Assembly: GCA_963709285.1 (NCBI GenBank)
Contig: CAVPVR010000002.1
Location: forward strand, 65,491-129,490
Direction of reading: 5' to 3'
Source: an uncultured delta proteobacterium
Lineage (GTDB): Bacteria > Desulfobacterota > Desulfobaccia > Desulfobaccales > 0-14-0-80-60-11
Length of the DNA stretch: 64,000 nt
Shown: positions 1-64,000 of the stretch, one piece after another
How the letters are laid out: every line of letters starts with the position of its first letter
How positions within the stretch are numbered: position 1 is the stretch's first letter
Made by a program: the position numbers and the translations under genes
The notes under the pieces: generated by a model
The model's input: only the letters and a program-made list of their open reading frames with translations
Told to the model about the DNA's origin: nothing
The model's database searches: none

Positions 1-228
1 GTCGGCGCGGGCCGCCAGGGAGGCCAGGATGCCTTTTAGTTGGTCAGCGTCTTTACCCGCGGCAAAGACCACCTCCGGGAAGCCCTGGCGCAAGGCCCGG
101 TGATGGTCCACCCGGGCGAAGCCCAAGTCTTCGAAGGGCAAGTGGCGGAGGCGCTCCAGGGCCTCGGCCACGCCGAGGCGGCCGGCTTGCACTTCTTTCA
201 GCAATTGCTCTAAGATTTTGGCGTCCAT
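1..228 (-). CDS. larB: LarB-like (AIR carboxylase-related) protein, N-terminal 76 codons; the gene runs off the left edge
   Basis: Own translation from the ATG at 228-226 gives MDAKILEQLLKEVQAGRLGVAEALERLRHLPFEDLGFARVDHHRALRQGFPEVVFAAGKD... This resembles the conserved LarB N-terminal region. The frame stays open to the window edge, so it is absent from the ORF track. Confidence 0.55.
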   Translation of the reverse strand, partial: MDAKILEQLLKEVQAGRLGVAEALERLRHLPFEDLGFARVDHHRALRQGFPEVVFAAGKDADQLKGILASLAARAD

Positions 229-360
229 GGGTTTTTTCCTGGATTTTCATTATATACGTTGTCCCACCCCCGAGGGAATGGTCCTGGCGGGAGATTTCCC
301 TGCCAGAGAAAGATTTATTACTGGGAGCGTGAACTAGATTAACTTTCACCCTCACCCTGA

Positions 361-382
361 CCCTCTCCCTCAAGGGAGAGGG
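361..382. repeat. C/G-tract palindrome (CCCTCTCCCT-CA-AGGGAGAGGG), member of the window-wide hairpin repeat family
   Basis: Perfect 10-nt inverted repeat read directly. It lies between the glycosyltransferase stop and the larB start. Confidence 0.6.
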
Positions 383-522
383 GATGAAAGGAAGGCTACA
401 ATAGTTAATCAATTTTTTGCACTGCAAAAAATGTTCTGGAAGGTGGAGACAGGCGGGGGCGGGTTTCAACCCCATCCTCGCGGGTTCTGGGCCTTCCAGA
501 AAAGAAAATCCATTTTTGCTTA

Positions 523-1659
523 TCATTCCTCCAGCGGTACCAGGATACCCTCCTGGGTGAGACGGTAGCGCCGGCCCTTCCAGACCACCTCATGCCCCAG
601 AAAGCTGGCGAGCCACAGACCGAAGGAAAGAAGGTCCTTCAGGGGCAAGAGGACTAGCGCTGTGGGGGGAAGGTTTCCCCTGAGGCACACGTTTTCGGAG
701 AACCAGGCCAGGACGACGCGCCCGGCCAGGGTGGCGGCCACCAGACCCAGGGCCCAGGGAGCCAGACCGCTGAACAGCCAGACGGCCAGGCTGAAGACCA
801 GGGCGTGGGTGATGCCATAGGCGAAGTAGCCCTTGGGGCGGCAGACCCGGTAGGTGCGGCTCCAGCGCAGTTGATGGGCCAGATAATCCCGGAAACTCAG
901 GCGGGGGTTCACCGTTTCCACCACATAGGGCAATAGGCGCACCGTGAAGCCCGCCTGGCTGATCTGCCAACCCAACTGGTAGTCGTCCGCCAGATAATCC
1001 GCCAGCGCGGCAAAGCCGCCAATACCCACCAGGGCCGTTCGGGTAAAGGCCATGGCCGCACCCAGGGCGAAACGGATGCCCTCCACGTAATGCGCCACCG
1101 CTACTGAGGGGATGAAATCAGCGCTGATGGTCAGGGCCTCAAACTGAGCCCCCAGGGACTCACTGGGGCCAGCCCGGTAGGGACAGGAGACCAGGCCCAC
1201 CCCGGGCTCTGACAAGGCCGCCGCCGCCCGGCCCAGGAAGTCGGGTCCCACCTTGACGTCCCCATCGGCCACCACCAGGAGGTCATAGCGGGCCTGGGGC
1301 TCGAGTTGGCAAAGGGTACTGACCTTGGGGTTTTCCCCCAGTTTCTCGGGGCAAAGAATCACCTCCACCCGTCCTGGGGGTGCAGCTTGGCGCAATTCTT
1401 CGAGGAGTGGCAGCACCGGGTCGGCGGGATCAGCCACCCCAAAGAGCACCTGGTAAGACTGATAATCCTGGGTGAGGAAGCTCTCCAGGCACTCCCGGGT
1501 CTCCGGGTCCAGGCCTGTGACCGGTTTAAACACGGTGATGCCGGGTGACTCCGAAGAAGACGGGCAGGGAAGCGGCTTCTGAAAGAAGCGCCACAGGGAA
1601 ACCAGGGCCAGCACCTGATAGGCCAGGGCGGCACACAGCAGGAGGAGCAGAGACATCAT
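523..1659 (-). CDS. Membrane glycosyltransferase, GT2/GT21 (ceramide glucosyltransferase / HpnI-like)
   Basis: 378-aa ORF with an N-terminal TM helix, a DGD (DxD-type) motif in VVADGDVKV, a QxxRW-type motif (HQLRWSRT), and C-terminal TM helices. Confidence 0.75.
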   Translation of the reverse strand: MMSLLLLLCAALAYQVLALVSLWRFFQKPLPCPSSSESPGITVFKPVTGLDPETRECLESFLTQDYQSYQVLFGVADPADPVLPLLEELRQAAPPGRVEVILCPEKLGENPKVSTLCQLEPQARYDLLVVADGDVKVGPDFLGRAAAALSEPGVGLVSCPYRAGPSESLGAQFEALTISADFIPSVAVAHYVEGIRFALGAAMAFTRTALVGIGGFAALADYLADDYQLGWQISQAGFTVRLLPYVVETVNPRLSFRDYLAHQLRWSRTYRVCRPKGYFAYGITHALVFSLAVWLFSGLAPWALGLVAATLAGRVVLAWFSENVCLRGNLPPTALVLLPLKDLLSFGLWLASFLGHEVVWKGRRYRLTQEGILVPLEE

Positions 1660-1839
1660 GGCCAGAAAAACAGTTCTTTATAATATCTTAGGAGTTCCCG
1701 ATAAAAAAGAAGGAAGATTTACTTAGGTGAAACAGATTGACGGCATATTGCAGCCACCATGACCATGTATGTTTATCATGAAAACCTGAAAATCTGGACT
1801 ATTGTCCGGTATCCAGGCGAGTCCCATTGAGGTTCAGCC

Positions 1840-2559
1840 ATGGCCATCGAAGCGGTCATTTTTGATCTATACGGCACCCTGGTAGATATCTGGACGGACG
1901 AAAGCGACCTGTCCGTCTATGCTACCCTGTGTAAGTTTCTCAATTATTACGGTATCTCTTTTGAGCCGGAGGAACTGGCGGCTCGTTACCAAGAGTCCGC
2001 CATGGCCCAACTTTTTGAGCACCCGGGCCCCTATGGTGAAATCGACGTTTTCCTGGTTTTTGAGGAGATTTTTGCAGAAGGTTTAGGAAAATCTCCGGAG
2101 CGGGCCCTGGTGGTCTGGCTGGCCCGTTTGTTCCGTTCTCTCACCTGCCGCCGTCTGGGCCTCTTTTCTGATACCCTGACAGCTCTAGAGAAGCTGGAGA
2201 AAAGTTATAACCTGGGTCTGGTCAGCGACGCCCAGTGGGTCTTCAGCGAACCGGAAATCCGCTTCCTGGGGCTGGAAAGGTTCTTTGAGACTGTGGTCCT
2301 CTCCTCTCGCTATTACGTGTCCAAACCCGCTCCCCAAATATACTCCCACGCCTTAAAGGCCCTACACCTCGCTCCTTCCCAGGCACTGTATGTGGGAAAT
2401 GACCCCTTAAGGGATGTGCCCGGCCCCCAGGCCATCGGCATGCCGGTGGTCCTCATCCACCGGGAAGGCCCCCGCCCCGAGGTCAAGGTGCCGGTCATCA
2501 ACAATCTTGAGGAGATACCGCAAGTTATCCGGAAACATTTCAGCGACCAGGGGACCTAG
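1840..2559 (+). CDS. HAD-superfamily hydrolase
   Basis: N-terminal motif I IFDLYGTLVD, and a late YVGNDPLRD motif typical of HAD subfamily IA. Confidence 0.8.
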   Translation: MAIEAVIFDLYGTLVDIWTDESDLSVYATLCKFLNYYGISFEPEELAARYQESAMAQLFEHPGPYGEIDVFLVFEEIFAEGLGKSPERALVVWLARLFRSLTCRRLGLFSDTLTALEKLEKSYNLGLVSDAQWVFSEPEIRFLGLERFFETVVLSSRYYVSKPAPQIYSHALKALHLAPSQALYVGNDPLRDVPGPQAIGMPVVLIHREGPRPEVKVPVINNLEEIPQVIRKHFSDQGT

Positions 2560-2843
2560 TTTTTGGTGGTGAAAATCAACCAAAGTAATGGCGATTATCC
2601 AAGAAAAACTGGAATTCATGAAGTACCCATTTGAAAACGGCTTTCAGAAAATCCGCCAGTTTTTACAATTAAGTACCAACCCCCACTCCTAAAACTGCCT
2701 GAAAGCTTACGGGGCCTGATTCCCATTTGCGAAACCCACAAATTTTTCATATAGTAGGTGGAAAACCTGGGGGAAACGGGGGGAGAACTGTGGGGAGAAT
2801 TACGCGTTTCAGCAGCCTGGGAAAACAAACAAATTTTTGGTGG

Positions 2844-3842
2844 ATGGCGCTCCTGGCCAGCCTTTGGGCTCTGACATTTGTCTGGCCGGTGGCCGCGCAA
2901 GAGGAGTGGGACGTCACGGCCCGCTCCTTTGTTATTATGGACGCCCAAACTGGGAAAATTCTTCTGGAATACAATTCCCGCCTGATGATACCACCAGCCA
3001 GCACCATCAAGGTGATGACCGCCAAGTATGTGCTGGACCACCTGAAGATGGACGACAAGGTGCGGGTAAGCGCGTACGCCGCGGCCGCCCCGCCCTCCAA
3101 GATTAACATCAAGCAGGGGGAGGTTTACACGGTGAAGGAACTCCTGTACGCCTTGCTCCTGTCCTCGGCCAACGACGGGGCCCGGGCCCTGGCGGAGGAG
3201 GCCTGCGGCAGTGAGGCCAAGTTCGCCCGAAAGGTCACCCAGCAGGTGCGGCAATGGGGCGCCTATCGCACCAACGTGGCCACCGCCAACGGGCTGCCGA
3301 AAGATAACCAGTACTCCACCGCCGAGGATCTGGCCGTTATCTTCCGCCGGGCCATGCAGGACCCGGAGTTCGCCAAGATCATGAGTACCAAATACTACCA
3401 CATCCGGGGAGAGCGGGAACTCCGCAATCACGACCGCTTTCTCTTCACTACCCCCCTGGCCAAGGGCGGCAAGACCGGCTACACCAGGGCCTCCAAGCAC
3501 ACCTACGTGGGCATGTTTCAGAATCAGGACAAGGTCATTATCATTTCCCTCATGGGGAGCAAGAAAAAGTGGGCGGACCTCAGGACCCTCATCGAAAAGG
3601 GCTTCGCCCTGAGCGGCAGGCCCATCGCCAAGCTCGAGCCCCGGGAGGAGAAGCTCCGCTTCGCCAGGAGACACACGGGCAACAGCATCAAAAAGGGGAA
3701 AAAGAGAAGGAGTAGTAAGAAGAGAGCCACAGGGAAGAAAAGATCATATAAAAAAAAGGCCAAGCGGAGCAGCAGCCAATCCCAGGTTTCGGTAAGCTCT
3801 CTGGCCGGGGTGCCGAGCAAGAAAAAAAGCCGGAGGAAATAG
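2844..3842 (+). CDS. D-alanyl-D-alanine carboxypeptidase (peptidase S11, PBP5/6 type) with a polybasic C-terminal tail
   Basis: SxxK (ASTIKVM), SxN (SSANDGA) and KTG (GGKTGYT) motifs. The signal-peptide-like MALLASLWALTFVWPVAAQ begins at the ATG at 2844. The track start at 2727 is TTG and adds non-homologous sequence. Confidence 0.85.
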   Translation: MALLASLWALTFVWPVAAQEEWDVTARSFVIMDAQTGKILLEYNSRLMIPPASTIKVMTAKYVLDHLKMDDKVRVSAYAAAAPPSKINIKQGEVYTVKELLYALLLSSANDGARALAEEACGSEAKFARKVTQQVRQWGAYRTNVATANGLPKDNQYSTAEDLAVIFRRAMQDPEFAKIMSTKYYHIRGERELRNHDRFLFTTPLAKGGKTGYTRASKHTYVGMFQNQDKVIIISLMGSKKKWADLRTLIEKGFALSGRPIAKLEPREEKLRFARRHTGNSIKKGKKRRSSKKRATGKKRSYKKKAKRSSSQSQVSVSSLAGVPSKKKSRRK

Positions 3843-3965
3843 GGGACCCCGAGAGCCTTTCTGCTCTCCTACAAAAGGCAGGCCAAGGGCCACCGGGTAG
3901 GCTCTCAGACAGGTTACCAAGCGAGATGCGGTCCTCTCTCCCGGGCTGATAAACCGCATCGTTTT

Positions 3966-4235
3966 TTGAAATCCATGAAGGGCCTGTTTAATAAAGTAAA
4001 AAACCGCCATACCCGCCAGCGCTTTGTGGTCTCCACCATCCGTAAGGGGGAAGACTTGTTTGAGACCGCGGTGTTCACCGCTACGTTGTTGTACATTCCC
4101 AAGACCCTGGCCAAGCCGGACCTGACAGTGGCGACCCTCAGCCAAGAGGAGGCCTGGGACATGCACTACCAGATCACGGCCCGCCTGACTATGGAGTATC
4201 CTGCCCGACTCTTCCAGGAATTCACCCCAAGTTGA
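3966..4235 (+). CDS. Hypothetical small protein
   Basis: 89-aa ORF (an ATG at 3975 is possible) followed directly by a hairpin plus T-tract terminator. No recognisable family. Confidence 0.35.
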   Translation: MKSMKGLFNKVKNRHTRQRFVVSTIRKGEDLFETAVFTATLLYIPKTLAKPDLTVATLSQEEAWDMHYQITARLTMEYPARLFQEFTPS

Positions 4236-4248
4236 CCGCCGTGGGTTA

Positions 4249-4274
4249 CTGTCCAAATTTCTGGACAGTTTGTT
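4249..4274 (+). terminator. Rho-independent terminator candidate
   Basis: CTGTCCA-aatttc-TGGACAG stem-loop followed by TTTGTT. Confidence 0.5.
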
Positions 4275-4543
4275 CACCCGCCTGAGCATAAGTACGCCTG
4301 CCGAAATTAAAGTTCCCTGCCGAATTGCCGATTAAATAAACGAAGAATTATCAGGTCACCGACAAGGGCATACTACGCCGAAAGGGTAGGACGCAAAGTC
4401 ACCGGCCTACAGCCTGCGGGCCAGGGTAGCGGGGCTGCCGAAGTGAGCGGCATTCCCACCACCTGTCTGGTCCCTTCCCTTTCCCCGTCGCCCTGTGGTG
4501 CCCCGTCAATTCTTTTTCGGAAGGATGGGCCCTGAGCCGGGGA

Positions 4544-4559
4544 TGGCACGTTCGTTGCT
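4544..4559 (+). promoter_or_regulatory. Sigma-54 (-24/-12) promoter candidate
   Basis: TGGCACgttcgTTGCT matches the TGGCAC-N5-TTGCW consensus exactly. It sits about 165 nt upstream of the tadE-like start. Confidence 0.55.
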
Positions 4560-4725
4560 CATTACCCCTGAGCCGAGTTGGAAGTTTCCCGGAGAACCGG
4601 CTGAAACTGCCTTCGTTTTGGTCCCGGTCCCGGGAGGCCTGCTTTAGCCTGGCCCAGGCCCGCCAACCGAGGCCTCCAGCCGGAGCGAGAGAATCCGGCA
4701 CAATTTTCGGTTATGGGGGGAAGCA

Positions 4726-5238
4726 ATGCGACTTCGATGGTTTACTGGCCCCCGGAGCCACCGGGGAAAGGGCAACGTCATCATAGAATTGGCGTTGGTC
4801 ATGCCCCTGTTTCTTTTCATTATGGCCGGGATTATAGACCTGGGACTGCTTTTCTGGGAAAAGCATGTCATAACCAACGCCACTCGGGAAGGGGCCCGAG
4901 CTGCGGCACAAGCCGTGGACACCGGCACTGCCGTGGTGGCGCGAATGACCCAGAGCCAGGTAAAGCAAGTGGTCCAGGACTACGTGGATAACTTCGGCCT
5001 TAAGAACCTGGACGGCTCTCCCATGGTATTGAACAGTACTAACTTTGCCTACAGCTGGGCGAACACCAGCTCGGGATCTGTTCTCAATGTGTCCCTGAAT
5101 CAAGTCCCTTACAAAATGATGCTTTTGCCCAATTTCAGCACCTTTTTTGGTGGGACCAGAACAAGCGGGGATGAGGCGTTTTACCTGACCGCTCAAACGA
5201 GCATGGCTGCGGAATGGAGTACTCCGCCCGGTCCTTGA
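4726..5238 (+). CDS. TadE-like pilus assembly/pseudopilin protein
   Basis: N-terminus RGKGNVIIELALVMPLFLFIMAGIIDLG matches the TadE/TadG N-terminal hydrophobic signature. A G-rich RBS precedes the ATG. Confidence 0.75.
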   Translation: MRLRWFTGPRSHRGKGNVIIELALVMPLFLFIMAGIIDLGLLFWEKHVITNATREGARAAAQAVDTGTAVVARMTQSQVKQVVQDYVDNFGLKNLDGSPMVLNSTNFAYSWANTSSGSVLNVSLNQVPYKMMLLPNFSTFFGGTRTSGDEAFYLTAQTSMAAEWSTPPGP

Positions 5239-5418
5239 ATGCGAAAAATTTGTGGCAAGCCCCTCGTCCGGGTGCGGCTTCTGTTTCAGGGAAGCCTCCA
5301 GGGCGGGTGAGTAAAGGAAACTGAGGGAGCATCTCCAAGGTGAGCGGTCTGGCGTTCATGCGGAGAATGCCCTCAACATTACTGAAACAAGAATTTGAGG
5401 TTATCTGGAGGTAAGAGC

Positions 5419-6414
5419 ATGTTGCGGAAATTCTGTCGACAGGAGCGAGGGGCGGTGGCACCCATCAGTGCGGTTTATATCATCGTAGCTATGGGTATTC
5501 TAGCCCTGGCCATCGACCTAGGACACATTTTCCTGGTGAAAAGTGAACTCCAGCGGGTGGCAGACTCCGCCGCCCTGGCGGGTGCCTTGCGGTTTATGAC
5601 CCCCAACACCGGTGTGACCCCCGGGGTGATGCCGGCCTCCCCGGATTGTGCCAGGGCCATTACGGCGGCCCAAGCTGTGGGCATGCAAAACGATACCGAC
5701 GGCCAGCAAACCACCCTGGCTAACATTGCCGTCAACCTGGGCACCTGGAACGGGTCCACCTTCGTGAACACAGGCTGCGCCAATCCCAATCTGGTGAACG
5801 CGGTGCAGGCAGTGGCCAGCAAAACCGCCGACATCTATTTCGGGGGCATCATCACGGGCAGCAACACCATCAATCTCTCTGCCTTAGCCACGGTGCTGGT
5901 TGGCTCAGTGGGCGGCTTGCCCCCCGGATATCCAACCCTGCCCATAGCGGTGGACTCCGACAAGCTACCTTCCAATGGCCAGAAGTTAGTGTTGCGACTC
6001 AACCCCACCCCGGGGGACGACGGTTGCTGGCACACCTTTTTCTGGCAAAACCCGGCTGCTTCGCTCGTTCGGGATATCATCAACGGAGATGTGGAGACGC
6101 CCCTCATTAAGGAGGGAGATTATATTAAGGTAAAAGAGGGAGTGGCCGCCTCTGACCTTCAGGCGCTGGGGCAAAAACTGCAGCAGAACGGGGGGACCTG
6201 GGATGTGGTCTTGCCAGTAATCCCACCAGACTCTCATACCGGGTACGCCAGGGTGGATGGTTTTGCAGCGGTGCGTATGACCTTAGTGGAATCCACAGGC
6301 GGCGACAAGCGCGTCGAGTTCGAAACCCTGGATAACAAGCTGGCCCCCACCACTCTCCCGGGCGGCAGCACTAATTTTGGCCTGTCCACTGGCTCTCCCC
6401 GGCTGGTAAACTAA
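5419..6414 (+). CDS. TadG-like (Flp pilus-assembly TadE/G-like domain) protein
   Basis: N-terminus ERGAVAPISAVYIIVAMGILALAIDLGHIFLVKSELQRVADSAALAGA. A GGAGG RBS lies 7 nt before the ATG at 5419. Confidence 0.65.
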   Translation: MLRKFCRQERGAVAPISAVYIIVAMGILALAIDLGHIFLVKSELQRVADSAALAGALRFMTPNTGVTPGVMPASPDCARAITAAQAVGMQNDTDGQQTTLANIAVNLGTWNGSTFVNTGCANPNLVNAVQAVASKTADIYFGGIITGSNTINLSALATVLVGSVGGLPPGYPTLPIAVDSDKLPSNGQKLVLRLNPTPGDDGCWHTFFWQNPAASLVRDIINGDVETPLIKEGDYIKVKEGVAASDLQALGQKLQQNGGTWDVVLPVIPPDSHTGYARVDGFAAVRMTLVESTGGDKRVEFETLDNKLAPTTLPGGSTNFGLSTGSPRLVN

Positions 6415-6665
6415 CGGAAGCCCGTGGGGGTTAGCCTACGGAGAAGACGAAAGAGAAGAAAGTTTTGTAAGGCGCTGCTTGTTGCACTGAAAGAGATATC
6501 TATGGGGGTGCAAGAGGTGCGAGGAACCTTGCGGACTTGCGCCCTTTTCTCCAATGCTAATCAGTTATGTTATTGAATGATCTGATATTCTGAGGGGGTG
6601 AAGTGCTTCTGTGATATTGACCAAGGGGTTGGTGTTCCTGAAATGCCTCTGCCATTCAGATAAAG

Positions 6666-7502
6666 TTATTGAAAATCTTCGTGTTCCGAGTTCTCCCCCG
6701 CCACGCCCCAGACCGCAATACCCGCCTTGTCCGCCAGGGCCAGCATCTCGTCCCGGTCGAAGATTAGAGTCTTGCCGGCCTCGACGCCCAGGACGCTGGC
6801 CTCCACCTCTTGCATGGCCTCGATGGTGCCTTCCCCCACCGCCGGCAGGTCAAAGCGCAGGTCCTGGCCGGGTTTGCACACCTTGACCACCACCGCCCCC
6901 GGACCGGCCAGGCGGCCCCCCCGACGGATGGTGTCGTCGGTGCCTTCGATGGCCTCGAGGGCGGTCACCACCTGGCGGCGCACCACCACGCACTGGCCCA
7001 GGTCCAGGCGGCCCAATTCCTTGGCGATGGTAAAACCGTAATCAATATCCTGGAGTTCCTGAGAGGTGGGCTGGCGGCGGGACAGGCGGCCCGGCTGGGC
7101 TAGCACGTCTTCGAGGAAGAGGAGAGGGGAGACGATGGTAATGCCTTCCTTTTCCAGTTCAGCAGCCAGGCCCCGGAGAAGGCGGTCGTCGTGGCCGGCG
7201 CCCACCCGGCGAACGAGATTCAGGGCTCGGAAATCCGGTCGGAAATCCCGAAAGAGACGGCCCCGACTGACCCCTCCGGCCATGACTGCCTGGGTCACCC
7301 CGGCCTGCTTAAAGGCGCGGATGAGTTTTCCCAGTTGCCCCACAGAAATCCATTGGCACTGGTGGGAGAGGGGTTCCAGGGCGGGGTCGGTCTCTCCCCG
7401 ATGGGCTACCGCCACCACCTCAAGGCCTCGGCGCCGGGCCGCTTGGGCAAAGAGCAGGGGAAACTTCCCCTTACCCGCGATGAGACCGATTTTCTTTGGC
7501 AT
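6666..7502 (-). CDS. lpxI: UDP-2,3-diacylglucosamine diphosphatase LpxI (DUF1009)
   Basis: MPKKIGLIAGKGKFPLLFA start, the LDLGQCVVV...ALEAIEGTDDTIRRGG core, and synteny directly after lpxA. Confidence 0.8.
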   Translation of the reverse strand: MPKKIGLIAGKGKFPLLFAQAARRRGLEVVAVAHRGETDPALEPLSHQCQWISVGQLGKLIRAFKQAGVTQAVMAGGVSRGRLFRDFRPDFRALNLVRRVGAGHDDRLLRGLAAELEKEGITIVSPLLFLEDVLAQPGRLSRRQPTSQELQDIDYGFTIAKELGRLDLGQCVVVRRQVVTALEAIEGTDDTIRRGGRLAGPGAVVVKVCKPGQDLRFDLPAVGEGTIEAMQEVEASVLGVEAGKTLIFDRDEMLALADKAGIAVWGVAGENSEHEDFQ

Positions 7503-8280
7503 CCACGGGCACCAGGCCCCGCTCGGAGCTCTCCAGAAACCAGAGGAGGTGCTGGACTTCGGGACAGGGGGGGATTTCCTCCCGGACCCGGGCCACGGCC
7601 TCCTTGGTGTTCAATCCGGAGGCAAAGAGAAGTTCGTAAGCCTGGCGGAGAGCTTGCAGGGTGGCGTCGGGAAAGCCGCTGCGCTTCAGGCCTATCAGGT
7701 TGAGGCCCACGAGTTTGGCCCGGTTGCCCACCGCCATGGTGAAGGGGGGCACGTCCCGGGGCACCGCGGAGGCCCCACCGATGAAAGCATGACGGCCGAT
7801 GCGGGAAAACTGGTGGACCGCGACGAAGCCTCCGAGAATGGCTTTGTCCTCCACGATGATGTGCCCGCCCAGAGTGGCGGCGTTGGACATAATGACGCTG
7901 TTCCCGATGGTGCAGTCGTGGGCCACGTGAGTATAAGCCATGAACAGGTTGCCATCCCCCACCCGGGTGGTCCCGCCCCCCCCGTCGGTGCCCCGGTGCA
8001 AGGTGGCAAACTCCCGGACGGTGTTGTCGTCGCCGATGATCAGGTAGCTGACCTCCCCGGCGAACTTGAGGTCCTGGGGAATTTCTCCCAAGACGGCGAA
8101 CTGGAAGATGCGGCAGCGGGCCCCGATGGTGGTGTGTTCCTTGATAACCACGTGGGAGCCAATTTCGGTGTCAGGCCCCACCACCACCTGGCTGTGGATA
8201 ATGCTGTAGGGTCCGACGGTGACTCCCTCAGCCAGTTCGGCGGTGGGAGCCACAATGGCGGTGGGGTGAATTCTGGCCAT
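7471..8280 (-). CDS. lpxA: Acyl-ACP--UDP-N-acetylglucosamine O-acyltransferase
   Basis: Left-handed beta-helix hexapeptide repeats, the MARIHPTAIV start, and fabZ-lpxA synteny. Confidence 0.9.
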   Translation of the reverse strand: MARIHPTAIVAPTAELAEGVTVGPYSIIHSQVVVGPDTEIGSHVVIKEHTTIGARCRIFQFAVLGEIPQDLKFAGEVSYLIIGDDNTVREFATLHRGTDGGGGTTRVGDGNLFMAYTHVAHDCTIGNSVIMSNAATLGGHIIVEDKAILGGFVAVHQFSRIGRHAFIGGASAVPRDVPPFTMAVGNRAKLVGLNLIGLKRSGFPDATLQALRQAYELLFASGLNTKEAVARVREEIPPCPEVQHLLWFLESSERGLVPVDAKENRSHRG

Positions 8281-8281
8281 G

Positions 8282-8731
8282 CTAGTCCTCTTTTTTGCCG
8301 ACCATGGCCATGAGCTCCGCTTCGGCCACGAGGTTGTTGTCTACTGTGGCTTTCCCCTCCATTTTGAAAACCGTTTTCCTGCCCTGCAAAACCAGGAGGT
8401 CCAGGATGAGCTGGTCCCCCGGCACTACGGGCCGGCGGAAACGCACCTTGTCCAAGGACATGAGGTAGAGGGCCGGGTTCCCCAGATTCTCCGGGGTGGA
8501 CAGCAGGGCCAGGATGCCGGCCACCTGGGCCATGGCCTCGACGATGAGGACCCCGGGCATAATGGGGTTGCCGGGGAAATGGCCGACGAAAAAAGGCTCG
8601 TTAACGGTGACGTTCTTAAGGCCCACGATATGCTTGCCCAGCTCGATAGTCAAGATGCGGTCTACCAGGAGAAAGGGGTAGCGATGCGGCAGGATGCGGA
8701 AAATTTCATCCAGGGTGGGCGGCTGGGTCAT
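8282..8731 (-). CDS. fabZ: 3-hydroxyacyl-ACP dehydratase FabZ
   Basis: [11 protein letters not shown]...[19 protein letters not shown] motifs. The start was set at the ATG at 8731 ([10 protein letters not shown]), overlapping the lpxD stop (ATGA). The longer track ORF adds a Gly/Pro-rich artefact. Confidence 0.9.
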
Positions 8732-9771
8732 GCTTCCGGCTTCCTTTCCAAGGGGGCGGTCAAGCGGGCCAACTGTTGTTCCAGGCGCCTCACTTTGCGG
8801 TAAAGGTCGGGGAGGGTGCGCCAGCAGGCCCAAACCCGGCGGGTCTCCTTGATGGGCCAGGCCGGGGTTCCCAGGAGCACCTGGTCCGGCGGCACTGAAG
8901 TGGTCACCCCGGCCTGGGCCCCGATCTGGGCCCGGTCTCCCACCTCGATATGTCCTATCAGCCCCGCTTGTCCCCCCAGGGCCACCCATTGCCCGATCCT
9001 GGTGGAACCGGCGATCCCCGCCTGGGCCGCCATCACGGTGTGGTCTCCCAGGGTGACATTGTGGGCCACCTGCACCAGATTGTCGATCTTCACCCCTTGT
9101 CCCACCCTGGTTTCCCCGAGGGCGGCCCGGTCGATAGTGACATTGGCGCCGATTTCCACATCGTCCTCGATGACCACGGTGCCTAATTGGGGGATTTTCG
9201 CCTGGCCCTCGGGGGTGGGGATGAAGCCGAAGCCGTCAGCGCCGATGACCGCCCCACTGTGAATGAGAACCCGCGCGCCCACCTGGCAGCGCTCCAGGAT
9301 GGTGACGTTGGGGCACAGGTAGGTGTCGTCCCCGATGACGGTTTCCGGGCCGACGTAGCACCCTGGCATCAGGGTGACCCGGTCCCCCAGATGAACGCCA
9401 TCCCCCACAAAAACCAGGGGACCGACGGCCACATCCCGACCCAGGTGCACTTCCGCGCCCAGGTAAGCCTGGTCGCTGATACCGGACCACCGAGGCCGGG
9501 CCTGGGCAAAGAGGGCCGCCACCTGGGCGTAGGCCAGGTACGGGTGGTCCACCACAATGAGGGGTTTGTCCAGGGCAGCCCACCGGGGGGAGACGATAAC
9601 GGCCCCGGCCTGACTGGCCTCGCCCAGGGGGGCGAAGCGGGGGTGGGCGATGAAGGTGATGTCCTCCGGCGAGGCCTGGTCCACAGGGGCCAGGCCTCGG
9701 ATCACCAGGTCGGCAGGACCCCGGAGTTCACCCCCTACCAGGGCCGCCAGTTCGCCCAGGGTCTTTTTCAT
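8728..9771 (-). CDS. lpxD: UDP-3-O-acylglucosamine N-acyltransferase
   Basis: 347 aa, an N-terminal LpxD domain (ITFIAHPRF), and a long hexapeptide-repeat beta-helix. Confidence 0.9.
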   Translation of the reverse strand: MKKTLGELAALVGGELRGPADLVIRGLAPVDQASPEDITFIAHPRFAPLGEASQAGAVIVSPRWAALDKPLIVVDHPYLAYAQVAALFAQARPRWSGISDQAYLGAEVHLGRDVAVGPLVFVGDGVHLGDRVTLMPGCYVGPETVIGDDTYLCPNVTILERCQVGARVLIHSGAVIGADGFGFIPTPEGQAKIPQLGTVVIEDDVEIGANVTIDRAALGETRVGQGVKIDNLVQVAHNVTLGDHTVMAAQAGIAGSTRIGQWVALGGQAGLIGHIEVGDRAQIGAQAGVTTSVPPDQVLLGTPAWPIKETRRVWACWRTLPDLYRKVRRLEQQLARLTAPLERKPEA

Positions 9772-9780
9772 GACAACGGT

Positions 9781-10284
9781 TTACCTGAAACGACTGCGCA
9801 CCTTCTCGGTGACGTCCATGGACTTGTTCCGCAAATAAATACCGCCTTTCGGAAAAACAATGTCCAGGTTTTCTTCGTTGGCCACCTGCTCCACCGCCCG
9901 GTTCATCTTATCCATCAGGGGCTTCATTTCTCGTTGGTAGTGATCCTGGAAAGTGCGGGCGGCTTTGTCTTTGGATTGCTGGATGTCGCTGATCTTTTTC
10001 TGGAATTCCGTTTCTTTCCGCTTCAGGGCATCGTCCTTGATGATGCCTGCCTGAGCTTGCTTCTGGAATTCTGCGAGCTGCTGGCCCAGTTCCTGTTCCT
10101 GCCGCTGTAAGGGACGGCCCAGTTCCTCGGACTTTTGCTTCATGCTACTTTCAATGCGTTTGTAATCCGGAGATTTGTTGATGATTTCCTCGATATCCAC
10201 CACTCCGATGCGCACGTCTTTAGCCAGGGCAGGGGTGATCAGTAAACAGGTGATGAAAAGGAAGATTACAGCCAACTTTTTCAT
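9781..10284 (-). CDS. skp: Periplasmic chaperone Skp/OmpH family
   Basis: Signal peptide, a Lys/Glu/Gln-rich coiled-coil body, and a position between bamA and lpxD. Confidence 0.8.
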   Translation of the reverse strand: MKKLAVIFLFITCLLITPALAKDVRIGVVDIEEIINKSPDYKRIESSMKQKSEELGRPLQRQEQELGQQLAEFQKQAQAGIIKDDALKRKETEFQKKISDIQQSKDKAARTFQDHYQREMKPLMDKMNRAVEQVANEENLDIVFPKGGIYLRNKSMDVTEKVRSRFR

Positions 10285-10374
10285 AGATTTTCTCCTTAGG
10301 TATGGGAAGTCTTTGTCAAGGTTTTGTTTTCAGCTTTTCAAGATGGGCCGGTGGCTGTCCGGGATCGTCCCTCT

Positions 10375-13041
10375 TCAGAAAGCGCCGCCGATGGAAAATT
10401 CCCAGGCGCTCTGGCGCTCAAAATCCTTTTTGTTTAGGTTATAGCCCCACTCGACCCGCAGGGGCCCCATGGGTGAAAACCACCGGAAGCCCGCACCGGC
10501 GCTGGTGCGAACATTAGGGTTCAGGGAATCGGTTGTTCCATAGACATTGCCGCAATCGAAGAAAACCAGGCCGACGATCCCATATTTTTTCAGGAAGGGA
10601 AAGGGAAAGCGACACTCCGTGTTGATTTGGAAGAATCGATCGCCGCCGATACGGTCTTTGGTTACGGGGTCCCGGGGACTGATTTCGGCATATTTAAATC
10701 CCCGGATAGAGTCAATGCCCCCCAGGTAGAACAACTCGTAGGACGGTTGCGCCCCGTAATCCAACCCCTGAATGTAGCCCGCCCTGCCATGGAGCACACC
10801 TACCATGCCCCACTTCAAGGGGAAATAGTAAGCCATGTCGGCAATATATCGGATAAAGGCGACGTCGCCTCCCAGACCGGCCCACTCGATGGACAGGCTA
10901 TGGTCCGAGCCACTGGTGGGCAAGAAAAGGGAGTCCCGGGAATCCCGGCGAAGGCCGATGGTCATGGCGCTGGTGGTGCGGATGTCAAGGGCTTCCACAA
11001 TGGCAGGCGTTAACAAAGCGGAATAGCTGAGATCAGTGAGTTTGACGTTCTCAAAACGATAGCTCAGGAAACCCCTGAAGTACTTCCAACGCAGAGGGTG
11101 GGACAGACGGACAGATCCGCCAAAGCTGGTGCGGGTGTATTCGTCGAAAACCCGCGACCAGTTGTAGGCGTCGACGCCAAGGCTTAAAGGACGGTCGAAG
11201 AGATAGGGTTCTATGAAGCTGATCCGATAGCGGGAGGCGATGAACCCGAGAATGGCCTGCACCTGCAGTCGTTGCCCTCGTCCGAACAGATTGTTCTGGC
11301 TGACTTCCACCATGCCCACCAGTTGGTCCTGGGTGCTGTAGCCGACACCCACCCCGAATTGACCAGTGGGCCTTTCTTTGATAGTGACTTTCAGGTTAAT
11401 GCGATCCGGGGCGCTCCCGGGGCTGGTGCTGAGATTCACATCTTCGAAATATTCTAGGCGCCTCAGGTTCCTCATGCTCTCTTTGAGGTTAGTGGCGTTA
11501 AAGAGTTCCTGCTCATAGACCCGCAAATTCCGACGAACCACTTTGTCCCGGGTTTTGATGTTGCCAGCAATCTCGATACGTTCGAAATAAACCTTGTTCC
11601 CCTTACTGATGTCGAAGTTGATATCCACGGTGTGGGCTTGCTCGTCTTCTCTGAGCAGGGGGGTGACGTCGGCGTTGGCGTATCCCTGGTCGGCGTATGC
11701 GTCTGAGAGGGTGGTGATGTCTTTTTGCACCACTTCCCGGCTGTAGATTTTTTCCTTGATGATGCCTAACTTCTTTTTCAGGGTTTCCTTGTCTTCCAGC
11801 AGGTCTCCCTGTAAGTCGACCTTGCCCACCTTGTACTGGGGGCCCTCAGTGATGGGGATGGTAATATAAACCCTTCCCGCCTGGATGTCGACTTTGGGCT
11901 CTCCCACCCTGGCCTTGATATAGCCGTTGTTGAAGTAAAAGGCGCCAATCTTTTCTGCGTCCGCCTCCAAGTTTTCCTGTACCAGCTTGCCCGAGCCGGT
12001 AATTTTGGAGATCAGGGGCAGACCCTTCTCTTTGGTCTCCATGAGCTTTTTGAGCTTACTCGGTTTAAATGCTTGGACGCCTTCGAATTTGATCTCTTTG
12101 ATGGACACCGGGCCCCCCTCGTCGACGTAGAACACCAGGTTGACTTCCTCGGGGGTGACGGGCTCCAGTTTGTGAGTAATGCGGGCCTCGTAATAGCCTT
12201 TCGCCCGATATGGCTTCAAGCCCTTCTCGATGGCTTCCATGATGACGGTTTCAGAGGCCACCGACAGGGTTTTGATTCCCATGGCCTCGAGAAGCGCTTT
12301 CTCCTTAATCTTGCGATTGCCCTGAAAGGTGATGCTGCGGATGGCGGGTTTCTCCGAGACGATCACCATGAGGACCCGGCCCTCGGGGGTGTCGCTCACA
12401 TCGAATTTCACGTCGGTGAAATACCCCATCTTGTAGATGGCTTTCAGGTCTTCCCGCAGGCGTAATGGTGAAATGAGATCCCCCTCCCGGGTTTGCATAA
12501 CCCCTAGGACGGCGTCTGCTTCTATGCGGCGGTTACCTTTCACGGCGAGGCGGTGGAGGCGCTCTTTTCCCAAAATTCGGAGCCCCGCTTCCCCGGCCAT
12601 TTGGCGGCTCATGCCGGTCAGGGAAGAAACCCCCGTTCCCTGGAGTTTCAAGATAACGGGGGCCTGGCGGGCAGTAAGGTCAAAGATGCGGGCTTCTAAA
12701 GAGACCGCTTCCCCGACGAAGATCACCTGTCCGATGATGACCGTATCAGCCCCCAGCTTCCGACCGATCTCCTTGGCCAGGTTTTCATTGAGCGGTTCCT
12801 GCAAGGCTGCGAGCTCTTTGGTCAGTTCTTCTGGGGAGACCATGACAAAACCCTCTGCCTTGAGGCGTTCCACGAATTCCTGGCGTACCTTCTCCCCTAA
12901 ATAGTCCCGAGGAGTTTTGCTCAATACGGTAAAGGGAAAGATGGCCAACTTTTTAAAAGTCAACTCGGGTTCCTGGGCCAGGGTCGGCCCGGTCACCACC
13001 CCAAGCAACAAAAACACTACCACAAGTAGACGTCGCCGCAA
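10375..13041 (-). CDS. bamA: Outer membrane protein assembly factor BamA
   Basis: 888 aa with POTRA repeats followed by a C-terminal beta-barrel ending ...WEFSIGGAF. TTG start. Confidence 0.9.
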   Translation of the reverse strand: MRRRLLVVVFLLLGVVTGPTLAQEPELTFKKLAIFPFTVLSKTPRDYLGEKVRQEFVERLKAEGFVMVSPEELTKELAALQEPLNENLAKEIGRKLGADTVIIGQVIFVGEAVSLEARIFDLTARQAPVILKLQGTGVSSLTGMSRQMAGEAGLRILGKERLHRLAVKGNRRIEADAVLGVMQTREGDLISPLRLREDLKAIYKMGYFTDVKFDVSDTPEGRVLMVIVSEKPAIRSITFQGNRKIKEKALLEAMGIKTLSVASETVIMEAIEKGLKPYRAKGYYEARITHKLEPVTPEEVNLVFYVDEGGPVSIKEIKFEGVQAFKPSKLKKLMETKEKGLPLISKITGSGKLVQENLEADAEKIGAFYFNNGYIKARVGEPKVDIQAGRVYITIPITEGPQYKVGKVDLQGDLLEDKETLKKKLGIIKEKIYSREVVQKDITTLSDAYADQGYANADVTPLLREDEQAHTVDINFDISKGNKVYFERIEIAGNIKTRDKVVRRNLRVYEQELFNATNLKESMRNLRRLEYFEDVNLSTSPGSAPDRINLKVTIKERPTGQFGVGVGYSTQDQLVGMVEVSQNNLFGRGQRLQVQAILGFIASRYRISFIEPYLFDRPLSLGVDAYNWSRVFDEYTRTSFGGSVRLSHPLRWKYFRGFLSYRFENVKLTDLSYSALLTPAIVEALDIRTTSAMTIGLRRDSRDSLFLPTSGSDHSLSIEWAGLGGDVAFIRYIADMAYYFPLKWGMVGVLHGRAGYIQGLDYGAQPSYELFYLGGIDSIRGFKYAEISPRDPVTKDRIGGDRFFQINTECRFPFPFLKKYGIVGLVFFDCGNVYGTTDSLNPNVRTSAGAGFRWFSPMGPLRVEWGYNLNKKDFERQSAWEFSIGGAF

Positions 13042-13042
13042 C

Positions 13043-13780
13043 TCAGTCTCCCCGTAAGGTCATCGTCTTGCCGTCCACCAAGGTGATCTGACGGTTGAGG
13101 GCCCTGGCCAGCTCCAGATTGTGGGTCACAATTACCGAGGTCAGACCTTGCTCGCGATTCAAGTCCATGAGCAACTCGTGCACCTGGCTGCCGCTCTTGG
13201 GGTCCAGGTTGCCCGTGGGTTCGTCTGCCAGGAGGACTTCCGGCTTGAGCATCAGGGACCGGGCCACCGCCACCCGTTGCTGTTCGCCCCCAGAGAGAGT
13301 GGAGACCCGGTGTCGCAGGCGGTCCTGTAGACCCACCCGCACCAGGATAGCTTCGGCCCCTTCCCGGGCTTGGAGTTTGGGAACGCGGGCGATGAGAGCC
13401 GGCATCATGACATTTTCCAGGGCGTCGAATTCGGGCAAGAGATAGTGGAACTGAAAGACAAACCCCACCTTCCGGTTCCGGAAGGATGCCAGACGCCGGT
13501 CGTCGAGGGCGAAGACCTCCTCCCCCTCCCAGAAGACCTGCCCCGCAGTAGGGCGTTCCAGGGTTCCCAGGATGTGGAGCAGGGTAGACTTGCCCACCCC
13601 GGAAGCCCCCACGATCGCCAGGGTCTCCCCGGAATAAATGTCCAGGTCCAGGCCCTTGAGCACCTCCACCACGTTGCCATTGGTGGTAAAGGTCTTCACC
13701 AATCCCTGGACGGCAATCTTTACCGCAGGGGATGTGACTACCGATGCACCTGCCATGGGCTCTAAACCAGAATGGTCCAC
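13043..13780 (-). CDS. lolD: Lipoprotein-releasing ABC transporter ATP-binding protein
   Basis: Walker A GASGVGKST, signature LSGGEQQR, Walker B LLADEPTGNLD. Adjacent to the lolC/E permease. Confidence 0.85.
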   Translation of the reverse strand: MDHSGLEPMAGASVVTSPAVKIAVQGLVKTFTTNGNVVEVLKGLDLDIYSGETLAIVGASGVGKSTLLHILGTLERPTAGQVFWEGEEVFALDDRRLASFRNRKVGFVFQFHYLLPEFDALENVMMPALIARVPKLQAREGAEAILVRVGLQDRLRHRVSTLSGGEQQRVAVARSLMLKPEVLLADEPTGNLDPKSGSQVHELLMDLNREQGLTSVIVTHNLELARALNRQITLVDGKTMTLRGD

Positions 13781-13826
13781 TTTACCACTTTCTTAGCGGA
13801 GCGTCAATTGTGCTCGTATCCACAAG

Positions 13827-15062
13827 CTACTCATATCTGATGGCTTCCACCGGGTCCAGGCGAGAGGCCTGCCAGGAGGGATACAACGTGGCCAGAAAAC
13901 TTATGAGCATAGCCGCCCCCACAATCAGAGCCACGTCCAGGGTCTGTATTTTCACGGGCAAGGTGGAGATGAGATAAACATCCCGGGGAAGCTTGATAAA
14001 CTCATACTGTTTCAAAAGGGAGCACAGGGTCAAGCCCAGGACCAGCCCCAGGGTGGTGCCGAGAAAGCCGATGAGCAGCCCGTCCATGACAAAAATCTTC
14101 ATGATGCTCTGACGCGTGGCGCCCATGGATTTCAAGATGGCGATCTCCTTGGTTTTTTTCATTACCATCATAAAGAGGGTGGAGGCAATGCCGAAGGCCG
14201 CCACCAGGACGATGAGGGTGAGAATGACGAACATGGCGATCTTCTCCAGCTTCAGGGCGGAGAAGAGGCTGTAATTCATGCGTATCCAGTCCAGGAAATA
14301 AAAATCCTGTCCCAGTTTCGTGGTAATGTCTTGACCCATTTCCTGGGCGGCATAAATGTCCCGGATGGTCACTTCCAGACCCGTTACCCGATCCCCAAAC
14401 TGTAAAAGGTCCTGGATGGCGGGAAGGCTGACGTAAACCAGGGAAGTATCAAACTCGTACATGCCGGAATGGAAGATGGCAGCCACCCGAAAAAGCCGCA
14501 GACGGGGAAGCTGGCCCATGGGAGTGAGCGCTCCCCGGGGGATAAAGAGGTTGAAAAAGTCTCCCACCTCCAGGTTGAGACGGCGGGCCAGTTCGTTGCC
14601 GATGGCCACCGGGGGAGGCTCTCCGGGCTCATATGCGGCCAAGTCGGTGAAGTTCCCCTTTTGCACCTTTAAACTTTCCGGCCCTCCGGCTTTGAGGACG
14701 CTTAGATCCAGTCCTCTGAGCATCCCCCCGGAGATGGTTCCGGGGGTGGAAAACATCACCGGGGTATAGAGGTAGGGCTGCACCGTCTCCACCCCGGGTA
14801 CGGTCTTGATTTTGGCTGCCACCTGATCGTAGTGGCCGATGCGGCCCCCCTTGGACAGGATAATGATCTGGGGGTTGACGCTCAGGATTTTTTTCTTCAA
14901 ATCCTCATCGAACCCGGTCATCACGCCGATGACCACAATAAGGGCCATGACCCCCACCGCCACCCCGGCGATGGAGAACAGGGAAGAGAGGGAAATGAAG
15001 CCTTTTTGCCGCCGGACACCCCGAAGGAAGCGCAGGGCCACGAAGGTCTCAAAAAAACCCAT
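13827..15062 (-). CDS. lolC: Lipoprotein-releasing system permease (LolC/LolE, MacB-FtsX family)
   Basis: 411 aa with an N-terminal TM helix, a periplasmic domain, and a C-terminal FtsX-type 3-TM bundle. Confidence 0.85.
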   Translation of the reverse strand: MGFFETFVALRFLRGVRRQKGFISLSSLFSIAGVAVGVMALIVVIGVMTGFDEDLKKKILSVNPQIIILSKGGRIGHYDQVAAKIKTVPGVETVQPYLYTPVMFSTPGTISGGMLRGLDLSVLKAGGPESLKVQKGNFTDLAAYEPGEPPPVAIGNELARRLNLEVGDFFNLFIPRGALTPMGQLPRLRLFRVAAIFHSGMYEFDTSLVYVSLPAIQDLLQFGDRVTGLEVTIRDIYAAQEMGQDITTKLGQDFYFLDWIRMNYSLFSALKLEKIAMFVILTLIVLVAAFGIASTLFMMVMKKTKEIAILKSMGATRQSIMKIFVMDGLLIGFLGTTLGLVLGLTLCSLLKQYEFIKLPRDVYLISTLPVKIQTLDVALIVGAAMLISFLATLYPSWQASRLDPVEAIRYE

Positions 15063-15064
15063 GG

Positions 15065-16549
15065 CTACCTCTCCGGCCTGAGCAGGGGGAAAAGAATGAC
15101 ATCCCGGATGGAGGGAGAGTCGGTGAGGAGCATCACCAACCGGTCGATGCCAATACCCTCGCCGGCGGCGGGGGGCATGCCATGTTCCAGGGCCAGGAGG
15201 AAATCCTCGTCCACGGCGTCAGGCATCTCGTCGTCCCCGGCGGCATGGGCCGCCAGTTGCTGTTCGAAGCGCTGCCGCTGGTCGTCCGGGTCGTTGAGCT
15301 CACTGAAGGCATTGGCCATTTCCCGCCCGGCGATGAAAAGTTCGAAGCGGTCCACCACCTCGGGATTGTCATCGTTTTTCCGGGACAAGGGGGAGGTTTC
15401 GGTGGGATAACCCAGAACGAAGGTAGGCTGAATGAGCCTGGCCTCCACGTGCAGGTCAAAGAGCTTGGTTAAAGCCCGGCCGTAGCCCTCTCCGGAGCGG
15501 AGTTGCACCCCTTCACGGAGGGCCAGCTTCACCAGGGCCTGGCGGTCGGCCACCACTTCCCGGGGTATGCCGCCAATCTCCGTCAGGGACTCTCTGAGAT
15601 CCAGGCGCCGCCAGGGTTGGGTGAAGTCAATTTCCTGTTCCTGGTAAGAGAATTTCAAGGTTCCCAGAGTCTCCTGGGCCAGAAAACAGAAGAGCTCTTC
15701 CGTGAGGACCATCAAGTCCTCGTAGGTGGCGTAGGCCTGGTAAAACTCCAGCATGGTGAATTCCGGATTGTGGAGACTCGACAGGCCCTCGTTGCGGAAG
15801 TTACGGTTGATTTCATAGACCCGGTCGAAGCCTCCCACCACCAAACGCTTCAAATAAAGTTCCGGGGCGATGCGGAGATATAGCTGCATGTCCAGGGCGT
15901 GATGATGGGTGACAAAGGGCTTGGCCGTGGCCCCGCCGGGAATGGGCTGCATCATGGGAGTCTCCACCTCGAGGAACTCTCGTTCATCCAGGAACTGGCG
16001 GATGAGCCGGGTAACGGCTGCCCGGGTCTGGAAGACCTGCCAGACCTGGGGATTCATCAGGAGGTCGAGATAGCGCTGGCGGTAGCGGACCTCAACATCG
16101 GTAAGCCCGTGGTACTTTTCGGGCAGGGGCCGCAAAGATTTGGTGAGAATGGTAAAGCGGCTGACCGCCAGGGTGAGTTCCTCGGTCTTGGTGCGAAACA
16201 GGGTTCCCTCGAAGCCTACGAAGTCACCGATATCCAGCTTCTTAAACCAAGTATAGGCCTCGTTCCCCATCACTTCCCGCTGCACATAGGCCTGGAGGCG
16301 CCCGGTGCCGTCTTGGAAATGGCAAAAAATGGCCTTGCCAAACTTGCGGACCAGCATAAGGCGGCCGGCCAGGCGGAAGGTCAGGTTCAGCTTCTCGAGC
16401 TCCGGCCCCGTCACGGCGCCATGCTCTCCGATCACCTGGGCGATGGAGTGGCTGGGGACGAAGCGATTGAAGAAGGGATCGAGGCCCGCCCGCCGGAACT
16501 CAGTGATTTTTTCCCGGCGCTGGGCCAGGATGTGGTCAGCCAGGGACAT
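15065..16549 (-). CDS. lysS: Lysine--tRNA ligase (class II)
   Basis: 494 aa with an OB anticodon-binding domain and class II motifs (FRNEG..., [11 protein letters not shown]). Confidence 0.95.
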
Positions 16550-16828
16550 GATGGGTTTGCGTTTTTGAAGAGTATTTCACAATGTGTAAAACTGATAGTA
16601 TGTAAATCTATCTTCCCGGTTAGTCAAGCCCAAAGTAGGAAGTGTTAAGCCGGGAAGCGCAGGGGAGCTTGAGTTCTGGGAAAAAGTTGCCAGGCGCGCT
16701 GCCCAGGCCTCCGGCCAGCCCGACCAGCCCCTTGGTCAGATGAATTCCCTGGATTAGCTTTGCTATACCCAGCTTCAAAAATAATTGCGCATCATGAGGT
16801 GCTTCTTCTCATTGTATCATTGCATGTT

Positions 16829-16911
16829 GTCACCCTGAGCCGAAGGCGAAGGGTCTCTCTCCCTTCCGGTAAAAAGGAGATTCTTCGCCGCCTGCGGCGG
16901 CTCAGAATGAC
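16829..16911. repeat. Imperfect inverted repeat (GTCAyyCTGAGCCG...CGGCTCAGrrTGAC type)
   Basis: The left arm at 16829-16857 and the right arm at 16877-16911 are reverse complements with a few mismatches. The repeat is intergenic. Confidence 0.5.
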
Positions 16912-17096
16912 AAATTAGGGGAAAGCAGGACATAGGCGCATTAATTATTTTACTCTGTATAAAAACCCCTGTGAGAGCCTTGCGGGAACCGCACACGAAC
17001 TCCCGGCAAGCCAACACCCACAAAAAGAAAAGCATCCCGCGTGATTTGTTTTTTTGTTTAACCCATAAATTTTTGGTAAACTTACTTTTGCTGCTC

Positions 17097-17525
17097 ATGC
17101 TTACCTTGGAAAATTTCTTCCTGGAAATGAGCACCACGGCCGGGACCGACATTCTGGACCTCACCCACAGGGTCCAGGAGTTGGTTGGGAGTTCGGGCAT
17201 TGCCCAGGGTCTGGTGCATCTTTTCATTTCCGGGTCCACTGCTGCCCTTACCACCATCGAGTATGAATCCGGGGTGGTGAACGATCTGAGGGCTGCCATC
17301 GAGCGCCTCTTTCCCCAAAACATCCCGTATGAACACGACCGCCGCTGGGGGGACGGCAACGGCTATGCCCATGTCCGGGCCGCGTTTTTTAAGCCCTCTC
17401 TCACCATCCCCCTGGAGGACGGGCGCCTCGAGCTTGGCACCTGGCAGCAGATCGTGCTCCTGGATTTCGACAATCGCCCACGCCGACGCCGCATTCGGGG
17501 GCAGGTAATGGGTCTCAAACCATAA
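17097..17525 (+). CDS. yjbQ: YjbQ/UPF0047 family (secondary thiamine-phosphate synthase) protein
   Basis: DILDLTHRV...[22 protein letters not shown]...GNGYAHVRA...[15 protein letters not shown] is a typical YjbQ pattern. The start was set at the ATG at 17097. Confidence 0.8.
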
Positions 17526-17530
17526 TAATC

Positions 17531-18547
17531 GTGAAACCTGCCCACACCCCCATACCACGTAGCACCGAACAGCTCACCCTGGCGGATAATGCCCTGGCCC
17601 AGTCCCTTTTTGGGGAGCAGGGGCACAATCTCCGTCTCATCAGCCGCCTGTTGGGGGTGAAGCTCGCCAGCCGGGGGAACCAGGTCACCATAGAAGGACC
17701 TGAACCCCAGGTGAAGTTGGCCTACCGGGTCATAGAGGAACTCTACCAGCTGCTCGAGACCGGGTATACTCTGGCCCCTCAGGATGTCCAACACGCCGTC
17801 AAAATCCTCCAGGGCCAGGAGGAAACTGCCATCAAGGAAATTTTCCTGGACACCGTCTATATTTCCGCCATGAAGCGGCGGATCACTCCCAAAAGCCTCA
17901 CCCAGAAGCACTACATTGAGGCCATCCGCACCCACGACATTGTTTTCGGGGTGGGGCCGGCGGGGACCGGCAAGACCTATCTGGCCATGGCCATGGCGGT
18001 GGCGGCCCTGATGAAACATGAATTCATCCGCATCGTCCTGGCTCGGCCGGCGGTGGAGGCTGGAGAGAAACTGGGCTTCCTGCCGGGGGACCTCTATGAG
18101 AAGGTGAATCCCTATTTACGGCCTCTGTATGACGCGCTGCACGATATGATGGATTTTGATAAGGCCACCCGGATGGTGCAGCGGGGAATTATCGAAGTGG
18201 CGCCCCTGGCCTTTATGCGGGGCCGCACGTTGAATGACTCCTTTGTCATTCTGGATGAAGCCCAGAACACCACCCCCGAGCAGATGCTCATGTTTCTGAC
18301 CCGTCTCGGTTTCGGCGCCAAGGCGGTGATTACCGGGGACGTGACCCAGATCGATCTCCCGAACGGAGTCACCTCGGGGCTGGTGGAGGCCCGCCAGTTG
18401 TTGTCGGGGATAGAGGGCATTGCCTTTACCCATTTCACCGAGCGGGACGTAGTGCGCCACCCTCTGGTGCAGGACATTATCCGGGCCTATGAGGGCCATC
18501 GCCAGAGGTCCACCATCCCCAAGGGAGACGTGCGCCATGCCGGATAA
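17531..18547 (+). CDS. phoH: PhoH-family ATPase
   Basis: Walker [14 protein letters not shown], the DEAQN box, and phoH-7TMHD-ybeY synteny. Confidence 0.9.
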
Positions 18548-20983
18548 AGAGCTCCCTAAAAATATCTCCCGCTTGCGGGACTGGGGGAACGGTCTGTTAG
18601 CCAGGCGTGGCTGGACTCGCAACCGCAAGTCGGGCCTGTCCCCAAAATACGACCAGTCTGCCAAGATTCTCTTGCTCCTGGGCCTGAGCCTGGCCATTGC
18701 GGTTCTTCTCGCCCCCCACCCCCCAAAACCCCTGGGCGAATATAAGGTCAACGCTATCGCTCAGGAAAACATCAGGGCTGTAGGGGACTTTCTGGTGGAA
18801 GACGAGGAGTCCACCCAGAAGCGCCAGCGTGCGCTTCTGGCTACCCTCCCACCGGTTTTTGATCTGGACGAACAAGTGGCCAGCAATATGCAGGCACGTC
18901 TCCAACAGGCCCTGGAGTTCATGCGCCAGACCTCCCGAACCATAACCCAGGAGCTCACTCCAGTTCAGGGAGAGCAGGCTTCCCTGCAAAAGCCGAACTT
19001 TTCTGATCTTTACCCGAAACTTCGCCAGCACAAACCAAAATTTGACGGTATCCTGGGGATAAACCTCCCCAATGCCACCTTTGAACTCCTGGCCAAGGCT
19101 GAGTTCTCCCCGGCCATGGAGGCCCTCATCGGCCAGGTGCTTACACAGGTTTACCGGCAAGGGGTTATCGCCAGCCGAACTCTGCCCCAATTCAAATCCA
19201 AAAAGATTCTGCTGCGCCGCCTGGCCTCCCAGGAGGAGCGAATTTTGCAGGCTCCCTTTCCCTTTCTGGTGGTGGAAAACCTGCACAAACCCATGGCCAA
19301 CTATTGCCGGCAGATTGCCGCCGACTTCTCTCCCCCGACCGACTCCTGGTTTGCGACATGGTGCAGCACCTGGCGGTTCCCAACATCTCCCTCAATCTGG
19401 CGGAAACCCAGGAGCGCCAGAGGAGAAGTCTCCAGAAATTGAGCCCCACCTACTTCCAGGTAAAACGCGGCGAGCTCATCCTCCGGGAAGGGGAGCGGGT
19501 CACCCCCCTGAATCTGGCCAAATTGAAAGCCCAGGACTCCTCTTATACCCCGCAACGCAGCTTTCTCATCTTCCTGGGGAGTTTTTTAAGCCTGGTACTT
19601 ATCCTGTGGCTGGTCTATAATCTGGCCCGCATATCCCTGAAAACCTTTTCCACCCGCCTGAGGGATCTGGTCTTCCTGGCGGTGTTGATTTTTGTCAGCC
19701 TCCTGGCCAACTATGGTCTGGAAAGTCTGGCGGTCATTCTTTCTCCTCTGAAGCCCATGTTGGGCAAGAATTTGATCTATGCCATCCCCATCGCCCTGGG
19801 CCCCATCTGTGCTGCCCTTTTCCTGGGGCTGGAGACCGGGCTGGCCATGGCCTTCCTGATGGCTACCCTCTCTGCGCTGATCTTGGAGAAGCCTTTTCCC
19901 ATGTTTCTCTACCTGGTGAGCGCCAGTCTCATGGGAGTCTGGGGGGTGCGATCCTACCGGTTGCGCCGTTCCCTGATCAACACCGGTCTGGCCATCTGCG
20001 GGGTCAACCTCTTTATGGTCACCGCCTTTAAGTTTTTGGAGTACCCTTTTGCCGCCCGGGATTTGCTCCTGGGACAGGCCTTTGCCGTGAGCGGCGGCTT
20101 ACTCACGGGGATTTTGGCCTTGGGCCTCACCCCCATTATCGAGACCGTGTTCCGGTACACTTCCAACACCCGCTTTCTGGAGCTTCTCAACCTGGACCAG
20201 CCCCTCTTGAAAGAGCTGATGTTGGTGGCCCCGGGCACCTATCACCACTCCCTGGTGGTGGGCCAGATGGTGGAGGCTGCGGCCGTAGCCATCGGGGCCA
20301 ATCCGCTGCTCGCCAAAGCGGCGGCCTACTATCACGATATCGGCAAGGTCAAAAAACCGGCCTATTTCGTGGAAAATCAGTTCGGCGGGGAAAACAAACA
20401 TGAAAAGCTGGCCCCCTCCATGAGCAGCCTCATCCTTACCGCCCACGTCAAGGACGGGGTGGATCTGGCCCGGAAGCAACAACTGGGGGAGCCCATCTGC
20501 GACATCATCCAGCAGCATCACGGCACCTGCCTCATCAGCTACTTCTACAACAAGGCCAAGAACCAGGCCGCCGACTCCAACAAGGTCAACATCGACAACT
20601 ACCGCTATGCCGGGCCTCGGCCCCAAACCAAGGAGGCGGGGCTGGTGCTGGTGGCGGACCAGGTGGAGGCGGCCTCGAAAACCCTGACAGAACCCACCCC
20701 GGCCCGCATCCAGGGCATGGTGCAGAAGATTATCAATAATATCTTTGCCGACGGGCAGTTGGACGAATGCGAGCTCACCTTAAAAGAGCTTCATCTCATT
20801 GCCAAACACTGCAACAAGATCCTGAGCGGCATTTTTCATCATCGTGTCCAATATCCTTCCCCCGCCGAGAAGACCCGGTCTCATGAAGATCTGGATAAGC
20901 AACCGGCAAAGAAAAACGGCCCTAAGTCCGAAAACGGTCAGAGAAAAAGCCAGGAAGATCTTAAACGCCTTGGGATGGGCTAA
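18537..20983 (+). CDS. 7TM receptor with intracellular HD hydrolase (YqfF/HDIG family), interrupted by a 1-nt frameshift at a C5 tract near 19334
   Basis: The two track ORFs (18489-19442 and 19304-20983) read as one protein if one C is added: ...IAADFSPP|[24 protein letters not shown]... A 7-TM block follows, then the HD domain (HHSLVVGQ...YYHDIGK). Confidence 0.75.
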
Positions 20984-21371
20984 GGCCGAGCTTTCCCTCA
21001 CCCTGATGGGCGACCGGGCTATGGCTCGCTTGAACCGGGAGACCTTCGGGAGGCGAGGGCCCACCAATGTCATCGCTTTTCCCGTGGATGCGATGGAAGA
21101 GTTGGGTGGAGGGGACATAGGGCTTAGGCATTCCTCCGGCCCGCCTCAGAAAAACTCTTCCCAGCCTCCGCCGGTCTTGGGAGAGGTGGTCATCTCCCTG
21201 GAAACCACCCGGCGCCAGGCGGCAGAAACCGGCTGGCCCTGGGAAGAACTCTTCGATTTTTACCTGATTCACGGTATATTACACCTCGTGGGTTACGACC
21301 ACGACACCCCTGAAAACGAGGCGGCCATGACCGCCAGGACCTGGGAGTTGATGGAGAGGTTGAAAGAGTGA
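20883..21371 (+). CDS. ybeY: Endoribonuclease YbeY
   Basis: The HGILHLVGYDH zinc motif and a start at MKIWISNRQ (ATG at 20883). It overlaps the upstream gene by 101 nt. Confidence 0.85.
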   Translation: MKIWISNRQRKTALSPKTVREKARKILNALGWAKAELSLTLMGDRAMARLNRETFGRRGPTNVIAFPVDAMEELGGGDIGLRHSSGPPQKNSSQPPPVLGEVVISLETTRRQAAETGWPWEELFDFYLIHGILHLVGYDHDTPENEAAMTARTWELMERLKE

Positions 21372-21415
21372 GTGGGGAAGGGGGCGAAGAGCCGCAGGAC
21401 CCTCCCCCCATAATA
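21368..21415. repeat. G/C-tract hairpin repeat copy
   Basis: GGGGAAGGGGGCG...CCCTCCCCCC arms lie directly after the ybeY stop. Confidence 0.45.
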
Positions 21416-21437
21416 TCCCTTACCAGGAGGCGCCGGG

Positions 21438-22154
21438 ATGGCGAAGTTGGAAGTGAATGTGGATCATGTGGCGACGTTGCGTCAAGCCCGGAGGATTGAT
21501 GAGCCCGACCCGGTGCATGCTGCGGTGCTGGCGGAGCTGGCCGGCTGTGACGGTATTATTGTGCATTTGCGGGAAGACCGACGTCACATCCAGGACCGGG
21601 ACCTGCGACTCCTGCGGCAGACGGTGAAGACCCGGCTCAACCTGGAAATGGCGGCCACCGAGGAGATGCTGAGAATTGCCTCGGAAGTCAAGCCGGACTT
21701 GGTCACCCTGGTGCCGGAAAAAAGGCAGGAACTCACCACTGAGGGTGGCCTGAATGTCTTGGGTCAGCAGGAACCGCTGCGGGAGTTCATCAGCAAACTC
21801 AAGGAAGTAAATCTTGAAGTCAGCCTTTTTGTGAACCCGGATCCCGCCCAGATCACTGCGTCAAGGGAGGTGGGGGCCGCCTGGGTGGAACTCCACACCG
21901 GCATCTACGCTGAAGCCGCAGGAGAAGCCGAGACCCTGAAGCTCTTTGATGAACTTCTGGATGCAGCCCGCCACGCCAGAAGCCTGGGCCTGAGAGTCAA
22001 GTGCGGCCACGGCCTCAATTATCGGAACCTGAAGCTTTTCCGGGGCCGTCCGGAGTTCGAGGAATTCAGTATCGGTCACAGTATTATCAGCCGGGCGGTG
22101 TTAGTGGGTATGGAGCGGGCCGTGCGGGAGATGCTGGAACTTATTAAACCGTGA
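21438..22154 (+). CDS. pdxJ: Pyridoxine 5'-phosphate synthase
   Basis: The [18 protein letters not shown] start and a full-length 238-aa PdxJ pattern. Confidence 0.95.
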
Positions 22155-22169
22155 AGTAAAGGAGAGGTT

Positions 22170-22727
22170 ATGGAAACAACCGGGGAACGCCCTCAGGCGC
22201 CAGAGACCAACGAACCCGAAATCATGAAATCCCTGACCTTGGGAATTGTGGGAGACCTGGGGAGGCTCTTCAAAGAACATGGCTTGGGCCAAAAACCCAT
22301 TAGAATTTTGGAAGCCATAGTTTTCGCCATGTTCGTGGTCACCGAGGCCTTTGTCTCCGTTAAAAAAGGGCTGGACCAGGCCCAGGAGTCTCTGGACCTT
22401 TTTCACGAAGACATGACGGAATATATCTTTAAAGAATACTTGTTCAAGCAACAGAAAGCCAAGGACATGGAGGAGATCAACGCCCACTTGAGCCAGTTCC
22501 GGGAGTTAATTAATCAGCGCTACCAGGAGTATCGCCAGAATTTCCTGGAAGATTACCAGGACCAGCAGTTGGGTTTTCGCCGCACCCTCACCGCTCTCTC
22601 GGGCCACCTCCTGCAAGAGCCTCTGCCGGAGGGCGAAGAGCAAGACCGCCTCATTTCTGTATTTTCTGTGAAGCTGGCCCATTTCTGGTCAGGCTGCATG
22701 AGTTCCTTTCAACCCGAGTCAGGCTGA
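22170..22727 (+). CDS. Hypothetical protein
   Basis: 185-aa ORF with coding-like composition, 15 nt after pdxJ. No family recognised. Confidence 0.5.
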   Translation: METTGERPQAPETNEPEIMKSLTLGIVGDLGRLFKEHGLGQKPIRILEAIVFAMFVVTEAFVSVKKGLDQAQESLDLFHEDMTEYIFKEYLFKQQKAKDMEEINAHLSQFRELINQRYQEYRQNFLEDYQDQQLGFRRTLTALSGHLLQEPLPEGEEQDRLISVFSVKLAHFWSGCMSSFQPESG

Positions 22728-22734
22728 CAGCAAA

Positions 22735-22800
22735 CCTGGCTCGGGCTCAGGGGTGGGTGGCACAGGCTTCCAGCCTGTGCTATCTTTTTTGTGTGATAAT
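22735..22800. repeat. Copy of the GGCTTCCAGCCTGTG repeat family
   Basis: CACAGGCTTCCAGCCTGTGC is shared with 46812-46830 and, inverted, with 55088-55106. Confidence 0.55.
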
Positions 22801-22859
22801 TGCCCTCCCCCGGAGCATAAGGCACTTAAGCTTGATGCTCTGACCGTGAGCGAAAAAAT

Positions 22860-23726
22860 ATGGCTTTCATAGACCTTCACACCCATTCCAACGCCTCCGA
22901 CGGGTCTTGCCCGCCTCGGGAGGTGGTGCGCCTGGCCAAAGAACGGGGACTGCAGGCCCTGGCCCTCACGGACCACGACACCATTGACGGGCTGGCTGAA
23001 GCGGTGGCCGCCGGGCGGGAGTTTGGTCTGGAGATCATCCCCGGGGTGGAGATCAGCGCCAAACACCCCATCGGCTCCATGCACATTTTGGGGTATTTCC
23101 TGGACTACGAGAGTGAGCTGCTGGCCCAGCGCCTGGCGGTCCTGAAACAGGCCCGTAAGGACCGCAACCCCCAGATCATCGCCAAACTCAACAAGCTGGG
23201 CATCCCTCTCACCATGGAGCAGGTGGAGCGTATTTCCGGCGGCGGCCAAATGGGCCGGCCCCACATTGCCCGGGCTCTTTATGAGAGCGGCTTGGTGCGC
23301 TCCATCCAGGAGGCCTTTGACATTTATCTGGGGAACCACGGCCTGGCTTATGTGAGCAAGTTCCGCTTTCCTCCTGAAGAAGCTATGGCCATGATTCGGG
23401 AGGCGCGAGGCATTCCCGTCCTGGCCCACCCCTTCACCCTGGGCCTTCACACCTCCGAAACCCTGAGACCCCTCCTTAAGGAACTCAAGGCCCTGGGCCT
23501 GGCCGGAGTGGAGTGCTACTACCCCGAACACTCCTTTGGCCAGGAAGCCCTTTACCTTTACCTGGCCCGGGAGCTGGGCTTGCTCATCACCGGGGGCTCC
23601 GACTTCCACGGCGACAATAAGCCGGAGGTGACCCTGGGCCGCATCACCTGCCAGCCCCTCCTCGTCTACGACCTGGTGGTGGCCATGAAGCAGTGGCGGG
23701 AAAAAGAATTTGGGGGAGGGGGCTAA
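22860..23726 (+). CDS. PHP-domain phosphoesterase (TrpH/YciV-like)
   Basis: The IDLHTHSNASDGS N-terminal metal motif and later HP...GGSDFHG. Confidence 0.8.
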   Translation: MAFIDLHTHSNASDGSCPPREVVRLAKERGLQALALTDHDTIDGLAEAVAAGREFGLEIIPGVEISAKHPIGSMHILGYFLDYESELLAQRLAVLKQARKDRNPQIIAKLNKLGIPLTMEQVERISGGGQMGRPHIARALYESGLVRSIQEAFDIYLGNHGLAYVSKFRFPPEEAMAMIREARGIPVLAHPFTLGLHTSETLRPLLKELKALGLAGVECYYPEHSFGQEALYLYLARELGLLITGGSDFHGDNKPEVTLGRITCQPLLVYDLVVAMKQWREKEFGGGG

Positions 23727-23849
23727 GGGTCGCACAAGGTAAATACCCCCCTTCCCAAGCCTACACAACCAATACCGTTCATAATTACCAGTAAGCAGTG
23801 ACCAGTGACCAGAAAAAGATAATCACTGAGCACTGACTGCTGGCTCCTG

Positions 23850-23915
23850 GACTTATGGGGGTGTGGGGGGGAGGGCGAGGGCTGCGCTCCCTGGCCCTCC
23901 CCCCATATCTTTCCC
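23850..23915. repeat. G/C-tract hairpin repeat copy
   Basis: GGGGGGGAGGGCGAGGGCTGCGCTCCCTGGCCCTCCCCCC is palindromic and lies just downstream of the queA stop. Confidence 0.5.
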
Positions 23916-23917
23916 CC

Positions 23918-24979
23918 TCACACAATCAACATGCAGTCGCCGTAGCTATAGAAGCGGTAGCAATGCCGGATGGCGTCTTGATAGGCCTCAAGGATCAGGT
24001 CCCGGCCGGCGAAGGCGGCCACCAGCAGCAGCAAGGTGGACCGGGGCAGGTGGAAGTTGGTGAGGAGCTGGTCCACGGCCTGAAACCGGTAGGCAGGGAA
24101 GATGTAGAGGCCGCACCAGCCTTCTTGAGGGATGAAGCCCTGGGGCCCGGCGCAGTGCTCCAGGACCCGTACGCTGGTGGTGCCCACGGCCACCAGCCGT
24201 TTGCCTGTCGCCCGGGCCTGGTTGAGGCGCTGGGCGGTCGTGGCCGGCAGAATAAAATATTCCGGCTGCAACTGATGTTGGGTGTAGTCGGGGGTACGTA
24301 CCGGGAGGAAGGTCCCGGGCCCCACGTGAAGAGTAAGAGCAGCCGTTTCGATGCCGCGGTTTTTTAGTTTCGCCAGGACCTCTGGAGTGAAGTGCAGCCC
24401 CGCCGTAGGCGCGGCGATGGCGCCTGGTTGGGCGGCATACACGGTCTGGTAGCGGTCCTGATCCGCCGTCTCCGGAGCCCGGCGGATATAGGGCGGCAGG
24501 GGCACTTCCCCCCGGGCCAGGATTGCCTGGCAGACATCCCCGGCCGTGGTTCGGAAGCGCACCTCGGCCACCCCCGACCCCACCAGCGCGGTGATTTCCC
24601 CCTCCAACTCGGTGTCAAAGTGCAGCACCAGGCCCACCCTGAGACGATGGCCCCGGTAGCTGGCTTGGACCTGGACCATATTGGGGTTATGGCCCGACTT
24701 TACTGATTCGGGCAGATGGTGCAGAAGCAGCTCTACCTTGCCACCGCTGGCCTTGCGGCCATAAAGACGAGCCGGAAAGACCCGGGTGTCGTTGAGAATG
24801 AGAAAATCCCCTTCAGCCAAAATCTCAGGGAGTTCCGCAAAAGCGCGGTGCTGCCAGGACTGACGGGCCCGGTCCACCACCATCAGGCGGGAGTCCTCCC
24901 GGCGGGTGGCAGGGTGCTGGGCGATGAGCCCGGGGGGAAGGTGGTAGTCAAAATCGGTGAGGGTGAATGGCATTTTCAT
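23918..24979 (-). CDS. queA: S-adenosylmethionine:tRNA ribosyltransferase-isomerase
   Basis: The FDYHLPPGLIAQHP start and a full-length 353-aa QueA pattern ending ...RFYSYGDCMLI. Confidence 0.95.
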   Translation of the reverse strand: MKMPFTLTDFDYHLPPGLIAQHPATRREDSRLMVVDRARQSWQHRAFAELPEILAEGDFLILNDTRVFPARLYGRKASGGKVELLLHHLPESVKSGHNPNMVQVQASYRGHRLRVGLVLHFDTELEGEITALVGSGVAEVRFRTTAGDVCQAILARGEVPLPPYIRRAPETADQDRYQTVYAAQPGAIAAPTAGLHFTPEVLAKLKNRGIETAALTLHVGPGTFLPVRTPDYTQHQLQPEYFILPATTAQRLNQARATGKRLVAVGTTSVRVLEHCAGPQGFIPQEGWCGLYIFPAYRFQAVDQLLTNFHLPRSTLLLLVAAFAGRDLILEAYQDAIRHCYRFYSYGDCMLIV

Positions 24980-25275
24980 CTACCAGGGAAAATCCCCTGA
25001 CTAAATTAACCAGGAAACAAGCGGTTGCGGCCCCTTGCATTTTCTCGGGTAAAATAATCACACCCCGCGCCCACGATGGCCAGCGCCTGCAAATGATCGC
25101 CTCCTGGTCAGGGTTGGATAAGATTGGCTGTGAATGGCATTCGGGCTCCGACCAGAGGATTTTTGTCAACCTGCAACTCATTTTAATATAATAAATTGCA
25201 GAGCCACCAATTGAAAATTTTTCGGGACATAAAGGATATCAACAAACCCCATGATGAGGTTCCGGATGCAAAGGG

Positions 25276-25512
25276 ATGGCAATCATGTTTAACCTGGAGG
25301 ATTTTCGGGCCGGAAGTTACGGGGTGCCTTATTCCTGCGCCGGGGAACTGCCGGCCTGCTGTTTTCAGTGCTGGTACTTGATTCACCAAGAGTCCCAGGT
25401 GTGTTACTGTGACGCTCCGTTTTACTATTATTGCGGTTATTCCTGGCCGGACAAGCTCACCCAGACCATCCCGCCCTGCCTAGAAAAGGCGAAGGGGCTG
25501 GCGACCATCTGA
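25276..25512 (+). CDS. Hypothetical small Cys/aromatic-rich protein
   Basis: The 75-78 aa ORF contains CAGELPACCFQCWYL...CYCDAPFYYYCGYSWPD. An AAGGGA RBS lies about 8 nt before the internal ATG at 25285. No family recognised. Confidence 0.3.
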   Translation: MAIMFNLEDFRAGSYGVPYSCAGELPACCFQCWYLIHQESQVCYCDAPFYYYCGYSWPDKLTQTIPPCLEKAKGLATI

Positions 25513-25670
25513 AGGGGTCTGGGGGGGACGCAGGGAGAAAGGAAACCTTTCCCCTGAGGCTGCAGGAGATAGAGAAAAGCGCTTTATTGAGGAAATGGCA
25601 GGTAATAACCGGAACTTTAATCCTGTGGGGGCGCCTTCTTCGCAGGAGCAAAGTTTGGACCGCGGGCTTT

Positions 25671-25793
25671 TCAGAAAACCGTGGCAAACATGTGGTTATG
25701 ATAGGCGTAAGTGAGGGATAAACACCAGAAGGCCAGGATCAGGTCGAGGCTCCAGAAGATCACGATAAGTCGGTCGATGAGTCTGGGTTTCAT
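25671..25793 (-). CDS. Possible 40-aa hydrophobic peptide (below the ORF-track cutoff)
   Basis: Own translation gives MKPRLIDRLIVIFWSLDLILAFWCLSLTYAYHNHMFATVF, with a GAAAGGGA-like RBS upstream. It could be chance. Confidence 0.2.
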   Translation of the reverse strand: MKPRLIDRLIVIFWSLDLILAFWCLSLTYAYHNHMFATVF

Positions 25794-25906
25794 GGCAGGT
25801 CCCTTTCGGGATTGAGGTAATATCAAGAAATGTACCAAATGCCATGTAATTGAAATATTTATATTTATTGGATTACTAGGGGTTGCGGCGTGTTCAAAAA
25901 GTAAAT

Positions 25907-25922
25907 ACTTTGTTTACAAAGT
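25907..25922. promoter_or_regulatory. Perfect palindrome ACTTTGT-TT-ACAAAGT in an AT-rich region
   Basis: 16-bp dyad read directly, about 250 nt upstream of the fwdB-like gene. Its half-site ACTTTG recurs upstream of the Ubl gene. Confidence 0.25.
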
Positions 25923-26171
25923 GAAACAAAGCTTGGGCTTTCTTTGATCTCTTTTTAATAATTTGTCTCACTTAATAGAGACTTTTTCCCGAAAATTCCC
26001 CCCATCATGGTTGCCTCCCCTGCAAGCCTGGCTGGTCGGTCTGCCAGATTCCACGTGACCACCTGGTTCATCTGGCCCGGCTAGGATAGCCGATCCTCCC
26101 TGAAATAATGCTGGGCATCACCAGCCAATGTTGATAATATGTAAATTGTTTAAACCAGATCAGGTGCAAGT

Positions 26172-27440
26172 ATGACCAGGGAGTCCCTTGTCTGCCCCGG
26201 ATGCAGTTGCCTCTGCGACGACCTGGACGTGACCTTGGAAAATGGCCGGATTGTGGCGGTGGCCAACGTTTGCCTCTGGGGTGCAGGCAAGTTCCTATCT
26301 ACTAAAAAATTCCACACCAAGAGTCCCCGCAGTCGGTTGACGGCCTTCCAGGTTCGGCGCCGAGGGCGCTGGCAGGAGGTGCCGTACGAGGGGGCCCTGG
26401 AAGAAGCGGCGGCCCTTCTCACCAAGGCCCGGCGCCCACTCATTTTCGGTCTTACCAACTCAGGGGTTTGGGCCCAGGAGGCAGCCCTGAAGCTGACCCG
26501 GGGGCTCAAGGCCCGCCTGGAGCCGGGTGACCTGAGCTTCATGGCTCCCTTCTACCAAGCCGTCAAGGCTCATGGCCTCTTCTGGGCGCCCCTGGAGGTC
26601 ATCCGGGACGAAGCGGACACCGTGCTTTTCTGGGGGGCCAATCCCATCCACTCTACCCCCCGGCACCTGGTGCGCTACGCCGTCTTTGCCCGGGGCCGCT
26701 TCACTGAGCGAGGGGTAGAGGATCGGCGGGTGGCGGCGGTGGATATTTATCCCACCGAACTGGGCCACTTCTGCCGCCCCTTTATCCAGGTGCAGCCCGG
26801 CCAGGAGTTGGCTTTGGCGGAAGCGCTCATTGCCCGGCTCACCGGAAGGACGGCGGAAACTGCGGCCGTCTCCGGAGTCTCGGATCTGGCCGACTTCCTG
26901 GCCCAGACCGCCTACGGCGTGATGTTCCTGGGCCGGGGGGTGAGCTACGGGCCGCATCATGAGCTGGTTGAGCGTCTGGCGACGCTGGTGGCTTGGCTCA
27001 ACCGTGAGCGCCCTTTTGCTCTCTTACCCCTTCCCGGGGATTTCAACAGTGCCGGTCTCTACCACCTGCTCCTCCAGGAACTGGGAAGTCCGGGGGCCCC
27101 GGATTTCAGTACGGGAGGGGAGGTGGTTAGTCATCTTACCCCGGTGGATTTCCAGGAGGTTGATGCCATTCTGGTTGTCGGCGCCGACCTTGTGTGGTTT
27201 TTGCGAGATGAGCAAGTTCAGGATTTGAAACGCCGCCAGGTGCCATTAGTGGTGTTGAGCCCCTTTGCCAACCGTACCACGGCCCAGGCGGCGGCGCTTT
27301 TCCCGGTGGCCCTCGAGGGGGTGGAGGTGGATGAGGTAGCCTATCGGCTGGATGGGCTGCCGGTGCCGCTTAAAGCCCCTCTATCTTCACCCTGGCCCGC
27401 AGCCCACCGGATTTTAGCCGACCTGGCCCTGTTTTGTTAA
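26172..27440 (+). CDS. Formylmethanofuran dehydrogenase subunit B-like protein (FwdB/FhcB family)
   Basis: N-terminal CPGCSCLCDDLDV cluster motif, and VLFWGANPIHSTPRHLVRYAVFARGRFTERG as conserved in Fwd/FmdB. Confidence 0.7.
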   Translation: MTRESLVCPGCSCLCDDLDVTLENGRIVAVANVCLWGAGKFLSTKKFHTKSPRSRLTAFQVRRRGRWQEVPYEGALEEAAALLTKARRPLIFGLTNSGVWAQEAALKLTRGLKARLEPGDLSFMAPFYQAVKAHGLFWAPLEVIRDEADTVLFWGANPIHSTPRHLVRYAVFARGRFTERGVEDRRVAAVDIYPTELGHFCRPFIQVQPGQELALAEALIARLTGRTAETAAVSGVSDLADFLAQTAYGVMFLGRGVSYGPHHELVERLATLVAWLNRERPFALLPLPGDFNSAGLYHLLLQELGSPGAPDFSTGGEVVSHLTPVDFQEVDAILVVGADLVWFLRDEQVQDLKRRQVPLVVLSPFANRTTAQAAALFPVALEGVEVDEVAYRLDGLPVPLKAPLSSPWPAAHRILADLALFC

Positions 27441-27470
27441 CGACTCAAGATCATGAAATAACTTTTCATA

Positions 27471-28010
27471 ATGGAGAAAAACATGACCCAAGCCGCGGCG
27501 AAAAACCCCGTGGTAATTTTGGAAACCAGCCTGGGGTCCATCAAGCTTGAACTTTTTCCCGAAAAGGCTCCGGTGACGGTGGCCAATTTCCTCGCCTACG
27601 TGCGGGAAAGCTTTTATGATGGGCTTATCTTCCACCGGATTATCTCCAACGCTATGGTCCAGGCAGGAGGCTTTAGGCCGGGTCTGGCTTACCAGGAGCC
27701 CACTCACCCTACCATTGTCAACGAAGCTCAAAACGGCCTTGCCAACGAGCGGGGTACCATTGCCATGGCCCGGGCCTTTCCCATCGATAGCGCCGCGGCC
27801 CAGTTTTTCATCAACGTGGTGGACAACTCCGACCTCGACCACCGGGGTTCGGAGCCCCAGGATTTTGGCTACGCGGTCTTTGGCCGGGTCATTGAGGGCA
27901 TGGAGGTGGTGGACAAAATGACCTGGATACCCACCGGGCCGGTGGGAGAGCATCGGAATGTGCCCCAGGAGAACATCATCATCAACAAGACCAGCGTAGT
28001 GGAGGATTGA
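27471..28010 (+). CDS. Peptidyl-prolyl cis-trans isomerase, cyclophilin type
   Basis: LFPEKAPVTVANFL...FHRII...QAGGF...GTIAMAR...SAAAQFFIN motifs. Confidence 0.9.
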   Translation: MEKNMTQAAAKNPVVILETSLGSIKLELFPEKAPVTVANFLAYVRESFYDGLIFHRIISNAMVQAGGFRPGLAYQEPTHPTIVNEAQNGLANERGTIAMARAFPIDSAAAQFFINVVDNSDLDHRGSEPQDFGYAVFGRVIEGMEVVDKMTWIPTGPVGEHRNVPQENIIINKTSVVED

Positions 28011-28027
28011 AGCCCCCGGAGCCGTTC

Positions 28028-29404
28028 ATGCGTCTGAAGATCACCGGAGGCCGGGTGTTCGACCCAGCCCAGGGCTGGCAGGGAGAGGTCCGGGACCTGT
28101 ACCTCGACGGGGACCGGATGGTCTCCCGCCTCCCCAAGGTGGATGAAGTTATCGATGCCCGGGATCAGGCGGTGGTGCCGGGAGGCATTGACCTGAGAGG
28201 ACAGGTGGCCACCTATGGCCTGAATTTCCTGCGCCTCTGGGGGATGTGCCCCAGTCCCGGAAAGCTGGGGGAGACCTACGCCACTCTGGGCTACACTCAT
28301 GTCCACGAACCCTATGTGACCCTGGCCACGGCCGCTTATGTGCATCGTGAGCTCGCGGCCCTGCCGGTGGTGGATGTGTCCGCCTCTTTGGTGGTCAACC
28401 TTCGGGACCTGGACCTCTGGCTCAGGGACACCGACAAACTGCCCGAGTTGGCGGAAACCCTTCAGTTTTTCCAGGAAAAGACTCGTACCTTGAACTTCAG
28501 GGTGGTGGAGCCCTGGGTGCGGCATCGCCAGGAGTTTTATGCGCACCGCACCCTTCCCTTGGAGGAGACCCTGGAAGTTTTGGCCCGGCTGGCTGGGGAA
28601 CTGCAAACGACCCTGGTGGTGGAGGCCTCTCCCGAGGTGCTCCGGGCTGCGCTGCCGGAGCCCCGGGCCTTCCACTTGGCCGCTCTGGGGGCGGCCCTGA
28701 GTGCAGACGACCTGGTCGAGGCCGCCCTGGCCCACCTGGAGCAAGGGACCAGCGCCGATCTAGGCCTCATGTGGCCCCAGAAAATTGCGGGAGGAAATGG
28801 CGTTCCCGTCCAGGTAGACCTGGGCTTGTGCGAGCCCTTGTCCCTGGCGCCAACCGCAGAGAAGGGTCAAGCCCGGCGGGCTCTCTCCCTGGCACTGGCC
28901 GTAGAGGGAACCACAGCGGCCTTTTCCGGGGCCGGCGCGGTGTGGGCGCCGATCAAGCACTATCCTGATTTTTTTGCCTGGTTAGGGGACCGAGAAGCCC
29001 GACAGGAGTTCTGGGGTGACGAGATAAGCCCGCGCCGGTATTCTTGGTTCGATTGGGTCCGGGCCACCCGCACCCTCCCGGCCCGGCTTCTGGGCCTGGC
29101 CGACCGGGGCCACTTGGGTCCCGGGGCCCGGGCTGATGTGGCCTTTTTTGACCTGCCTCCGGAGGGTGCTGAAGACCGCTGGCCGGAACAGGTCAGGCGT
29201 TGCCGGACACTCATCAAGGCCGGAACGGTGGTGGTGGACAATTTCAGTCTGGTCCGCCCCGAAGTCCCCAAGGCCGCCTGTTTCCGGCGCACCGGGGCGG
29301 AGTCCACGGCCCTGGTGGACGAGCTTTGCCAGTACCGGAGTTTTCGACCGGAAAACCTGTGGATGTCCGGGGACCTGGAAGGCGCCACCTGGGTGGAGGT
29401 TTAA
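28028..29404 (+). CDS. Formylmethanofuran dehydrogenase subunit A-like amidohydrolase-fold protein (FwdA/FhcA family)
   Basis: The MRLKITGGRVFDP start, VVPGGID strand, and C-terminal GLADRGHLGPGARADVAFFDL are as in Fwd/FmdA. The start was set at the ATG at 28028. Confidence 0.6.
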   Translation: MRLKITGGRVFDPAQGWQGEVRDLYLDGDRMVSRLPKVDEVIDARDQAVVPGGIDLRGQVATYGLNFLRLWGMCPSPGKLGETYATLGYTHVHEPYVTLATAAYVHRELAALPVVDVSASLVVNLRDLDLWLRDTDKLPELAETLQFFQEKTRTLNFRVVEPWVRHRQEFYAHRTLPLEETLEVLARLAGELQTTLVVEASPEVLRAALPEPRAFHLAALGAALSADDLVEAALAHLEQGTSADLGLMWPQKIAGGNGVPVQVDLGLCEPLSLAPTAEKGQARRALSLALAVEGTTAAFSGAGAVWAPIKHYPDFFAWLGDREARQEFWGDEISPRRYSWFDWVRATRTLPARLLGLADRGHLGPGARADVAFFDLPPEGAEDRWPEQVRRCRTLIKAGTVVVDNFSLVRPEVPKAACFRRTGAESTALVDELCQYRSFRPENLWMSGDLEGATWVEV

Positions 29405-29465
29405 GGTGGAGTTCTGCATTGATTCAAATTTCCCATGCATTTTCGATCGGTTTACCAAGACAATA

Positions 29466-29549
29466 CCCCCTTTTTTAAAGGGGGGCCAGGGGGGATTATA
29501 AACAATGTCATAGTAATCCCCCTAAATCCCCCTTTAGAAAAGGGGGACT
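29466..29549. repeat. About 85-bp nested-palindrome element, family A, copy 1
   Basis: CCCCCTTTTTTAAAGGGGGG...GGGGGGATTAT...ATAATCCCCCTAAATCCCCCTTTAGAAAAGGGGGAC. Near-identical copies lie at 45058-45140 and, inverted, at 44735-44820. Confidence 0.8.
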
Positions 29550-29608
29550 TAAAACAGCTTTATGGAATCCCGGTTGTATTTTAACAACGAATAATAAACC
29601 CTAATGTA

Positions 29609-30061
29609 ATGACTACCGACAAGGAACTGCTGGAATTTTTGCCCGGCACGGATTGCGGGGAGTGCGGCCTGACCTGTGCCGAATTTGCGGCTCGGTTGCT
29701 GGTCCGGGAGTCGGCTCCGGAGGACTGCCCGGTCCTGCACACTCCGGATTACGCCGGCTACATCGAGGCCCTGCATGAGCTCTTGGGAGCGGTGGCGGAA
29801 GCAGCCCCGGCGATGCACATCGATCCGGAAAAGTGCAACGGCTGCGGCATTTGCGTGGCCATGTGCGAGCATCACCTGGGAAACTGCACTGAGGCCCGTC
29901 TGGGCCGGGGTCCTCGTCCCCATGAGCAGGTGGTCTTCCACGTGGTGAACGGCACTGTGGTGGTGGTGCGCCAGGAACTCTGCGTCCGGATGCTGCAGGC
30001 TGCGGAGAAGTGCAGCAAGTGCGCCGAGCACTGCCCGACGGAGGCCATAACCTTTGGGTAG
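29609..30061 (+). CDS. Fe-S protein: RnfB-type N-terminal 4Fe-4S domain plus a ferredoxin-like domain
   Basis: LPGTDCGECGLTCAEFA (a C-x2-C-x4-C pattern as in the RnfB/CdhD Fe-S domain), then CNGCGICVAMCE and CSKCAEHCP cluster motifs. Confidence 0.7.
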   Translation: MTTDKELLEFLPGTDCGECGLTCAEFAARLLVRESAPEDCPVLHTPDYAGYIEALHELLGAVAEAAPAMHIDPEKCNGCGICVAMCEHHLGNCTEARLGRGPRPHEQVVFHVVNGTVVVVRQELCVRMLQAAEKCSKCAEHCPTEAITFG

Positions 30062-30150
30062 AGGGGATGAAGTAAACAAATTTCGCACCTCTTAAGTAGG
30101 CTTAGTGAGAAGGAATTACTGGGTAAGAAGCAGATTTTTGGAAGAAATGT

Positions 30151-30231
30151 TGTAGGGCACGTCTTACGCGCCATAAATTGGAACTAGCTGAGAATATAAC
30201 AGGAATATTGGTGCGTAAGACGCACCCTACA
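30151..30231. repeat. Inverted repeat TGTAGGGyrCGTCTTACGCrCC (arms about 22 nt, 37-nt spacer)
   Basis: The left arm at 30151-30172 and the right arm at 30210-30231 match at 19 of 22 positions as reverse complements. It lies upstream of the hdrC-like gene. Confidence 0.55.
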
Positions 30232-30328
30232 TTTACTGGTCCCTCGTTAGGAAAGGGGGAAAATGTTCTATCCTGTTGTGGTTCTTTACAAAAGAGGCTC
30301 AAACGAGGACTTTTATTATAGTTAATTA

Positions 30329-30826
30329 ATGCCCATGGACGAAACCCTGCATATCCACGAACTCGACCCCCTGTTCAAGGAAGAGGTGGCCCGGGAGCCG
30401 GGTTGCCAGCACCTGCTGCGCTGCTTCGCCTGCGGGGTGTGCACCGCCACCTGCCCGGTGGCCGAGATCGAGCCGGAGTTCAGCCCCAGCCACATCATCC
30501 GCCAGATTCTTTACGGTATGAAAGACCAACTGCTCGCGTCGCCGGCCCTCTGGTATTGTGCCCGTTGTGCGCAATGCTCCTTTTCCTGCCCCCAGGACGT
30601 GCGCTTTCTGGACATCATCCAGGGGCTGAGAAACCTGGCGGTGCGGGAAGGGGCCATCACCGCGGCACGGGCCGCCCGTCTGGCCCAGGGGGAGAAACTC
30701 ATTCAGGAACTCCGGCGCTCCCTTTTGGCGGCCCTCCTGGCGGCCCCGGAGGATGGTCTTAACCTCAAGGCGGAACTTACCCGGGCCCTGGCCGACGTTG
30801 ATATGCCGCCTCCGGAGGAGGATTAG
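30329..30826 (+). CDS. HdrC-like 2x[4Fe-4S] protein
   Basis: CFACGVCTATCP and CARCAQCSFSCP motifs with HdrC-type spacing. Confidence 0.7.
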   Translation: MPMDETLHIHELDPLFKEEVAREPGCQHLLRCFACGVCTATCPVAEIEPEFSPSHIIRQILYGMKDQLLASPALWYCARCAQCSFSCPQDVRFLDIIQGLRNLAVREGAITAARAARLAQGEKLIQELRRSLLAALLAAPEDGLNLKAELTRALADVDMPPPEED

Positions 30827-30832
30827 CCCTAA

Positions 30833-33800
30833 ATGGCGTTGGTCCGGCCCCTGTCGCAGGTTGTCAGTTCCCGGGTGATGGTGGTGGGCGGGGGCATCGC
30901 GGGTCTTACCGCGGCCCTGGACCTGGCCGCAGTGGGTCTTCCCGTCACCCTGGTGGAGGAAGGTCCTTCCCTGGGGGGCCTGATGGCCCAGTTGGACAAG
31001 ACCTTTCCCACCAACGACTGCGCCATGTGCATCCTGGCGCCCCGGCTGCTGGAAGCGGCCCGGCATCCCCTGATTGAGATCCATACTCTGACCCGGGTAA
31101 TGGGGATGGAGGGACAGCCCGGGGATTTTAGGATACACTTGGCCCGCCGGCCGCGGTACGTGGACCCGGCCAAATGCACGGGTTGCGGGGAATGCGTCCG
31201 GGTTTGTCCCAAACGCATTCCCGACCCCTACAACCTGGGACTCAAGCCGGACCAAGGCCATCCACGTGCCCTTCCCTCAGGCGGTGCCGCAGGCGGCCTA
31301 TATCGACCCGGAGGCCTGCCGCCACCTGCAGGGGCGCGAGGAAACCTCCTGTGTTCAGGTGTGTTCGGCGGGAGCCATCAACTTTGCAGACCAGCCGGAA
31401 ATCTTTGTGAAGGAGGCCGGGGCCGTTATTCTGGCGCCTGGGGCCCGGCCCGCGCCGGTGCAGGACTTTCCCGGGGCCTGGCACCCGGATGTAGTCACCA
31501 GCCTGGAATTCGAGCGGCTGCTGAGTGCCACCGGTCCTCATGAAGGCAAGCTGCTGCGGCCCTCAGACCAGCAGGAGCCCCAGTCCATAGCCTATATCCA
31601 GTGTGTGGGGTCCAGGGACCAGGAGGCGGGCGCGGCTTATTGTTCCAGTCTTTGTTGCTTGTCCAGCCTGAAAGAGGCCCTGGTGGCCCAGGAGCTTACC
31701 CAGGACCGGGCCGCGACCACCATTTTTTACCTGGACCTGAGGGCCCAGGGCAAAGAGCAGGAGCGCTATCTGGAGACGGCTCAGGCCCGGGGGGTCGAGC
31801 TGGTGAGGTCCCGGGTCACTGCGGTCCACCCGCATCTGAAGGGTGGCCTGGCGGTGCGCTACACCGACCCCCGAGGCAGGCCCCAGGAGAGGATTTTTGA
31901 CTTGGCGGTCCTGGCGGTGGGACTCAGGCCGGCGGCGCACCTGCGGGATTGGGCCGGGCGGCTCGGCATAAGTCTCAACGAACACGGATTTATCAAGGAA
32001 GGGCAGCCTTTTTCTCCGGTTACGGGGCGGGAGGGCGTTTATCTTTGCGGCACGGCCCAGGAGCCCATGGACATTACCCTGTCCGTGGCCAACGCCAGCT
32101 CGGCGGCTCAAGCTGCAGCCCAACTCCTGGCCGTGAGCCCCCGGCCTGCCCTGGCCAGGGTGTCACGGGAAAAGCCGCTGAGCACCGATGGGCGCCCCCC
32201 GAAAATCGGGATTTTTCTCTGTCATTGCGGCACCAACATCGCGCGCACCGTCGATCCGGAGGCCTTGAGCAAGATGGTCCGGGAAATCCCCGGGGTGGCC
32301 CACGTGGAGGATTTCCTCTTCAGTTGTTCGGCGGACGCCACCCAAAAGATGGCGGCCATCATAGAGGAGCAGGGTTTGAACCGGGTGGTGGTGGCCGCGT
32401 GCAGCCCCCGCACCCACGAGGCCGTCTTTCGGGAGGTGCTGGCTGCAGCCGGGCTAAATCCGGGGTATCTCGCCTTCGCCAATATCCGGGAGCAGTGCGC
32501 CTGGGTGCACCAGGATGACCCGGACGCGGCCCTGGCCAAAGCTGCAGACCTGGTGGCCATGGCGGGGCGCGGGGCCCTGGAACTGGCCCCCATCACTCCC
32601 GCCACGTATCCGGTGATGCCCCGGGCCCTCGTTTTAGGAGGCGGGGTGGCCGGTATGAGCGCCGCCCTTTCTCTGGCCGACCAGGGCTTTCACACCTATC
32701 TGGTGGAACGCACTCCCCGACTGGGGGGGCTGGCCCGCAACCTGCGCTTCACCCTGGAAGGGTTAAATCCCCTGGAGTTAATCCAGGCCCTCGAAAATGC
32801 AATCTCCTGGCACCCCAACGTGGAAGTGCTCACCCAAACCGAACTGGTGTCCCTGGAGGGTACTGTGGGGCGCTTCCGGTCCCGGGTCCGCCAGTTGATA
32901 CAGGAAGAATGGGAGGAGAGGCGCCTGGAGCATGGGGTGGTGCTGGTGGCCACGGGTGGCCGGGAAATGCAGCCCGAGGGGAGCTATCTTTACGGTGAGG
33001 ACCCCCGAGTGCTCACCCAACTGGAACTGGAGGAGAAGATCAGCACCGGCGGCAAAGATCTGGACCGGGCACGGCGGGTAATCATGATTCAATGCGTGGG
33101 TTCCCGTTCTCCCGAGCGCCCTTACTGCAGCCGCTTGTGCTGCACCGAAGCCCTGAAAAACGCCCTTCTCCTCAAAAAGCGTTATCCCCTGGTGGAGATC
33201 GTTGTCCTCTATCGCGACATCCGGGCCTTTGGCTTCCGGGAATTGGCCTACCAGGAGGCCAAGGAGCGGGGCGTGGTCTTTATTCCCTACGACCCGGACC
33301 GGCCCCCGGAGGTGAGCGCGTCTCGGCGGCGGCCGTTGACAGTGCGGGTCTGGGACGAACTTTTAGAAGAGACCGTGACCTTGCCGGCGGATTTTCTAGT
33401 CCTGAGCGCCGGCATCGAACCGGCGGCGGGGAGCGGCAAGGCGGCCCACCTGCTCAAGGTGCCGCTGGCCACGGGCGGCTTTTTCCTCGAGGCCCATCAG
33501 AAACTCAAACCGGTGGAAACCATGGTGGATGGGGTCTTTATCTGTGGCCTGGCCCACTACCCCAAGAGCCTGGGAGAGGCGGTGGCCCAGGCTCAGGCGG
33601 CGGCCATCCGGGCCGCGGCCCTCCTCTTTCAGGAGGAAATCCAACAGAGTGAAATCTCTGCTATCATACTGAGCGAGAACTGCCAATTATGTCTTGCTTG
33701 TGTGAAAAGTTGTCCTTTTGCAGCCATTGTTGTGGGTGAGGGGGGAATACCCCAAATTATGGGAGAACTCTGCCGGGGCTGCGGGGTCTGCGCTGCGGAG

Positions 33801-33929
33801 TGCCCCGCCGGCGTCATTCGGATGAGCCGTTTTACCGACGCCGAGTTGACCGCCCAGATCATGGCTGCCCTGGAGCGTCCCCAAGGAGAGGAACATGGTG
33901 AGAGAGAGCTATTGCGGTCTGTGCGATGA
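30833..33929 (+). CDS. hdrA: Double-length HdrA-like flavoprotein (two FAD-binding modules plus ferredoxin domains), interrupted by a 1-nt frameshift near 31247
   Basis: GxGxxG appears twice (VVGGGIAGLTAAL, VLGGGVAGMSAAL), along with CVGSRD motifs and C-terminal CxxCxxCxxxCP clusters. Track ORFs 30833-31543 and 31266-33929 join as NLGLK(R)TKAIHVPFPQAVPQ if one C of CCGG is dropped. Compare the paralog sequence NLGLKSRKCIRIIFAQAVP. Confidence 0.75.
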
Positions 33930-34323
33930 CTGCCAGTTGGGCCATCCTGAATTCCTCAAGGCTGTGGCCCTGTTACAGGAATATCTGGACCGCTTTCGGG
34001 CCAACTGGTGGGTCCACTGTTTTCCGGAGAAGGAGGGCTTTAACTTCCCGGAATTCCGGCGAGGGTTGGACTGGTTTTTAGCGCACACGGAGTGCCCGGG
34101 CTGCAAAGGGGGTAAGGGATTGGAACTCTGCCCCATCCGGACTTGCGCCGTGGCCCGCGGGCTGGCGCACTGCTCCCTCTGTCCGGATTTGGTTCCTTGT
34201 GACAAGTTTGACCACCTGCTTGAGCAGTTCCCTGACGTGAAGATCAGCCTGCGCCGCCGTCAGTTGAAGATCAAGGCCATACATTTTCACCAGCAGTTAG
34301 CCGCCATAAAAAAGGAAGGCTGA
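33895..34323 (+). CDS. DUF3795-like Cys-rich protein
   Basis: N-terminal YCGLCDDCQLG and later CPGCKGG...CPIRTC...CSLCPDLVPC motifs. Confidence 0.5.
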   Translation: MVRESYCGLCDDCQLGHPEFLKAVALLQEYLDRFRANWWVHCFPEKEGFNFPEFRRGLDWFLAHTECPGCKGGKGLELCPIRTCAVARGLAHCSLCPDLVPCDKFDHLLEQFPDVKISLRRRQLKIKAIHFHQQLAAIKKEG

Positions 34324-34356
34324 GGGGCCTGACCCGGTTTTGCCGAGTTATTTCCC

Positions 34357-35211
34357 ATGAAAACGTTGGTCCACAAGCGTGAAACCAGAAGCGCCATTGA
34401 ATTGACCCTCCGGATGTACCAGGAGCTGGTAGAGCTGCGCCTGGACAAAACGGCCTGCCTCAAGTGCGAGGTCTGCTCCCTGGTCTGCCCTCGGGGGGCG
34501 GTGGCCGTCACGCCTGCTGACGAGGGCCTGGATATCACCATTGATCCCCGCGTCTGCGTGCTCTGCGAAATTTGCGCCCACTTTTGCCCTACAGGAGCGG
34601 TGAGCTTGAGGCTCAACGGCGTCCCCAAGACTATTTTATTCGACCATCTGGGTCTGGCGGCCTTTTTGGACAAGATCAGGATGGACAAGGAAAGGTGCAC
34701 CGAGCCCTGCCCCCAGGATGAAAAAGGGCAGGAGCACTGGTGCCGGCAGCAGCTGAAGCTGGTGGGAGGCCTGCTCACGGAGTGCCCCAAACACTGCCAC
34801 AAGTGCCTGACTGTGTGCCCCCGTCAGGCCATTGTCCTGGACCCGGAGGGCCTGCACACCATGCCCGAGCCCGACCTGTGCCTGCGCTGCACCCAATGTC
34901 TCTCGGTGTGTGAACAGGAAGCCCTGGCGGTCAACCCCCAGTTCACTGGCGACCTTGACATTGACGACAGCAAGTGCCCGCCGGACTGTATGCTGTGCAT
35001 CGAAGCCTGTCCCGTTAAGGCCATCGTGCGGGAAGGGGAGCGGGTCTACCGGAAGTTAGAAACTTGCAGCTACTGTGGGGTGTGCTACAACATTTGTGAT
35101 TACGAAGCCGTTAGCCTAACCCGGCGGCAGGTGGTGGCCCTCAAGGGGGAATTTTCCCAAGCCTGGGAAGAGGCGGTGAACCGGCTCCTCTCCCGGGAAA
35201 TGGTTCGATAA
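34357..35211 (+). CDS. Polyferredoxin (six 4Fe-4S-type motifs; MvhB/FwdF-like)
   Basis: CLKCEVCSLVCP, CVLCEICAHFCP, CHKCLTVCP, CLRCTQCLSVC, CMLCIEACP, CSYCGVCYNIC. Confidence 0.8.
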   Translation: MKTLVHKRETRSAIELTLRMYQELVELRLDKTACLKCEVCSLVCPRGAVAVTPADEGLDITIDPRVCVLCEICAHFCPTGAVSLRLNGVPKTILFDHLGLAAFLDKIRMDKERCTEPCPQDEKGQEHWCRQQLKLVGGLLTECPKHCHKCLTVCPRQAIVLDPEGLHTMPEPDLCLRCTQCLSVCEQEALAVNPQFTGDLDIDDSKCPPDCMLCIEACPVKAIVREGERVYRKLETCSYCGVCYNICDYEAVSLTRRQVVALKGEFSQAWEEAVNRLLSREMVR

Positions 35212-35235
35212 GTTGCGTTAAGCAAAAAGGCGTTT

Positions 35236-37599
35236 GTGGAACCTGAACTTCGCATCGGCTTATATATCTGTCACTGCGGCCTCAATATCGCCGGGGTCAT
35301 CAGTCCGGAGGCCCTGTCGGTTCAGGGGCAGGGGCTCCCTGAGGTGGCGGTCAGTCGCCATCATTTGTACACCTGCTCCGAAGCCGGCCAAGCCGAGATT
35401 CTGAAAGACATCAAGCACTTTAAGCTTGATCGGGTGGTTATTGCCGCCTGTTCACCCAAGCTTCATGAAGTCACCTTCCGCCGGCTGCTGTCGGAAGCGG
35501 GGCTGAATCCCTACCTGGTGGAAATGGTGAACATCCGGGAGCACTGCGCCTGGGTGCACGCCGGGGAGCCGGAGGCGGCCCAGGAAAAGGCGTTGGAGCT
35601 CATCCGCATGGGGCTAGCCAAGGCGTGTCTGGCGGTCCCCTTGCAAGACCGCCAGGTGCCCATGACCAGGCATGCCCTGGTTATTGGCGGAGGCCCAGCG
35701 GGACTGCGAGCCGCCCTCGATATTGCCCATGCCGGCTACCCCGTAACCCTGGTGGAACGGGAGCCCATCCTAGGGGGCATGGCCAACCGGCTGCATCGCA
35801 CCTTTCCCCGGGGGGAAAGCGCCCTGGCCCTGATCAATCCCCTCATGGCTGCGGTGGCCCTGCATCCCGGCATCCAGGTGCTCACCCAGAGCGAGGTCAC
35901 CGAGGTGAGCGGGCATTTGGGGGAGTTTGCCGTCACGGTGCGGGAGACCCTGCCCCTGGTGGGGGAGGCCTGCGACCGCTGTGGGCACTGTGCTGAGGTC
36001 TGTCCGGTGGTGGTTCCCGATACCGTGGCCGCAGGTCTTGGCACCCGGACTGCCATCTATCTGCCGGCCCCCCATGCTTTTCCCGGCCGCTATGTGGTGG
36101 ATCTGGAGCACTGCGACCGCTGCGGCGAGTGTATAGCTGCCTGTCCCCAGGAGGCCATCAGCCTGGAGGAAGGGGAACGAGAGCATCACCTCACCGTGGG
36201 GAGCATCGTGGTGGCCACGGGCTTCACTCTCTTTGATACGGCGGGGAGCCGCTATGAGAACTGGGCTGACCATCCGGGAGTTGTCACCACGGTGGCCCTG
36301 GAGCGCCTTCTGGCGGGGGCAGGACCCACCCAGGGAAAGGTAAGCCTTGCCGATATTCCAGAAGAGGTGCGGGATGTGGCTTTTCTGCTGTGCGTGGGCT
36401 CCCGGGAGGAGGAGGGCAACCGTTACTGCTCCCGGGTGTGCTGCCCCACGGCCTTGAAGCAGGCCCTGGAGCTGAAAAAACGCCTCCCGGAGGCCCGCAT
36501 TCGTATCTATTACCGGGACATCCGCACCAACAAAAAAGACTGGGAGGCCCTTTACACCGAGGCCCGGGAAGCGGGGGTGCTGTTTTTGCGGGGGCGGGTG
36601 GAGGAAGTAAAAGCCGCCCAAGATGGGGGCCTGCTCATTCGTGCCTTTAACGAGACCTTTCAGGTTCCCACCGAAGACCGGGTGGACCTGGCGGTCCTGG
36701 CCGTGGGCATGGTCCCCGGGAACGGCGCCGCTCTCCGGGAGGTGTTGAAGCTGCCGGTGGGACCGGACGGCTTTTTCATGGAGGCCCACCCCAAGCTCAA
36801 GCCCCTGGAGACGGTGCTGGACGGCATTTTTCTGGCCGGGGCCTGTCAGGGTCCCAAGGACCTGGCCGAATCCTTCACCCAAGGAAGCGGCGCGGCCGCC
36901 AAGGTTCTGGCCCTCTTTGCCCACGAGACCATCACCCTGGACGGCCTGGTGGCCCAGGTGGACCCGGAGGTCTGTGTGGGCTGCGGGGAATGCGCGGCAG
37001 CCTGTCCGTTTCAGGCCATGGAGATGGTGGGGGAGGAAGAAAAGCAGCAGGCCCAGGTAGTTACTGCAGCCTGCAAGGGCTGTGGGGTCTGCGCCGGCGC
37101 CTGTCCTACGGGGGCGGTCATCCCCGCGGGGTTTACGGACGAGATGATCCTGGCTCAGATCGACGAGGCCTTGGCGGAGGCTCCGGAACAGAAAATTTTG
37201 GCCTTTTGCTGCAACTGGTGCTCTTATGCCGGGGCGGACTTCGCCGGGGTGTCGCGGCTGGCCTATCCCCCCCAAGTGCGCATTATCCGAACCATGTGCT
37301 CTGGCAGGATTCACCCCAAGTTTATCCTCCATGCGTTTGAGCGGGGCGCCGGCCAGGTTTTGATCTCCGGTTGCCACCCTCCGGGGGAATGCCATTATAT
37401 TTCTGGAAATCTTAGGGCTCAGGAGCGGGTGGAAAAGCTCCGGCCCAAACTTGCCAAAAAAGGCATCGACCCTTCCCGCCTGCGGCTGGCGTGGGTTTCA
37501 GCCACGGAAGGGAGGGCATTTCAACGGGTCATTGAAGAAATGGCCGCGGCCCTGGAGCCTGAAGAGACGGTCAAACAAGCGAGCGGTCAGGGGAAATGA
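35236..37599 (+). CDS. hdrA: HdrA-like flavoprotein fused to a C-terminal MvhD-like domain
   Basis: LYICHCGLNIAG N-terminal cluster, VIGGGPAGLRAAL FAD motif, CVGSRE, ferredoxin motifs, and a C-terminal ILAFCCNWCSYAGAD...ISGCHPPGECHY (MvhD signature). GTG start. Confidence 0.85.
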   Translation: MEPELRIGLYICHCGLNIAGVISPEALSVQGQGLPEVAVSRHHLYTCSEAGQAEILKDIKHFKLDRVVIAACSPKLHEVTFRRLLSEAGLNPYLVEMVNIREHCAWVHAGEPEAAQEKALELIRMGLAKACLAVPLQDRQVPMTRHALVIGGGPAGLRAALDIAHAGYPVTLVEREPILGGMANRLHRTFPRGESALALINPLMAAVALHPGIQVLTQSEVTEVSGHLGEFAVTVRETLPLVGEACDRCGHCAEVCPVVVPDTVAAGLGTRTAIYLPAPHAFPGRYVVDLEHCDRCGECIAACPQEAISLEEGEREHHLTVGSIVVATGFTLFDTAGSRYENWADHPGVVTTVALERLLAGAGPTQGKVSLADIPEEVRDVAFLLCVGSREEEGNRYCSRVCCPTALKQALELKKRLPEARIRIYYRDIRTNKKDWEALYTEAREAGVLFLRGRVEEVKAAQDGGLLIRAFNETFQVPTEDRVDLAVLAVGMVPGNGAALREVLKLPVGPDGFFMEAHPKLKPLETVLDGIFLAGACQGPKDLAESFTQGSGAAAKVLALFAHETITLDGLVAQVDPEVCVGCGECAAACPFQAMEMVGEEEKQQAQVVTAACKGCGVCAGACPTGAVIPAGFTDEMILAQIDEALAEAPEQKILAFCCNWCSYAGADFAGVSRLAYPPQVRIIRTMCSGRIHPKFILHAFERGAGQVLISGCHPPGECHYISGNLRAQERVEKLRPKLAKKGIDPSRLRLAWVSATEGRAFQRVIEEMAAALEPEETVKQASGQGK

Positions 37600-39218
37600 T
37601 AACCAAGACCCAAGTTCTCTTGTGCGCCTGCCCGGACCTCAAGGTGGAGGTCCAGAACTTGGCCCAACGCCTCTCCCAGGCCGGGCTGAGGGTCGAAGTA
37701 TCCCCGCCTCTCTGCACCCCCGCGGGTTTGGAGGAATGGGGGCCACGCCTGACGGCCGAACCCCGGGAGTGGCTGGTGGCCGCGTGCGGACCGGCACAGC
37801 ATCACGGCCTTTTTCAACGTCTGGCCGGGGATGAACCTCTGGCCATGGTGGATCTCCTAGCCGCAGACGATCTGGAAAGCGCTGTGGCAGCCGTCCTCCT
37901 GGCCCAAAAGGAGGAAATTCGCCTGGTTTCCGCGGGCGCACCCCACAGCCGGGAGGTGCTGGTGGTGGGGGGCGGGGTGGGGGGCTGTCAGGCCGCCCTG
38001 GACCTGGCCAATGCCGGTTTCAAGGTACATCTGGTGGAATCCTCCCTCTCCATCGGTGGCACCATGGCCCAGTTGGACAAGACCTTTCCCACGCTGGACT
38101 GCTCCATCTGCATCCTGGGACCCAAGCTGGTGGAAGCCGCGGCCCACCCCTTGATTGAGCTCCTCACCTTTGCGGAAATCACCGGCATTTCCGGCCAGGC
38201 CGGGCGATTTACGGTGGATGTGACCCTGAAGCCCCGCTATGTGGACATGAGCCGGTGTGTGGGCTGCGGCAGTTGCGTCCAGGTCTGCCCGGTCATTGTT
38301 CCCAGTCGCTGGAACCTGGGGCTCAAGTCCCGCAAGTGCATCCGCATCATTTTTGCGCAGGCGGTGCCCCTTATGGCCACTATCGAAAAAGAATACTGCA
38401 TCGACTGCCAGATGTGCCTTGAGGCCTGTGAACACGGGGCCATTCACCCTTTGTCCCGCCCGGAGGAACGGCGCCTCGAGGTGGGGGCGGTGGTTCTGGC
38501 TACCGGGGCCCGGCCCTTTGACCCGGCCATTCAGAGTGAATACAGTTATGGCCGTCTCCCCGGGGTCCTCACCAACCTGGAGTTCGAGCGCCTGGTGTGC
38601 GCCACCGGTCCTACTCAAGGACATCTCCTGACCCCCGCCGGGCAACCGGTGAAGCGTCTGGCCTTCATCCAGTGTGTGGGCTCCCGGGACCGGCGCTTCC
38701 TGCCCTACTGCTCGGGCTACTGCTGCACTGCGGCCATCAAGCAGGCCATGCTGACCCTGGAGCATGAACCCGACGCCGAGGTCACCATCTTTTTCAACGA
38801 CATCCGCACGTCGGGGAAGGGCTTCGAGGAACTCTATTTGCGGGCCCAAGCCGCGGGAGTGCGCTTTACTAAAGGTCTGCCGGGGCGTATCGAGGCGGGG
38901 GAGGCTGGCAGCCTCATAATCATTTATGAAGATCAGCAAGGCGGCCAGCGGGGCCGTCTGCCCGTGGACCTGGCGGTCCTGTCCGTAGGCCTGACCGCAC
39001 CCCGGGAGGGACTCCCCTTCACAGAGATCGGGCCGGTGCGGGACAACCTGGGATTTTATGACAGCCGGCACCCGATCCTTCATCCCCTGGAGTCCACGGT
39101 GCCGGGAGTCTTTCTGGCCGGCACCGCCCAGGGGCCCCGGGATATTTCTGAAACGGTGTGCACCGGCAGCGGGGTTGCGGCCCGGATCATCAACCTGCTC
39201 AATTCTCTGCCCCAGTAG
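37596..39218 (+). CDS. hdrA: HdrA-like flavoprotein (third paralog, with a distinct N-terminal extension)
   Basis: VVGGGVGGCQAAL, DKTFPTLDCSICIL, CVGCGSCVQVCP and IQCVGSRD motifs. Its start overlaps the upstream stop (ATGA). Confidence 0.8.
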   Translation: MITKTQVLLCACPDLKVEVQNLAQRLSQAGLRVEVSPPLCTPAGLEEWGPRLTAEPREWLVAACGPAQHHGLFQRLAGDEPLAMVDLLAADDLESAVAAVLLAQKEEIRLVSAGAPHSREVLVVGGGVGGCQAALDLANAGFKVHLVESSLSIGGTMAQLDKTFPTLDCSICILGPKLVEAAAHPLIELLTFAEITGISGQAGRFTVDVTLKPRYVDMSRCVGCGSCVQVCPVIVPSRWNLGLKSRKCIRIIFAQAVPLMATIEKEYCIDCQMCLEACEHGAIHPLSRPEERRLEVGAVVLATGARPFDPAIQSEYSYGRLPGVLTNLEFERLVCATGPTQGHLLTPAGQPVKRLAFIQCVGSRDRRFLPYCSGYCCTAAIKQAMLTLEHEPDAEVTIFFNDIRTSGKGFEELYLRAQAAGVRFTKGLPGRIEAGEAGSLIIIYEDQQGGQRGRLPVDLAVLSVGLTAPREGLPFTEIGPVRDNLGFYDSRHPILHPLESTVPGVFLAGTAQGPRDISETVCTGSGVAARIINLLNSLPQ

Positions 39219-39254
39219 AGGGCCTTGCAGACCTTGTGAAATATAGAGATAATA

Positions 39255-39283
39255 ACTTTGAGGACTTTGACAAAAGACTTTGG
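39255..39283 (+). promoter_or_regulatory. Three direct ACTTTG(A/G) repeats upstream of the Ubl-like gene
   Basis: AACTTTGAGGACTTTGACAAAAGACTTTGG read directly. The half-site is the same as in the 25907 palindrome. Function unknown. Confidence 0.25.
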
Positions 39284-39297
39284 AAAGGCGAACTAGC

Positions 39298-39672
39298 ATG
39301 TCGGATATTCAGATAAAACCGGAAGAACAACCGAAAAAATTACAAAAACCCTTGCCCCTGGTCCTGGAGATCATTCCCGGGCAGGCCGGGGAGGGGCTCG
39401 TGGTGGTAATGGAGCCAGGGAGCTACGAGGGCAGCACCCTGAGGGAGCTCTGTGATCAGGCTTTGAGCCGCCCCGACTTCAGCATCGAGGAGCGCCAGAT
39501 TTTAGAGGACATCCAGCGGCAGCTTCAGGGTGGCAAGCTCCTTTGCCAGGGCCGGGACCTCGACGGACCCGCCCAGGTCTTCGGAACCGTTGAGGAGACG
39601 GAAGCCGGGGAGGCTTATCTTTATGTGCCTGTCCGGGCCATCAAGCCTCAGGAGGGGGGCCTCTTCCCTTAA
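39298..39672 (+). CDS. Ubiquitin-like (beta-grasp) protein candidate with C-terminal GG followed by LFP
   Basis: 124 aa from the ATG at 39298, with a GGAAAGG RBS 8 nt upstream. It shows a beta/alpha alternation compatible with a beta-grasp fold, ends ...YLYVPVRAIKPQEGG-LFP, and sits in an operon with E2-like, JAB and E1 genes. Confidence 0.5.
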   Translation: MSDIQIKPEEQPKKLQKPLPLVLEIIPGQAGEGLVVVMEPGSYEGSTLRELCDQALSRPDFSIEERQILEDIQRQLQGGKLLCQGRDLDGPAQVFGTVEETEAGEAYLYVPVRAIKPQEGGLFP

Positions 39673-39675
39673 GGA

Positions 39676-40878
39676 ATGGGAACGGGAGCGGGGATGTGGA
39701 GGTGTTTTGAAGCCGACCTGGAAATCCTGGTGCACCGGGGCCACCTGTACCTTCCCCTGGTTTTAGATCCAGAGATCAACCAGGAGATTCAGGCCCCGAT
39801 TTCCCCAAGTTATTCGTGGGATCAATCGCCCGGCGGGCTCAGCCGTTCACCGGTGCCTACGGTCCTGGCTGTCCTGGATAGATGGTTCGTCCAGGCGGTG
39901 AGCGCTTCCTCCCTGGTTGACAACTACGCCCAGCTTTTTCCCCAAGACCACGAAGACCGCCGGCGGACTCTCCGTGAACAATACTCTCTGACCGCGGACC
40001 TCTTTGGGGTGGCCCTGGACCCCCACCTGGTCGCCATCGTTTTTCACATTTTACCCCATTTTCTCAGGCGGGATGGATTTCAGAGACGGCGGCGCTTACA
40101 GGAGGGGGAGGTCCTGGATTTCATCCGGGAGCGAGTCCAGGTGCCCCACTACTTCGACCAACAAGCGCGGAGTTTCCTGGATGTCAATCCTCTGAAGGAG
40201 GCCCTCCGGCGCCTGGAAACCGTTCATCTTGAGCCCAAACCACCTCCAGAGGGATTGGTGCCGGCAGCCGATCTGGGGGCCTGGTGGGAGGAGGTCCTAA
40301 CAGCCCAACTTCTGGCCGAGGAGCGCAACCGCCTCTTCCAGGAGATCGAGGAACGGGAGCACTGGGCCACGGCTCAGGAAAGTCGTCTGGCGGTTCTGCT
40401 CTATTTAGCTCAAAAAGGGTCCCTGGAACTGGACGGCTTCGGGTTCTCCCGGATGAGGCGGGGCCAGGATTACCGGGTTTACAAGCGCACCGGGCCCTAT
40501 GCCCTCCAGGACTTTTATGGCCATTTGTACCTCTTCCCGGATTGCCGGGTGGCGGTCACCACTTTGGGGCGCCTGCGGCCCGTGGTGGTGGATCACTATA
40601 AGCACCCGTTCCTGAGAAGGTACGCTTCTGGCCAGGAAATCTGCATAGGTCCCGAAAGCAGTAATCTTTCTTTTTCGGCAAAAAACGCCATCCAGGTCCT
40701 GGAGGAAGGGATCAACGCGCTCTTGTACAGCTACGACGGCCGGCACCGCGCCGGCTACCACAGACTGTTTGTGCTGCCGGGGATGATGCGACTGGTGGAC
40801 TTCGAAGACATTCGCATCCCGAAGGACCACCCCCTCATCGTCTCAGGGAAAGTGGAAGTGAAGAACCGGGCCACCTGA
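39676..40878 (+). CDS. E2/UBC-like protein candidate with a large N-terminal extension
   Basis: The C-terminal region YLFPDCRVAVTTLGRLRPVVVDHYKHPFLRRYASGQEICIGPES...AIQVLEEGINALLY mirrors the UBC layout (FP..., HPN-like HPF, G-x-x-I-C-[LI], following helix). The candidate catalytic Cys323 codon is at 40642-40644. Confidence 0.45.
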   Translation: MGTGAGMWRCFEADLEILVHRGHLYLPLVLDPEINQEIQAPISPSYSWDQSPGGLSRSPVPTVLAVLDRWFVQAVSASSLVDNYAQLFPQDHEDRRRTLREQYSLTADLFGVALDPHLVAIVFHILPHFLRRDGFQRRRRLQEGEVLDFIRERVQVPHYFDQQARSFLDVNPLKEALRRLETVHLEPKPPPEGLVPAADLGAWWEEVLTAQLLAEERNRLFQEIEEREHWATAQESRLAVLLYLAQKGSLELDGFGFSRMRRGQDYRVYKRTGPYALQDFYGHLYLFPDCRVAVTTLGRLRPVVVDHYKHPFLRRYASGQEICIGPESSNLSFSAKNAIQVLEEGINALLYSYDGRHRAGYHRLFVLPGMMRLVDFEDIRIPKDHPLIVSGKVEVKNRAT

Positions 40879-40879
40879 C

Positions 40880-41287
40880 ATGGACCTTAAGGACTCTTTT
40901 CGCCGGGACCGGCTTCGGGGGAAGGAGAAGGAGCCCTGGGCCCCCTCCCTGTTCTCTCAGGTCGGAGGGCTGGTGCGGCGTCATCGACTGGGAGAGGCAT
41001 TTTGTCAGCTTCTCGGGCAGATGACTACGGCAAGTGCGGAAACCTTAGCGCAGACCCACCGATCTGCTCCCAAGGCCCCTTTCGAGCCACCCCTGTTTTT
41101 TTTGGCCACCGCAGAGGATTATCAGGTGATTCAGAAAATTCTCTCGGGCCTAAACAACCCCTACCTGGCTTGGGCCTGCAGTCCGGAGGAAATTCTTCTG
41201 TCGCCAACCCTGTGGAGCCGGCGTCCCGGCCTTGACCCAGAGGTGCTGGCCACCCACCACTTTGCGGCGTTGCTTTTACATGATTAA
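40880..41287 (+). CDS. Hypothetical protein of the Ubl operon
   Basis: 135-aa ORF starting 1 nt after the upstream stop. No family recognised. Confidence 0.5.
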
Positions 41288-41289
41288 AT

Positions 41290-41340
41290 TTGAGAGGAGG
41301 GCTGGGGGAGCGCGGCTCCCCCACTCTCCCCCCAAAAAAC
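41290..41340. repeat. G/C-tract hairpin repeat copy
   Basis: GAGAGGAGGGCTGGGGGAGCGCGGCTCCCCCACTCTCCCCCC is palindromic and lies between the 135-aa gene and the clpX-like gene. Confidence 0.5.
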
Positions 41341-41364
41341 CTGTTCACATCACAAGGAGTACTC

Positions 41365-42468
41365 ATGCCGAATGGCATAACTGATGAGAAGCGGCGGCGC
41401 CTCGAAGAAAAGATGGAGCAGTTTCGGGAACGTCAGATAGACGAGGCGGTGCAGCACATCCTTGAATTCGACAAGACTCCTACGACCCTGAAGGCCGAAG
41501 TGGACCGGTTCGTCATCGGCCAGGAGAAGGGGAAAAAGATTATCGCCACGGCCATCGCGTTCCATTATAAGCGGCTGGGTGCCGCGTTGAAGCGCACCTT
41601 GGGAGAACACAACGGCAGCATCGAGAGCGCCCTCAAGAGCACCCGTACCCCCAAGGCCAACATCCTCATGGTGGGTCCCACCGGGTGCGGCAAGACCTAC
41701 ACCAGCGAGACCGCCTCGGAGCTGGTGGGGGTGCCCTTCGTGGTAGAGGACATGACCAAGTTCAGCGAGGTGGGCTACGTGGGCATGAATGTCAGCGACA
41801 TCCTGGTGGACCTCCTCATCTCCGGAGACGGCAACCCGAATGTGGCCCAGATGGGTATCGTCTACCTGGACGAAGTTGACAAGATTGCCGCCGAGACCTC
41901 CACCGTCCGGGATGTTTCGGGGAAGGGAGTCCAGAAGGGTCTTCTCAAGCTGGTGGAGGGGGTGGACAACACCCTGGAGATCGGCAAGGAGCGTTTCTCT
42001 CTTTCCACCAAGCACGTGCTGTTTATTGCCGGGGGGGCTTACGACAGCCTGGAAGGCATCGTCAGGAAGCGCCTGGCCCGCCTGAATGTGACGGGCGACT
42101 GGCGGGACCACCTGGCCACCGAGGACCTGGTTTCCTTCGGTATGGAGCGCCAGCTTGTGGGCCGCTTCCCGGTCCGGGTGGTGTATGATCGCCTCACCAC
42201 CCAGGAACTCCAGGACATCCTGACCAAGAGCGCCGACAGTCCCCTCCGGGCTTACGTCCAGGACCTGGAAAGCTGGGGCATCGACCTGAAATACACCGAG
42301 GAGGCCCTGGGGGAGATCGCCCGCCGGGCCAAGCGGGAGGGCACCGGGGCCCGGGGACTGGTGGGCATCCTCCACCGGGTGCTGCTCGAGGACATGTTCC
42401 GCCTACCCGGCAACTACACGGGAGAGCTCATGATGGACGGAGCCTACATCCGGGAGAAACTGGGATGA
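41365..42468 (+). CDS. ClpX-like AAA+ unfoldase lacking the Zn-ribbon, RKH and IGF (ClpP-docking) elements
   Basis: VIGQEKGKK, Walker A GPTGCGKT, pore loop GYVG, Walker [30 protein letters not shown], and sensor region GARGL. There is no N-terminal C4 domain and no GIGF motif. A CAAGGAG RBS precedes the ATG at 41365. Confidence 0.85.
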
Positions 42469-43262
42469 GGTTCAAGGCCCTCAAGGACCTGAGCCGGACG
42501 GCGCCCCAGGAGATTGTGCTGGCCTCTCTCCCGGAGCAGGTCCTGATGACGGACTTTGCCAAAGCCAAGGCCTTTGCGGTGAGTGAACTGGTGCGCCGGG
42601 TGCATGGGGAGGCGTTCGAGTGGTACGGCTTCACCCTGGCGGAGCGGGCCCGGCCGGAGGTCATCGTGGATGTGGGGCTTCCCGAAAACGACGAGAACCA
42701 GGAGACTTACACCAGCATCAGCCCGGAACGTATTGCAGCTTACCAGGAAACCCTACCGGCCGGGCAGATAATCAACGGCTGGCTCCACTCCCACGGCGCT
42801 CTGGAGTACCGTCAGTTCTCCCCGGTGGACGACCTCAACCAGGCGACGGTGCTGGACTACGTCACTTCCCTGCTCAAGATGCCCGTGGCCAAAAAGGAGG
42901 TGGTGATCCGGGATTTGACCTTCCTGTTGTTGGATGAGGAGGAGGCCGCAATCCAGGCCGCAGGCAGCGTCACCCTCCTCACCGATGTGCCGGTGGGCCG
43001 GGCCAAACTCCTGGAGACCATTTATGGGGGCTTCTGCTTCGGCATGGTCATCGGTGACAAAGGCTGGACCAAACAGGAGATCCATTACAAAACCCGGGGC
43101 GTCCTCACCGGCGAGACCCTGGTGAGCAAACGGGAAGCCGACCTGACCCTGGTGGCAACCGGGAAAAACCTCACGACCTCGGACCTGGAGGCCCTGGAAC
43201 TGGAGGTCAAGGAACGTATCCGACCCATTACCTATACCCCGGAAAAGCTGGAGCGGGGGTAG
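42465..43262 (+). CDS. JAB/MPN+ (JAMM) metalloprotease-like protein
   Basis: Upstream Glu (GEAFEWYGF) and [18 protein letters not shown] (H-x-H-x8-S-x2-D, one residue longer than the canonical x7), encoded at 42786-42830. Its start overlaps the clpX-like stop (ATGA). Confidence 0.7.
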
Positions 43263-43432
43263 GGGGAAAGGCAAATTAAAGTATCACTGGAATGTTGGGG
43301 TTGATTTGGTAATTGCATTTTTTTCTTTTCCCATATCTAAAAAGAATTTTTATATCTAATTTATTCTTTTAGATTTTGTTTAGATAGTTAAAATATACTA
43401 GAAGTTACTAAAAAGATGATGGTACTAACTTC

Positions 43433-44431
43433 ATGATTGAGTCTTGCGTATGGCGCCGCCTTTGTCGTCCCGAGGTTGGGATTCCGAACTCGATAAGTGA
43501 TCTGATTGCCCGGGAAGAATGGCTGAAAGGGGATTTTTTAACTTCCGTACGTATGGGGCCAACACTATTTATAGCGAGTGATTATGGTGGAGCGCACAAG
43601 GGTGCTGTATATGAGACCCTCTCGTTTCTCATGGCCGACTTGACATATGTTTGGTTATTTGACGAATTGCGTACAAAGCTACGCAATGAAGCGGTTCTAA
43701 AAAGTCGCCGTATGGCATACAAATCTTTAGGCGACCGTCGGAGACAAGAAGCACTTGTGCCGTTTCTTCGATCGGGTAACACGATCCCGGGACTTCTAAT
43801 GAATATTGTATTAGATAAAAACGCCTCCCAATTACTTTCAGAATCCTATCAACCTAAATTTGCCTTTGGCGAACTTAGCCATTGGTGTAAAGGGTCCTTT
43901 GAAAAACTCACGCGCGTTGGACAACTGGGAGCGATGCTTGTTGAGGGAATGTGCGCTCCAGGTCAGAATGTATTATGGATTTCTGACGAAGATGAGATAG
44001 CGCCAAACAGAGAGAAGTTGTTTGAGGCAACTAACGTTTTAGGCCATTACCTGAATCATTTCTGTTCTAATCAGATGGGGCACATGAGATTTGGAACTAC
44101 AAACGTGGACAATGGCAACCTCCGAATTGAAGATCTTGTCGCGCTCGTTGATCTTGCAGCTGGATGCCTCTCGGAGATCTTTACGCAAACGATGAAACTG
44201 TTTGGAAGCCCTGCAAGCAAAATCCTTATACCTGGGACGCACTCGTCATCTAAGAAAGCAAGAATTATTGCAAATTGGATGGCCCAGGGTAATCATCCTC
44301 TGAAGAAGCTAATCGTGTTGGTTGAAGCTCAAAATAATTCTTATATCACGAAAGTCGTAAACTTTTATCCAGAAGGCACAACAAACATTTTCGACTGGGT
44401 AGCCGATTTCGAGGAGTTGCTCAGAAATTGA
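43433..44431 (+). CDS. Hypothetical protein on a low-GC insertion
   Basis: 332-aa ORF, visibly AT-richer than its neighbours and preceded by a 170-bp AT-rich spacer. No family recognised. Confidence 0.6.
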   Translation: MIESCVWRRLCRPEVGIPNSISDLIAREEWLKGDFLTSVRMGPTLFIASDYGGAHKGAVYETLSFLMADLTYVWLFDELRTKLRNEAVLKSRRMAYKSLGDRRRQEALVPFLRSGNTIPGLLMNIVLDKNASQLLSESYQPKFAFGELSHWCKGSFEKLTRVGQLGAMLVEGMCAPGQNVLWISDEDEIAPNREKLFEATNVLGHYLNHFCSNQMGHMRFGTTNVDNGNLRIEDLVALVDLAAGCLSEIFTQTMKLFGSPASKILIPGTHSSSKKARIIANWMAQGNHPLKKLIVLVEAQNNSYITKVVNFYPEGTTNIFDWVADFEELLRN

Positions 44432-44497
44432 CTACTTCTAACTCTTTGAATTGTTTGACGTTTTAATATGTTAGCATCTTAGCGTTAGAATGTGAGT

Positions 44498-44728
44498 ATG
44501 AAGAATTCACCGAAACGAGCCACCATCTACTTCGAATCCGACCTGCACCGGGCCTTACGGGTGAAGGCGGCGGAGGTGGGCCAGTCGATGTCCGAACTGG
44601 TCAATCAGGCGGTGAAGCTTTCCTTGGCCGAGGACGCTAAGGATATAGCGGCCTTCGAGGAGCGCCAGCACGAACCCAGCCTGCCCTTTGAGGACGTCCT
44701 GAAAGACCTCAAGATAGGGAAGGGCTGA
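44498..44728 (+). CDS. Ribbon-helix-helix (CopG/antitoxin-like) protein, orphan
   Basis: KRATIYFESDLHRALRVKAAEVGQSMSELVNQAV is a typical RHH beta-strand plus two helices. No adjacent toxin ORF is seen. Confidence 0.7.
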   Translation: MKNSPKRATIYFESDLHRALRVKAAEVGQSMSELVNQAVKLSLAEDAKDIAAFEERQHEPSLPFEDVLKDLKIGKG

Positions 44729-44734
44729 GAGCAA

Positions 44735-44820
44735 GTCCCCCTTTGACAAAGGGGGATTTAGGGGGATTTTCGAGGGGTCAGGAAAAATCCCCTGACCCCC
44801 CTTTATTAAAGGGGGGGATT
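44735..44820. repeat. Family A nested-palindrome element, copy 2 (inverted)
   Basis: Its reverse complement aligns with 45058-45140 and 29466-29549 (…CCCCCTAAATCCCCCTTTgtcAAAGGGGGAC). Confidence 0.8.
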
Positions 44821-44852
44821 TTAAGCATAGGATATGCTAAGGAGCATTAAGG

Positions 44853-45041
44853 ATGGCAGAGCATTGGTGTAAAACCTGCTTTTTCAGAGGCCAATATGAC
44901 AAAAACCCCCAGTCATTGTTGGGGAGATTGTGGAAATGGCATGCCAACTGGTGCCCGGGCTGGAAATCCTACATGAGATCCATCCCGGATGAGGAACGCC
45001 TGGAATTAGCCGAAAAATATGATTTACCCAAATTCAGGTGA
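44853..45041 (+). CDS. Hypothetical small CxxC protein
   Basis: 62 aa reading MAEHWCKTCFFRG...WCPGW, with an AAGGAG RBS upstream. It is bracketed by inverted family A repeats. Confidence 0.45.
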   Translation: MAEHWCKTCFFRGQYDKNPQSLLGRLWKWHANWCPGWKSYMRSIPDEERLELAEKYDLPKFR

Positions 45042-45057
45042 AGCGACTGCCTATTTA

Positions 45058-45140
45058 CCCCCCTTTCTTAAAGGGGGGGTAGGGGGGATTATGTAAGGCT
45101 TTGATAATCCACCTAAATCCCCCTTTAGAAAAGGGGGACT
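45058..45140. repeat. Family A nested-palindrome element, copy 3
   Basis: Near-identical to 29466-29549 in the same orientation. Confidence 0.8.
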
Positions 45141-45218
45141 TTCAAAGTTCAATCCTGAAGTGACTCAGATAATGAGCCTGGTAATTCATGGAACACTACA
45201 TTAGCTGACTAAACCATT

Positions 45219-46721
45219 GTGACCTTGCCTGAAAACACCTATTTATCCCGGGATGAAGCAACTCCGGACGAGCGCCTGGACCGGCAGGTGCGCATTCCGG
45301 GGTGGAACCAGGAGGCGTTGGCCCAGGCCCGGGTGGGGGTGGTGGGAGACGACCCCTGGCTCACTGGCCTGGTGGTGACTTCGGCTGCGGCCCTGGGAAT
45401 CAACCGGCTGACGGTGGTGGCCCCGGACCTGGACCCCCGCTTGCTCTCGGCGACCCGGGGGCTTAATCCGGAGTTCAACCTTGCCTGGTTCCCAGGCTTT
45501 TTCAGCCATTCCCTCCTGGAGGACCTGCTCCGGGAATGCACCGTCCTGATTGACCTGGGCCACCACGGCCTGGCCACCAAGCTCCTCCTCAATCTGGCCC
45601 AAAGGAAAGGTCTCCCCCTGGTGCGGGCGTCTGACTTTGAGGAGGATGGGGTGGCGGGCCTCAGGCTCTTCACCTATCAGCCAGGCCGGGAATGGCGGGA
45701 ACTCCTGGAAGTGCTTCCTCAAGCCCAACTTCCTTCCCGGTGTCAGGGCGACCCGGTGCTGGCTCTGGTCACGGTGGGGCTGGTTCTCGAGGAAACCAAA
45801 AAGCTCCTCCTGGGGGAGGCGGTAACACCGGAGGTGATCTCATACTCTCGGGCCAGCTTAAAGACATTTAATTTGAGGGAGAGGGCTAGGGGCCGTGAGC
45901 CCCTACCCCCTCCCTCAAACTCCCTCCCCCAACCCCTTAAGGGGGAGAGAAATGCTGTAAAGTCGGGGCAAGCTGCCCCGACTTTACAAGCACATTGCGG
46001 GATGGGAGGGGGGCTTGATGGGAAGAAAGGGACCGGTAGCATGGGCTTCCAGCCCGTGGCACCCTGGCCTTACCCTCATGAGCTCATTTTTCTGGATTCC
46101 CCCATCGCGGTGGTGGGCGCCGGGGCCCTGGGGAACTTTGTGGCGTTGGGGTTGGCCGCTCTGGGCTTCACCCGCCTCACCTTTATCGATCCGGACCCGG
46201 TGGAGGTCACCAATCTGAACCGTCAGGTTCTCTTCTGGGACGCCGTGGGACAGCCCAAGGCCGAGGCGTTAGCAGAAAAAATCAAGGAGTGGTTCGGGGT
46301 GGCGGTCAGGGCTGACACGACATACATCACCCGGGAGACTGACTTGCGCGAGTTTGCCGTGGTGTTCGACTGCACGGACAATTTTGCCAGCCGCATTATC
46401 CTGAGCGAAAAGTGCCGGGAATATGGCCAAATCCTCATCAGCGGCGGCACCGGGGTGGAGGCCGGACAGGTAGTGGTCTTCGACCCCGCGCAAGGCGGCC
46501 CCACCCCCGCAGAGCTTCTGGGGCTTTATGACATCGTGGGACAGCGTGACATCGACGTCAAAGAGCGGGAACGGGCCTCCTGCGTCTATGCCCCTGAAGC
46601 CGCCATAATCATGACCAACCAGATCGTCGGGGGCCTTATGGTGGACACCCTGAGAAGACTGCTTACGGGAGAGCCGGCACCCAACCTCTTCTACGACGCC
46701 CGGAGTGAAAGGATGATTTAG
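45219..46721 (+). CDS. E1-like (ThiF/MoeB/UBA family) activating enzyme with a degenerate N-terminal and an intact C-terminal adenylation domain
   Basis: The C-terminal half, IAVVGAGALGNFVALGLAALGFTRLTFIDPDPVEVTNLNRQVLF...FDCTDNFASR, is a classic ThiF fold. The N-terminal half has a Rossmann-like layout but a degenerate loop (VGVVGDDPWLTG). GTG start. Confidence 0.8.
   Translation: MTLPENTYLSRDEATPDERLDRQVRIPGWNQEALAQARVGVVGDDPWLTGLVVTSAAALGINRLTVVAPDLDPRLLSATRGLNPEFNLAWFPGFFSHSLLEDLLRECTVLIDLGHHGLATKLLLNLAQRKGLPLVRASDFEEDGVAGLRLFTYQPGREWRELLEVLPQAQLPSRCQGDPVLALVTVGLVLEETKKLLLGEAVTPEVISYSRASLKTFNLRERARGREPLPPPSNSLPQPLKGERNAVKSGQAAPTLQAHCGMGGGLDGKKGTGSMGFQPVAPWPYPHELIFLDSPIAVVGAGALGNFVALGLAALGFTRLTFIDPDPVEVTNLNRQVLFWDAVGQPKAEALAEKIKEWFGVAVRADTTYITRETDLREFAVVFDCTDNFASRIILSEKCREYGQILISGGTGVEAGQVVVFDPAQGGPTPAELLGLYDIVGQRDIDVKERERASCVYAPEAAIIMTNQIVGGLMVDTLRRLLTGEPAPNLFYDARSERMI
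45873..46062. repeat. G/C-tract hairpin repeat modules inserted in frame inside the E1 gene
   Basis: TTGAGGGAGAGGGCTAGGGGCCGTGAGCCCCTACCCCCTCCCTCAAACTCCCTCCCCCAACCCCTTAA matches the intergenic element at 57548-57616. It also contains the hairpin AAAGTCGGGGCAagcTGCCCCGACTTT and a GGCTTCCAGCCCGTGGCAC motif. Confidence 0.7.
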
Positions 46722-46935
46722 GGGGGAAATATGCGGGAGAGGGGGGAAAGGGTCACAGACCCTTTCCCCCCCACTCCCAATCCCTCACATTAAGCGGGAG
46801 CAGAGGCTTCCAGCCTGTGTAGGAACAGGTAGGATGCCTGTTCTCCCGGTCAAGGGGAAGTGGGAGGAGGGTGTGGGAAGAGGGCATGTAAGGGCGGGTT
46901 TAAAACCCGCCCCTACGTCCCCGGCCTCCCCTCCA
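46719..46935. repeat. Cluster of repeat modules (G/C-tract hairpins plus the GGCTTCCAGCCTGTG/GAACAGG...CCTGTTC module plus the GGGCGGGTTTAAAACCCGCCC hairpin)
   Basis: Read directly. Positions 46795-46865 are the inverted counterpart of 55050-55125. Confidence 0.7.
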
Positions 46936-46944
46936 ACTCATGCT

Positions 46945-47745
46945 ATGCTGACTAATTTCCGAGAACCGCGCTTGTTGGGGCGCACCGGTCTCAAGGCGGG
47001 GCGGCTGGGGGTGGCTTCGAGTTTTGGGGCCCCGGCCGCGGCCTATGAGGAGGCCTTTGACGCGGGCTGCAATTACTTTTACTGGGGGTCTCTGCGCCGG
47101 GCCGGGATGCGGGAAGCTATTCAGAACCTCTGCGGCCGGGGCCAGCGGGAGGGCTTGATTATCGTGGTCCAGAGTTACTCCCGCCTGCCCTCCCTTCTGG
47201 AGGAGTCCCTGCGCCGGGCCTTGAGGCGGCTGGGGTTGGATGCCGCCGATGTCCTGCTTCTGGGGTATTATTCCCGGAGACCGCACCGGCGGCTGCTGGA
47301 GCGAGCCTTAAAAATGCGGGAGCAAGGAATGTGCCGTTTTCTCGGTCTCTCCGGGCACCACCGGCCTTTATTCCCCGAGCTGGCGCGAGAGGGCCTCTTT
47401 GACCTTTTCCACGTCCGCTATAACGCCGCTCACCAGGGGGCGGAAACCGAAGTTTTTTCACCCCTCTTAGAAATTCCCCACTCTCTGCGCCCCGGCATAG
47501 TCACCTTCACCGCCACCCGTTGGGGGCAGCTCCTGAAGGCCAAAAACATGCCCCCGGGGGAGTCGCCGCCTCCGGCCGCGGATCTGTACCGCTTCGCCCT
47601 GAGCCATCCGGCGGTGGACGTTTGTCTCTCTGGCCCCGCCAGTCAGACGCAGATGAGGGAGGCCCTGAGGGCCTTGGACCTGGGGCCCTTATCAGAGATG
47701 GAATTGGCCCGCCTCCGGCGTCTGGGCGATCATGTTCACGGTTAG
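46945..47745 (+). CDS. Aldo/keto reductase family oxidoreductase
   Basis: LGRTGLKAGRLGVASSFG...NYFYWG... pattern. The start was set at the ATG at 46945 because the longer track ORF runs through the repeat cluster. Confidence 0.75.
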   Translation: MLTNFREPRLLGRTGLKAGRLGVASSFGAPAAAYEEAFDAGCNYFYWGSLRRAGMREAIQNLCGRGQREGLIIVVQSYSRLPSLLEESLRRALRRLGLDAADVLLLGYYSRRPHRRLLERALKMREQGMCRFLGLSGHHRPLFPELAREGLFDLFHVRYNAAHQGAETEVFSPLLEIPHSLRPGIVTFTATRWGQLLKAKNMPPGESPPPAADLYRFALSHPAVDVCLSGPASQTQMREALRALDLGPLSEMELARLRRLGDHVHG

Positions 47746-47932
47746 GTCCGGGTTGCAACCATATCAAAATATGGCCCAGATTCAATGACGCAGAGGCATG
47801 CGCTTCCCTTTTCCACGCCCCTGATTGCCGCCTTTCTACTTGCATCTCCAGGGGAAGTGGGCTAAATTCGGATAACTACTTGAGTTCTGCTGAAATTTCC
47901 TTTCTCATATTCCCCTTACTACGGAGCGCTTG

Positions 47933-49375
47933 ATGAAACGCTATGAAGATCCCAAGTGGACGACCACCCAGGCCGTCAGTTTGGATTATAATTATGCCAT
48001 GGCGGATTTTATCGGAGACCGAGGTCTCCGGGCCGAAGAGATGAACGCCCTGACCCCGAAGCTGGCCCAGGTGCACGAGGAACTGCAAACCGGGCGGGAG
48101 AGCGGTAAATACGCCTTTTTCGATCTCCCCTATGACACCGAGGTCATCAAGGATATTCGCCGTCTGGCCAAGCCTCTCCTGGAGTGGTGCTGGGAGTTTA
48201 TCGTCCTGGGCATTGGCGGCTCGGCCCTGGGGGCCCGGGCTCTGCACCAGGCCCTCTGCCACCCTCAGCACAATATGCTCCCCGTGGGTCGAAGGAAGCA
48301 CCACCCCGGCTTGTGGGTTTTGGACAATATCGATCCGGACTTCATGTATGGCATGCTGGACGCCCTCAATATGAAACGGGTGGCAGTGAATGTCATTAGC
48401 AAGTCCGGCAGCACCGCCGAGACCCTGGCCCAGTTTCTCTTTCTTTACCGGCTGCTGGCGAGCCGGCTGGGGGGTGAGGACAAGGTGCACGAACGCCTGA
48501 TCATCACCACCGACCCCGAGAAAGGCCCACTCCGGGACCTGGTGGAACAAAAAGGCTTCCAATCCCTGGCTGTCCCGCCCCGGGTAGGAGGCCGCTATTC
48601 GGTGCTCACTACCGTGGGTCTGTTTCCGGCCCACCTGGCGGGCATTGACGTGGAGGAATTGTTGGCCGGGGCCCGCTTTATGGACCAGCGTCTGCAAGAT
48701 AGCTCGGTGGAGGACAATCTGGCTTACCGGCTCGCAGCCCTCTATTATCTTTTCTTCAAGGACAAAAGCCGTCCCATGCTGGTGACCATGCCCTATGCCG
48801 CCAATCTAGCCGCCATGGCGGACTGGTTCGCCCAGCTCTGGGCCGAGAGTCTGGGGAAGCGGGTGGACCTGGCCGGTAACCTGGTGGAGACGGGCAGCAC
48901 CCCGGTCCGGGCCGTGGGGGTGACAGACCAGCACTCCCAGTTGCAGCTTTACGGGGAAGGCCCGCATGATAAGCTCATCACCTTTTGGACCGTGGCAAAG
49001 TTTCAGCACTCCCTGGAGATTCCCGCTGCTTTCGGGGAGTTTGAAGGCATAGGCTACCTCGGGGGACACCCGCTGAACGAACTTTTGAAAGCGGAGGAGA
49101 CCGCCACTGCTTTCAACCTCATGAAGGCCGGACGGCCCAACCTCACCCTCGGTCTTCCGGAGGTCAACGCTTTTACCGTGGGCCAACTCATTTATCTCCT
49201 GGAAGTGGCCACCGTGGCGACGGGAGGACTCCTCGGAGTCAACCCCCTGGACCAACCCGGGGTGGAGGGGGGGAAACAAACTGCTTGTGGCCTTTTGGGG
49301 CGACCCGGGTACGAGGCCTACCGGCGGGAGTTTACCGAAGCTGCACCCAAGCTGTCTAAATATATGGTAAAATAA
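47933..49375 (+). CDS. pgi: Glucose-6-phosphate isomerase
   Basis: LGIGGSALGARAL, ISKSGSTAET and VGGRYSVLT motifs. Confidence 0.9.
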   Translation: MKRYEDPKWTTTQAVSLDYNYAMADFIGDRGLRAEEMNALTPKLAQVHEELQTGRESGKYAFFDLPYDTEVIKDIRRLAKPLLEWCWEFIVLGIGGSALGARALHQALCHPQHNMLPVGRRKHHPGLWVLDNIDPDFMYGMLDALNMKRVAVNVISKSGSTAETLAQFLFLYRLLASRLGGEDKVHERLIITTDPEKGPLRDLVEQKGFQSLAVPPRVGGRYSVLTTVGLFPAHLAGIDVEELLAGARFMDQRLQDSSVEDNLAYRLAALYYLFFKDKSRPMLVTMPYAANLAAMADWFAQLWAESLGKRVDLAGNLVETGSTPVRAVGVTDQHSQLQLYGEGPHDKLITFWTVAKFQHSLEIPAAFGEFEGIGYLGGHPLNELLKAEETATAFNLMKAGRPNLTLGLPEVNAFTVGQLIYLLEVATVATGGLLGVNPLDQPGVEGGKQTACGLLGRPGYEAYRREFTEAAPKLSKYMVK

Positions 49376-49429
49376 AACAACTTTGGGGATTGACCTGGAG
49401 CAGGCTCTTCCTGCCGGGTGGCAAAGGCT

Positions 49430-50884
49430 ATGGCGAGGGGGAAACAGAAAACCTCATGGTGGACCTTAGGCCGGGACGTCCAGACCTTCCGGTTGGCGAA
49501 ATTCTTTTCCCTGACCAGTTTTCTAGTCATTATAGTGTTCACGGTCATTCTCACCCTGTTGCTGGCCTTTGGGGTCCGCAGGATAGCCCTGGCTAAAAAT
49601 GAAGAATATCTCAGGCTCCTGGCTGCCAACCTGAACCACCAGGTATTCCAGCAGTTTCTCATCCCTACGGCCATCGAGAAACAGGGGCGTATCCAAATCG
49701 CTGACCCGGAGCAGTCCAGACGCTTGGACGTAGTGGTGAAAGACACCATCCGCGGCTTCCATGTGGAACAGTTGGCTATTTATGACCAGCTGGGGATATT
49801 GTCCTACAGCACCACTAACCAAGGCCTGGGCCAGGATTCCTATGAAATTTACGGAGTGAAAACGGCCCTTTTCGGGGAGCAACACTTCGAGCGCCTGGGA
49901 AGCAGTTTCTTTTTGGATCTCATACCTCTTTGGGGTACCGGCAACCAACGCCTGCGGGCCTATTTCCCCTTCCGTCTGGAGGGCAAGCCCGGCTCCGAAC
50001 TGGGCCCCGTGGTGGGAGTATTTGAAATCACCCAGGACATTTCCGGTGACCTCATTGAGATTAGCAAGTTTCAGGCCATCATCATACTTATCTCCATTTT
50101 GATCATCGGCCTCCTCTTCCTGGTCTTGCTTCTGATTGTCAAGCAGGCGGAAGTGATCCTGGAACGGCGTCAACAGGAGCAGTTGGCTCTGGAGGGTCAA
50201 CTGCACCACGCGGAGCGCCTGGCGGCCCTGGGGGAAATGACTGCAGGAGTGGCCCACGAAGTGCGCAACCCCCTGGGGATCATCAGCTCCACGGCGGAGC
50301 TCTTGAAGGAGCGCTTAAACCGCTACGAACCTGACAACCGGTTGGCCCAGATCATTGTGGAGGAGGCCAACCGCCTGAATACCAAGGTCTCGGAATTTTT
50401 AGACTTTGCCCGACCCCGGGAGCCTAATTTGCAGCCCTGCCGATTGGATAAGGTCCTGGACCGGAGTCTGGAGCTCCTTTACCCTGAGATCGACCGGCTG
50501 GATATCTCCGTGACCCGGGATTACCCGGCAGATGGTAAATTGCAGGCTGCGGACCCCAGCCTGTTGCACCAGGCCTTTTTGAATATCCTGTTAAACGCCA
50601 TTCAGGCCATGCCAGGTGGAGGGACCCTCACCGTGGCAGTGGCTTCCGGTCCCAATGGCCAGGGAAGCGAAATCCAGGTCCAGGACACGGGCGATGGTAT
50701 TAAACCTGATAACTTGAAAAAGGTTTTCAATCCTTTTTATACCAGCAAGGAAAAGGGGAGCGGCCTGGGTCTGCCCATTGTCAAGAGCATCATCGAGAGC
50801 CACCAGGGGACCATCACCGTCGATAGCACCTTGGGTCAGGGAACCTCAATTACTATTCAATTGCCGGAATTGCCGTTGCCGTAG
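49430..50884 (+). CDS. Sensor histidine kinase
   Basis: Two TM segments, H-box GVAHEVRNPL, N-box LLNAIQA, G1 DTGDGI, G2 GSGLGL. An alternative GTG start lies at 49418. Confidence 0.85.
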   Translation: MARGKQKTSWWTLGRDVQTFRLAKFFSLTSFLVIIVFTVILTLLLAFGVRRIALAKNEEYLRLLAANLNHQVFQQFLIPTAIEKQGRIQIADPEQSRRLDVVVKDTIRGFHVEQLAIYDQLGILSYSTTNQGLGQDSYEIYGVKTALFGEQHFERLGSSFFLDLIPLWGTGNQRLRAYFPFRLEGKPGSELGPVVGVFEITQDISGDLIEISKFQAIIILISILIIGLLFLVLLLIVKQAEVILERRQQEQLALEGQLHHAERLAALGEMTAGVAHEVRNPLGIISSTAELLKERLNRYEPDNRLAQIIVEEANRLNTKVSEFLDFARPREPNLQPCRLDKVLDRSLELLYPEIDRLDISVTRDYPADGKLQAADPSLLHQAFLNILLNAIQAMPGGGTLTVAVASGPNGQGSEIQVQDTGDGIKPDNLKKVFNPFYTSKEKGSGLGLPIVKSIIESHQGTITVDSTLGQGTSITIQLPELPLP

Positions 50885-50917
50885 GTAGGATAACCAGGTG
50901 AGGCAAGTTAGGAACAT

Positions 50918-52291
50918 ATGGATACCATTCTGGTAGTAGACGACGAAATTAATTACCTCACGGTCATGGAGACTCTCTTGGGGGAGGAGGGCTACGAGGT
51001 GCTCACCGCCCCTGGGGGCCCGGAGGCCCTGAAGATCGCGGGTGGCAGTGATCTGGACCTGGTGCTCACCGACATGAAAATGCCCAAGATGAACGGTATC
51101 GAGCTGTTGGCAGAGATGAAACGCCTCTATCCAGACCTGCCGGTTATTATGATGACCGCCTACGGCACCGTGGAAAAAGCGGTGGAGGCCATGAAGACGG
51201 GGGCCTTTGACTACGTCTTGAAGCCCTTTAAAAATGAAGAGCTCCTGATGACCATCGCCAAAGGCCTGGAACACTACCGCCTCATCCTGCAAAACCGCAT
51301 GCTCCTCCAGGAGCTGGATAAAAAGTACGGCGCCCCTAACATTGTGGGGGAAAGTATGGCCATGCGGGAGATCTTGGCCCTGGTAAAGCGGGTGGCCACC
51401 TCCCGGGCCACCGTGCTCATCAGTGGAGAAAGTGGCACCGGCAAGGAATTAGTGGCCCGGGCCATCCACCAGCAAAGCCCCCGGGCAGGCAAGACCTTTG
51501 TTTCGGTGAATTGCGCCGCCCTGACGGAGACGCTCCTGGAAAGCGAGCTCTTCGGTCACGAGCGGGGGGCCTTTACCCACGCGGTGGTCATGCGCAAGGG
51601 CCGCTTCGAGCTGGCCGACGGCGGGACGCTCTTTCTAGACGAAGTGGCGGAGATGTCCCCGGCTCTCCAGGTCAAATTGCTGCGCGTCCTGCAGGAAATG
51701 GAATTCGAGCGGGTGGGGGGCAACAAGACCATCAAGGTGGACGTCCGGGTGGTGGCCGCCACCAACCGGGAACTCAAGGAAGAGGTGGAAGACGGCCGGT
51801 TTCGGGAGGATTTGTACTACCGCCTGAACGTGGTGCATCTGCACATTCCGTCCCTGCGTGAGCGTCAGGAGGACATTACCCCCTTAGCCACCCACTTCCT
51901 GAAAAAATACGCTCAGGAAAACGCCCGGGGTGAGGTGCACCTTTCCCCAGAGGCCATGAAGCTTCTCATCCAGTATGCCTGGCCGGGCAACGTCCGGGAG
52001 CTGGAAAACGTTATGGAGCGGGCGGTAATCCTGTGCAACCAAAGCCTCATTACCGTCAACGACCTCCCCGGGGAGCTGGCCGGCGAGCCCCGGGAGTCCT
52101 CCCGGCTCAATATCGACCGCTTTATTCCCTTACAGACACCCCTTCCTGAAGTTCTAGAACAGATCGAGGAGCAGATGATCCGCCGAGCCCTGGAGCAAAG
52201 CGGCCAGGTGCAGGTCCGAGCTGCCGAGCTTTTGGGCATCACCAAGAGTCTGTTGCAGTACAAGCTGAAAAAATATCATCTTACGGTGTGA
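50918..52291 (+). CDS. Sigma-54-dependent NtrC-type response regulator
   Basis: Receiver domain (LVLTDMKMP), AAA+ GESGTGKE, ESELFGHERGAFTHA, and a C-terminal Fis-type HTH. Confidence 0.9.
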   Translation: MDTILVVDDEINYLTVMETLLGEEGYEVLTAPGGPEALKIAGGSDLDLVLTDMKMPKMNGIELLAEMKRLYPDLPVIMMTAYGTVEKAVEAMKTGAFDYVLKPFKNEELLMTIAKGLEHYRLILQNRMLLQELDKKYGAPNIVGESMAMREILALVKRVATSRATVLISGESGTGKELVARAIHQQSPRAGKTFVSVNCAALTETLLESELFGHERGAFTHAVVMRKGRFELADGGTLFLDEVAEMSPALQVKLLRVLQEMEFERVGGNKTIKVDVRVVAATNRELKEEVEDGRFREDLYYRLNVVHLHIPSLRERQEDITPLATHFLKKYAQENARGEVHLSPEAMKLLIQYAWPGNVRELENVMERAVILCNQSLITVNDLPGELAGEPRESSRLNIDRFIPLQTPLPEVLEQIEEQMIRRALEQSGQVQVRAAELLGITKSLLQYKLKKYHLTV

Positions 52292-52330
52292 TCCTGTAAT
52301 GAACTAGAGTTATTGCATGCCGAATAGATA

Positions 52331-52354
52331 TTTTTTCAATTTAGATTGAAAAAA
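52331..52354. promoter_or_regulatory. Perfect AT palindrome TTTTTTCAAT-ttag-ATTGAAAAAA
   Basis: Read directly. It lies between the ntrC-like stop and the DUF433 gene, and could be an operator or a weak bidirectional terminator. Confidence 0.3.
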
Positions 52355-52385
52355 TCCTTAGGGCTTGGGTGATAAGGTAATACAA

Positions 52386-52637
52386 ATGGAAATCCGCCAT
52401 TACAAATTCCCTCGCATTACGTTGAATCCTGAAATGTGTTTCGGCAAGCCCTGTATTCGTGGGCTGAGAATTCCAGTGGCAACTATTCTCAACTACTTGG
52501 GTTCAGGGATGACTATAGAGGAGATCTTGAGGGAATGGCCTGAACTGGAAAAAGAGGACATTCATCAGGCTCTCGGCTATGCAGCCTGGGCTATGGAAGA
52601 GAGAGTGGTGTCTTTGGAAGAAACAAGAGCCCCATGA
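52386..52637 (+). CDS. DUF433 antitoxin-like protein
   Basis: [49 protein letters not shown] is the characteristic DUF433 core. Its stop overlaps the next start. Confidence 0.75.
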
Positions 52638-52999
52638 AATTCCTCCTAAACATGAACCTTCCTCGTTCCTTGGGGAAGAGCCTGGAGGGAGTGGGGCATG
52701 AATGCCGTCATGCAGGGGATATAGGCTTATCCCAGGCGATGGACATTGATATCATGACTGAGGCTGGAAGAAGGAAAGAAATCATCCTTACGCATGACCT
52801 AGATTACGGTCACCTACTAGCGTTTTCCGGAGATACGGCCCCTTCTGTGGTCATTTTTCGTTTGCGGAATAGCCACCCTGACAGGCTCTTTGCCCGCCTA
52901 CTAGCAGTTTGGCAGGAAATTGACAAGCCCTTGCAGGAAGGGTCAATTGTTATTTTAGAAGACACAGCAGTAAGGATTCGGAGATTACCCATTTCCTAA
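52634..52999 (+). CDS. DUF5615 (PIN-like/Mut7-C-like) toxin candidate
   Basis: [10 protein letters not shown]...[12 protein letters not shown] pattern, the usual partner of DUF433. 4-nt overlap (ATGA). Confidence 0.7.
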
Positions 53000-53035
53000 A
53001 AAAATAACCGAGTAACTTTTCCCCAGGGAGCCGCC

Positions 53036-54502
53036 TTGAAAAGTTCTGAATTTCCTCAAGATATTCAGGAACATCTCATCCCTACCCCCACCGGGGACAT
53101 GGTGTACCGCTGCCTGGAGTGCGCGGCTGAGTTTGACATCACTGAACTCCTGTACACCTGCCCGGAGTGCAAGGGGCTCTTTTTATTGATAGACCGCAAC
53201 GAGGGGCGTCTTCAGGAAAGGTCCGGGGCCTTCTGGCGGCGGCTGTTCGACTACCGGCGGATGCTGAATGTCCCGGCCCTTCAGGGGATTTTCCTCTACT
53301 ATGAGCTCATCGCACCGGTGATTCCCCTGGACCAGATCATCTACCTGGGGGAAGGCCATACCCCCCAGGTGGCGGCCAATGACGACCTGGCCGGCGAGGT
53401 GGGGGCGGCCTTTTATTTTAAAAACGACGGCCAGAACCCCAGCGCCTCCTTCAAGGACCGGGGCATGGCCGCGGCCCTGAGCTACCTGAATTTTCTGGTT
53501 AACTCCCGCAATCTCGGGAAAATTCTGTCCATCTGCGCCAGCACCGGGGACACCTCCGCGGCCGCGGCCCTGTATGGGGCCTACCTGGGGGACAAAGTCG
53601 CGTCGGCGGTGATTCTCCCCCACGGCAAGGTGACGCCCCAGCAGTTGGCCCAGCCATTGGGGGCCGGGGCCCGGGTGTTGGAAATTCCCGGGGTTTTCGA
53701 CGACTGTATGCAGGTGGTGGAGGCCCTGGCGGACAACTACCAGGTGGCCCTGCTCAACTCCAAGAACTCCTGGCGCATCCGGGGGCAGGAGTCTTACGCC
53801 TTCGAAATCGCCCAGTGGTTCGACTATGATCTCACCGGCAAGGCCGTGGTGGTGCCCATCGGCAACGCCGGCAACATCACCGCGGTCATGCAGGGATTTT
53901 TAAGACTCCACGATCTCGGGATCGTCGAAAGCCTTCCCCGGGTGGTGGGGGTGCAGTCCCGCCACGCCAACCCGGTATTTCGCTATTACCTTGAACCTGA
54001 CCGGGCCCAGCGCGTCTTTATGCCGGTGACGGTAACGCCCAGCGTGGCCCAGGCCGCCATGATCGGCAACCCGGTCAGCATGCCCCGGGTCATCCGGCTG
54101 GTGGAGGAGTACCGCCGTCGGGCCGGGGAGGGGAGCGTGGCTGTGGTGGAGGTGACCGAACAGGAGATCATGGACAGCATGATCCTGGCCAACCGTCACG
54201 GCCATATCGCCTGCACCCAGGGGGGCGAGTCCCTGGCGGGCCTCCGAGCAGGGGTGGCGGCAGGCCTTTTGGACCAGGGTGAACTGGCGGTCCTGGACGC
54301 CACCGCCCACCACCTCAAGTTTGTGGGGTTTCAGGAGATGTATTTCGAAAACACCTTTCCCCCGGAATTCGAGGTGACCCCGAAGGCGGCCTATCAGAAC
54401 CGGCCCCAGCTCCTCACCCCGAAGAGTGGGGACCCGGCCCAGAAAGTTTCCGAATTAGCCGACCAGATCGCCCAGCTGCTAAGGTTAACTCCTAAAAACT
54501 AA
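53036..54502 (+). CDS. thrC: Threonine synthase (long form with N-terminal Zn-ribbon)
   Basis: CLECAAEF...CPECKG ribbon and the PLP-lysine motif NPSASFKDRG. TTG start with an AGGGAG RBS. Confidence 0.9.
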   Translation: MKSSEFPQDIQEHLIPTPTGDMVYRCLECAAEFDITELLYTCPECKGLFLLIDRNEGRLQERSGAFWRRLFDYRRMLNVPALQGIFLYYELIAPVIPLDQIIYLGEGHTPQVAANDDLAGEVGAAFYFKNDGQNPSASFKDRGMAAALSYLNFLVNSRNLGKILSICASTGDTSAAAALYGAYLGDKVASAVILPHGKVTPQQLAQPLGAGARVLEIPGVFDDCMQVVEALADNYQVALLNSKNSWRIRGQESYAFEIAQWFDYDLTGKAVVVPIGNAGNITAVMQGFLRLHDLGIVESLPRVVGVQSRHANPVFRYYLEPDRAQRVFMPVTVTPSVAQAAMIGNPVSMPRVIRLVEEYRRRAGEGSVAVVEVTEQEIMDSMILANRHGHIACTQGGESLAGLRAGVAAGLLDQGELAVLDATAHHLKFVGFQEMYFENTFPPEFEVTPKAAYQNRPQLLTPKSGDPAQKVSELADQIAQLLRLTPKN

Positions 54503-54571
54503 CCTGCCTCTCATCTTGTGGAGAGAAACTTATCAGGAGATTTCCCATTTTTTATTGGAAAGGAAAATGAC

Positions 54572-54973
54572 ATGCGGAAGGTGTTGTTATTAATATTGGT
54601 ATTCGCCGTCAGTCTGGCGCTGACCGTCCCGTGTCAGGCCGGTAAGGAAGAACTCCGGGTTGACAAAGACACTCTGAAAAGCTGGTTGGCTGAACACCAG
54701 GTTCTCATTGTTGACGTGCGCGTGGGGAGCAGTTGGGAAAAGAGCGGTACCAAGATCAAAGGTGCGGTCCGTCAGGATCCCCACAAGGTGAAAGACTGGG
54801 CCGCCAGCCTACCGAAAGATAAAAAATTAGTCTTGTACTGATCCTGAGCCAATGAGGCTACCAGCGCCCGGGTGGCGCTGCAATTGCGTGACATGGGTTT
54901 TCCCCAGGCCATGGCTCTAAAAGGCGGCTGGAAGGAATGGGAAACGGCGGGTTACCCCACGGAGCCTAAATAG
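54572..54973 (+). CDS. Secreted rhodanese-like protein with two in-frame TGA codons at the CxC active-site positions (candidate selenoprotein, or a pseudogene)
   Basis: Signal peptide MRKVLLLILVFAVSLALTVPCQA. The rhodanese pattern VLIVDVR...KDKKLVLY-[TGA]-S-[TGA]-ANEATSARVALQLRDMGFPQAMALKGGWKEWETAGYP continues in frame to the TAG at 54971-54973. The TGAs are at 54839-54841 and 54845-54847. Confidence 0.6.
54862..54880 (+). promoter_or_regulatory. SECIS-like hairpin downstream of the two TGA codons
   Basis: CAGCGCC-CGGGT-GGCGCTG is a 7-bp perfect stem with a G-rich 5-nt loop. It starts 20 nt after the first TGA and 14 nt after the second. Confidence 0.4.
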
Positions 54974-54990
54974 AGACGGGTAAATGTCAT

Positions 54991-55200
54991 TCGAGTGGAG
55001 GGCCGGGGGACCACGGGTCCTTCGGCCCTCCACTCGAGCTTCCCTCCCAACCCCCCTTGACCGGGAGAACAGGCATCCTGCCTGTTCTTGCACAGGCTGG
55101 AAACTTGTGCTCCCGCTTAATATAGGGGGTTGGGGGAGTGGGCCTGGGCGAGGGGGCAGGGGTCCGCGACCTCTGGCCCCCTCTCCCAAAATCTATTAGC
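54991..55200. repeat. Cluster of repeat modules, including a 15-bp-stem hairpin and an inverted copy of the 46795-46865 module
   Basis: TCGAGTGGAGGGCCG (54991-55005) pairs with CGGCCCTCCACTCGA (55023-55037). Also present are GAGAACAGGCATCCTGCCTGTTCT, CACAGGCTGGAAAC, and TAGGGGGTTGGGGGAG...CTGGCCCCCTC. Confidence 0.75.
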
Positions 55201-55215
55201 ATCAGCCTGCAAAAA

Positions 55216-55650
55216 GTGAAAATCCCCATCAACGATAACTACTGTTTCGTGTGCGGCCGGGACAACCCCCGGGGCCTGAAAATCACGGTAAAACTCTTTC
55301 CGGAGGAGATGGCGGCCGAAACTGAATTGGCCTTGCCCCGGGAATACCAGGGCTGGGCCGACGTCATCCATGGGGGGATTTTGTCCACCCTTCTGGATGA
55401 GATGATGGCCCAGGCGGTGTGGCATTTCGCCGGCCCGGGGTTGACCCTGAACATGGAGGTGCGCTTCCATCATCCCCTCAAGCCCGACGAAGCCATCCGG
55501 GTCCGGGGGATAATCATCGCGGCCAACGGCAGCCGCCGCACTGCGGCAGCCGAAATTACCCGCAGCCGCGACAACCGCAAGATCGCCAGCGCCAAGAGCC
55601 GGTTTTTGTTGCTGGAGGAGAGGGGTGGGGTAGGGGGCTCGGAATCCTGA
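55216..55650 (+). CDS. PaaI-family hotdog-fold thioesterase
   Basis: CFVCGRDNPRGL..., HGGILSTLLDEMMA. A GTG start at 55216 is proposed because the upstream part of the track ORF lies in the repeat cluster. Confidence 0.7.
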   Translation: MKIPINDNYCFVCGRDNPRGLKITVKLFPEEMAAETELALPREYQGWADVIHGGILSTLLDEMMAQAVWHFAGPGLTLNMEVRFHHPLKPDEAIRVRGIIIAANGSRRTAAAEITRSRDNRKIASAKSRFLLLEERGGVGGSES

Positions 55651-55810
55651 AATTTTGTCTTTCCCATCCCTCTATTGAGGGATATGGTAATCTTGCCTTT
55701 GTCCGGTGGGTTATGGGGTGGGTTTTAAACCTACCCCGTTGTTTTCTGATGTATTGGTACTGCCCCTGATTCGGAGTGTCTACAAACCCGCTTATTGATA
55801 AAATCAAATA

Positions 55811-56281
55811 ATGCTCCAGGTCGTTATTCTCATGGTGGGGAAAACCCGGGAAGCTTTCGTTCAGGAGGGCTTGGACTTCTATACCAAACGCCTGCGGCCC
55901 TTTTTCCGGCTGACGGTGAAAAGTGTGCGGGAGGAGAAGGAAGGAAAGAAACTTGCAGCAGAAATAATAAAAATCAAGGAGGGAGAACGCCTGCGGGCCC
56001 AGATACCCCCCCGAGCCTATGCCGTGGCCCTGGACCCTCGGGGGAAAGAATGCACCACCGAAGAATTTGCCTTCTGGTTGGCCCAACGGGAGGAAGACGG
56101 TCGGCCCCTAACCTTTCTTATCGGGGGGCACCTTGGTCTGGACGCAGCCACCCTGGCCGCGGCCCACGATCAGTTAGCCCTCTCTCGCCTGACCCTCACC
56201 CACGAACTGTCCCGCTTGGTGCTCCTGGAACAACTCTACCGGGCCAAAACCATCCTCATCGGCCACCCGTATCACGTGTAA
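55811..56281 (+). CDS. rlmH: 23S rRNA (pseudouridine1915-N3)-methyltransferase
   Basis: 156 aa, LIGGHLGLD...LSLSRLTLTHEL...EQLYRA...HPYH signature. Confidence 0.9.
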   Translation: MLQVVILMVGKTREAFVQEGLDFYTKRLRPFFRLTVKSVREEKEGKKLAAEIIKIKEGERLRAQIPPRAYAVALDPRGKECTTEEFAFWLAQREEDGRPLTFLIGGHLGLDAATLAAAHDQLALSRLTLTHELSRLVLLEQLYRAKTILIGHPYHV

Positions 56282-56285
56282 AGGC

Positions 56286-56391
56286 AGTGGGGGGAGGGCC
56301 AGGGACCTGAGGTCCCTGCCCTCCCCCCACACCCCCCTCCCAACCCGCAGAGGGGGCTGGCAAGACGGGGCCTAAGCCCCGTCTTGCCAGC
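56286..56391. repeat. Two stacked hairpin repeats after rlmH (probable terminator function)
   Basis: GGGGAGGGCCAGGGACC-tga-GGTCCCTGCCCTCCCC, and a perfect 16-bp stem GCTGGCAAGACGGGGC-ctaa-GCCCCGTCTTGCCAGC (56356-56391). Confidence 0.65.
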
Positions 56392-56422
56392 CATTTCTCT
56401 ATCCCTTATACCAAGATGCAAT

Positions 56423-57037
56423 CTAACAAGTAATATTAAGGTAGGGGAAGTTTGTCATCGAACGAAGTTTTTTCGGGTCTTTGGCAAGATTGTTCAGACC
56501 CTGACAGAGGTTGTCCTCTACCTCATCAAGATCCCTTAACGCCTTGTTGGCAAAATTCTTCTCCCGTAACTCCTCCCAAATATGTTCGGAAGGATTCAAC
56601 TCTGGGCTGCGCGGAGGCAACTTGATCAGCCTAATATTTTCGGGTACCTCCAATCTCCGGGAGATATGCCACCCGGCCTGATCTACCAGCATGAGGATAA
56701 AATAATCCGGAAAATCCTCCGCCACCTGCCTCAAGAAGATATTCATCATCTCCGTATTGGCCCAAGGCAAGATGAGGGAGGTCATTCTCCCCAATGCCGG
56801 GCACACCGCTGTGAAGACATAGAGATAAGTTCTAATAACCTGCCGGGGCGCTTGCGGCCTCGTCCCCAGAGGCGACCAGGCGCGCCTGACATCACTGATG
56901 CGGCCAAAGCGTCCCTCGTCTTGAGCAAAGAGTAACACCGGACGATGATCTTCCGGGGCTCTGTCGGCCAGTTTTTCAGCCATTATTTCGGGAAGTTTTT
57001 TTAAAAGCCTCCTGCTCCTCTTTATCGGCATCGACAT
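56423..57037 (-). CDS. IS630 transposase, DDE catalytic part (ORF B, +1 frame relative to ORF A)
   Basis: LLFAQDEGRFG..., MLVDQAGWH..., LPPRSPELNPSEHIWEELRE (DDE_3 signature). Confidence 0.85.
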   Translation of the reverse strand: MSMPIKRSRRLLKKLPEIMAEKLADRAPEDHRPVLLFAQDEGRFGRISDVRRAWSPLGTRPQAPRQVIRTYLYVFTAVCPALGRMTSLILPWANTEMMNIFLRQVAEDFPDYFILMLVDQAGWHISRRLEVPENIRLIKLPPRSPELNPSEHIWEELREKNFANKALRDLDEVEDNLCQGLNNLAKDPKKLRSMTNFPYLNITC

Positions 57038-57482
57038 GGAACGGCCGGGGCACCACTTTCCGCCAACCCTGCCGTTTAAGTAACCGATAGACGGTGGTCT
57101 TGTGGACTGTTCGACCGATCCGTCTTTCCAAAGCCTCCTTGATTTCTGCTACGGTAACAATCTGGCCGGTAAGCGCCATCTGCCTGAATGATTCTATAAA
57201 GGCAGTCTCTTCGTCCCAGCTTAAATAGGAGCGGCGCCGTCCACCCTTCCCGGGTCCCTCCACCGCTTCCGGCCCCCAGCGATTATATCTGGAAATCAGA
57301 TTATGAACCGATTGCTCCGCAAGTCCGGTATGCAAAGCAATTTCCCCGGCAGAGCGAGGATCAACCAGGGCATTCCAAATAACCAGCCATTTTTGCACTC
57401 GCCAAAACCCCACCGTTGCTTTAATTTTTGCCTGAATTTCTTCCTTGGAAAGGTGGGGGATACTCTTGGTAACTTTTCCCAT
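56976..57482 (-). CDS. IS630 transposase, N-terminal HTH part (ORF A)
   Basis: 168 aa with helix-turn-helix/winged-helix regions. It ends inside an A7 tract (T7 on the plus strand, 56996-57002). Confidence 0.8.
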   Translation of the reverse strand: MGKVTKSIPHLSKEEIQAKIKATVGFWRVQKWLVIWNALVDPRSAGEIALHTGLAEQSVHNLISRYNRWGPEAVEGPGKGGRRRSYLSWDEETAFIESFRQMALTGQIVTVAEIKEALERRIGRTVHKTTVYRLLKRQGWRKVVPRPFHVDADKEEQEAFKKTSRNNG

Positions 57483-57567
57483 GACTGCCCCCTTGATAAT
57501 TTTTGGAGCAGTCTATCATATTACTCATTAGAACGCAACTTAGTATTAGGGGGTTGGGGGAGGGAGC

Positions 57568-57614
57568 TTGAGGGAGGGGGCCAGGGGTCTGTGACCCCTG
57601 GCCCCCTCCCTCAA
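57568..57614. repeat. Perfect 21-bp-stem G/C-tract hairpin (reference copy of the family)
   Basis: TTGAGGGAGGGGGCCAGGGGT-ctgtg-ACCCCTGGCCCCCTCCCTCAA, lying between the IS630 end and the Nfu-like gene stop. Confidence 0.8.
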
Positions 57615-57626
57615 ACCAATATTTCA

Positions 57627-57848
57627 CTAAATCGACTGGACTTCCTTGACTCCGGGGACTTCTTTAATGAGAGCTCGTTCCACCCCCTGTTTGAGGGTCA
57701 TCTGAGACATAGGGCAACCCTGGCAGGCGCCGGTGAGTTGGACTTTTACGATGCCGTCGTCAGTGACATCAATCAGTTGAATATCGCCACCGTCCCTCTG
57801 CAGGAAGGGGCGGATTTTCGCCAAAGCCTGTTCCACTTCTTGTTTCAC
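57627..57848 (-). CDS. NifU C-terminal domain (Nfu-type) Fe-S scaffold protein
   Basis: IRPFLQRDGGDIQLIDV...LTGACQGCPMSQMTLK signature. GTG start. Confidence 0.8.
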   Translation of the reverse strand: MKQEVEQALAKIRPFLQRDGGDIQLIDVTDDGIVKVQLTGACQGCPMSQMTLKQGVERALIKEVPGVKEVQSI

Positions 57849-57939
57849 AAAATGCCTCCAGACAAAATATTTTCTAAATAGTAACCACCGTATTTACGCT
57901 TGTAAAGGGAAGGTGGGAAAAGAAATCTCTTCTCTGGGC

Positions 57940-58722
57940 TTAAGGGGCCAGCGCAAAGGTTACGGTGAGGCGGGCCTTGAAGGTAATCTCCCCCACCTCG
58001 ATAAGTGTCTCCATCTCCTTGCCGCCGGGTGGTGCGGCTGCGCTGGCCAGACCGAACATTCGGGGGTGAATGTCATGCGTGGTGTTTATTTGTTTCACCC
58101 GGGTGACTTTCAGCCCCGCGGCCTGGGCCAGGGCGTCGGCTAATTTGCGGGCCCGTTCCAGGGCCTTGACCGCGGCCTGGCGTTGCAGGTCCTCCTGCTG
58201 GGTATGGCTGAAAAAAGGCCCCTGTACCTGATTGGCGCCATTTTTCAGGGCGGTGTCAGAAACCTGGCCGATTTTCTGCAAATCCCTGAGCTCCACCTTA
58301 AAGCGATGGGAAGCCCGATACCCGGCGATTTCGTCCGTCCTGATTTTCTTGTTGCCCTGAACTATTTCCTTTTTACGGAATATCGGCAAGACCCGATAAT
58401 CCAGGGTTTCCACCTTGTCCTCTTTTCCCAAGGCTTTTTTGACAGCCGTGAGAAATTTTTCGGCCTCTTGGGCGTTGGCCTGGGCGGCCTCCGGGGCTTG
58501 GGGCGCCTCGGTCAAGATGGTGAAGTGCAGGGTGGCTTTATCAGGTGTGGCCTGCACTTGGCCTTCCGCCTCAACTTTAACGGTAGTATCCTGGTTTTTT
58601 TCAGCAGCCGCCCCTAAGAGGGGAAAAATTGCCAAAGGGACCGCCAGGGTCAGGATCAGAAAAACCTGCCGCCATCTGACCGAAAAACCGAATTTGGCAA
58701 AGAACTGTTCGTTTATTTTCAT
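57940..58722 (-). CDS. SIMPL/DUF541 periplasmic protein
   Basis: Signal/TM segment and a two-lobed SIMPL pattern ending ...ITFKARLTVTFALAP. Confidence 0.7.
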   Translation of the reverse strand: MKINEQFFAKFGFSVRWRQVFLILTLAVPLAIFPLLGAAAEKNQDTTVKVEAEGQVQATPDKATLHFTILTEAPQAPEAAQANAQEAEKFLTAVKKALGKEDKVETLDYRVLPIFRKKEIVQGNKKIRTDEIAGYRASHRFKVELRDLQKIGQVSDTALKNGANQVQGPFFSHTQQEDLQRQAAVKALERARKLADALAQAAGLKVTRVKQINTTHDIHPRMFGLASAAAPPGGKEMETLIEVGEITFKARLTVTFALAP

Positions 58723-58807
58723 GAAAATTCCCCTTCAGGAAAAATAACTTCAATTCAGGGCCCAAATTGGCGGAGGGAAAAAGAGACCTAGGCCATTTCC
58801 TGGGGTT

Positions 58808-59812
58808 TCACCCTTCCATGGCCAGCACTGCGGCACCGTCGATTTTACCGGCTTTCAGGAGTTTGAGAGCCTGGTTCGCTTCGGCCAGGGGGAAGAGTTG
58901 AACCTGGGGGCGGATGGGTATTTGGGCCGCCAACTCCAGAAGTTCCTGGCCGTCCTGGCGGGTGCTGGCCGTCACTGAGCGCACGGTTTTCTCAAAGTAC
59001 AGGTGCTGGTGATATTCCAAGGAAGGGATGGTGGACATATGAATGCCCGCCAAAGCCAGGGTCCCACCCCGGTCCAGCACCCTCAAGGCTTCGGGGATGA
59101 GGATACCGGCGGGGGCAAAGATGATGGCCGCGTCGAGCTTGGTGGGCGGCGTGTCCTGGGCCTGGCCCACCCACACGGCTCCCAGTTTCCGGGCAAGCTC
59201 CTGGTGACCGGGACTCCGGGTGAAGACCAGGACTTCGCAGCCCCAGTGGCGGGCCACCTGAATGGCGATGTGAGCTGAGGCCCCGAAGCCGTAGAGCCCC
59301 AGTCGTCCTCCGGGCTTGATCTCAGAAAGACGAAGGGCCCGGTAGCCGATGATGCCGGCGCACAGCAGGGGTGCAGCGCTTTCACCTGGCAGATCCGCAG
59401 GCAAAGGATAGACAAAGTCGGCCTCCGCCGCCACCTGCTCAGCGAACCCTCCGTCCCGGTGCAAGCCGGTGAATTCCGCCGACTCGCAGAGATTCTCCTG
59501 GCCGCCCAGGCAAAAGCGGCACTCCCCGCAAGTTTTGAAGAGCCAGGCCAGGCCGACCCGGTCCCCGGGCTGGAAGCGGAGGACCCCCGGCCCTTGATCC
59601 ACCACTCGCCCTACCACCTGGTGGCCGGGGATAACGGGCAGCCGTTCCAGGGGAAGCTCCCCCTCCACGGTGTGCAGGTCGGTGTGACAGACCCCGCAGT
59701 GACTCACCTGGATGATTATCTGCCCGGGGCCGGGCACCGGGGGGGGCAGTTCCACGGGTTTCAAGGGAGAGCTGGCGGCGGGGCCGGGGAACTCCAGGAG
59801 CATGGCTTTCAC
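58808..59812 (-). CDS. Zinc-dependent alcohol dehydrogenase (MDR family)
   Basis: [10 protein letters not shown] catalytic Zn motif, [15 protein letters not shown] structural Zn motif, and [13 protein letters not shown](P) loop. A GTG start at 59812 (VKAMLLEF) is proposed. The track ORF extends to 59857. Confidence 0.85.
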
Positions 59813-60033
59813 GGCACGGACCTCTTCTTGGGGAAATGGTATGGGGAGGAGGGACAAGAAGCGGAGAACCCTGCCTGCACCCCAGGACTAACCCTTGTTA
59901 TGTTACCATAATTCCAGACAAAGAGAAGGCATTCTGTGTCTCTGATCAGGATGAGTCGCAGCTTGCGCATTATTTCCCCCTCTTTTATACTGTAGCCAGT
60001 CCGTCATTGCCCTGGCAACAGTATGAGGTGATC

Positions 60034-61926
60034 ATGGCCCAAAGACCCTTGCGTTTTTCCATCTGGTACTTTCTGTCGTTTTTCCTGATCCTGGTGGCGA
60101 TCCAGACCTTCTTTTCCATCCAACGCTCTTATCCCTTAAGTTACCGGGACTTTCGTAAACTCGTAGAAACCAAGGGCGTGGATGACCTGGAGATCTCAGG
60201 AGAAAACATTACCGGGATCCTCCAGCCCCAGGGGGTGGAGTATCTGGCCAAAGAGACTAAGGACCCGGAACTGCCCCAACGTCTGGAAAAGCAATTCCCC
60301 AAGCAGCCGGTTTTTACCACCGTGAAAATGGAAGACCAAGACCTGCTGGACCGCCTGGACAAGCAGGGCATCAAATACCGGGCCCTCCCCGACCGGACCT
60401 GGCTCACGGCTCTCCTTTCCTGGGTGGTGCCCATGCTGCTGCTGGTGGGCCTGTGGCTGTTCATCTTCCGCCGCTTGAGCGCCGGTGCCGGGGGGATCAT
60501 GTCCATCGGCAAGAGCAAGGCCCGGGTCTACGTGGAGGATGAAACCAAGACCACTTTCGCCGACGTGGCCGGCGTCGAAGAAGCCGAAGAAGAGCTCAAG
60601 GAAATCATCGAGTTCCTCAAGAATCCCAGCAAGTTTCAGGTTCTGGGGGGCAAGATCCCCAAGGGGGTGCTGCTGGTGGGTCCTCCCGGCACCGGCAAGA
60701 CGCTTCTGGCCCGGGCCGTGGCCGGAGAGGCCGGGGTGCCGTTCTTGAGCCTGACCGGCTCGGACTTTGTGGAAATGTTCGTAGGGGTGGGCGCTGCCCG
60801 GGTGCGGGATCTTTTCCAACAGGCCCAGGAAAAGGCCCCTGCCATTATTTTCATCGACGAACTGGACGCCCTGGGGAAGGCCCGGGGGCTTAGCCCCATG
60901 TCCGGCCACGAGGAACGGGAGAACACCCTGAACCAGCTGCTCTCGGAGATGGACGGCTTCGACACCAGGAAGGGGGTCATCATGATGGCCGCCACCAACC
61001 GCCCGGAGATCCTGGACCCGGCCCTCATCCGTCCCGGGCGTTTCGACCGCCAGATCCTGGTGGACCGTCCCAGCCTTATGGGCCGGGAGGACATCCTGAA
61101 AATTCACACCAGAGAGGTCAAACTGGCTGATGATGTCAACCTTCGCACCCTGGCGGCCCGGACCCCGGGCATGGTGGGGTCGGACCTGGCCAACATCGTC
61201 AATGAGGCGGCCCTGCTGGCAGCCAGGAAAGACAGGAGCGCGGTTTCCATGAGCGACTTCGAGGAGGCCATTGACCGGGTGGTGGCGGGCCTCGAGAAGC
61301 GCAACCGCATGATGAATCCCCGGGAAAAAGAGATTGTTGCCTACCACGAGACCGGCCACGCCCTGGTGGCCGAGGCTCTCCCCAACGTGGACCCGGTACA
61401 CCGGGTGTCCATCATCCCCCGGGGCATCGGCGCTCTGGGTTACACCATGCAACTTCCCACCGAGGATCGCTATCTTATGACCAAGAGCGAGCTCGAAGAC
61501 CGCATGGTGGTGATGCTGGGGGGCCGGGTGGCCGAAGAGGTTCACTTCGGGGAAGTATCCACCGGAGCCCAAAACGACCTTTACCGGGCTACGGACATTG
61601 CCCGCTCCATGGTGCGGGAGTATGGCATGAGCGAAACCCTGGGGCCCATGACCTTCGAGCGGGAACGGCGGCCCCTGTTTCTGGAGACCATGATGCCCCC
61701 GACCAGCAAGGACTACAGCGAAGCCACGGCCCAGGAAATCGACCGGGAAGTGAGTGGCCTGGTAGAGCGGGCCCATAACCGGGCCAAGGAAATTCTGGAG
61801 ACCAAACGAGACACCCTGGAGAAGGTGGCTAAAGTTCTCCTGGACAAGGAGGTCTTGGAGGGGAAGGAGCTGCGGCATTTATTGAATGAGAAAAAAGGCA
61901 ATTTAGACGAAGATATAAAGAATTGA
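60034..61926 (+). CDS. ftsH: ATP-dependent zinc metalloprotease FtsH
   Basis: Two TM segments, [17 protein letters not shown], the SRH region, and the HETGHAL Zn motif. The start was set at the ATG at 60034. Confidence 0.95.
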
Positions 61927-61992
61927 CCCCCTGCCCTTGTTACTGAGCGGAACTCGAAAGCGAGGATCCCGGCATTGACCAAAACAACTCAA

Positions 61993-63345
61993 ATGAATGT
62001 CATAAGATTCTTGTGGGTGGTTTTTCTTGCCATCGCCGTATGGCTCGTTATTCAGGGAAGTATTGGGTCGGCATTTGCCAAGGTACTCTATTTATCTCCT
62101 CACGGTAATGACGCCCAGCCGGGAACCGAACGCCAACCCTGGCGGACCTTGCAGCATGCAGTCACCACGGCCCAGCCGGGGGATACCATTTTCTTGAAAG
62201 CAGGCAGCTATCAAGAGGAGGTCCATCTGACCAAGTCGGGTGGCCTGAAAAATCCCCTGACCATCGCCGCGGTTCCGGGGGAAGCGGTAACGGTGCTGAG
62301 TTTGTTAGTGGAACCGGGTGTATCCCATCTCAAGCTGAAGGACTTCACCGTCAAAGGGTATCAGAATTGGGGCATCGAGCTGAGCGGCGACAATCACCAT
62401 ATTCATCTCAGCGGGCTGAAGATTCAGGGCGGGGAAGTGGGGGTGCGCCTGACAGTGGGGGATTCCGGCCAGGCCCCCCAGTATGGTCCGGTGTCGCATG
62501 TCACCCTGGAAGACTGTGTCATTCAAAATACCGTGTATGCCGGAGTTGACGGCACCCCCGGGCCCTGCAACTATCTCAACTTCCGGAAAGTGGAAGTTTC
62601 CGGCGCCGGTCTTGTAGGTCAGGAATCCTACGCGGCCGACGGCATATCCATTGAGAGAGGCCACCATATCACGGTGGAGGATTGCTTCGTCCATGACAAC
62701 GGCGGTGACGGTATCGACCTGAATTCCCGGGATCGGGAGGGCCGGGTGCCGGGTATCGTGGTGCGGGGCAATAGAGTAGTGCGCAACCGCCTGAACGGGA
62801 TAAAAGTCTGGGCGGGTGGCAGCGTTGAGCACAATGCCATCTGGGGGCAGGGGGACAATCCGTTAGTGGTGGGGATTTTTCCCTGCGAGGCGGAAGTCGT
62901 CCACAATACGGTGGCGTATAACATGTGGGCCAAGGGCTATGGCGCTCGCAATTACGCGGCCACCTTTGGTTACCCGGAGCCTGAAAGCGGCGGGCCTTCT
63001 CGTCCTCAGGTTGACCTGATCATGCATCATAATATCTTTGCCTTTAATACCGGCCCGGTTCACGGGGAACCCACCGGTATCTATGTGGGCCCCGGGGTGC
63101 GCCTGAAAGAGGAACAGGACAATCTGTTTTTCAGCCGGGCCGACAATGAAATATTCCTGGCCCAAAAAGGCCAAGAGGATGGGCGGGAAATTAGCCGGCA
63201 GGACATTGCCCAGGGCTTGTGGGCTCGACTGACCGGTCAGGGCAAGGGGGACCTGACGGCGGATCCCAGGTTTGTCTCGGGTTGGCCCAGGGTGAACCTG
63301 CAGCTTAAACCGGGAAGTCCGGCCACAGGCCGGGGGGCTTATTAA
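61993..63345 (+). CDS. Secreted right-handed parallel beta-helix repeat protein (DUF1565/pectate-lyase-fold like)
   Basis: Signal peptide, YLSPHGNDAQPGTERQPWRTLQHAV...GDTIFLKAGSY, and repeated G-x-x-I/V beta-helix turns. Confidence 0.7.
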   Translation: MNVIRFLWVVFLAIAVWLVIQGSIGSAFAKVLYLSPHGNDAQPGTERQPWRTLQHAVTTAQPGDTIFLKAGSYQEEVHLTKSGGLKNPLTIAAVPGEAVTVLSLLVEPGVSHLKLKDFTVKGYQNWGIELSGDNHHIHLSGLKIQGGEVGVRLTVGDSGQAPQYGPVSHVTLEDCVIQNTVYAGVDGTPGPCNYLNFRKVEVSGAGLVGQESYAADGISIERGHHITVEDCFVHDNGGDGIDLNSRDREGRVPGIVVRGNRVVRNRLNGIKVWAGGSVEHNAIWGQGDNPLVVGIFPCEAEVVHNTVAYNMWAKGYGARNYAATFGYPEPESGGPSRPQVDLIMHHNIFAFNTGPVHGEPTGIYVGPGVRLKEEQDNLFFSRADNEIFLAQKGQEDGREISRQDIAQGLWARLTGQGKGDLTADPRFVSGWPRVNLQLKPGSPATGRGAY

Positions 63346-63485
63346 TCACGATTGATAAAAAATCCGAGAGCATATTTTTATATTTTCTCCATAAAAGCTG
63401 TGGGTTGGCAGGAGTCTTGCCTCCCACCGGACACATAAGCCTGGGAGAACCGGGCTGATCTGGATTTCTCAGCGAAAATTTCCCT

Positions 63486-64000
63486 ATGACCCACCTGGAG
63501 AATTTCTCATCCAGTGCAGCTTTGCAACAGTATCTTCTGGATGAGACGGAACCAGGTTCCCTGGTAATCGTCCCCCACCGGCGGCTGGCCCGGCAGGTTT
63601 GGCATAAGCAGCGTTTGGCTAACCGAGAGCAAGGGCGCTCCGCCTGGGAGCCCTTGCCCCTCACTACCCTGCCGGACTGGTGGACCGAGCTCTACCAAAA
63701 TCTCTGGCCTCCTTACGCTCGTGCCCCGTCCTTAGTACGCTTGGCTCTCTGGCACCAGGCCATGGAAGCTGGTCCCTCCCTGGAAGGAGTTTCCCCCGCC
63801 CTGGAGTGGGCCCAAGCCCTGGACGAGGCTCACGAACTGCTCCTGCGCCACGCCCTGCCTCTGGACACTTCAGGTTCGGCCGAAGCGCCCCTGATACGCT
63901 GGCGCCGGGAGGTCACCCGGATCTATGGGGAGCTTCTCCGGGAAGAGGGGTGGCTGGCTCCTGGAGAGGTGCCGGGATACCTCCATGCAGCCCTGGAAAA
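63486..64000 (+). CDS. 5' fragment of a large protein, possibly an AddB-like/PD-(D/E)XK helicase-nuclease subunit; runs off the right edge
   Basis: Own translation gives MTHLENFSSSAALQQYLLDETEPGSLVIVPHRRLARQVWHKQRL..., open to the window end. The family assignment is tentative. Confidence 0.35.
   Translation, partial: MTHLENFSSSAALQQYLLDETEPGSLVIVPHRRLARQVWHKQRLANREQGRSAWEPLPLTTLPDWWTELYQNLWPPYARAPSLVRLALWHQAMEAGPSLEGVSPALEWAQALDEAHELLLRHALPLDTSGSAEAPLIRWRREVTRIYGELLREEGWLAPGEVPGYLHAALE

Follow-up and report, generated by a model that had tools for sequence, protein, structure and literature searches.

What might a bacterium of the order Desulfobaccales do with relatives of the formylmethanofuran dehydrogenase subunits FwdB and FwdA that are encoded beside several HdrA-like flavoproteins? 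In the 64,000-nucleotide stretch of DNA that we analysed (the window), ten genes, all on the plus strand, lie within positions 26172-39218 in the order FwdB-like, cyclophilin, FwdA-like, RnfB-type FeS, HdrC-like, double HdrA, DUF3795, polyferredoxin, HdrA-MvhD and HdrA540, just as an earlier note on this DNA had listed them. The absence of HdrB, FwdC, FwdD and hydrogenase genes, also claimed there, was borne out: a CCG tripeptide, the mark of HdrB, occurs in none of the ORFs of at least 80 aa when all reading frames across the window are considered, and FwdC, FwdD and hydrogenase gave no Pfam match within the cluster. The cluster likewise has no Ftr/FhcD gene and encodes no substrate-specific catalytic subunit, and bifurcation needs three redox partners. 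The reading that we favour, at roughly even odds, is an uncharacterised, soluble complex based on HdrA, which probably bifurcates electrons and includes Fwd-derived subunits without catalytic function.

The FwdB-like protein (422 aa; 26172..27440, +) matches TIGR03129 with an E-value of 4e-83 and 279 bits, short of the cut-off of 327.8. Sequence search against the solved FwdB/FmdB chains gave E-values of 4e-40 to 3e-55, and its AlphaFold2 model superimposes on FwdB chains with TM-scores of 0.86-0.88, compared to 0.66 for FhcB. The N-terminal [4Fe-4S] cysteines (C8, C11, C15 and C34) are all kept, whereas the catalytic Cys/Sec-His pair is replaced by Phe-Met, with 'SVXHGP' of solved FwdB lying opposite 'SFMAP', and the aligned Arg is replaced by Pro ('RGHYNV' opposite 'PGDFNS').

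The FwdA-like protein (458 aa, counted from Met8 of the ORF 28007-29404; 28028..29404, +) matches TIGR03121 at 7e-34 and 117 bits, below the cut-off of 392.75. Alignment to canonical FwdA by hhalign gave a probability of 100% and an E-value of 2e-47, and showed that at least five of the six ligands of the binuclear metal site are gone, the changes being H62 to Arg, H64 to Gln, K185 to Arg, H236/H238 to Glu/Ser, H274 to Ala and an Asp to Gly. The nearest structures to its AlphaFold2 model are FmdA, FwdA and FhcA, with TM-scores of 0.69-0.76. The earlier note had spoken of Fwd-like scaffolds and had called for the retained cofactor residues to be identified; the outcome, a retained [4Fe-4S] site without the catalytic residues in the FwdB-like protein and a largely dismantled metal site in the FwdA-like one, fits that description. 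As part of the favoured reading, and at the same even odds, the FwdA-like protein would be an amidohydrolase-fold pseudoenzyme; in Desulfobaccales it may nevertheless have kept some function or taken on another.

These residues also bear on the most literal interpretation, in which the two proteins are a true formylmethanofuran dehydrogenase of bacteria, or else a C1 enzyme of the Fhc type that works on formyl groups bound to (methylo)furan, with a coupling to Hdr like that of methanogens. JGI labels the two proteins 'formylmethanofuran dehydrogenase subunit A/B', and their nearest solved relatives are indeed FwdA/B and FhcA. However, the lost Cys/Sec-His pair, Arg and metal ligands contradict such an enzyme, both proteins stay under the NCBIfam equivalog cut-offs, the cluster offers no FwdC, FwdD or Ftr/FhcD, and no methanofuran or H4MPT genes were found among the scanned genes of the window; we therefore consider it highly improbable.

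Between and around the Fwd-like and HdrA genes lie several candidate electron carriers. The RnfB-type FeS protein (150 aa; 29609..30061, +; PF04060 at 4e-10 plus Fer4) is soluble: it consists of an N-terminal PF04060 [4Fe-4S] domain followed by a 2x[4Fe-4S]-type ferredoxin domain, its alignment to RnfB starts at RnfB residue 42, and it has no membrane anchor. The HdrC-like 2x[4Fe-4S] protein (165 aa; 30329..30826, +) carries two CX2CX2CX3CP motifs and matches TIGR03290 at 6e-22 (78 bits, cut-off 160 not reached) and, over positions 5-112 of 360, the QmoC N-terminal region at 4e-18 (66 bits, cut-off 300 not reached). The polyferredoxin (284 aa; 34357..35211, +) contains 27 Cys in all and six motifs of the [4Fe-4S] type (Cx2-3Cx2Cx3C); the named family that it matches best is FwdF (NF042909, 1.5e-26 and 93 bits, below the cut-off of 375). 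In addition, a Cys-rich DUF3795 protein (142 aa, 11 Cys; 33895..34323, +; PF12675 at 3e-10) is encoded, for which we found no solved homologue.

A possible, if rather unlikely, alternative is that the FwdB-like/FwdA-like pair forms a new catalytic module and not a scaffold. Low-potential electrons would arrive via the polyferredoxin, the FeS protein and then the [4Fe-4S] cluster of the FwdB-like protein, and a substrate or cofactor would be reduced or activated, either in the former pterin pocket or in a remodelled barrel of the FwdA-like protein, whose lining comprises the invariant residues GYTHVHEP, D123/S125/S127, H223 and D251. An iron-sulfur wire leading to the retained FwdB-like cluster would otherwise be a dead end. 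Moreover, the Desulfobaccales FwdA-like proteins have strongly conserved family-specific motifs of their own (GYTHVHEP and LPVVDxSASL), and dN/dS is low for both genes, at 0.14-0.18 for the FwdB-like and 0.20-0.26 for the FwdA-like. Among distant relatives, P0247 (locus L050) and P0248 (in the ~40%-identity group of L052/L057) keep the complete binuclear ligand set and still adjoin HdrA genes, which suggests that a catalytic role is possibly ancestral. By contrast, the segment in place of the Cys/Sec-His loop varies across bacterial lineages ('DLSFMAPF', 'SEHLDSF' and 'AALLSSY'), no FwdD-type cap domain is available to complete a pterin site, and in Desulfobaccales no class of ligand of the binuclear site has been spared, which suggests that chemistry there is dispensable. 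Both kinds of degeneration also have precedents among the structural neighbours, namely the cofactor-less formate-dehydrogenase-like domains of complex I NuoG and of FhcB, and the amidohydrolase-fold pseudoenzymes known as CRMPs.

To return to the scaffold-containing HdrA complex that we favour, its flavoprotein part is richer than the three HdrA modules counted in the earlier note: there are four HdrA domains, which appear from their motifs to form two complementary pseudo-heterodimers. The first is the double HdrA (30833..33929, +), whose N-terminal half combines FAD and an inserted ferredoxin domain with the Cys197-type motif 'NDCAMCIL'. The second is made up of HdrA540 and the HdrA-MvhD fusion. 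The fusion (787 aa; 35236..37599, +) is of HdrA2 type, with matches to 5odc_A (2e-177) and 5odc_D (4e-39) and 933 bits against NF040770 (HdrA2) over positions 1-769 of 777, under the cut-off of 1100; it comprises N-terminal FeS, FAD, inserted and C-terminal ferredoxin, and MvhD [2Fe-2S] domains, and lacks the Cys197-type motif ('TFPRGESALALI'). HdrA540 (540 aa; 37596..39218, +) has the motif 'TLDCSICIL' and an inserted ferredoxin domain, lacks the C-terminal ferredoxin domain, and shares 43-44% identity with the N-terminal half of the double HdrA. The heterodimer logic is known for the tandem and fused HdrA proteins of ANME archaea and Moorella (PMC9012536). As the halves are complementary, with one of them giving the Cys197-type ligand, each pair would constitute one asymmetric unit with one complete electron path.

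The double-length HdrA described in the earlier note exists as a gene but is not intact in the window, where a single inserted base near 31247 divides it into the frames 30833-31543 and 31266-33929, as judged against L054 and L008 (Fwd-like identity to the window of ~95-96% and ~74-81%, respectively); removal of one base restores 1031 aa. This break, together with the lost catalytic residues of both Fwd-like proteins, could be taken to mean that the cluster is a decaying relic, the pseudogenes of a horizontally acquired archaeal Hdr-Fwd system. Such decay is very doubtful, because every gene of the cluster is under purifying selection, with dN/dS values of 0.10-0.26, and full-length orthologues are intact across the 44 scored genomes where the sequence allows, the double HdrA measuring 1013-1031 aa. 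The single extra base is not present in L054. The window contains a second split gene, a 7TM-HD gene at 18489-20983, which suggests assembly indels.

We compared 45 loci from species-level genomes, Desulfobaccales-type MAGs, of which 44 were scored, each gene being counted over the loci where the sequence allows. The core is co-linear in all 44 scored genomes wherever the sequence allows, with the FwdB-like gene present in 39/39 loci, FeS in 38/38, HdrC-like in 34/34, double HdrA in 31/31 and DUF3795 in 28/28; together with the FwdA-like gene, these make up the constant core. The polyferredoxin (22/27) and HdrA-MvhD (20/24) belong with HdrA540 to an accessory module, which is missing downstream in five of the 27 loci, so that the 13-kb block may not correspond to a single complex. 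The single block of the earlier note is thus co-oriented but modular. Its cyclophilin gene (179 aa; 27471..28010, +; PF00160 at 5e-40) does lie between the two Fwd-like genes in the window, but it does so in only 11 of 41 loci and is an accessory insert outside the conserved core. The cluster also occurs on a contig whose FwdB-like protein is assigned by UniRef to Desulfobacca acetoxidans. At three distant bacterial loci (L050, L052 and L057), where the Fwd-like proteins are 33-45% identical, HdrA-MvhD, an HdrA of ~545 aa, FeS, FwdB-like and FwdA-like genes are kept in three different orders, and two of the three also have the polyferredoxin. The earlier note would have given up its proposal had orthologues never been co-localised; the synteny in the 44 genomes and the three rearranged loci show that they are.

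The spacing of the genes bears on whether they form two or three unrelated operons (Fwd-like, FeS and Hdr) that are adjacent through common ancestry in one order, with no functional coupling. Nearly all 45 loci belong to one lineage, the polyferredoxin/HdrA-MvhD/HdrA540 module is separable, and the FeS gene in the window is flanked by gaps of 205 bp before and 268 bp after it. However, both gaps contain REP-like palindromes: a hairpin pair, CCCCCTTT-N3-AAAGGGGG, with a 33-nt inverted repeat (29466..29546) between the FwdA-like and FeS genes, and a palindrome with 23-nt arms that are 87% complementary (inverted repeat I2; 30151..30231) between the FeS and HdrC-like genes. We counted six copies of the REP-like hairpin in the window, where chance alone would give 0. 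The closest relative, L054, lacks these insertions and has a gap of 3 bp between the FwdA-like and FeS genes, which is 6-7 bp in L008/L011; the two large gaps are therefore attributed to REP-like hairpin insertions. Other junctions are tight, DUF3795 overlapping the double HdrA by 35 nt (identically in L003) and HdrA540 overlapping the HdrA-MvhD stop by 4 nt, and no plus-strand terminator signal rises above chance. Median apparent intergenic gaps in the relatives are 80-250 bp, as estimated by tblastn, which overstates gaps, so that more than one transcript is possible. Given also that the association recurs at the three distant loci, where the genes are arranged differently, a mere adjacency of unrelated operons through common ancestry seems to us very unlikely.

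Altogether, we infer from homology that the proteins form a complex and that it bifurcates electrons; the tasks of its individual branches are likewise putative. The conserved, operon-like cluster would encode a soluble multi-subunit flavin/iron-sulfur oxidoreductase built around the two HdrA pseudo-heterodimers, with the HdrC-like protein, the six-cluster polyferredoxin and the RnfB-type FeS protein connecting the HdrA units to the FwdB-like/FwdA-like pair. This pair, of formylmethanofuran dehydrogenase descent, is predicted from its residues to have lost CO2 reduction and formyl-methanofuran synthesis or hydrolysis, the FwdB-like subunit probably retaining only its [4Fe-4S] cluster, and may provide a structural core and perhaps also relay electrons. 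The most likely mode would be flavin-based electron bifurcation or confurcation, in which the MvhD domain docks a donor or acceptor enzyme encoded elsewhere, unlinked to the cluster, and low-potential electrons pass via the polyferredoxin/FeS branch. These features point to an undescribed electron-transfer complex in a sulfate-reducer-type bacterium, and the FwdA-like and FwdB-like genes are routinely mislabelled as methanogenesis markers.

Sulfate reducers have a partly similar system in QmoABC, which combines two HdrA-like flavoproteins, one with an MvhD-like domain, and an HdrC-like FeS module. The HdrC-like protein matches the N-terminal region of QmoC; however, the present cluster has no membrane cytochrome-b part, its HdrA proteins are nearest to HdrA2 models, and it does not adjoin aprAB. 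NuoG/Nqo3 of complex I and the CRMPs, the precedents for the two degenerations, are only distant fold relatives from unrelated complexes. A further bacterial derivative of Fwd is FhcABCD, whose B subunit is reportedly a non-redox relic. With TM-scores of 0.70-0.73, FhcA of Methylorubrum extorquens (PDB 6s6y) ranks with the structures that best match the FwdA-like protein, but descriptions of FhcA present it as an active hydrolase, and the FwdA-like protein has lost the metal ligands. The cluster has no equivalent of FhcC or FhcD (Ftr), the FwdB-like protein keeps its [4Fe-4S] motif and is nearer to archaeal FwdB (TM-score of 0.88) than to FhcB, and Fhc shows no Hdr linkage, unlike the Fwd-like genes here.

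Compared to HdrA2 of the Methanosarcina acetivorans HdrA2B2C2 complex, the HdrA-MvhD protein matches the model end to end, yet the HdrB2 partner is absent and a second, complementary HdrA takes part in the pair; F420 dependence would not be expected in the Desulfobaccales lineage. The paper on HdrA2B2C2 mentions bacterial HdrA2 homologues (PMC5296606). In the HdrA proteins of ANME archaea and the Moorella MetFV-HdrABC-MvhD system (Chadwick et al. 2022, PMC9012536), Cys197 and the N- and C-terminal ferredoxin domains complement one another as they do here, in both fused and split forms. Here, the domain order of the fusion is reversed, with the Cys197-bearing half first, and the partners are Fwd-like pseudoenzymes instead of MetFV, FrhB or HdrBC.

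A close resemblance in components is to the methanogen Hdr-Fmd/Fwd supercomplexes, including Fdh-Hdr-Fmd of Methanospirillum hungatei (PDB 7bkb) and the entries 9sfi and 9sw6, which likewise have HdrA, MvhD, an FwdF-like polyferredoxin and homologues of FwdB and FwdA, and whose chains are nearest to the FwdB-like protein in both sequence and fold. The present cluster is bacterial and differs from them in having neither HdrB, FwdC, FwdD, hydrogenase nor FDH, in the loss of the FwdB-like and FwdA-like active sites, in its two asymmetric HdrA pseudo-heterodimers compared to an HdrA homodimer, and in the additional FeS (PF04060) and DUF3795 subunits. According to the descriptions of these entries and to PMC13580544 and PMC13518236, the methanogen wiring runs from HdrA through the polyferredoxin to FmdB; the genes of the Desulfobaccales cluster, taken by themselves, imply a corresponding path from HdrA via the polyferredoxin to the FwdB [4Fe-4S] cluster.

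The Fwd-like/Hdr block of 13 kb proposed in the earlier note was borne out by the ORF listing and by Pfam and NCBIfam scans, which revealed ten co-oriented genes on the plus strand at 26172-39218. The first encodes a FwdB-like protein of 422 residues that matches TIGR03129 with an E-value of 4e-83 and 279.2 bits, below the cut-off of 327.8. It is followed by a cyclophilin gene (PF00160, 5e-40) and a FwdA-like amidohydrolase gene, whose product scores 117 bits against an unreached TIGR03121 cut-off of 392.75 and probably starts at Met8 (28028), since its relatives have about 457 residues. Next come a soluble 150-residue RnfB-type protein (FeS, 29609-30061), composed of a PF04060 domain and a ferredoxin domain, and a 165-residue HdrC-like protein of the 2x[4Fe-4S] type, which carries two CX2CX2CX3CP motifs and matches TIGR03290 (6e-22) at 78 bits against a cut-off of 160. 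The double-length HdrA gene (30833-33929) precedes the gene for a DUF3795 protein, for which no solved homologue was found, and that for a 284-residue polyferredoxin (polyFd, 34357-35211) with six cluster motifs, the best named match of which is FwdF (1.5e-26). The HdrA-MvhD fusion (35236-37599) covers positions 1-769 of the 777 positions of the HdrA2 model NF040770, at 933 bits against an exception-level cut-off of 1100 that it does not reach, and also matches PF02662 (1e-47), 5odc_A (2e-177) and the MvhD chain 5odc_D (4e-39). The last gene of the cluster encodes a 540-residue HdrA (HdrA540, 37596-39218).

The absences listed in the earlier note held as well. The tripeptide CCG occurs in no ORF of at least 80 residues in the six frames of the 64-kb window, therefore no HdrB/HdrD-type protein is encoded there; PF02754 also gave no match. 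No Pfam or NCBIfam match to FwdC or FwdD was found among the cluster genes and the downstream ORFs, and neither a hydrogenase nor a formate dehydrogenase was detected in the cluster, nor an FhcC or Ftr-like (FhcD) gene. The scanned genes flanking the cluster on both sides are of housekeeping type, encoding BamA, an ABC ATPase with an FtsX-type permease, a class II aminoacyl-tRNA synthetase, PhoH, a PHP-domain protein, QueA, PGI, a two-component system and FtsH. A search of Rfam at the gathering threshold over 25-40 kb yielded no riboswitch or RNA regulator, and promoter and terminator counts equalled those in shuffled sequence, and are therefore uninformative on transcription units. In addition, within the 1.2 kb that precede the FwdB-like gene lies a small Cys-rich ORF of about 75 residues (~25285-25512, plus strand), and gene callers place a 78-residue ORF at the equivalent position in the close relatives L054 and L055.

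The FwdB-like protein aligned over its entire length with five structurally solved chains of FwdB/FmdB. Its residues C8, C11, C15 and C34 align with the [4Fe-4S] motif of FwdB and are invariant in 15 family members, whereas the active-site segment SV(U/C)HGP, which harbors Sec or Cys, is replaced by SFMAP, with loss of the Cys/Sec-His pair. The segment RGHYNV aligns to PGDFNS, so that the Arg, which we take to be the catalytic Arg of formate dehydrogenases, is lost too. An AF2 model (pLDDT 75, pTM 0.78) superimposes on FwdB with TM-scores of 0.86-0.88, compared to only 0.66 for FhcB; FDH-H and complex I NuoG also fit far worse than FwdB.

The binuclear site of FMD A subunits consists of four histidines, one aspartate and one carboxylysine, all of which are perfectly conserved (PMC11656701). 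Profile-profile alignment by hhalign matched the Desulfobaccales FwdA-like family to canonical FwdA over the full length, with a probability of 100% and an E-value of 2e-47, and showed that these ligands are substituted: H62 and H64 of the HxH motif by R and Q, K185 by R, H236/H238 by E/S, H274, one of the two His of the HxxHxQ motif, by A and the Asp by Gly. H223 is the sole His retained. A MAFFT alignment bridged by intermediate sequences is consistent with this loss. The AF2 model, of moderate confidence (pLDDT 66, pTM 0.73), is nearest to FmdA, FwdA and FhcA, with TM-scores of 0.69-0.76 and E-values of ~1e-21; generic amidohydrolases trail by some seven orders of magnitude.

Genuine formylmethanofuran dehydrogenase (Fwd) activity is thus contradicted by the loss of Cys/Sec-His, of the aligned Arg and of the binuclear-site ligands, by the absence of FwdC and FwdD, and by equivalog scores below the NCBIfam cut-offs; genuine Fhc activity is contradicted by the same metal-ligand loss and by the lack of an FhcC or FhcD gene in the cluster. 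A pseudogene relic, in turn, is at odds with the Nei-Gojobori dN/dS ratios of 0.10-0.26 across the tested genes, computed against five relatives, four of which share ~74-82% protein identity and the fifth ~95-96%. The ratios are 0.14-0.18 for the FwdB-like and 0.20-0.26 for the FwdA-like gene, neither of which is decaying, and the HdrA, polyFd and FeS genes give comparable values (0.10-0.21).

The earlier note had counted three HdrA modules; the HdrA-rich block stands, but motif mapping resolved four HdrA domains of two complementary kinds. All four possess a GxGxxG motif and the cluster motif CVGSR...C..CC. The N-terminal half of the double HdrA and HdrA540 share a TFPT(N/L)DC(A/S)(M/I)CIL motif with the equivalent of Cys197, an HdrA cysteine ligand, and have the inserted ferredoxin domain and no C-terminal one; the N-half also lacks the N-terminal FeS domain. 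The C-terminal half of the double HdrA and HdrA-MvhD have no cysteine at the Cys197 position. Similarities from tblastn pair the modules in the same way, with 43-44% identity between the N-half and HdrA540, and ~43% between the N-terminal domain of the C-half and HdrA-MvhD. In tandem or fused HdrA of ANME archaea and Moorella, the Cys197 ligand and the N-terminal FeS plus C-terminal ferredoxin domains are complementary in the same manner (Chadwick et al. 2022, PMC9012536), which was taken to mean that an obligate asymmetric heterodimer stands in for the symmetric HdrA dimer (PMC9012536). This likeness suggests that the cluster encodes two asymmetric HdrA units, one fused and the other split.

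The double-length HdrA gene is present as described, but is split in the window into two frames, 30833-31543 and 31266-33929. DNA alignment against the closest relative L054 and against L008, whose Fwd-like proteins are ~95-96% and ~74-81% identical to those of the window, respectively, revealed exactly one extra base near 31247, the window reading 'CTCAAGCCGGACC' at 31240-31255 compared to CTCAA-CCGGACC in both relatives; the orthologues are uninterrupted and have 1013-1031 residues. A very recent inactivation could account for the extra base; however, it is probably an assembly indel, because a second gene of the window is also split, namely that of a 7TM-HD (7TMR-HDED/HD) receptor, which appears as overlapping plus-strand ORFs in different frames (18489-19442 and 19304-20983). 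Two intergenic gaps of 205 bp and 268 bp hold, respectively, a pair of REP/MITE-like hairpins of the form CCCCCTTT-N3-AAAGGGGG and a separate palindrome with 23-nt arms (30151-30231). The hairpin occurs in six copies in the window, against 0 expected by chance, always paired at a distance of ~60 bp (29466-29546, 44737-44815 and 45059-45137). The first pair has been inserted into the gap between the FwdA-like gene and the FeS gene, which measures 3-7 bp in close relatives.

Hundreds of close relatives of the FwdB-like and FwdA-like proteins were found, the named ones belonging to Desulfobaccales, Desulfobacca or generic "Deltaproteobacteria" MAGs. Scanning one genome per species gave 45 loci, which were scored by tblastn with the window proteins. 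One of them (L049), considered at first sight a divergent paralogous version at 38% identity, was rejected as such for an assembly riddled with frameshifts and left out of the scoring; counts refer to the other 44, wherever enough sequence was present. The orthologues are co-localised in the scored loci, in the same order and orientation: FwdB-like in 39/39, FeS in 38/38, HdrC-like in 34/34, double HdrA in 31/31 and DUF3795 in 28/28 judgeable loci, followed by polyFd (22/27), HdrA-MvhD (20/24) and HdrA540 (at least 14/19). The cyclophilin gene, correctly placed between the Fwd-like genes of the window by the earlier note, occupies that position in only 11 of 41 loci. Five loci (L011, L027, L035, L037 and L047) stop at DUF3795 and continue with unrelated genes, on the minus strand in the two inspected (L011 and L035); without polyFd, HdrA-MvhD and HdrA540 downstream, they demonstrate that the block is modular. 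It therefore comprises an invariant six-gene core (FwdB-like, FwdA-like, FeS, HdrC-like, double HdrA and DUF3795) and a three-gene module (polyFd, HdrA-MvhD and HdrA540) that usually adjoins it. A contig whose FwdB-like protein UniRef attributes to Desulfobacca acetoxidans has the core, polyFd and HdrA-MvhD up to the end of the stretch examined. In a Thermodesulfobacteriota MAG (L045, 436-8503), the FwdB-like gene is directly preceded by a second, paralogous set, in which a double-HdrA-like gene (44% identity) is accompanied by an MvhD-like gene and additional HdrA-like genes.

The downstream ORFs at 39280-43262 were considered as part of the cluster and rejected, since they are missing from the distant versions and resemble a separate ubiquitin-like system; the comparison covers the distant versions, every close-relative locus ending at or before HdrA540. 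The co-oriented plus-strand block at 39280-46721, outside the Hdr cluster, is reminiscent of bacterial ubiquitin-like conjugation systems. It encodes a 130-residue protein ending in QEGGLFP, a possible Ubl precursor; uncharacterised proteins of 400, 135 and 332 residues; a ClpX-like AAA+ ATPase (267 bits, not reaching the cut-off of 359) that aligns only from position ~39 of the ClpX model and apparently lacks the N-terminal domain; a 265-residue protein with a JAMM-like motif seen by eye and no Pfam match; and a 500-residue ThiF/E1-domain protein (PF00899, 9e-39). PADLOC matched this last protein with its E1-E2 models (~1e-17) and gave no further match in the block.

Because all 45 loci belong to one lineage, their synteny could be explained by shared ancestry alone. 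An exhaustive profile search with the FwdA-like family, followed by alignment of the matches, revealed a graded series of short FwdA-like proteins of 450-520 residues. Three distant bacterial loci, L050 (3787-11871), L052 (1809-11401) and L057 (2893-11401), encode Fwd-like proteins 33-45% identical to those of the window, and each has HdrA-MvhD (~780 residues), an HdrA of ~545 residues, FeS, FwdB-like and FwdA-like genes; with polyFd present in two of them, this is a five- to six-gene version, some loci of which are labelled "Pseudomonadota bacterium". HdrC-like, double HdrA and DUF3795 genes occur in none of the three. The 280-residue ORF between the FwdB-like and FwdA-like genes of L057, a candidate polyferredoxin, proved to be an unrelated gene. 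As the gene order differs in all three loci, the Fwd-like/FeS trio is tied to the HdrA pair regardless of lineage and order, which is good evidence for a functional connection and contradicts a chance adjacency of unrelated genes.

MAFFT alignment showed that the FwdA-like proteins P0247 (of L050) and P0248, which belongs to the same ~40%-identity group as those of L052 and L057, keep HxH, Lys, Asp and the His at the other ligand positions. In L050 and L052, the FwdB-like proteins are likewise devoid of Cys/Sec-His and of the aligned Arg, and the loop replacing Cys/Sec-His is not conserved between lineages. Short archaeal FwdA-like proteins of 466-498 residues (L051, 10001-11470; L053, 10001-11401; L058, 9853-11349) are encoded beside pheT or other housekeeping genes, and one is annotated as "Allantoinase". 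Those of ANME-1/Methanophagales were rejected as an archaeal source of the gene context, as they stand alone beside pheT with no Hdr or FwdB-like neighbour, and a 427-residue neighbour in L051 was rejected as FwdB-like at 18% identity. The 498-residue relative in L058, from another archaeal contig, likewise has no FwdB or Hdr neighbour; this protein (P0252), the one aligned, keeps the HxH and Asp ligands. Retention of metal ligands in distant bacterial and archaeal relatives indicates that their loss is confined to the Desulfobaccales type, together with a few other lineages that have degenerated.

From the gene content, we infer that the products form one soluble complex or two, in which each HdrA pseudo-heterodimer would hold one bifurcating FAD. 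The MvhD domain might dock a redox enzyme encoded elsewhere, as methanogen MvhD docks hydrogenase or formate dehydrogenase. PolyFd and the RnfB-type FeS could constitute a low-potential branch, comparable to FmdF/FwdG, that ends at the [4Fe-4S] cluster of the FwdB-like protein, and the HdrC-like protein a further branch deprived of its usual HdrB terminus. Since both the W/Mo-site residues and the binuclear site have been lost, the Fwd-like pair would most likely act as a structural core, perhaps holding a cluster that relays electrons or lies off the pathway; the FDH-like domain of NuoG in complex I, which has no cofactor, the pterin-free FhcB and the CRMP pseudoenzymes of amidohydrolase fold are precedents for this. 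We give an HdrA-based complex of this architecture an even chance. Alternatively, the Fwd-like pair might host a new active site, as the Fe-S wire otherwise ends blindly, the FwdA-like family has invariant motifs of its own and distant relatives keep the complete binuclear site; we consider this rather unlikely.

Concerning its origin, the system of Desulfobaccales and at least one other lineage may, as a tentative and rather doubtful proposal, descend from the CO2-fixing Hdr-Fwd supercomplex of archaea or be its sister, with L050, L052 and L057 representing a still-catalytic ancestral state. The Fwd subunits would have been repurposed either as the structural centre of an HdrA-only bifurcating machine without an HdrB-type high-potential site, or as hosts of a new low-potential reductive active site fed by polyFd and the FwdB-like [4Fe-4S] cluster.

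To our knowledge, nearly all insight into HdrA-based flavin bifurcation comes from HdrABC of methanogens. If real, a conserved bacterial complex that combines four HdrA modules with Fwd-derived subunits and dispenses with HdrB would reveal how the bifurcating core wires to other partners, and how enzymes are converted to scaffolds in the evolution of large redox supercomplexes. As Desulfobacca acetoxidans has been cultured, its purified proteins, cryo-EM and proteomics seem within reach. JGI names these bacterial proteins "formylmethanofuran dehydrogenase subunit A/B", and the KEGG orthologues of fwd/fmd and hdrA2 (K00200, K03388) serve as markers of methanogenesis in metagenome surveys of peat and sediment (e.g. 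PMC13643928). Given these names and the HdrA2-like fusion, such surveys may count Desulfobaccales genes incapable of that chemistry, so that marker counts in Desulfobaccales-rich peat or sediment may take in non-catalytic bacterial genes.

The full-text literature searched, of incomplete coverage, contains no description of a bacterial Fwd-like/HdrA cluster, only general HdrA papers being relevant. On the defining features tested, the cluster falls outside Fwd/Fmd, Fhc, HdrABC and Qmo. It shares with Fwd/Fmd the Mo/W-bisPGD-enzyme fold of the B subunit and the N-terminal [4Fe-4S] cysteines, but differs in missing the catalytic Cys/Sec-His, the binuclear A site, FwdC and FwdD. In Fhc of methylotrophs, an FhcA with an active hydrolase site is accompanied by FhcC and FhcD (Ftr), whereas here the ligands are lost and FhcC/Ftr-like proteins absent. 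The HdrA FAD/FeS flavoprotein is common to HdrABC; however, the CCG-domain HdrB, with its noncubane clusters and disulfide-reducing site, is missing. Compared to QmoABC, in which QmoC has a membrane haem-b domain, the HdrC-like protein matches only positions 5-112 of the 360 of QmoC (66 bits against 300), and the scanned neighbours include no apr genes, aprAB linkage being a Qmo feature. HdrA2 has bacterial homologues (PMC5296606), and both the HdrA2-type fusion features and the complementary-HdrA pattern are present here. The F420H2/ferredoxin-dependent bifurcation of the HdrA2 type involves HdrB2C2, and the window has no HdrB gene. Altogether, the cluster comes nearest to the methanogen Hdr-Fmd supercomplexes, Fhc, HdrA2, the heterodimeric HdrA of ANME and Moorella, and Qmo, and we rate the pseudoenzyme component of this cluster as unusual within HdrA-based electron-bifurcating complexes.

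What the first reader, a model, noticed from the sequence alone, without database searches (positions are those of the whole stretch)
39298..46721. Ubiquitination-like conjugation module (Ubl-GG, E2-like, JAB/MPN+, tandem-domain E1) hard-wired to a ClpP-independent ClpX-like unfoldase
Five co-oriented genes are packed almost without gaps (stop-to-start spacings of 3, 1 and -4 nt, plus one repeat hairpin).
- 39298-39672: a small protein ending ...IKPQEGG-LFP.
- 39676-40878: a protein whose C-terminal ~160 aa carries a UBC-like HPF-x9-GQEICIG layout.
- 40880-41287: an unknown 135-aa protein.
- 41365-42468: a ClpX paralog with Walker A/B and a GYVG pore loop, but no Zn-ribbon, RKH loop or IGF loop.
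- 42465-43262: a JAMM protein (E...HSH-x8-S-x2-D).
- 45219-46721: after a 2-kb low-GC insertion, a ThiF/E1 enzyme with a degenerate N-terminal and an intact C-terminal adenylation domain.

Ubl+E1+E2+JAB is the parts list of bacterial Bil/Bub-type ubiquitination-like systems. I am not aware of a described version with a dedicated AAA+ unfoldase in the operon. The architecture suggests tag-dependent unfolding or extraction, conceptually parallel to ubiquitin-Cdc48/proteasome or Pup-Mpa. The locus sits directly downstream of the Hdr cluster, with no obvious terminator in the 79-nt gap.
Basis: partly seen in the sequence, partly recalled or inferred. Interest (0 to 1): 0.9.

Follow-up and report, generated by a model that had tools for sequence, protein, structure and literature searches.

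The report
Ubiquitin-like tagging operon with its own unfoldase
This is a conserved six-gene operon, found in sulfate-reducing and related anaerobic bacteria and in simpler form in archaea, that joins a ubiquitin-like tagging kit (tag, E1, probable E2, tag-removing peptidase) to a dedicated ClpX-type protein unfoldase that cannot dock a protease, a combination I could not find described.

Summary
All the ORFs exist as described, and the six-gene set is conserved far beyond chance.

- **Conservation:** starting from the 400-aa protein, 38 of 45 adequately flanked genome loci carry all six genes. Starting from the ClpX-like gene, the peptidase gene follows in 64 of 66 metagenome loci.
- **Tag:** it models as a beta-grasp fold. 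It always ends PQEGG, followed by a variable tail, and in some genomes by a fused GNAT domain.
- **JAB protein:** it has a complete JAMM motif, and an ortholog passes Pfam's Prok-JAB cutoff.
- **E1:** it has a degenerate N-terminal domain, an intact C-terminal adenylation domain and a conserved crossover-loop cysteine.
- **ClpX-like ATPase:** it keeps Walker A/B and the GYVG pore loop. It lacks the zinc domain, the RKH loop and the ClpP-docking IGF loop. Its stop codon overlaps the JAB start by 4 nt in 57 of 64 loci.
- **E2 assignment (weakest link):** an invariant HPF...Cys323 motif and E2-dominated but non-significant fold hits.

Four of the six proteins match no Pfam, NCBIfam, PADLOC or PHROGs family. 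None of the six matches a PADLOC model of a whole defence system, and no relative was found on viral contigs. The flanking genes are metabolic.

The system works like Bil-type ubiquitination but is not a member of Bil, Bub or CBASS. Most likely it performs tag-directed unfolding with coupled tag removal. That function is inferred, not shown. I rate it a new variant of a known kind, of high interest.

The parts
39298..39672 (+). Ubiquitin-like tag precursor (124 aa). The N-terminal ~20 residues are disordered, followed by a beta-grasp core. The C-terminus is the invariant ...RAIKPQEGG plus a removable tail, LFP in this window.
   Evidence: ORF. The PQEGG terminus is invariant, with tails of 0-25 aa across loci; several homologs end exactly at GG. 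AF2 model pLDDT is 83.9 with order beta-beta-alpha-alpha-beta-beta-beta. Top PDB folds are Atg8/GABARAP, USP7-UBL, EccD-Ubl and ZFAND1-Ubl, all E >= 0.1. No Pfam, NCBIfam, PADLOC or PHROGs family matches.
39676..40878 (+). Probable E2-like conjugating enzyme (400-aa ORF; likely real start 39694, giving 394 aa). It has an N-terminal domain of unknown role (~1-235) and a C-terminal UBC-like domain with invariant H310-P311-F, Cys323 and Cys290.
   Evidence: Alignment A1. AF2 pLDDT 77.7. About 35 of the top 50 Foldseek PDB hits are E2s, TM ~0.35 and not significant. hhalign against E2s gives P = 0.04-0.1 but aligns HPF with HPN and C323 with the catalytic Cys. Distant archaeal relatives keep YKHPF...Q.IC but not C290, and they also sit between tag, JAB and E1 genes.
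40880..41287 (+). 135-aa conserved partner protein of unknown role, with no Cys/His motif. Possibly an adaptor.
   Evidence: Present in 43 of 45 genome loci and 61 of 62 metagenome loci. Alignment A5 shows the conserved core [15 protein letters not shown]. No family or PDB sequence match.
41289..41336 (+). GC-rich hairpin in the 77-nt gap before the ClpX-like gene, followed by an A-run rather than a U-run. It is not a canonical terminator on either strand.
   Evidence: RNA fold -32.5 kcal/mol, z = -2.6. Unique in the window. Not listed by the terminator scan.
41365..42468 (+). ClpX-family AAA+ unfoldase paralog (367 aa). The ATPase and pore-1 loop are intact. It lacks the N-terminal zinc-binding domain, the RKH loop and the IGF (ClpP-docking) loop.
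   Evidence: NCBIfam ClpX scores 267 bits, below the cutoff of 359. Pfam AAA_2 matches. Residue-level alignment to solved ClpX structures. Family-wide lengths of 364-382 aa and a uniformly short 'GDW' segment in place of the IGF loop. Identity of 62-90% across phyla.
42465..43262 (+). JAMM/MPN+ (Prok-JAB) metallopeptidase (265 aa) with a ~75-aa C-terminal extension. Its start overlaps the ClpX-like stop by 4 nt (ATGA).
   Evidence: Invariant E52, H108, S109, H110, S119 and D122. The motif aligns in register with the Rpn11-like structure 6fju, at E = 1. BLASTP of 7e-35 to archaeal ortholog L088, which passes Pfam's Prok-JAB cutoff. The -4 overlap occurs in 57 of 64 loci. JAB follows ClpX-like in 64 of 66 metagenome loci.
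43433..44431 (+). 332-aa low-GC gene unique to this window. It is inserted cargo, not part of the system.
   Evidence: GC 0.43-0.47. Absent from all 84 related loci. No family hits.
44492..44728 (+). Ribbon-helix-helix protein (78 aa), apparently an orphan antitoxin. The relative L005 keeps a RelE/ParE-like gene right after it.
   Evidence: Weak RHH/RelB hits. PHROGs Arc-like repressor at 1.8e-5. L005 ORFs. A terminator-like hairpin lies at 44774-44799.
44853..45041 (+). 62-aa Cys/Trp-rich small protein, conserved just upstream of the E1 gene only in the closest (Desulfobaccales-type) relatives. Role unknown.
   Evidence: tblastn hits of 66-77% identity in L005, L006, L008, L009 and L049 only. 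L005 ORF. No family hits.
45219..46721 (+). Tandem-domain E1 (500 aa). A degenerate N-terminal Rossmann-like domain (~20-215) is followed by a ~75-aa linker insert specific to this clade (217-292). The active C-terminal adenylation domain carries GAGALG, NLNRQ, DCTDN and the conserved Cys455 on the crossover loop.
   Evidence: Pfam ThiF 133.5 bits over residues 293-488. PDB matches to MoeB, Uba4 and ThiF. Family conservation and the absence of the insert in most homologs. hhalign of N versus C domain gives E = 0.01 over 168 columns. The archaeal E1 in L089 has two ThiF hits.

Best explanation
The locus is a vertically inherited, probably housekeeping, ubiquitin-like protein conjugation and deconjugation operon. 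It has its own peptidase-free AAA+ unfoldase.

**Proposed cycle (every step inferred unless marked shown):**
1. The tag is made as a precursor, ...PQEGG plus a tail. The JAMM peptidase trims the tail to expose Gly-Gly.
2. The C-terminal domain of the E1 adenylates the tag. The ATP-binding motifs are shown to be intact. The tag probably passes to the conserved crossover-loop Cys455.
3. The tag moves to Cys323 of the E2-like C-terminal domain of the 394-aa protein.
4. That protein's N-terminal domain and/or the 135-aa partner select targets, and the tag is ligated to target lysines.
5. The ClpX-like hexamer engages tagged proteins and unfolds or extracts them. It is shown to have an intact motor and pore loop and no ClpP-docking loop. 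The JAMM peptidase, made in fixed ratio from the overlapping gene, strips and recycles the tag.

Step 5 parallels the way Rpn11 works on the proteasome's ATPase ring. With no peptidase in the operon, the outcome would be remodelling, disassembly or hand-over. It would not be degradation by the unfoldase's own protease partner.
For: **Gene set.**
- All six genes are present in 38 of 45 well-flanked genome loci from at least five phyla.
- Starting from the ClpX-like gene in metagenomes, JAB follows in 64/66 loci, P135 precedes in 61/62, P400 is present in 41/41, and all partners are present in 18/19.
- The ClpX stop and JAB start overlap by 4 nt in 57/64 loci.

**Tag.**
- Beta-grasp model.
- Invariant GG terminus with variable tails.
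- In-frame tag-GG-GNAT fusions in L012 and L018 that would require cleavage after GG.

**Enzymes.**
- JAMM motif is complete, with transitive Prok-JAB membership.
- E1 adenylation motifs and Cys455 are conserved, including in archaeal orthologs.
- P400 carries an HPF...Cys signature conserved from bacteria to archaea, and its fold hits are dominated by E2s.
- The ClpX-like motor is intact but lacks the ZBD, RKH and IGF elements.

**Wider family.**
- Distant archaeal operons keep tag, P400-like, JAB and E1.
- Two of them (L086, L090) also keep the ClpX-like gene directly upstream of JAB.

**Housekeeping rather than defence.**
- ClpX-like identity is 62-90% across phyla.
- No PADLOC system matches.
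- None of 2.9 million viral contigs carries it.
- Neighbours are metabolic genes.
Against: - No step is experimentally shown.
- The E2 assignment is statistically weak. The best Foldseek E-value is 0.25, TM is about 0.35 and hhalign P is 0.04-0.1.
- No target, E3 or peptidase is identifiable.
- The Asn of the E2 HPN motif is Phe here.
- Some genomes carry partial sets: L010 and L043 lack ClpX-like, JAB and E1. L041 lacks the tag, ClpX-like and JAB. L069 and L074 lack ClpX-like.
- Several archaeal relatives (L085, L088, L089) work without the ATPase, so it is an accessory to the core conjugation module.
- In L086 the ATPase has a Walker B Glu-to-Cys change and its JAB lacks the second His.
- E1-only conjugation, as in archaeal SAMP/UbaA, cannot be excluded.
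Confidence: 0.6

Rival explanations
1. Sulfur-carrier pathway. The GG-ended protein is a ThiS/MoaD/CysO-type carrier that the E1 turns into a thiocarboxylate, with JAB maturing it or releasing product (as with Mec+/CysO or QbsD/QbsE). The conserved cysteines of the 400-aa protein would relay sulfur to an unknown metabolite or cofactor.
For: The E1's closest solved relatives by sequence are MoeB, Uba4 and ThiF. NCBIfam's top hits are ThiF/MoeB, all below cutoff. The trio of GG carrier, E1 and JAB is also the parts list of known sulfur pathways (Iyer et al. 2006, PMC1779556). The hosts are sulfur-metabolising anaerobes, and some loci abut HdrA genes.
Against: No ThiG, MoaE, CysM, rhodanese or cysteine desulfurase gene is conserved in or beside the cluster. 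The E1 has no rhodanese domain. A sulfur relay does not explain an obligatory ClpX-type unfoldase translationally coupled to JAB. It also does not explain a 120-aa carrier with tag-GNAT precursor fusions. P400 fold hits point to E2s.
Confidence: 0.12
2. Anti-phage defence system of the Bil, Bub or CBASS-accessory kind. The tag would be conjugated to phage proteins, and the unfoldase would dismantle phage assemblies.
For: All experimentally characterised bacterial E1/E2/JAB/Ubl operons so far are defence-linked (PMC11601596). The E1 hits PADLOC 'E1-E2' (Cap2) models over its ThiF core. In this clade the JAB-E1 gap collects mobile cargo, including a toxin-antitoxin remnant and a low-GC gene.
Against: - No PADLOC hit for the tag, P400, P135 or JAB, and no whole-system match.
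- Very high sequence conservation and a largely lineage-consistent distribution.
- Flanking genes are metabolic or housekeeping: Hdr, aldo-keto reductase, Pgi, glutamate synthase and ABC transporters.
- No CapW/CapH/CapP-type regulators were seen.
- No copy on viral contigs.
Confidence: 0.1
3. E2-less tagging. The E1 alone conjugates the tag, as with archaeal SAMP/UbaA. The 400-aa protein would be the main substrate, a scaffold or a receptor for the ClpX-like machine rather than an E2.
For: E2 similarity is not statistically significant. No Pfam UQ_con or Prok-E2 hit. The HPN Asn is replaced by Phe.
Against: The HPF...Cys motif and its spacing are invariant across bacteria and archaea, while the rest of the protein diverges. 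Independent methods place it in the same register as the E2 active site. P400-like genes always accompany tag, JAB and E1, even where the ATPase is absent.
Confidence: 0.12

Closest known systems
Bil (bacterial ISG15-like) BilABCD operons
   Same: Both have separate genes for a Ubl with a C-terminal glycine, an E2-type protein with a catalytic Cys, a JAB/JAMM peptidase, and an E1 with an inactive plus an active adenylation domain. Neither has an E3. The likely chemistry runs through thioesters.
   Different: There is no sequence-level membership: PADLOC and Pfam give no hits for the tag, E2 or JAB. The E1 has no inserted CYS domain; its candidate Cys sits on the crossover loop as in MoeB/ThiF/UBA5. 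This system has two extra obligatory genes, a ClpX-like AAA+ and a 135-aa protein. It lacks a defence context and is also present in archaea.
Bub (6E/DUF6527) operons
   Same: Both are Ubl + E1 + E2 (+ JAB) conjugation operons in which a Ubl precursor must be cleaved. The BubAB fusion parallels the tag-GG-tail and tag-GG-GNAT precursors here.
   Different: Bub uses Ser/Tyr oxyesters and lacks catalytic cysteines. It always encodes the DUF6527 serine protease BubE and has fused genes (PMC11601596). Here the cysteines are conserved, no DUF6527 is present, the genes are separate and an AAA+ is present.
Proteasome 19S regulatory particle (Rpt1-6 ring + Rpn11), and Cdc48/p97 with associated deubiquitinases
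   Same: In both, an AAA+ unfoldase is paired with a JAMM isopeptidase acting on Ubl-tagged proteins. Here the pairing is hard-wired by overlapping genes.
   Different: The ATPase here belongs to the ClpX/HslU branch, not the classical PAN/Rpt/Cdc48 branch. There is no peptidase chamber and no docking loop. The resemblance is functional, is inferred rather than shown, and if real is probably convergent.
Canonical ClpX (ClpXP protease)
   Same: About 40% identical AAA+ module with Walker A/B, GYVG pore-1 loop, sensor and Arg motifs, and the small domain.
   Different: It lacks the zinc-binding N-domain, has a shortened RKH loop and has the IGF ClpP-docking loop deleted in all 65 members. It scores below NCBIfam's ClpX cutoff.
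Pup-proteasome (Pup, PafA, Dop, Mpa) and archaeal SAMP/UbaA/HvJAMM1 systems
   Same: These are prokaryotic protein tagging systems connected to AAA+ unfoldases (Mpa; PAN/Cdc48) and, for SAMP, to an E1 plus a JAMM peptidase.
   Different: Pup is disordered and is ligated by glutamine-synthetase-like enzymes, and no PafA/Dop is present here. SAMP systems have no E2 and no operon-encoded unfoldase.

Membership tests
JAMM/MPN+ (Prok-JAB, PF14464) metallopeptidases | Catalytic motif E ... H-x-H-x7-S-x2-D | tested here: met
   E52, H108-S-H110, S119 and D122 are invariant in 33 sequences. The spacing is x8 rather than x7. The motif aligns in register with the Rpn11-like structure 6fju.
JAMM/MPN+ (Prok-JAB, PF14464) metallopeptidases | Profile match above Pfam's gathering score | tested here: inconclusive
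   The window protein gives no Pfam hit. Its ortholog L088 (BLASTP 7e-35) scores 27.6 bits against a cutoff of 25, and L085 and L089 also pass. Membership is therefore transitive.
E1 / ThiF-MoeB adenylyltransferases (PF00899) | ThiF-fold adenylation domain with GxGxxG, NLxRQ arginine finger and Mg-binding Asp | tested here: met
   Pfam ThiF scores 133.5 bits against a cutoff of 28.1. GAGALG, NLNRQ and DCTDN are conserved.
Eukaryote-like or Bil-like E1 (IAD-AAD-CYS) | Tandem inactive + active adenylation domains | tested here: met
   hhalign of N- versus C-domain gives E = 0.01 over 168 columns, with the glycine motif degenerated to VVGDDP. The archaeal homolog in L089 has two ThiF hits. The evidence is modest.
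Eukaryote-like or Bil-like E1 (IAD-AAD-CYS) | Separate inserted catalytic-cysteine (CYS) domain | tested here: not met
   The AAD is only about 210 aa with no insertion. The conserved Cys455 lies at the MoeB C187-like crossover-loop position.
E2 / UBC-fold conjugating enzymes | UBC fold (alpha1, four-strand meander, active-site loop, crossover helix) | tested here: inconclusive
E2 / UBC-fold conjugating enzymes | HPN-type motif about 10 residues upstream of an invariant catalytic Cys | tested here: met
   H310-P311-F312 ... C323 is invariant in 30 sequences and kept in archaeal relatives. The Asn is replaced by Phe and the loop is 3 residues longer than in UbcH5. hhalign puts it in register, with P = 0.04-0.1.
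E2 / UBC-fold conjugating enzymes | Profile match to UQ_con or Prok-E2 families | tested here: not met
   No Pfam, NCBIfam or PADLOC hit at E <= 0.1. No PDB sequence-profile hit.
Ubiquitin-like beta-grasp modifiers | Beta-grasp fold | tested here: inconclusive
   The AF2 model is confident and has beta-grasp-like topology. Top PDB hits are Atg8/GABARAP, UBL domains, EccD-Ubl and ferredoxin, all E >= 0.1.
Ubiquitin-like beta-grasp modifiers | Exposed or processable C-terminal Gly(-Gly) | tested here: met
   PQEGG is invariant, followed by tails of 0-25 aa. Seven homologs end at GG, and some are fused to a GNAT domain.
Canonical ClpX (ClpXP) | AAA+ module with GYVG pore-1 loop | tested here: met
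Canonical ClpX (ClpXP) | IGF loop for ClpP docking, RKH loop and N-terminal zinc-binding domain | tested here: not met
   There is a 14-residue deletion at the IGF site, a shortened RKH region without RKH, and no ZBD. The same holds in 65 of 65 family members. The NCBIfam score of 267 is below the cutoff of 359.
Bub (6E/DUF6527) | DUF6527 (BubE) serine protease; Ser/Tyr instead of Cys catalytic residues | tested here: not met
   No DUF6527 hit in any cluster gene. Cys323 and Cys455 are conserved. The family definition is taken from PMC11601596.
Type II CBASS (Cap2/Cap3) | E1-E2 fusion next to a CD-NTase and an effector | tested here: not met
   The genes are separate and no CD-NTase is nearby. 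PADLOC E1-E2 hits cover only the ThiF core.
ThiS/MoaD/CysO sulfur-carrier pathways | Linkage to a sulfur acceptor enzyme (ThiG, MoaE, CysM) or a rhodanese/desulfurase | tested here: not met
   None appears among the conserved neighbours in about 80 loci or in the window's flanks.
Anti-phage defence systems (as catalogued) | Match to PADLOC system models, or a defence-island or mobile context | tested here: not met

The most novel reading that the evidence does not exclude
Bacteria and some archaea possess an ancient, non-defence ubiquitin-like tagging pathway built around a previously unrecognised E2 family. Its tag directs proteins to a dedicated, peptidase-free ClpX-type unfoldase that carries its own Rpn11-like JAMM deconjugase. 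This would be an independently evolved prokaryotic counterpart of the proteasome regulatory particle or Cdc48, used for regulated unfolding, extraction or complex disassembly rather than proteolysis.
Probability: 0.4. Interest if true: 0.92.

Novelty: new variant of a known kind. Interest (0 to 1): 0.85.

Why it matters
Every experimentally studied bacterial ubiquitination-like operon so far (CBASS Cap2/3, Bil, Bub) is tied to phage defence. None has its own unfoldase.

This system looks like a conserved cellular pathway in environmentally important anaerobes: sulfate reducers, syntrophs, Methylomirabilota and Binatia. Simpler relatives occur in archaea.

If the model is right, it would give three things:
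1. The first bacterial case in which a ubiquitin-like tag is read by a dedicated AAA+ machine.
2. A natural peptidase-free ClpX that addresses what tag-directed unfolding alone achieves.
3. A new E2-like family and a minimal AAA+-JAMM pair, useful for studying how translocation-coupled deubiquitination arose.

Four of the six proteins currently have no family annotation. Defining them would name hundreds of 'hypothetical proteins'.

Tried and rejected
**Searches that found nothing.**
- Pfam, NCBIfam, PADLOC and PHROGs scans gave nothing for the tag, P400, P135 and the JAB-like protein.
- Profile searches against PDB sequences found nothing significant for P400, P135 or the tag. For JAB they found only a weak Rpn11-like hit.
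- A profile search for JAB relatives returned only unannotated orthologs in the 120 rows shown.
- Six literature searches found no paper linking a ClpX-like ATPase to an E1/E2/JAB operon. Iyer et al. 2006 mention only a ClpS link. Subscription-only papers were not searchable.

It was redone with database homologs.

**Weak results.**

**Ideas rejected.**
- The hairpin as a repeated element: it is unique in the window.
- A functional link to the Hdr cluster: it is lineage-specific.
- The 2-kb gap as one recent insertion: it is composite.
- A phage origin: no hits on viral contigs.
- A second ClpX or any of the accessory neighbour families elsewhere in the window: none found.

**Script error corrected.**
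- My first adjacency count for JAB (28/66) was a coordinate artefact of my script. It was corrected to 64/66.

Full report
**1. Observation**

The ORF list confirms co-oriented genes at these coordinates:
- 39298-39672: 124 aa, ending IKPQEGGLFP.
- 39676-40878: 400 aa.
- 40880-41287: 135 aa.
- 41365-42468: 367 aa.
- 42465-43262: 265 aa.
- 45219-46721: 500 aa.

Stop-to-start spacings are 3, 1, 77 and -4 nt. Between 43263 and 45218 the GC content drops from about 0.62 to 0.41-0.52. The 77-nt gap holds a strong hairpin (-32.5 kcal/mol, z = -2.6). That hairpin is followed by an A-run and is unique in the window. No terminator-like or sigma-70-like site lies in the 79-nt gap after the upstream HdrA-like gene.

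Four small corrections apply:
- The motif spacing is HPF-x6-GQEIC.
- The 400-aa gene probably starts at Met7 (39694), because homologs are 394 aa.
- The hairpin is not a repeat.
- The 'insertion' is composite (see section 7).

**2. Family scans**

Only two proteins are recognised by curated libraries.
- The ATPase matches AAA_2. It scores 267 bits on NCBIfam's ClpX model, below the cutoff of 359.
- The E1 matches ThiF over residues 293-488 only.

PADLOC hits are limited to the ThiF core of Cap2-type models. The tag, the 400-aa protein (P400), the 135-aa protein (P135) and the JAB-like protein match nothing in Pfam, NCBIfam, PADLOC or PHROGs.

**3. Conservation**

P400 has 149 homolog clusters in the large protein database, none annotated. 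A scan of one genome per species found 97 species with a relative. Most are Thermodesulfobacteriota (Desulfobaccales, Desulfobacterales, Syntrophobacterales, Desulfarculales). Others are Methylomirabilota, Binatia, Acidobacteriota and Acidithiobacillales. One cultured carrier is Desulfoferrobacter suflitae DRH4.

tblastn of all window proteins against these loci shows the same cluster almost everywhere: tag, P400, P135, ClpX-like, JAB. The E1 gene sits either after JAB or before the tag.
- Of 45 loci with enough flanking DNA, 38 have all six genes, and 39 have the ClpX-like gene.
- The reverse test started from the ClpX-like subfamily in metagenomes: 305 relatives, of which the best 80 were kept, all at least 64% identical.
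- In that set JAB follows directly in 64 of 66 loci. P135 precedes in 61 of 62, P400 is present in 41 of 41, and all five partners are present in 18 of 19.
- The ClpX-like stop overlaps the JAB start by 4 nt in 57 of 64 loci. This points to translational coupling and a fixed stoichiometry.

Identity to the window proteins across phyla is high for an accessory system:

| Protein | Identity to window |
|---|---|
| ClpX-like | 62-90% |
| Tag | 53-90% |
| JAB | 45-85% |
| P400 | 35-72% |

**4. The parts**

*Tag.* In every homolog the protein ends ...RAIKPQEGG, followed by a tail of 0-25 unconserved residues. Several end exactly at GG. In L012 and L018 the reading frame continues past GG into a GNAT acetyltransferase domain. 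That precursor can only yield a free tag by cleavage after GG. The AF2 model is confident (pLDDT 83.9, core above 90) with a beta-grasp-type order of elements. Its nearest PDB folds are Atg8/GABARAP, USP7 and ZFAND1 UBL domains, the ubiquitin-like domain of EccD and a 2Fe-2S ferredoxin. All of these are beta-grasp proteins, but none reaches E < 0.1.

*JAB.* E52, H108, S109, H110, S119 and D122 are invariant in 33 sequences. The profile aligns GW(I/L)HSHG...FS..D in register with GWYHSHPG...LS..D of the Rpn11-like structure 6fju, although at E = 1. The archaeal ortholog in L088 matches the window protein at 7e-35 and passes Pfam's Prok-JAB threshold, as do those in L085 and L089.

*E1.* The C-terminal domain has GAGALG, the invariant NLNRQ, DCTDN and SGG. 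Cys455 is at least 90% conserved and sits at the position of the MoeB/ThiF crossover-loop cysteine. The archaeal orthologs keep this cysteine. The N-terminal domain aligns end to end with the C-terminal one (hhalign E = 0.01 over 168 columns), but its glycine motif and arginine finger are lost. There is no inserted CYS domain, rhodanese domain or CxxC zinc site. Residues 217-292 are an insert absent from most homologs.

*ClpX-like ATPase.* Residue-level alignment to solved ClpX structures shows intact Walker A, GYVG, Walker B and sensor motifs. It has no zinc-binding domain, seven residues are deleted in the RKH region, and 14 residues are deleted where the IGF loop should be. All 65 family members have the same short segment, containing 'GDW', and lengths of 364-382 aa. 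It therefore cannot dock ClpP in the known way.

*P400.* The C-terminal ~165 residues are the conserved part. Invariant residues include FPDC290RV, YKH310PF and Q.IC323.
- AF2 gives pLDDT 77.7. The element order is helix, beta-meander, long loop bearing HPF and Cys323, then a long helix.
- About 35 of the top 50 Foldseek PDB hits are E2 enzymes (UbcH5, Rad6, Ubc9, Ubc13, UbcH7, UBE2G2). The scores are weak: E >= 0.25 and TM about 0.35.
- hhalign against seven eukaryotic E2s gives P = 0.04-0.1. The same register comes out each time: HPF on HPN and Cys323 on the catalytic Cys.
- A full HMMER scan of 1.84 billion representatives found 206 clusters. These include 430-540-aa proteins that share only this domain. 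They keep YKHPF...Q.IC(L/M)G but not Cys290.

*P135.* It is conserved, has no metal-binding motif and resembles nothing known.

**5. Wider family**

The distant P400-like proteins lie on contigs with archaeal marker genes:
- TFB in L086.
- aEF-1alpha and S10 in L088.
- eIF5A, L37ae and prefoldin in L089.

They sit in operons of the form small protein, P400-like, Prok-JAB, tandem ThiF E1, then a 167-266-aa protein.

The small proteins end as follows:
- L088: ...RPQEGG-YLC.
- L085: ...HDEGG plus a tail.
- L089: ...AEEGG-KGF.
- L086: ...PHELG plus a tail.

L086 and L090 also carry the ClpX-like gene immediately upstream of JAB (hmmsearch 2e-111 and 6e-70).

The core of tag, E2-like, JAB and E1 is therefore ancient and shared by both prokaryotic domains. 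The unfoldase-JAB pair is a recurrent addition, nearly universal in the bacterial branch. That P400-like genes always travel with tag, JAB and E1 is the best contextual argument that P400 is the E2.

**6. What it most likely does**

*Shown by computation:*
- The gene set and its coupling.
- A processable GG tag.
- An intact adenylating E1 with a candidate Cys.
- A catalytically complete JAMM peptidase.
- An intact AAA+ motor that lacks protease docking.

*Inferred:*
1. JAB matures the tag.
2. E1 activates the tag.
3. Cys323 of P400 carries it.
4. P400's N-domain and/or P135 choose targets.
5. The ClpX-like ring unfolds or extracts tagged proteins while the attached JAB removes the tag.

The last step is functionally like Rpn11 on the proteasomal ATPase ring, but without a peptidase.

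*Housekeeping rather than defence is favoured by:*
- The high conservation.
- The lack of PADLOC system matches.
- Metabolic neighbours.
- Absence from 2.9 million viral contigs.

*Rivals:*
- A sulfur-carrier pathway, which has no acceptor enzyme, rhodanese or desulfurase in the cluster.
- Phage defence.
- E2-less tagging with P400 as substrate or scaffold.

**7. The JAB-E1 gap**

In the closest relatives this gap also holds an RHH gene and the 62-aa Cys/Trp-rich gene. L005 additionally has a RelE/ParE-like toxin after the RHH gene, plus an unrelated 242-aa gene. The window's RHH gene is therefore an orphan antitoxin. The gap is an insertion hotspot, and only the 332-aa low-GC gene is private to this window.

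**8. Comparison with known systems**

The system works most like Bil operons: separate Ubl, E2, JAB and an IAD-AAD E1, using thioester chemistry. It fails membership of Bil on sequence and on the missing CYS domain. It is not Bub, because it has no DUF6527 and keeps its cysteines (PMC11601596). It is not CBASS Cap2/Cap3, not Pup and not SAMP.

The ATPase is a ClpX-family paralog. It fails three defining features of ClpX as a ClpP partner.

Six full-text searches found no description of such an operon. The foundational survey by Iyer et al. 2006 mentions no AAA+ link. Non-open-access literature could not be searched.

**9. Verdict**

Three points remain uncertain:
- The E2 fold, where the evidence is weak but consistent.
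- The identity of the targets.
- Whether the unfoldase acts on tagged substrates.

I rate it a new variant of a known kind. It is a prokaryotic Ubl-conjugation operon with a new E2-like family and a hard-wired, peptidase-free ClpX-type unfoldase coupled to a JAMM peptidase. Interest is 0.85.

Noticed in passing
L001 14839-15120; L015 4809-5078; L014 5365-5697 (31 of the ~84 related loci): A seventh small coiled-coil protein (~89-119 aa, C-terminus ...LWGVPH(G) or ...LFxPPHG) sits next to the E1 gene, or between P400 and P135, in many loci. It has no homolog in this window or in the archaeal loci, and no Pfam family.
   Followed up: partly
L011 430-1692, L014 2195-3430, L064 7700-8923, L047 14996-16219, L052 5459-6670 (20 loci): A metallo-beta-lactamase-fold + TPR protein (~410 aa) lies directly beside the cluster in Binatia, Methylomirabilota, Acidobacteriota, Acidithiobacillales and some Desulfobacterales. 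It often occurs with two family-III CoA-transferase paralogs and two unannotated small proteins. An MBL partner also defines the known '6A-MBL' E1/E2/JAB systems. There is no copy in the window.
   Followed up: partly
L012 9144-9959; L018 9144-9959; L019: The tag gene continues in frame past ...PQEGG into a ~150-aa GNAT acetyltransferase domain (272-aa product). This is a ubiquitin-fusion-like precursor.
   Followed up: partly
L085, L086, L088, L089, L090: Archaeal-type contigs carry a simpler version: tag, P400-like, Prok-JAB, E1 and a 167-266-aa protein. In L085 and L089 it is flanked by a Ser/Thr kinase and a CTP_transf_like nucleotidyltransferase. L090's JAB is fused to leucine-rich repeats. 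In L086 the ClpX-like Walker B reads DC instead of DE, and its JAB lacks the second His.
   Followed up: partly
window 44492-44728 and L005 14733-15213: The window's 78-aa RHH protein is the antitoxin half of a RelE/ParE pair that is still complete in L005. The toxin gene is missing in the window, where a terminator-like hairpin follows at 44774-44799.
   Followed up: partly
window 44853-45041: A 62-aa Cys/Trp-rich protein (CxxC...WCPGW) is conserved immediately upstream of the E1 gene, but only in the closest Desulfobaccales-type relatives. No family match.
   Followed up: no
window 43433-44431: A 332-aa gene of low GC (0.43-0.47) is found in none of the related loci and matches no family. 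It is probably recently acquired cargo.
   Followed up: partly
window 45867-46094 (E1 residues 217-292): The window's E1 carries a ~75-residue Pro/Gly/Ser-rich insert between its two domains. The insert is absent from most homologs, which are 413-430 aa.
   Followed up: no
L038, L010, L041, L043, L069, L074: Some genomes hold partial sets. L038 has P400 alone beside the MBL-TPR gene. L010 and L043 have tag, P400 and P135 without ClpX-like, JAB or E1. L041 has P400, P135 and E1 only. L069 and L074 lack the ClpX-like gene. Whether the missing genes lie elsewhere in those genomes could not be checked.
   Followed up: no
L011 and L014 (both from Binatia MAG JBOHVJ01): Two separate copies of the whole cluster occur in one metagenome-assembled genome. 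This could be a duplication or mixed strains.
   Followed up: no
window 30863-39218: Several paralogous HdrA-like genes lie upstream of the cluster (tblastn). The same HdrA-then-tag arrangement recurs in 11 related loci from the same lineages.
   Followed up: partly

Follow-up and report, generated by a model that had tools for sequence, protein, structure and literature searches.

A conserved bacterial gene module with a predicted ubiquitin-like precursor, a JAMM peptidase, an E1-like enzyme and a ClpX-family ATPase

Results

Organization of the locus

The window, which is the whole 64,000-nucleotide stretch of DNA that was analyzed, contains a six-gene module headed by the gene for a small, predicted ubiquitin-like protein (Ubl). 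The Ubl gene is followed by those for p400, p135, a ClpX-family ATPase and a JAMM peptidase (JAB), and the module also includes a tandem E1-like activating enzyme. The features are as follows:

39282..39288, + strand: Shine-Dalgarno-like GGAAAGG, 9 nt upstream of the ATG, read from the sequence
39298..39672, + strand: Ubl precursor gene, 124 aa plus stop (ORF, homologues, AF2 model)
39298..39354, + strand: variable Ubl N-terminus, aa 1-19, predicted disordered (alignment without consensus; pLDDT <50 at residues 1-15)
39355..39642, + strand: predicted beta-grasp core, aa 20-115, with E21-27, E34-38, H48-57, H63-76, E80-83, H92-95, E97-100 and E106-115 (AF2, 28 invariant columns, weak Foldseek matches)
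39646..39660, + strand: invariant PQEGG, aa 117-121, GG codons 39655-39660, predicted processing and activation site (191/192 distinct homologues)
39661..39669, + strand: predicted removable tail LFP (variable tail in homologues)
39676..40878, + strand: p400, 400 aa, helical N-terminal region plus C-terminal domain at ~aa 246-400, candidate E2 (invariant motif)
40880..41287, + strand: p135, small conserved protein, always directly upstream of the ClpX-like gene
41365..42468, + strand: ClpX-family AAA+ ATPase, 367 aa from the ATG at 41365 (NCBIfam and PDB matches)
42465..43262, + strand: JAMM/MPN+ peptidase, 265 aa, start overlapping the ClpX-like stop (ATGA)
43263..45218, + strand: low-GC variable insertion between JAB and E1, outside the core (GC 41-52% versus ~60% in the flanks)
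43433-44431: p332, in the JAB-E1 insertion
44492-44728: RHH antitoxin-like gene, in the JAB-E1 insertion
44853-45041: p62, in the JAB-E1 insertion
45219..46721, + strand: E1-like activating enzyme (PF00899, PDB matches, orthologue alignment)

The Ubl ORF runs on the + strand from the ATG at 39298 to the TAA ending at 39672. Most homologues begin at the same Met (MSD/MTD/MAD), which favors this ATG over the TTG at 39280 as the start. The JAB-E1 insertion is missing from most related loci, where the E1 gene lies directly after JAB or before the Ubl gene, and p332 and p62 match nothing in Pfam, NCBIfam or PADLOC. A promoter and terminator scan of 39000-47000 was uninformative, with fewer sites than in shuffled sequences.

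The module is patchily distributed, occurring in 116 of 185,579 species representatives, and is found in Desulfobacterota, Methylomirabilota, Acidobacteriota and Binatia. Of 80 loci, 53 have all six genes, and most other loci lie on truncated contigs. Within module loci, p400 is always the next gene after the Ubl gene, and JAB starts 0-3 nt from the end of the ClpX-like gene, overlapping or abutting it, in 56/57 loci. An adjacent E1 gene is seen in 68 loci, of which 38 have it upstream of the Ubl gene and 30 downstream of JAB. One locus (L020) has the Ubl, ClpX-like and JAB genes alone together. The six module genes are the only recurrent families, as no flanking family is common to more than 30 of the 80 loci. 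Upstream neighbors are HdrA-like genes in Desulfobaccales and five other MAGs, and aspartate kinase in two loci (L016, L070). Within lineages, the chromosomal position of the module appears stable.

A predicted ubiquitin-like precursor with an invariant di-glycine

A search with the Ubl returned 738 homologues at E<=0.01, none of which contains a Pfam domain, and searches of Pfam, NCBIfam, PADLOC and the PDB found no sequence match to the family. This number of homologues, together with the near-invariant C-terminal motif described below, indicates that the ORF is not a chance feature. Across several orders and phyla identity is 54-90%, and 28 positions of the alignment are invariant. In UniRef, two homologues (83% and 81% identical) come from Desulfobacca acetoxidans, a cultured species. 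A preliminary description of this DNA had proposed an N-terminal extension of ~35 residues. An extension is present, but its length is ~19 residues, as residues 20-38 (PLVLEIIPGQAGEGLVVVM) are highly conserved, correspond to predicted strands 1 and 2, and are part of the domain.

The translation ends in YLYVPVRAIKPQEGGLFP, giving a C-terminal end of AIKPQEGG-LFP. G120 and G121 are encoded at 39655-39660, which confirms the positions originally assigned to the GG codons, and the LFP tail is encoded at 39661-39669. Among 192 distinct homologues, the seven residues preceding the tail are IKPQEGG in 173 and [ILV][KRQ]PQEGG in the rest, and the sole exception to PQEGG is one frameshifted MAG copy. 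Conservation then falls off abruptly just past the GG. The post-GG segment is 0-48 aa long and occurs in 130 variants, following the pattern x-[FSY]-P in the clade closest to the window Ubl, and 11 of the 192 homologues end exactly at the GG. The homologue alignment suggested in the preliminary description as a check thus bears out a GG that is invariant (191/192) and a tail that is hypervariable in both length and sequence. In three independent MAG species (L014, L015 and L026), a GNAT acetyltransferase is fused in frame directly after the GG. These fusions are added evidence for internal processing at the GG, and at two further loci (L023 and L063) the module has this GNAT as a gene of its own. 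The product of the Ubl gene is very probably a ubiquitin-like tag that carries a removable tail behind its Gly-Gly.

Fold prediction, another check proposed for the Ubl, gave a confident model in accord with a beta-grasp domain. The AlphaFold model, based on an alignment of 70 homologues, has a pLDDT of 84.4 overall and >90 in the core, declining beyond residue 115 (a single-sequence model was unusable at pLDDT 53 and was set aside). Its secondary-structure order, beta-beta-alpha-beta-beta-3_10-beta, is that of a beta-grasp, with PQEGG on a flexible end. Foldseek matches to the model are mostly Ubl domains, including GABARAP/Atg8, ubiquitin and the EccD Ubl domain, all weak and none at E<0.001. 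At the sequence level, a profile search of PDB sequences with the Ubl alignment found no credible relative, and hhalign of the Ubl profile gave non-significant matches of 15 residues to ubiquitin and 10 residues to MoaD, both falling at the topologically equivalent strand 3. No similarity to ThiS or MoaD was found past the one 10-residue stretch. The beta-grasp assignment is a prediction drawn from the topology of the model and the weak, mostly-Ubl Foldseek matches.

The E1-like enzyme, JAMM peptidase and ClpX-like ATPase

The Ubl shares its operon with a ThiF-type E1, in which a degenerate N-terminal adenylation-like domain (aa ~15-222) is joined through a long linker to an active ThiF domain (aa 293-488). 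The ThiF domain matches PF00899 at 8.6e-39, above the cut-off, and its best PDB matches are MoeB, Uba4 and ThiF at ~1e-13. The GxGxxG (G300/G302/G305), NLNRQ (N332-Q336) and DxxD (D384/D387) motifs and C455, encoded at 46581-46583, are conserved in 59/59 orthologues. The insertion before this Cys is ~30 aa long and has no conserved four-Cys zinc site.

In accord with the preliminary description, a JAMM gene is present in the same operon, at 42465-43262, and its motif is invariant. The JAMM zinc and catalytic motif is E...HxH-x7-S-xx-D, and 53 orthologues share E52, H108-S-H110, S119 and D122, with a spacer of 8 residues in the window protein and 7 in a distant relative (L087). The window protein itself falls below the Pfam JAB/Prok-JAB gathering cut-off (E 0.23; 11.8 bits against 25) and matches nothing in NCBIfam, while 33 of the 53 orthologues match Prok-JAB (PF14464) below threshold, with a best E of 4.6e-4. 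A PDB profile search with the JAB alignment gave no credible relative, the Rpn11-like protein 6fju being found at E 1.2.

The gene that overlaps JAB encodes a divergent member of the ClpX family. Its product scores 267 bits with the NCBIfam ClpX model, below the cut-off of 359, and it matches PDB ClpX structures at 1e-59 in an alignment that is gapped at the RKH and IGF loops. Like canonical ClpX, it retains Walker A and Walker B, the GYVG pore-1 loop, and the sensor and arginine motifs. It differs in having a 13-residue insert ahead of Walker A and in missing the C4 zinc-binding N-domain, the RKH loop and the ClpP-docking IGF loop, none of which occurs in any of 60 orthologues when compared with E. 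coli ClpX. Because the IGF loop is missing, this ATPase is predicted to be unable to dock ClpP. The gene overlap suggests that the JAMM peptidase and the ATPase may form a physical complex.

p400, p135 and distant relatives

E2 enzymes are characterized by a UBC fold and an HPN-like motif 8-15 residues ahead of the catalytic Cys. p400 has the invariant residues Y308-K-H310-P311...Q320-x-I-C323, and the pattern YxHP-x(7-12)-[ILV]C is present in 206/209 family members, including versions beside archaeal-type genes. Three hhalign runs against E2 sequences placed p400 in register with the beta3-beta4/HPN/Cys/alpha2 region at non-significant E values of 0.15-0.5. p400 has no match in Pfam, NCBIfam or PADLOC, a Pfam scan of ten distant relatives found nothing, and PDB profile searches with two alignments, one of them very diverse, gave no credible relative. 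Judging from its motif, p400 is possibly an E2. A caspase-like protease was considered, since QxICxG resembles QACxG, and was rejected on the His lying ~13 residues before the Cys with no SHG-type context. C290 was also rejected as the catalytic residue, being Ala or Gly in distant members. p135 has no meaningful family match in Pfam, NCBIfam or PADLOC and none in the PDB; a match to bL20 (E 0.005) over a basic helical stretch was treated as chance.

More distant systems (L087-L091) have a Ubl with [QE]EGG and a tail, followed by p400-JAB-E1, the gene order of distant versions beside archaeal-type genes. Two of these systems (L088 and L090) are AAA-less and still have the Ubl, p400, JAB and E1. 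A homologue search with the L087 Ubl returned two proteins only.

Discussion

Our analysis favors a Ubl conjugation pathway with JAMM processing, an E1, p400 and a ClpX-like unfoldase, an explanation to which we assign, as a whole, a probability of roughly 0.6. In this pathway, the beta-grasp Ubl would be made as an inactive precursor, and the operon JAMM peptidase would cut behind Gly121, freeing LFP in the window protein and, in relatives, a different tail or an entire GNAT domain. The active C-terminal ThiF domain of the tandem E1 would adenylate the exposed Gly-Gly carboxylate, after which the Ubl would move onto Cys455. That the Ubl is processed at the GG and activated by the E1 is the part of the pathway that we hold with good confidence, with the cleavage suggested by the invariant GG and its variable tail. 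The Ubl would probably be handed to Cys323 of p400 (YKHPF...QxIC) and then joined to target proteins, and we slightly favor conjugation to proteins with p400 in the role of E2. The ClpX-like gene is apparently translationally coupled to the JAMM gene, and the most likely role of its product would be to act on Ubl-tagged proteins as a stand-alone unfoldase or remodeler, with p135 as a possible adaptor. This action on conjugates is a tentative proposal, to which we lend less than even credence. The JAMM peptidase may also take the tag off.

The closest characterized counterpart to this pathway is Type II Bil, in which BilA is the Ubl, BilB the E2, BilC the JAB peptidase and BilD the E1 (Chambers et al., PMC10557695). 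BilC has been shown to pre-process BilA, which has residues past the reactive Gly, and BilD is a single polypeptide whose N-terminal adenylation domain is inactive and whose C-terminal one is active, with the catalytic Cys close to the crossover loop (PMC10557695). The module likewise has a Ubl with residues after the Gly, an operon JAB peptidase and a single-chain tandem E1 with a Cys, and the bilABCD order (Ubl-X-JAB-E1) is matched by the AAA-less relatives. In contrast to Bil, the window module adds two conserved genes, p135 and the ClpX-like ATPase, its candidate E2 is 400 aa long with a large N-terminal region, and the E1 insertion before the Cys is shorter than the CYS domain of BilD (~30 versus ~80 aa). 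The highly conserved Ubl and the chromosomal, seemingly stable genomic context further distinguish the module. The proteins do not belong to the BilA-D families by sequence, as the Ubl, p400 and JAB have no PADLOC match. Solved Bil chains were not returned by PDB profile searches with the Ubl, p400 and JAB alignments, and none was among the best 60 of 64 matches in the E1 search.

A GG end with a nearby JAMM and ThiF-type enzyme equally marks the CysO/Mec+ (Mycobacterium) and QbsE/QbsD (Pseudomonas) pairs, in which the JAMM-catalyzed removal of a tail from a small beta-grasp protein precedes ThiF/MoeZ-type adenylation, as proposed for the module. Under such a scheme, of the ThiS/MoaD/CysO/QbsE type, the JAMM peptidase would trim the tail, the E1 would adenylate and thiocarboxylate the GG, and sulfur would pass to a metabolite or cofactor with no protein modified. 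The best PDB matches of the active E1 domain, MoeB, Uba4 and ThiF, are consistent with a sulfur carrier, as are the sulfur-metabolizing host lineage and the Hdr-like genes upstream. The CysO/Mec+ and QbsE/QbsD operons contain cysteine synthase or cofactor-biosynthesis genes and an E1 fused to a rhodanese domain (PMC1779556). In contrast, rhodanese, cysteine desulfurase, cysteine synthase and cofactor-biosynthesis genes are all absent from the conserved module, and none is recurrent in its flanks. Moreover, the E1 pairs a degenerate with an active domain in one chain and has an invariant Cys, like BilD and unlike a MoeB-type homodimer, the ClpX-type unfoldase and the HP...C protein are hard to place in a sulfur relay, and similarity of the Ubl to ThiS/MoaD is confined to the short strand 3 match, which together make a sulfur carrier improbable. 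The analogy to QbsE/QbsD and CysO/Mec+ drawn in the preliminary description suits the processing step but is not the best model for the whole system, which bears more resemblance to a Bil-type conjugation cascade supplemented by an unfoldase.

The same conjugation cascade could instead serve anti-phage defense, with the Ubl put on phage proteins and the unfoldase dismantling phage assemblies. Bacterial ubiquitination-like systems (CBASS type II, Bil and Bub) have been characterized recently, and those characterized have an anti-phage role, including the closest to the module, Bil and CBASS type II. The patchy and modular distribution and the low-GC insertion with its toxin-antitoxin-like RHH gene at the JAB-E1 junction of the window would also fit defense. 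Against this, no component matches a PADLOC defense model save for an E1 that is generically similar to Cap2, a search of 2.9 million viral contigs yielded no relative, the Ubl is conserved to a degree unusual for a defense protein, and the position of the module appears stable within lineages. We thus regard a defense function as unlikely. A non-covalent role, in which the Ubl serves the ClpX-like ATPase as a small adaptor or regulatory subunit, or is a mere N-terminal domain, with PQEGG as a binding motif and a tail that is never removed, is the least probable of the readings considered. It would accommodate the non-significant fold match of the Ubl, the grouping of the Ubl, ClpX-like and JAB genes alone in L020, and GNAT fusions that could be ordinary two-domain proteins, and it fits with cleavage and conjugation being predicted steps of the favored pathway. 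However, the tight linkage, in two gene orders, to an E1 that has kept its adenylation motifs and an invariant Cys would make little sense unless the C-terminus is activated. The homologues that stop exactly at the GG, the abrupt drop in conservation behind it, and the AAA-less relatives that retain the Ubl, p400, JAB and E1 also argue against a non-covalent role.

Several features of the proposed conjugation pathway recall eukaryotic and other prokaryotic tagging systems. Eukaryotic ubiquitin precursors have a GG followed by extra residues or a fused protein, and ubiquitin-ribosomal protein fusions are comparable to the Ubl-GNAT fusions, though the module Ubl has an extra helix and hairpin relative to ubiquitin and sequence similarity limited to the 15-residue stretch. 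The coupling of a JAMM gene to one for a ring-forming AAA+ unfoldase whose pore loop is intact follows the logic of Rpn11-Rpt in the 26S proteasome and of Cdc48. The module ATPase, however, belongs to the ClpX/HslU clade rather than the Rpt/Cdc48 clade, and the module has no proteolytic chamber. Pup-Dop-PafA-Mpa and SAMP/UbaA/HvJAMM1 with Cdc48/PAN likewise combine a prokaryotic tag, a processing and deconjugating enzyme and functional coupling to an AAA+ unfoldase. Pup is disordered and ligated by glutamine-synthetase-like enzymes, with Mpa feeding the 20S proteasome, and SAMPs use an E1 alone with an unfoldase outside the operon. The module differs from both in its predicted folded beta-grasp tag, E1 activation and a ClpX paralogue encoded within the module itself.

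To our knowledge, no characterized bacterial ubiquitination-like system has a dedicated unfoldase, and we found no earlier description of a ClpX-like partner in Ubl/E1/JAB operons in the searchable literature, which is mostly without subscription journals. The best reading of the module is a new, unfoldase-coupled variant among prokaryotic ubiquitination-like systems. It would add a sequence-orphan family of Ubls that show the textbook features of a precursor, as well as relatives in contigs with archaeal-type genes. The system is amenable to testing, given the Desulfobacca acetoxidans homologues and proteins small enough for in vitro reconstitution. The apparent vertical stability and strong conservation of the module in anaerobic sulfate reducers, syntrophs and Methylomirabilota hint at a cellular instead of a defense role. 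It is tempting to speculate, as a doubtful extension of the conjugation pathway, that the module, as found in bacteria and in contigs with archaeal-type genes, performs housekeeping Ubl tagging, with the tag read by a dedicated, ClpP-independent ClpX-family unfoldase that forms a complex with a JAMM deubiquitinase. Such a pathway would be the prokaryotic parallel to the Rpn11/AAA+ pairing in the proteasome base-lid or Cdc48, built from different parts and supplied with ubiquitin-style Ubl-GNAT precursors. An AAA+ unfoldase genetically coupled to a JAMM peptidase is the arrangement central to the eukaryotic proteasome, here on a ClpX scaffold without ClpP-docking loops.

Conserved glycines and a variable tail in the Ubl

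The candidate ubiquitin-like precursor (Ubl) is encoded on the + strand from an ATG at 39298 to a TAA at 39670-39672, with a GGAAAGG ribosome-binding sequence 9 nt 5′ of the ATG, and the equivalent Met is the start in most homologues. Its 124 residues terminate in ...YLYVPVRAIKPQEGGLFP. Reading the ORF confirmed the GG codons at 39655-39660, as the preliminary description had placed them, and puts the Leu-Phe-Pro tail at 39661-39669. The gene opens a tightly packed gene row, and an 80-nt gap separates it from an HdrA-like gene on its 5′ side. A search of 5.8 billion proteins recovered 738 homologues at E ≤ 0.01, all unnamed and none (0/738) with a Pfam domain; where named, their sources are Desulfobacca, Desulfobaccales, Syntrophobacteraceae and 'Deltaproteobacteria' MAGs.

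The Ubl alignment contains 28 invariant columns, P117-Q-E-G-G121 among them. Across the 192 distinct sequences drawn from 120 listed homologues and 80 genomic loci, 173 have IKPQEGG immediately before the tail and the others carry a conservative variant of these seven residues, the sole exception being a frameshifted MAG copy. Conservation ends abruptly past the GG, where the tails span 0-48 residues (median 3) and take 130 different forms; 11 of the 192 proteins terminate exactly at GG. The homologue alignment thus bears out the expectation of a conserved GG and a variable tail. Tails of the closest clade follow x-[F/S/Y]-P and are therefore not wholly free. At the level of sequence, this combination classically marks a modifier whose C-terminal Gly would be bared by cleavage.

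In L014, L015 and L026, three MAGs with different species assignments, the Ubl frame runs on directly after the GG into a 150-residue, RimI-like GNAT acetyltransferase domain (PF00583, E 2e-18), with the fusion ORF at 10001-10816 of each locus. A homologous GNAT (46-49% identity) is a stand-alone gene between the JAMM-peptidase (JAB) and activating-enzyme (E1) genes of two Methylomirabilota loci (L023:14661-15104 and L063:5628-6047), which suggests that the acetyltransferase belongs to the system as an optional part. The Ubl-GG-GNAT fusion, made in one lineage, resembles ubiquitin, which is synthesised as a fusion with ribosomal proteins. These fusions provide the strongest sequence-level argument for the GG as a putative internal processing site.

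Predicted fold of the Ubl

AlphaFold gave no usable model from the single sequence (pLDDT 53). With 70 homologues the mean pLDDT rose to 84.4, exceeding 90 for residues 21-110, with lower confidence at the PQEGG-LFP end. The predicted elements are as follows.

Residues 21-27, strand
Residues 34-38, strand
Residues 48-57, helix
Residues 63-76, helix
Residues 80-83, strand
Residues 92-95, short helix
Residues 97-100, strand
Residues 106-115, strand

This order is that of the ubiquitin beta-grasp plus one helix and one strand, and the confident model makes the beta-grasp fold that had been proposed likely. Profile searches found no sequence relative of the Ubl in the PDB, and hhalign comparisons with ubiquitin and MoaD matched only in a stretch around strand 3. 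The N-terminal extension, put at ~35 residues in the preliminary description, is shorter: variability and disorder are confined to residues 1-19, and 20-38 already belong to conserved strands of the domain.

A recurrent six-gene module

When one genome per GTDB species was scanned, relatives turned up in 116 species, and the window proteins were mapped onto the best 80 of these loci, which come from Desulfobaccales, Syntrophobacterales, Desulfobacterales, Desulfarculales, Methylomirabilota, Acidobacteriota and Binatia. One six-gene set recurs, complete in 53/80, with most remaining loci on truncated contigs. It includes the JAMM gene earlier claimed for the same operon. The order is Ubl, p400, p135, ClpX-like ATPase and JAB, with E1 immediately after JAB in 30 loci and immediately before the Ubl gene in 38. 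That the E1 linkage is kept though its side changes is good evidence of a functional tie. No further gene family is common to more than 30 of these best 80 loci. The genes downstream of the Ubl in the window, with the features between and within them, are:

39676-40878, p400, a 400-residue protein whose C-terminal domain has an invariant Y308-K-H310-P311...Q320-x-I-C323
40880-41287, p135, a conserved 135-residue protein, its gene always immediately 5′ of the ATPase gene
41365-42468, ClpX-like AAA+ ATPase, matching solved ClpX at 1e-59
42465-43262, JAB, with invariant E52, H108-S-H110, S119 and D122
43433-44431, p332, a 332-residue ORF (JAB-E1 insertion)
44492-44728, RHH antitoxin-like gene (JAB-E1 insertion)
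44853-45041, gene for a 62-residue CxxC...C protein (JAB-E1 insertion)
45219-46721, ThiF-type E1, C-terminal ThiF domain above the Pfam threshold (E 8.6e-39)
~45875-45916, imperfect inverted repeat, found by eye, in the E1 linker DNA
45955-45989, perfect inverted repeat with a 16-bp stem, in the E1 linker DNA

Reduced clusters also occur: Ubl-p135-ClpX-like-E1 at L016:1528-5681 and L070:9959-13278, each with an aspartate kinase upstream and with p400 and JAB absent nearby; E1-Ubl-p400-JAB, lacking p135 and the ATPase (L056); and Ubl-ClpX-like-JAB (L020). Upstream in the window, HdrA-like flavoprotein and 4Fe-4S ferredoxin genes form a run (31266-39218) that adjoins the Ubl gene. Its last HdrA-like gene (37596-39218) keeps its place in Desulfobaccales and five more distant MAGs at 57-66% identity; the adjacency may reflect a functional link or nothing beyond synteny.

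The ~2 kb between JAB and E1 (43263-45218) is low in GC (41-52% vs ~60%). The 62-residue gene recurs at this spot in five Desulfobaccales relatives (L001, L005 and L007-L009) and the remainder varies; the stretch is a variable insertion outside the core. Elsewhere in the window, two small overlapping genes of 90 and 121 residues (52365-52999) form a toxin-antitoxin-like pair, which we take to resemble DUF433-type and PIN/DUF5615-type proteins.

Predicted enzymes of the module

The closest solved relatives of the E1 C-terminal half, among the matches listed, are MoeB, Uba4 and ThiF. Conserved in 59 orthologues are the glycines that bind the nucleotide, the NLNRQ motif, the aspartates that bind Mg, and C455, which follows a crossover-region insertion of ~30 residues. 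In the N-terminal half, the RxDRQxRI with which a ThiF domain starts is retained and GxGxxG is lost, so that this half appears to be an inactive adenylation domain. Inactive and active adenylation domains in one chain are the architecture reported for BilD, the E1 of the bilABCD system, and for eukaryotic E1s (PMC10557695), a tandem that the module's E1 appears to share. Orthologues are mostly 411-440 residues long; the window E1 carries ~70 extra low-complexity residues between its domains (linker aa 222-292), which could stem from a small repeat element that inserted in frame.

p400 matches nothing in Pfam, NCBIfam, PADLOC or the PDB, and only 212 relatives emerged when 1.84 billion cluster representatives were scanned in full with HMMER. 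Y-x-H-P-x(7-12)-[ILV]-C is present in 206/209 full-length members. Two cysteines, C290 (40543-40545) and C323 (40642-40644), are invariant in the close family; C290 (FPDC) gives way to Ala or Gly in the distant ones, leaving C323, after the HP motif, as the only universal one. Alignments of p400 with UbcH5B and with ten E2s are weak (hhalign E-values only 0.15-0.5) and lie in register with strands 3-4, the HPN motif, the catalytic Cys and the following helix. By motif and position, p400 is a candidate E2.

The ClpX-like ATPase retains Walker A and B, the GYVG pore loop and TGARGL; unlike canonical ClpX it has no ClpP-docking IGF loop, and the zinc-binding N-domain and RKH loop are likewise absent in 60/60 orthologues. 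Judged by these losses and the retained pore and ATPase motifs, it should translocate polypeptides and not feed ClpP. Prok-JAB matches, all below threshold, were obtained for 33/53 JAB orthologues (best E 4.6e-4). The start codon of JAB and the stop codon of the ATPase gene overlap (ATGA), and the two coding regions lie 0-3 nt apart in 56/57 loci, which suggests coupled translation and possibly a complex.

Distant versions and the ancestral core

The same logic holds on contigs encoding distant p400 relatives. In L088, next to EF-1alpha and S10 genes arranged in archaeal fashion, a 126-residue protein ending ...VRPQEGG-YLC is followed by p400-like, Prok-JAB and E1 genes, with no ATPase gene in the cluster. 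L090 and L091 encode a protein ending ...AEEGG-DLEYRIDR, then p400-like, JAB and E1; on the 2.9-kb contig L089, a protein ending ...HEEGG-RARTLEERLRR precedes a p400-like gene and a third gene truncated where the contig stops. In L087, a protein ending ...SKQEGG-AYLI is followed by p400-like, JAB (HSH-x7-SPTD), E1 and ClpX-like genes. L085, whose contig carries a TFIIB gene, has p400-like, ClpX-like, JAB-like and E1 genes preceded by a small protein that ends 12 residues after ...HELG. The Ubl profile aligns with the L087 and L085 proteins over their full length, to the glycines (hhalign E 0.006 and 0.03). These distant versions lie on low-GC contigs beside archaeal-type genes, and the ClpX-like ATPase, unusual for archaea, is present in some and absent in others.

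Since the distant loci share Ubl-p400-JAB-E1, comparison indicates that this set is the ancestral core, its genes arranged as in bilABCD; p135 and the ClpX-like ATPase were added as a pair in some branches.

Discussion

Comparative analysis best supports a four-step cascade. JAB would cut the tail off after G121; E1 would adenylate the GG end and form a thioester at C455; the Ubl would pass to C323 of p400 and then to target amines; and the ClpX-like ATPase, perhaps recruited by p135, would unfold or extract tagged proteins while JAB recycles the tag. Strong comparative evidence and the processing of BilA by BilC, a precedent for tail removal (PMC10557695), argue for the first two steps. The third is suggested by motif and gene position, and the fourth by gene coupling and the lost ClpP-docking loop. 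Sequence analysis identified no target, E3 or protease chamber for the system.

A Bil-like antiviral role is unlikely: conservation of the Ubl is strong, at 54-90% identity between orders and phyla, and within lineages the module keeps its place on the chromosome. Beyond a generic resemblance of the E1 to Cap2, PADLOC matches none of the module, and a search of IMG/VR viral contigs found no relative. That the Ubl is a sulfur carrier of the CysO/QbsE type, which would explain the processing step, is very improbable: it leaves the tandem E1 with its conserved Cys, the HP...C protein and the unfoldase unexplained, and no sulfur-transfer or biosynthetic gene is present. Both the E1 linkage and the proteins terminating exactly at GG fit poorly with a non-covalent adaptor, and we give that reading scant credence.

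Known prokaryotic kin of the proposed conjugation cascade are CBASS type II (Cap2/Cap3), Bil types I/II, Bub types I/II, Caldiarchaeum-type Ub operons, SAMPs and Pup. The searchable literature, which omits most subscription journals, holds no description of a ClpX-family ATPase within a Ubl/E1/JAB operon, and none of the module's specific proteins is in curated families. What appears to be new here is a ubiquitination-like cascade that would combine a sequence-orphan Ubl with a built-in, ClpP-independent unfoldase.
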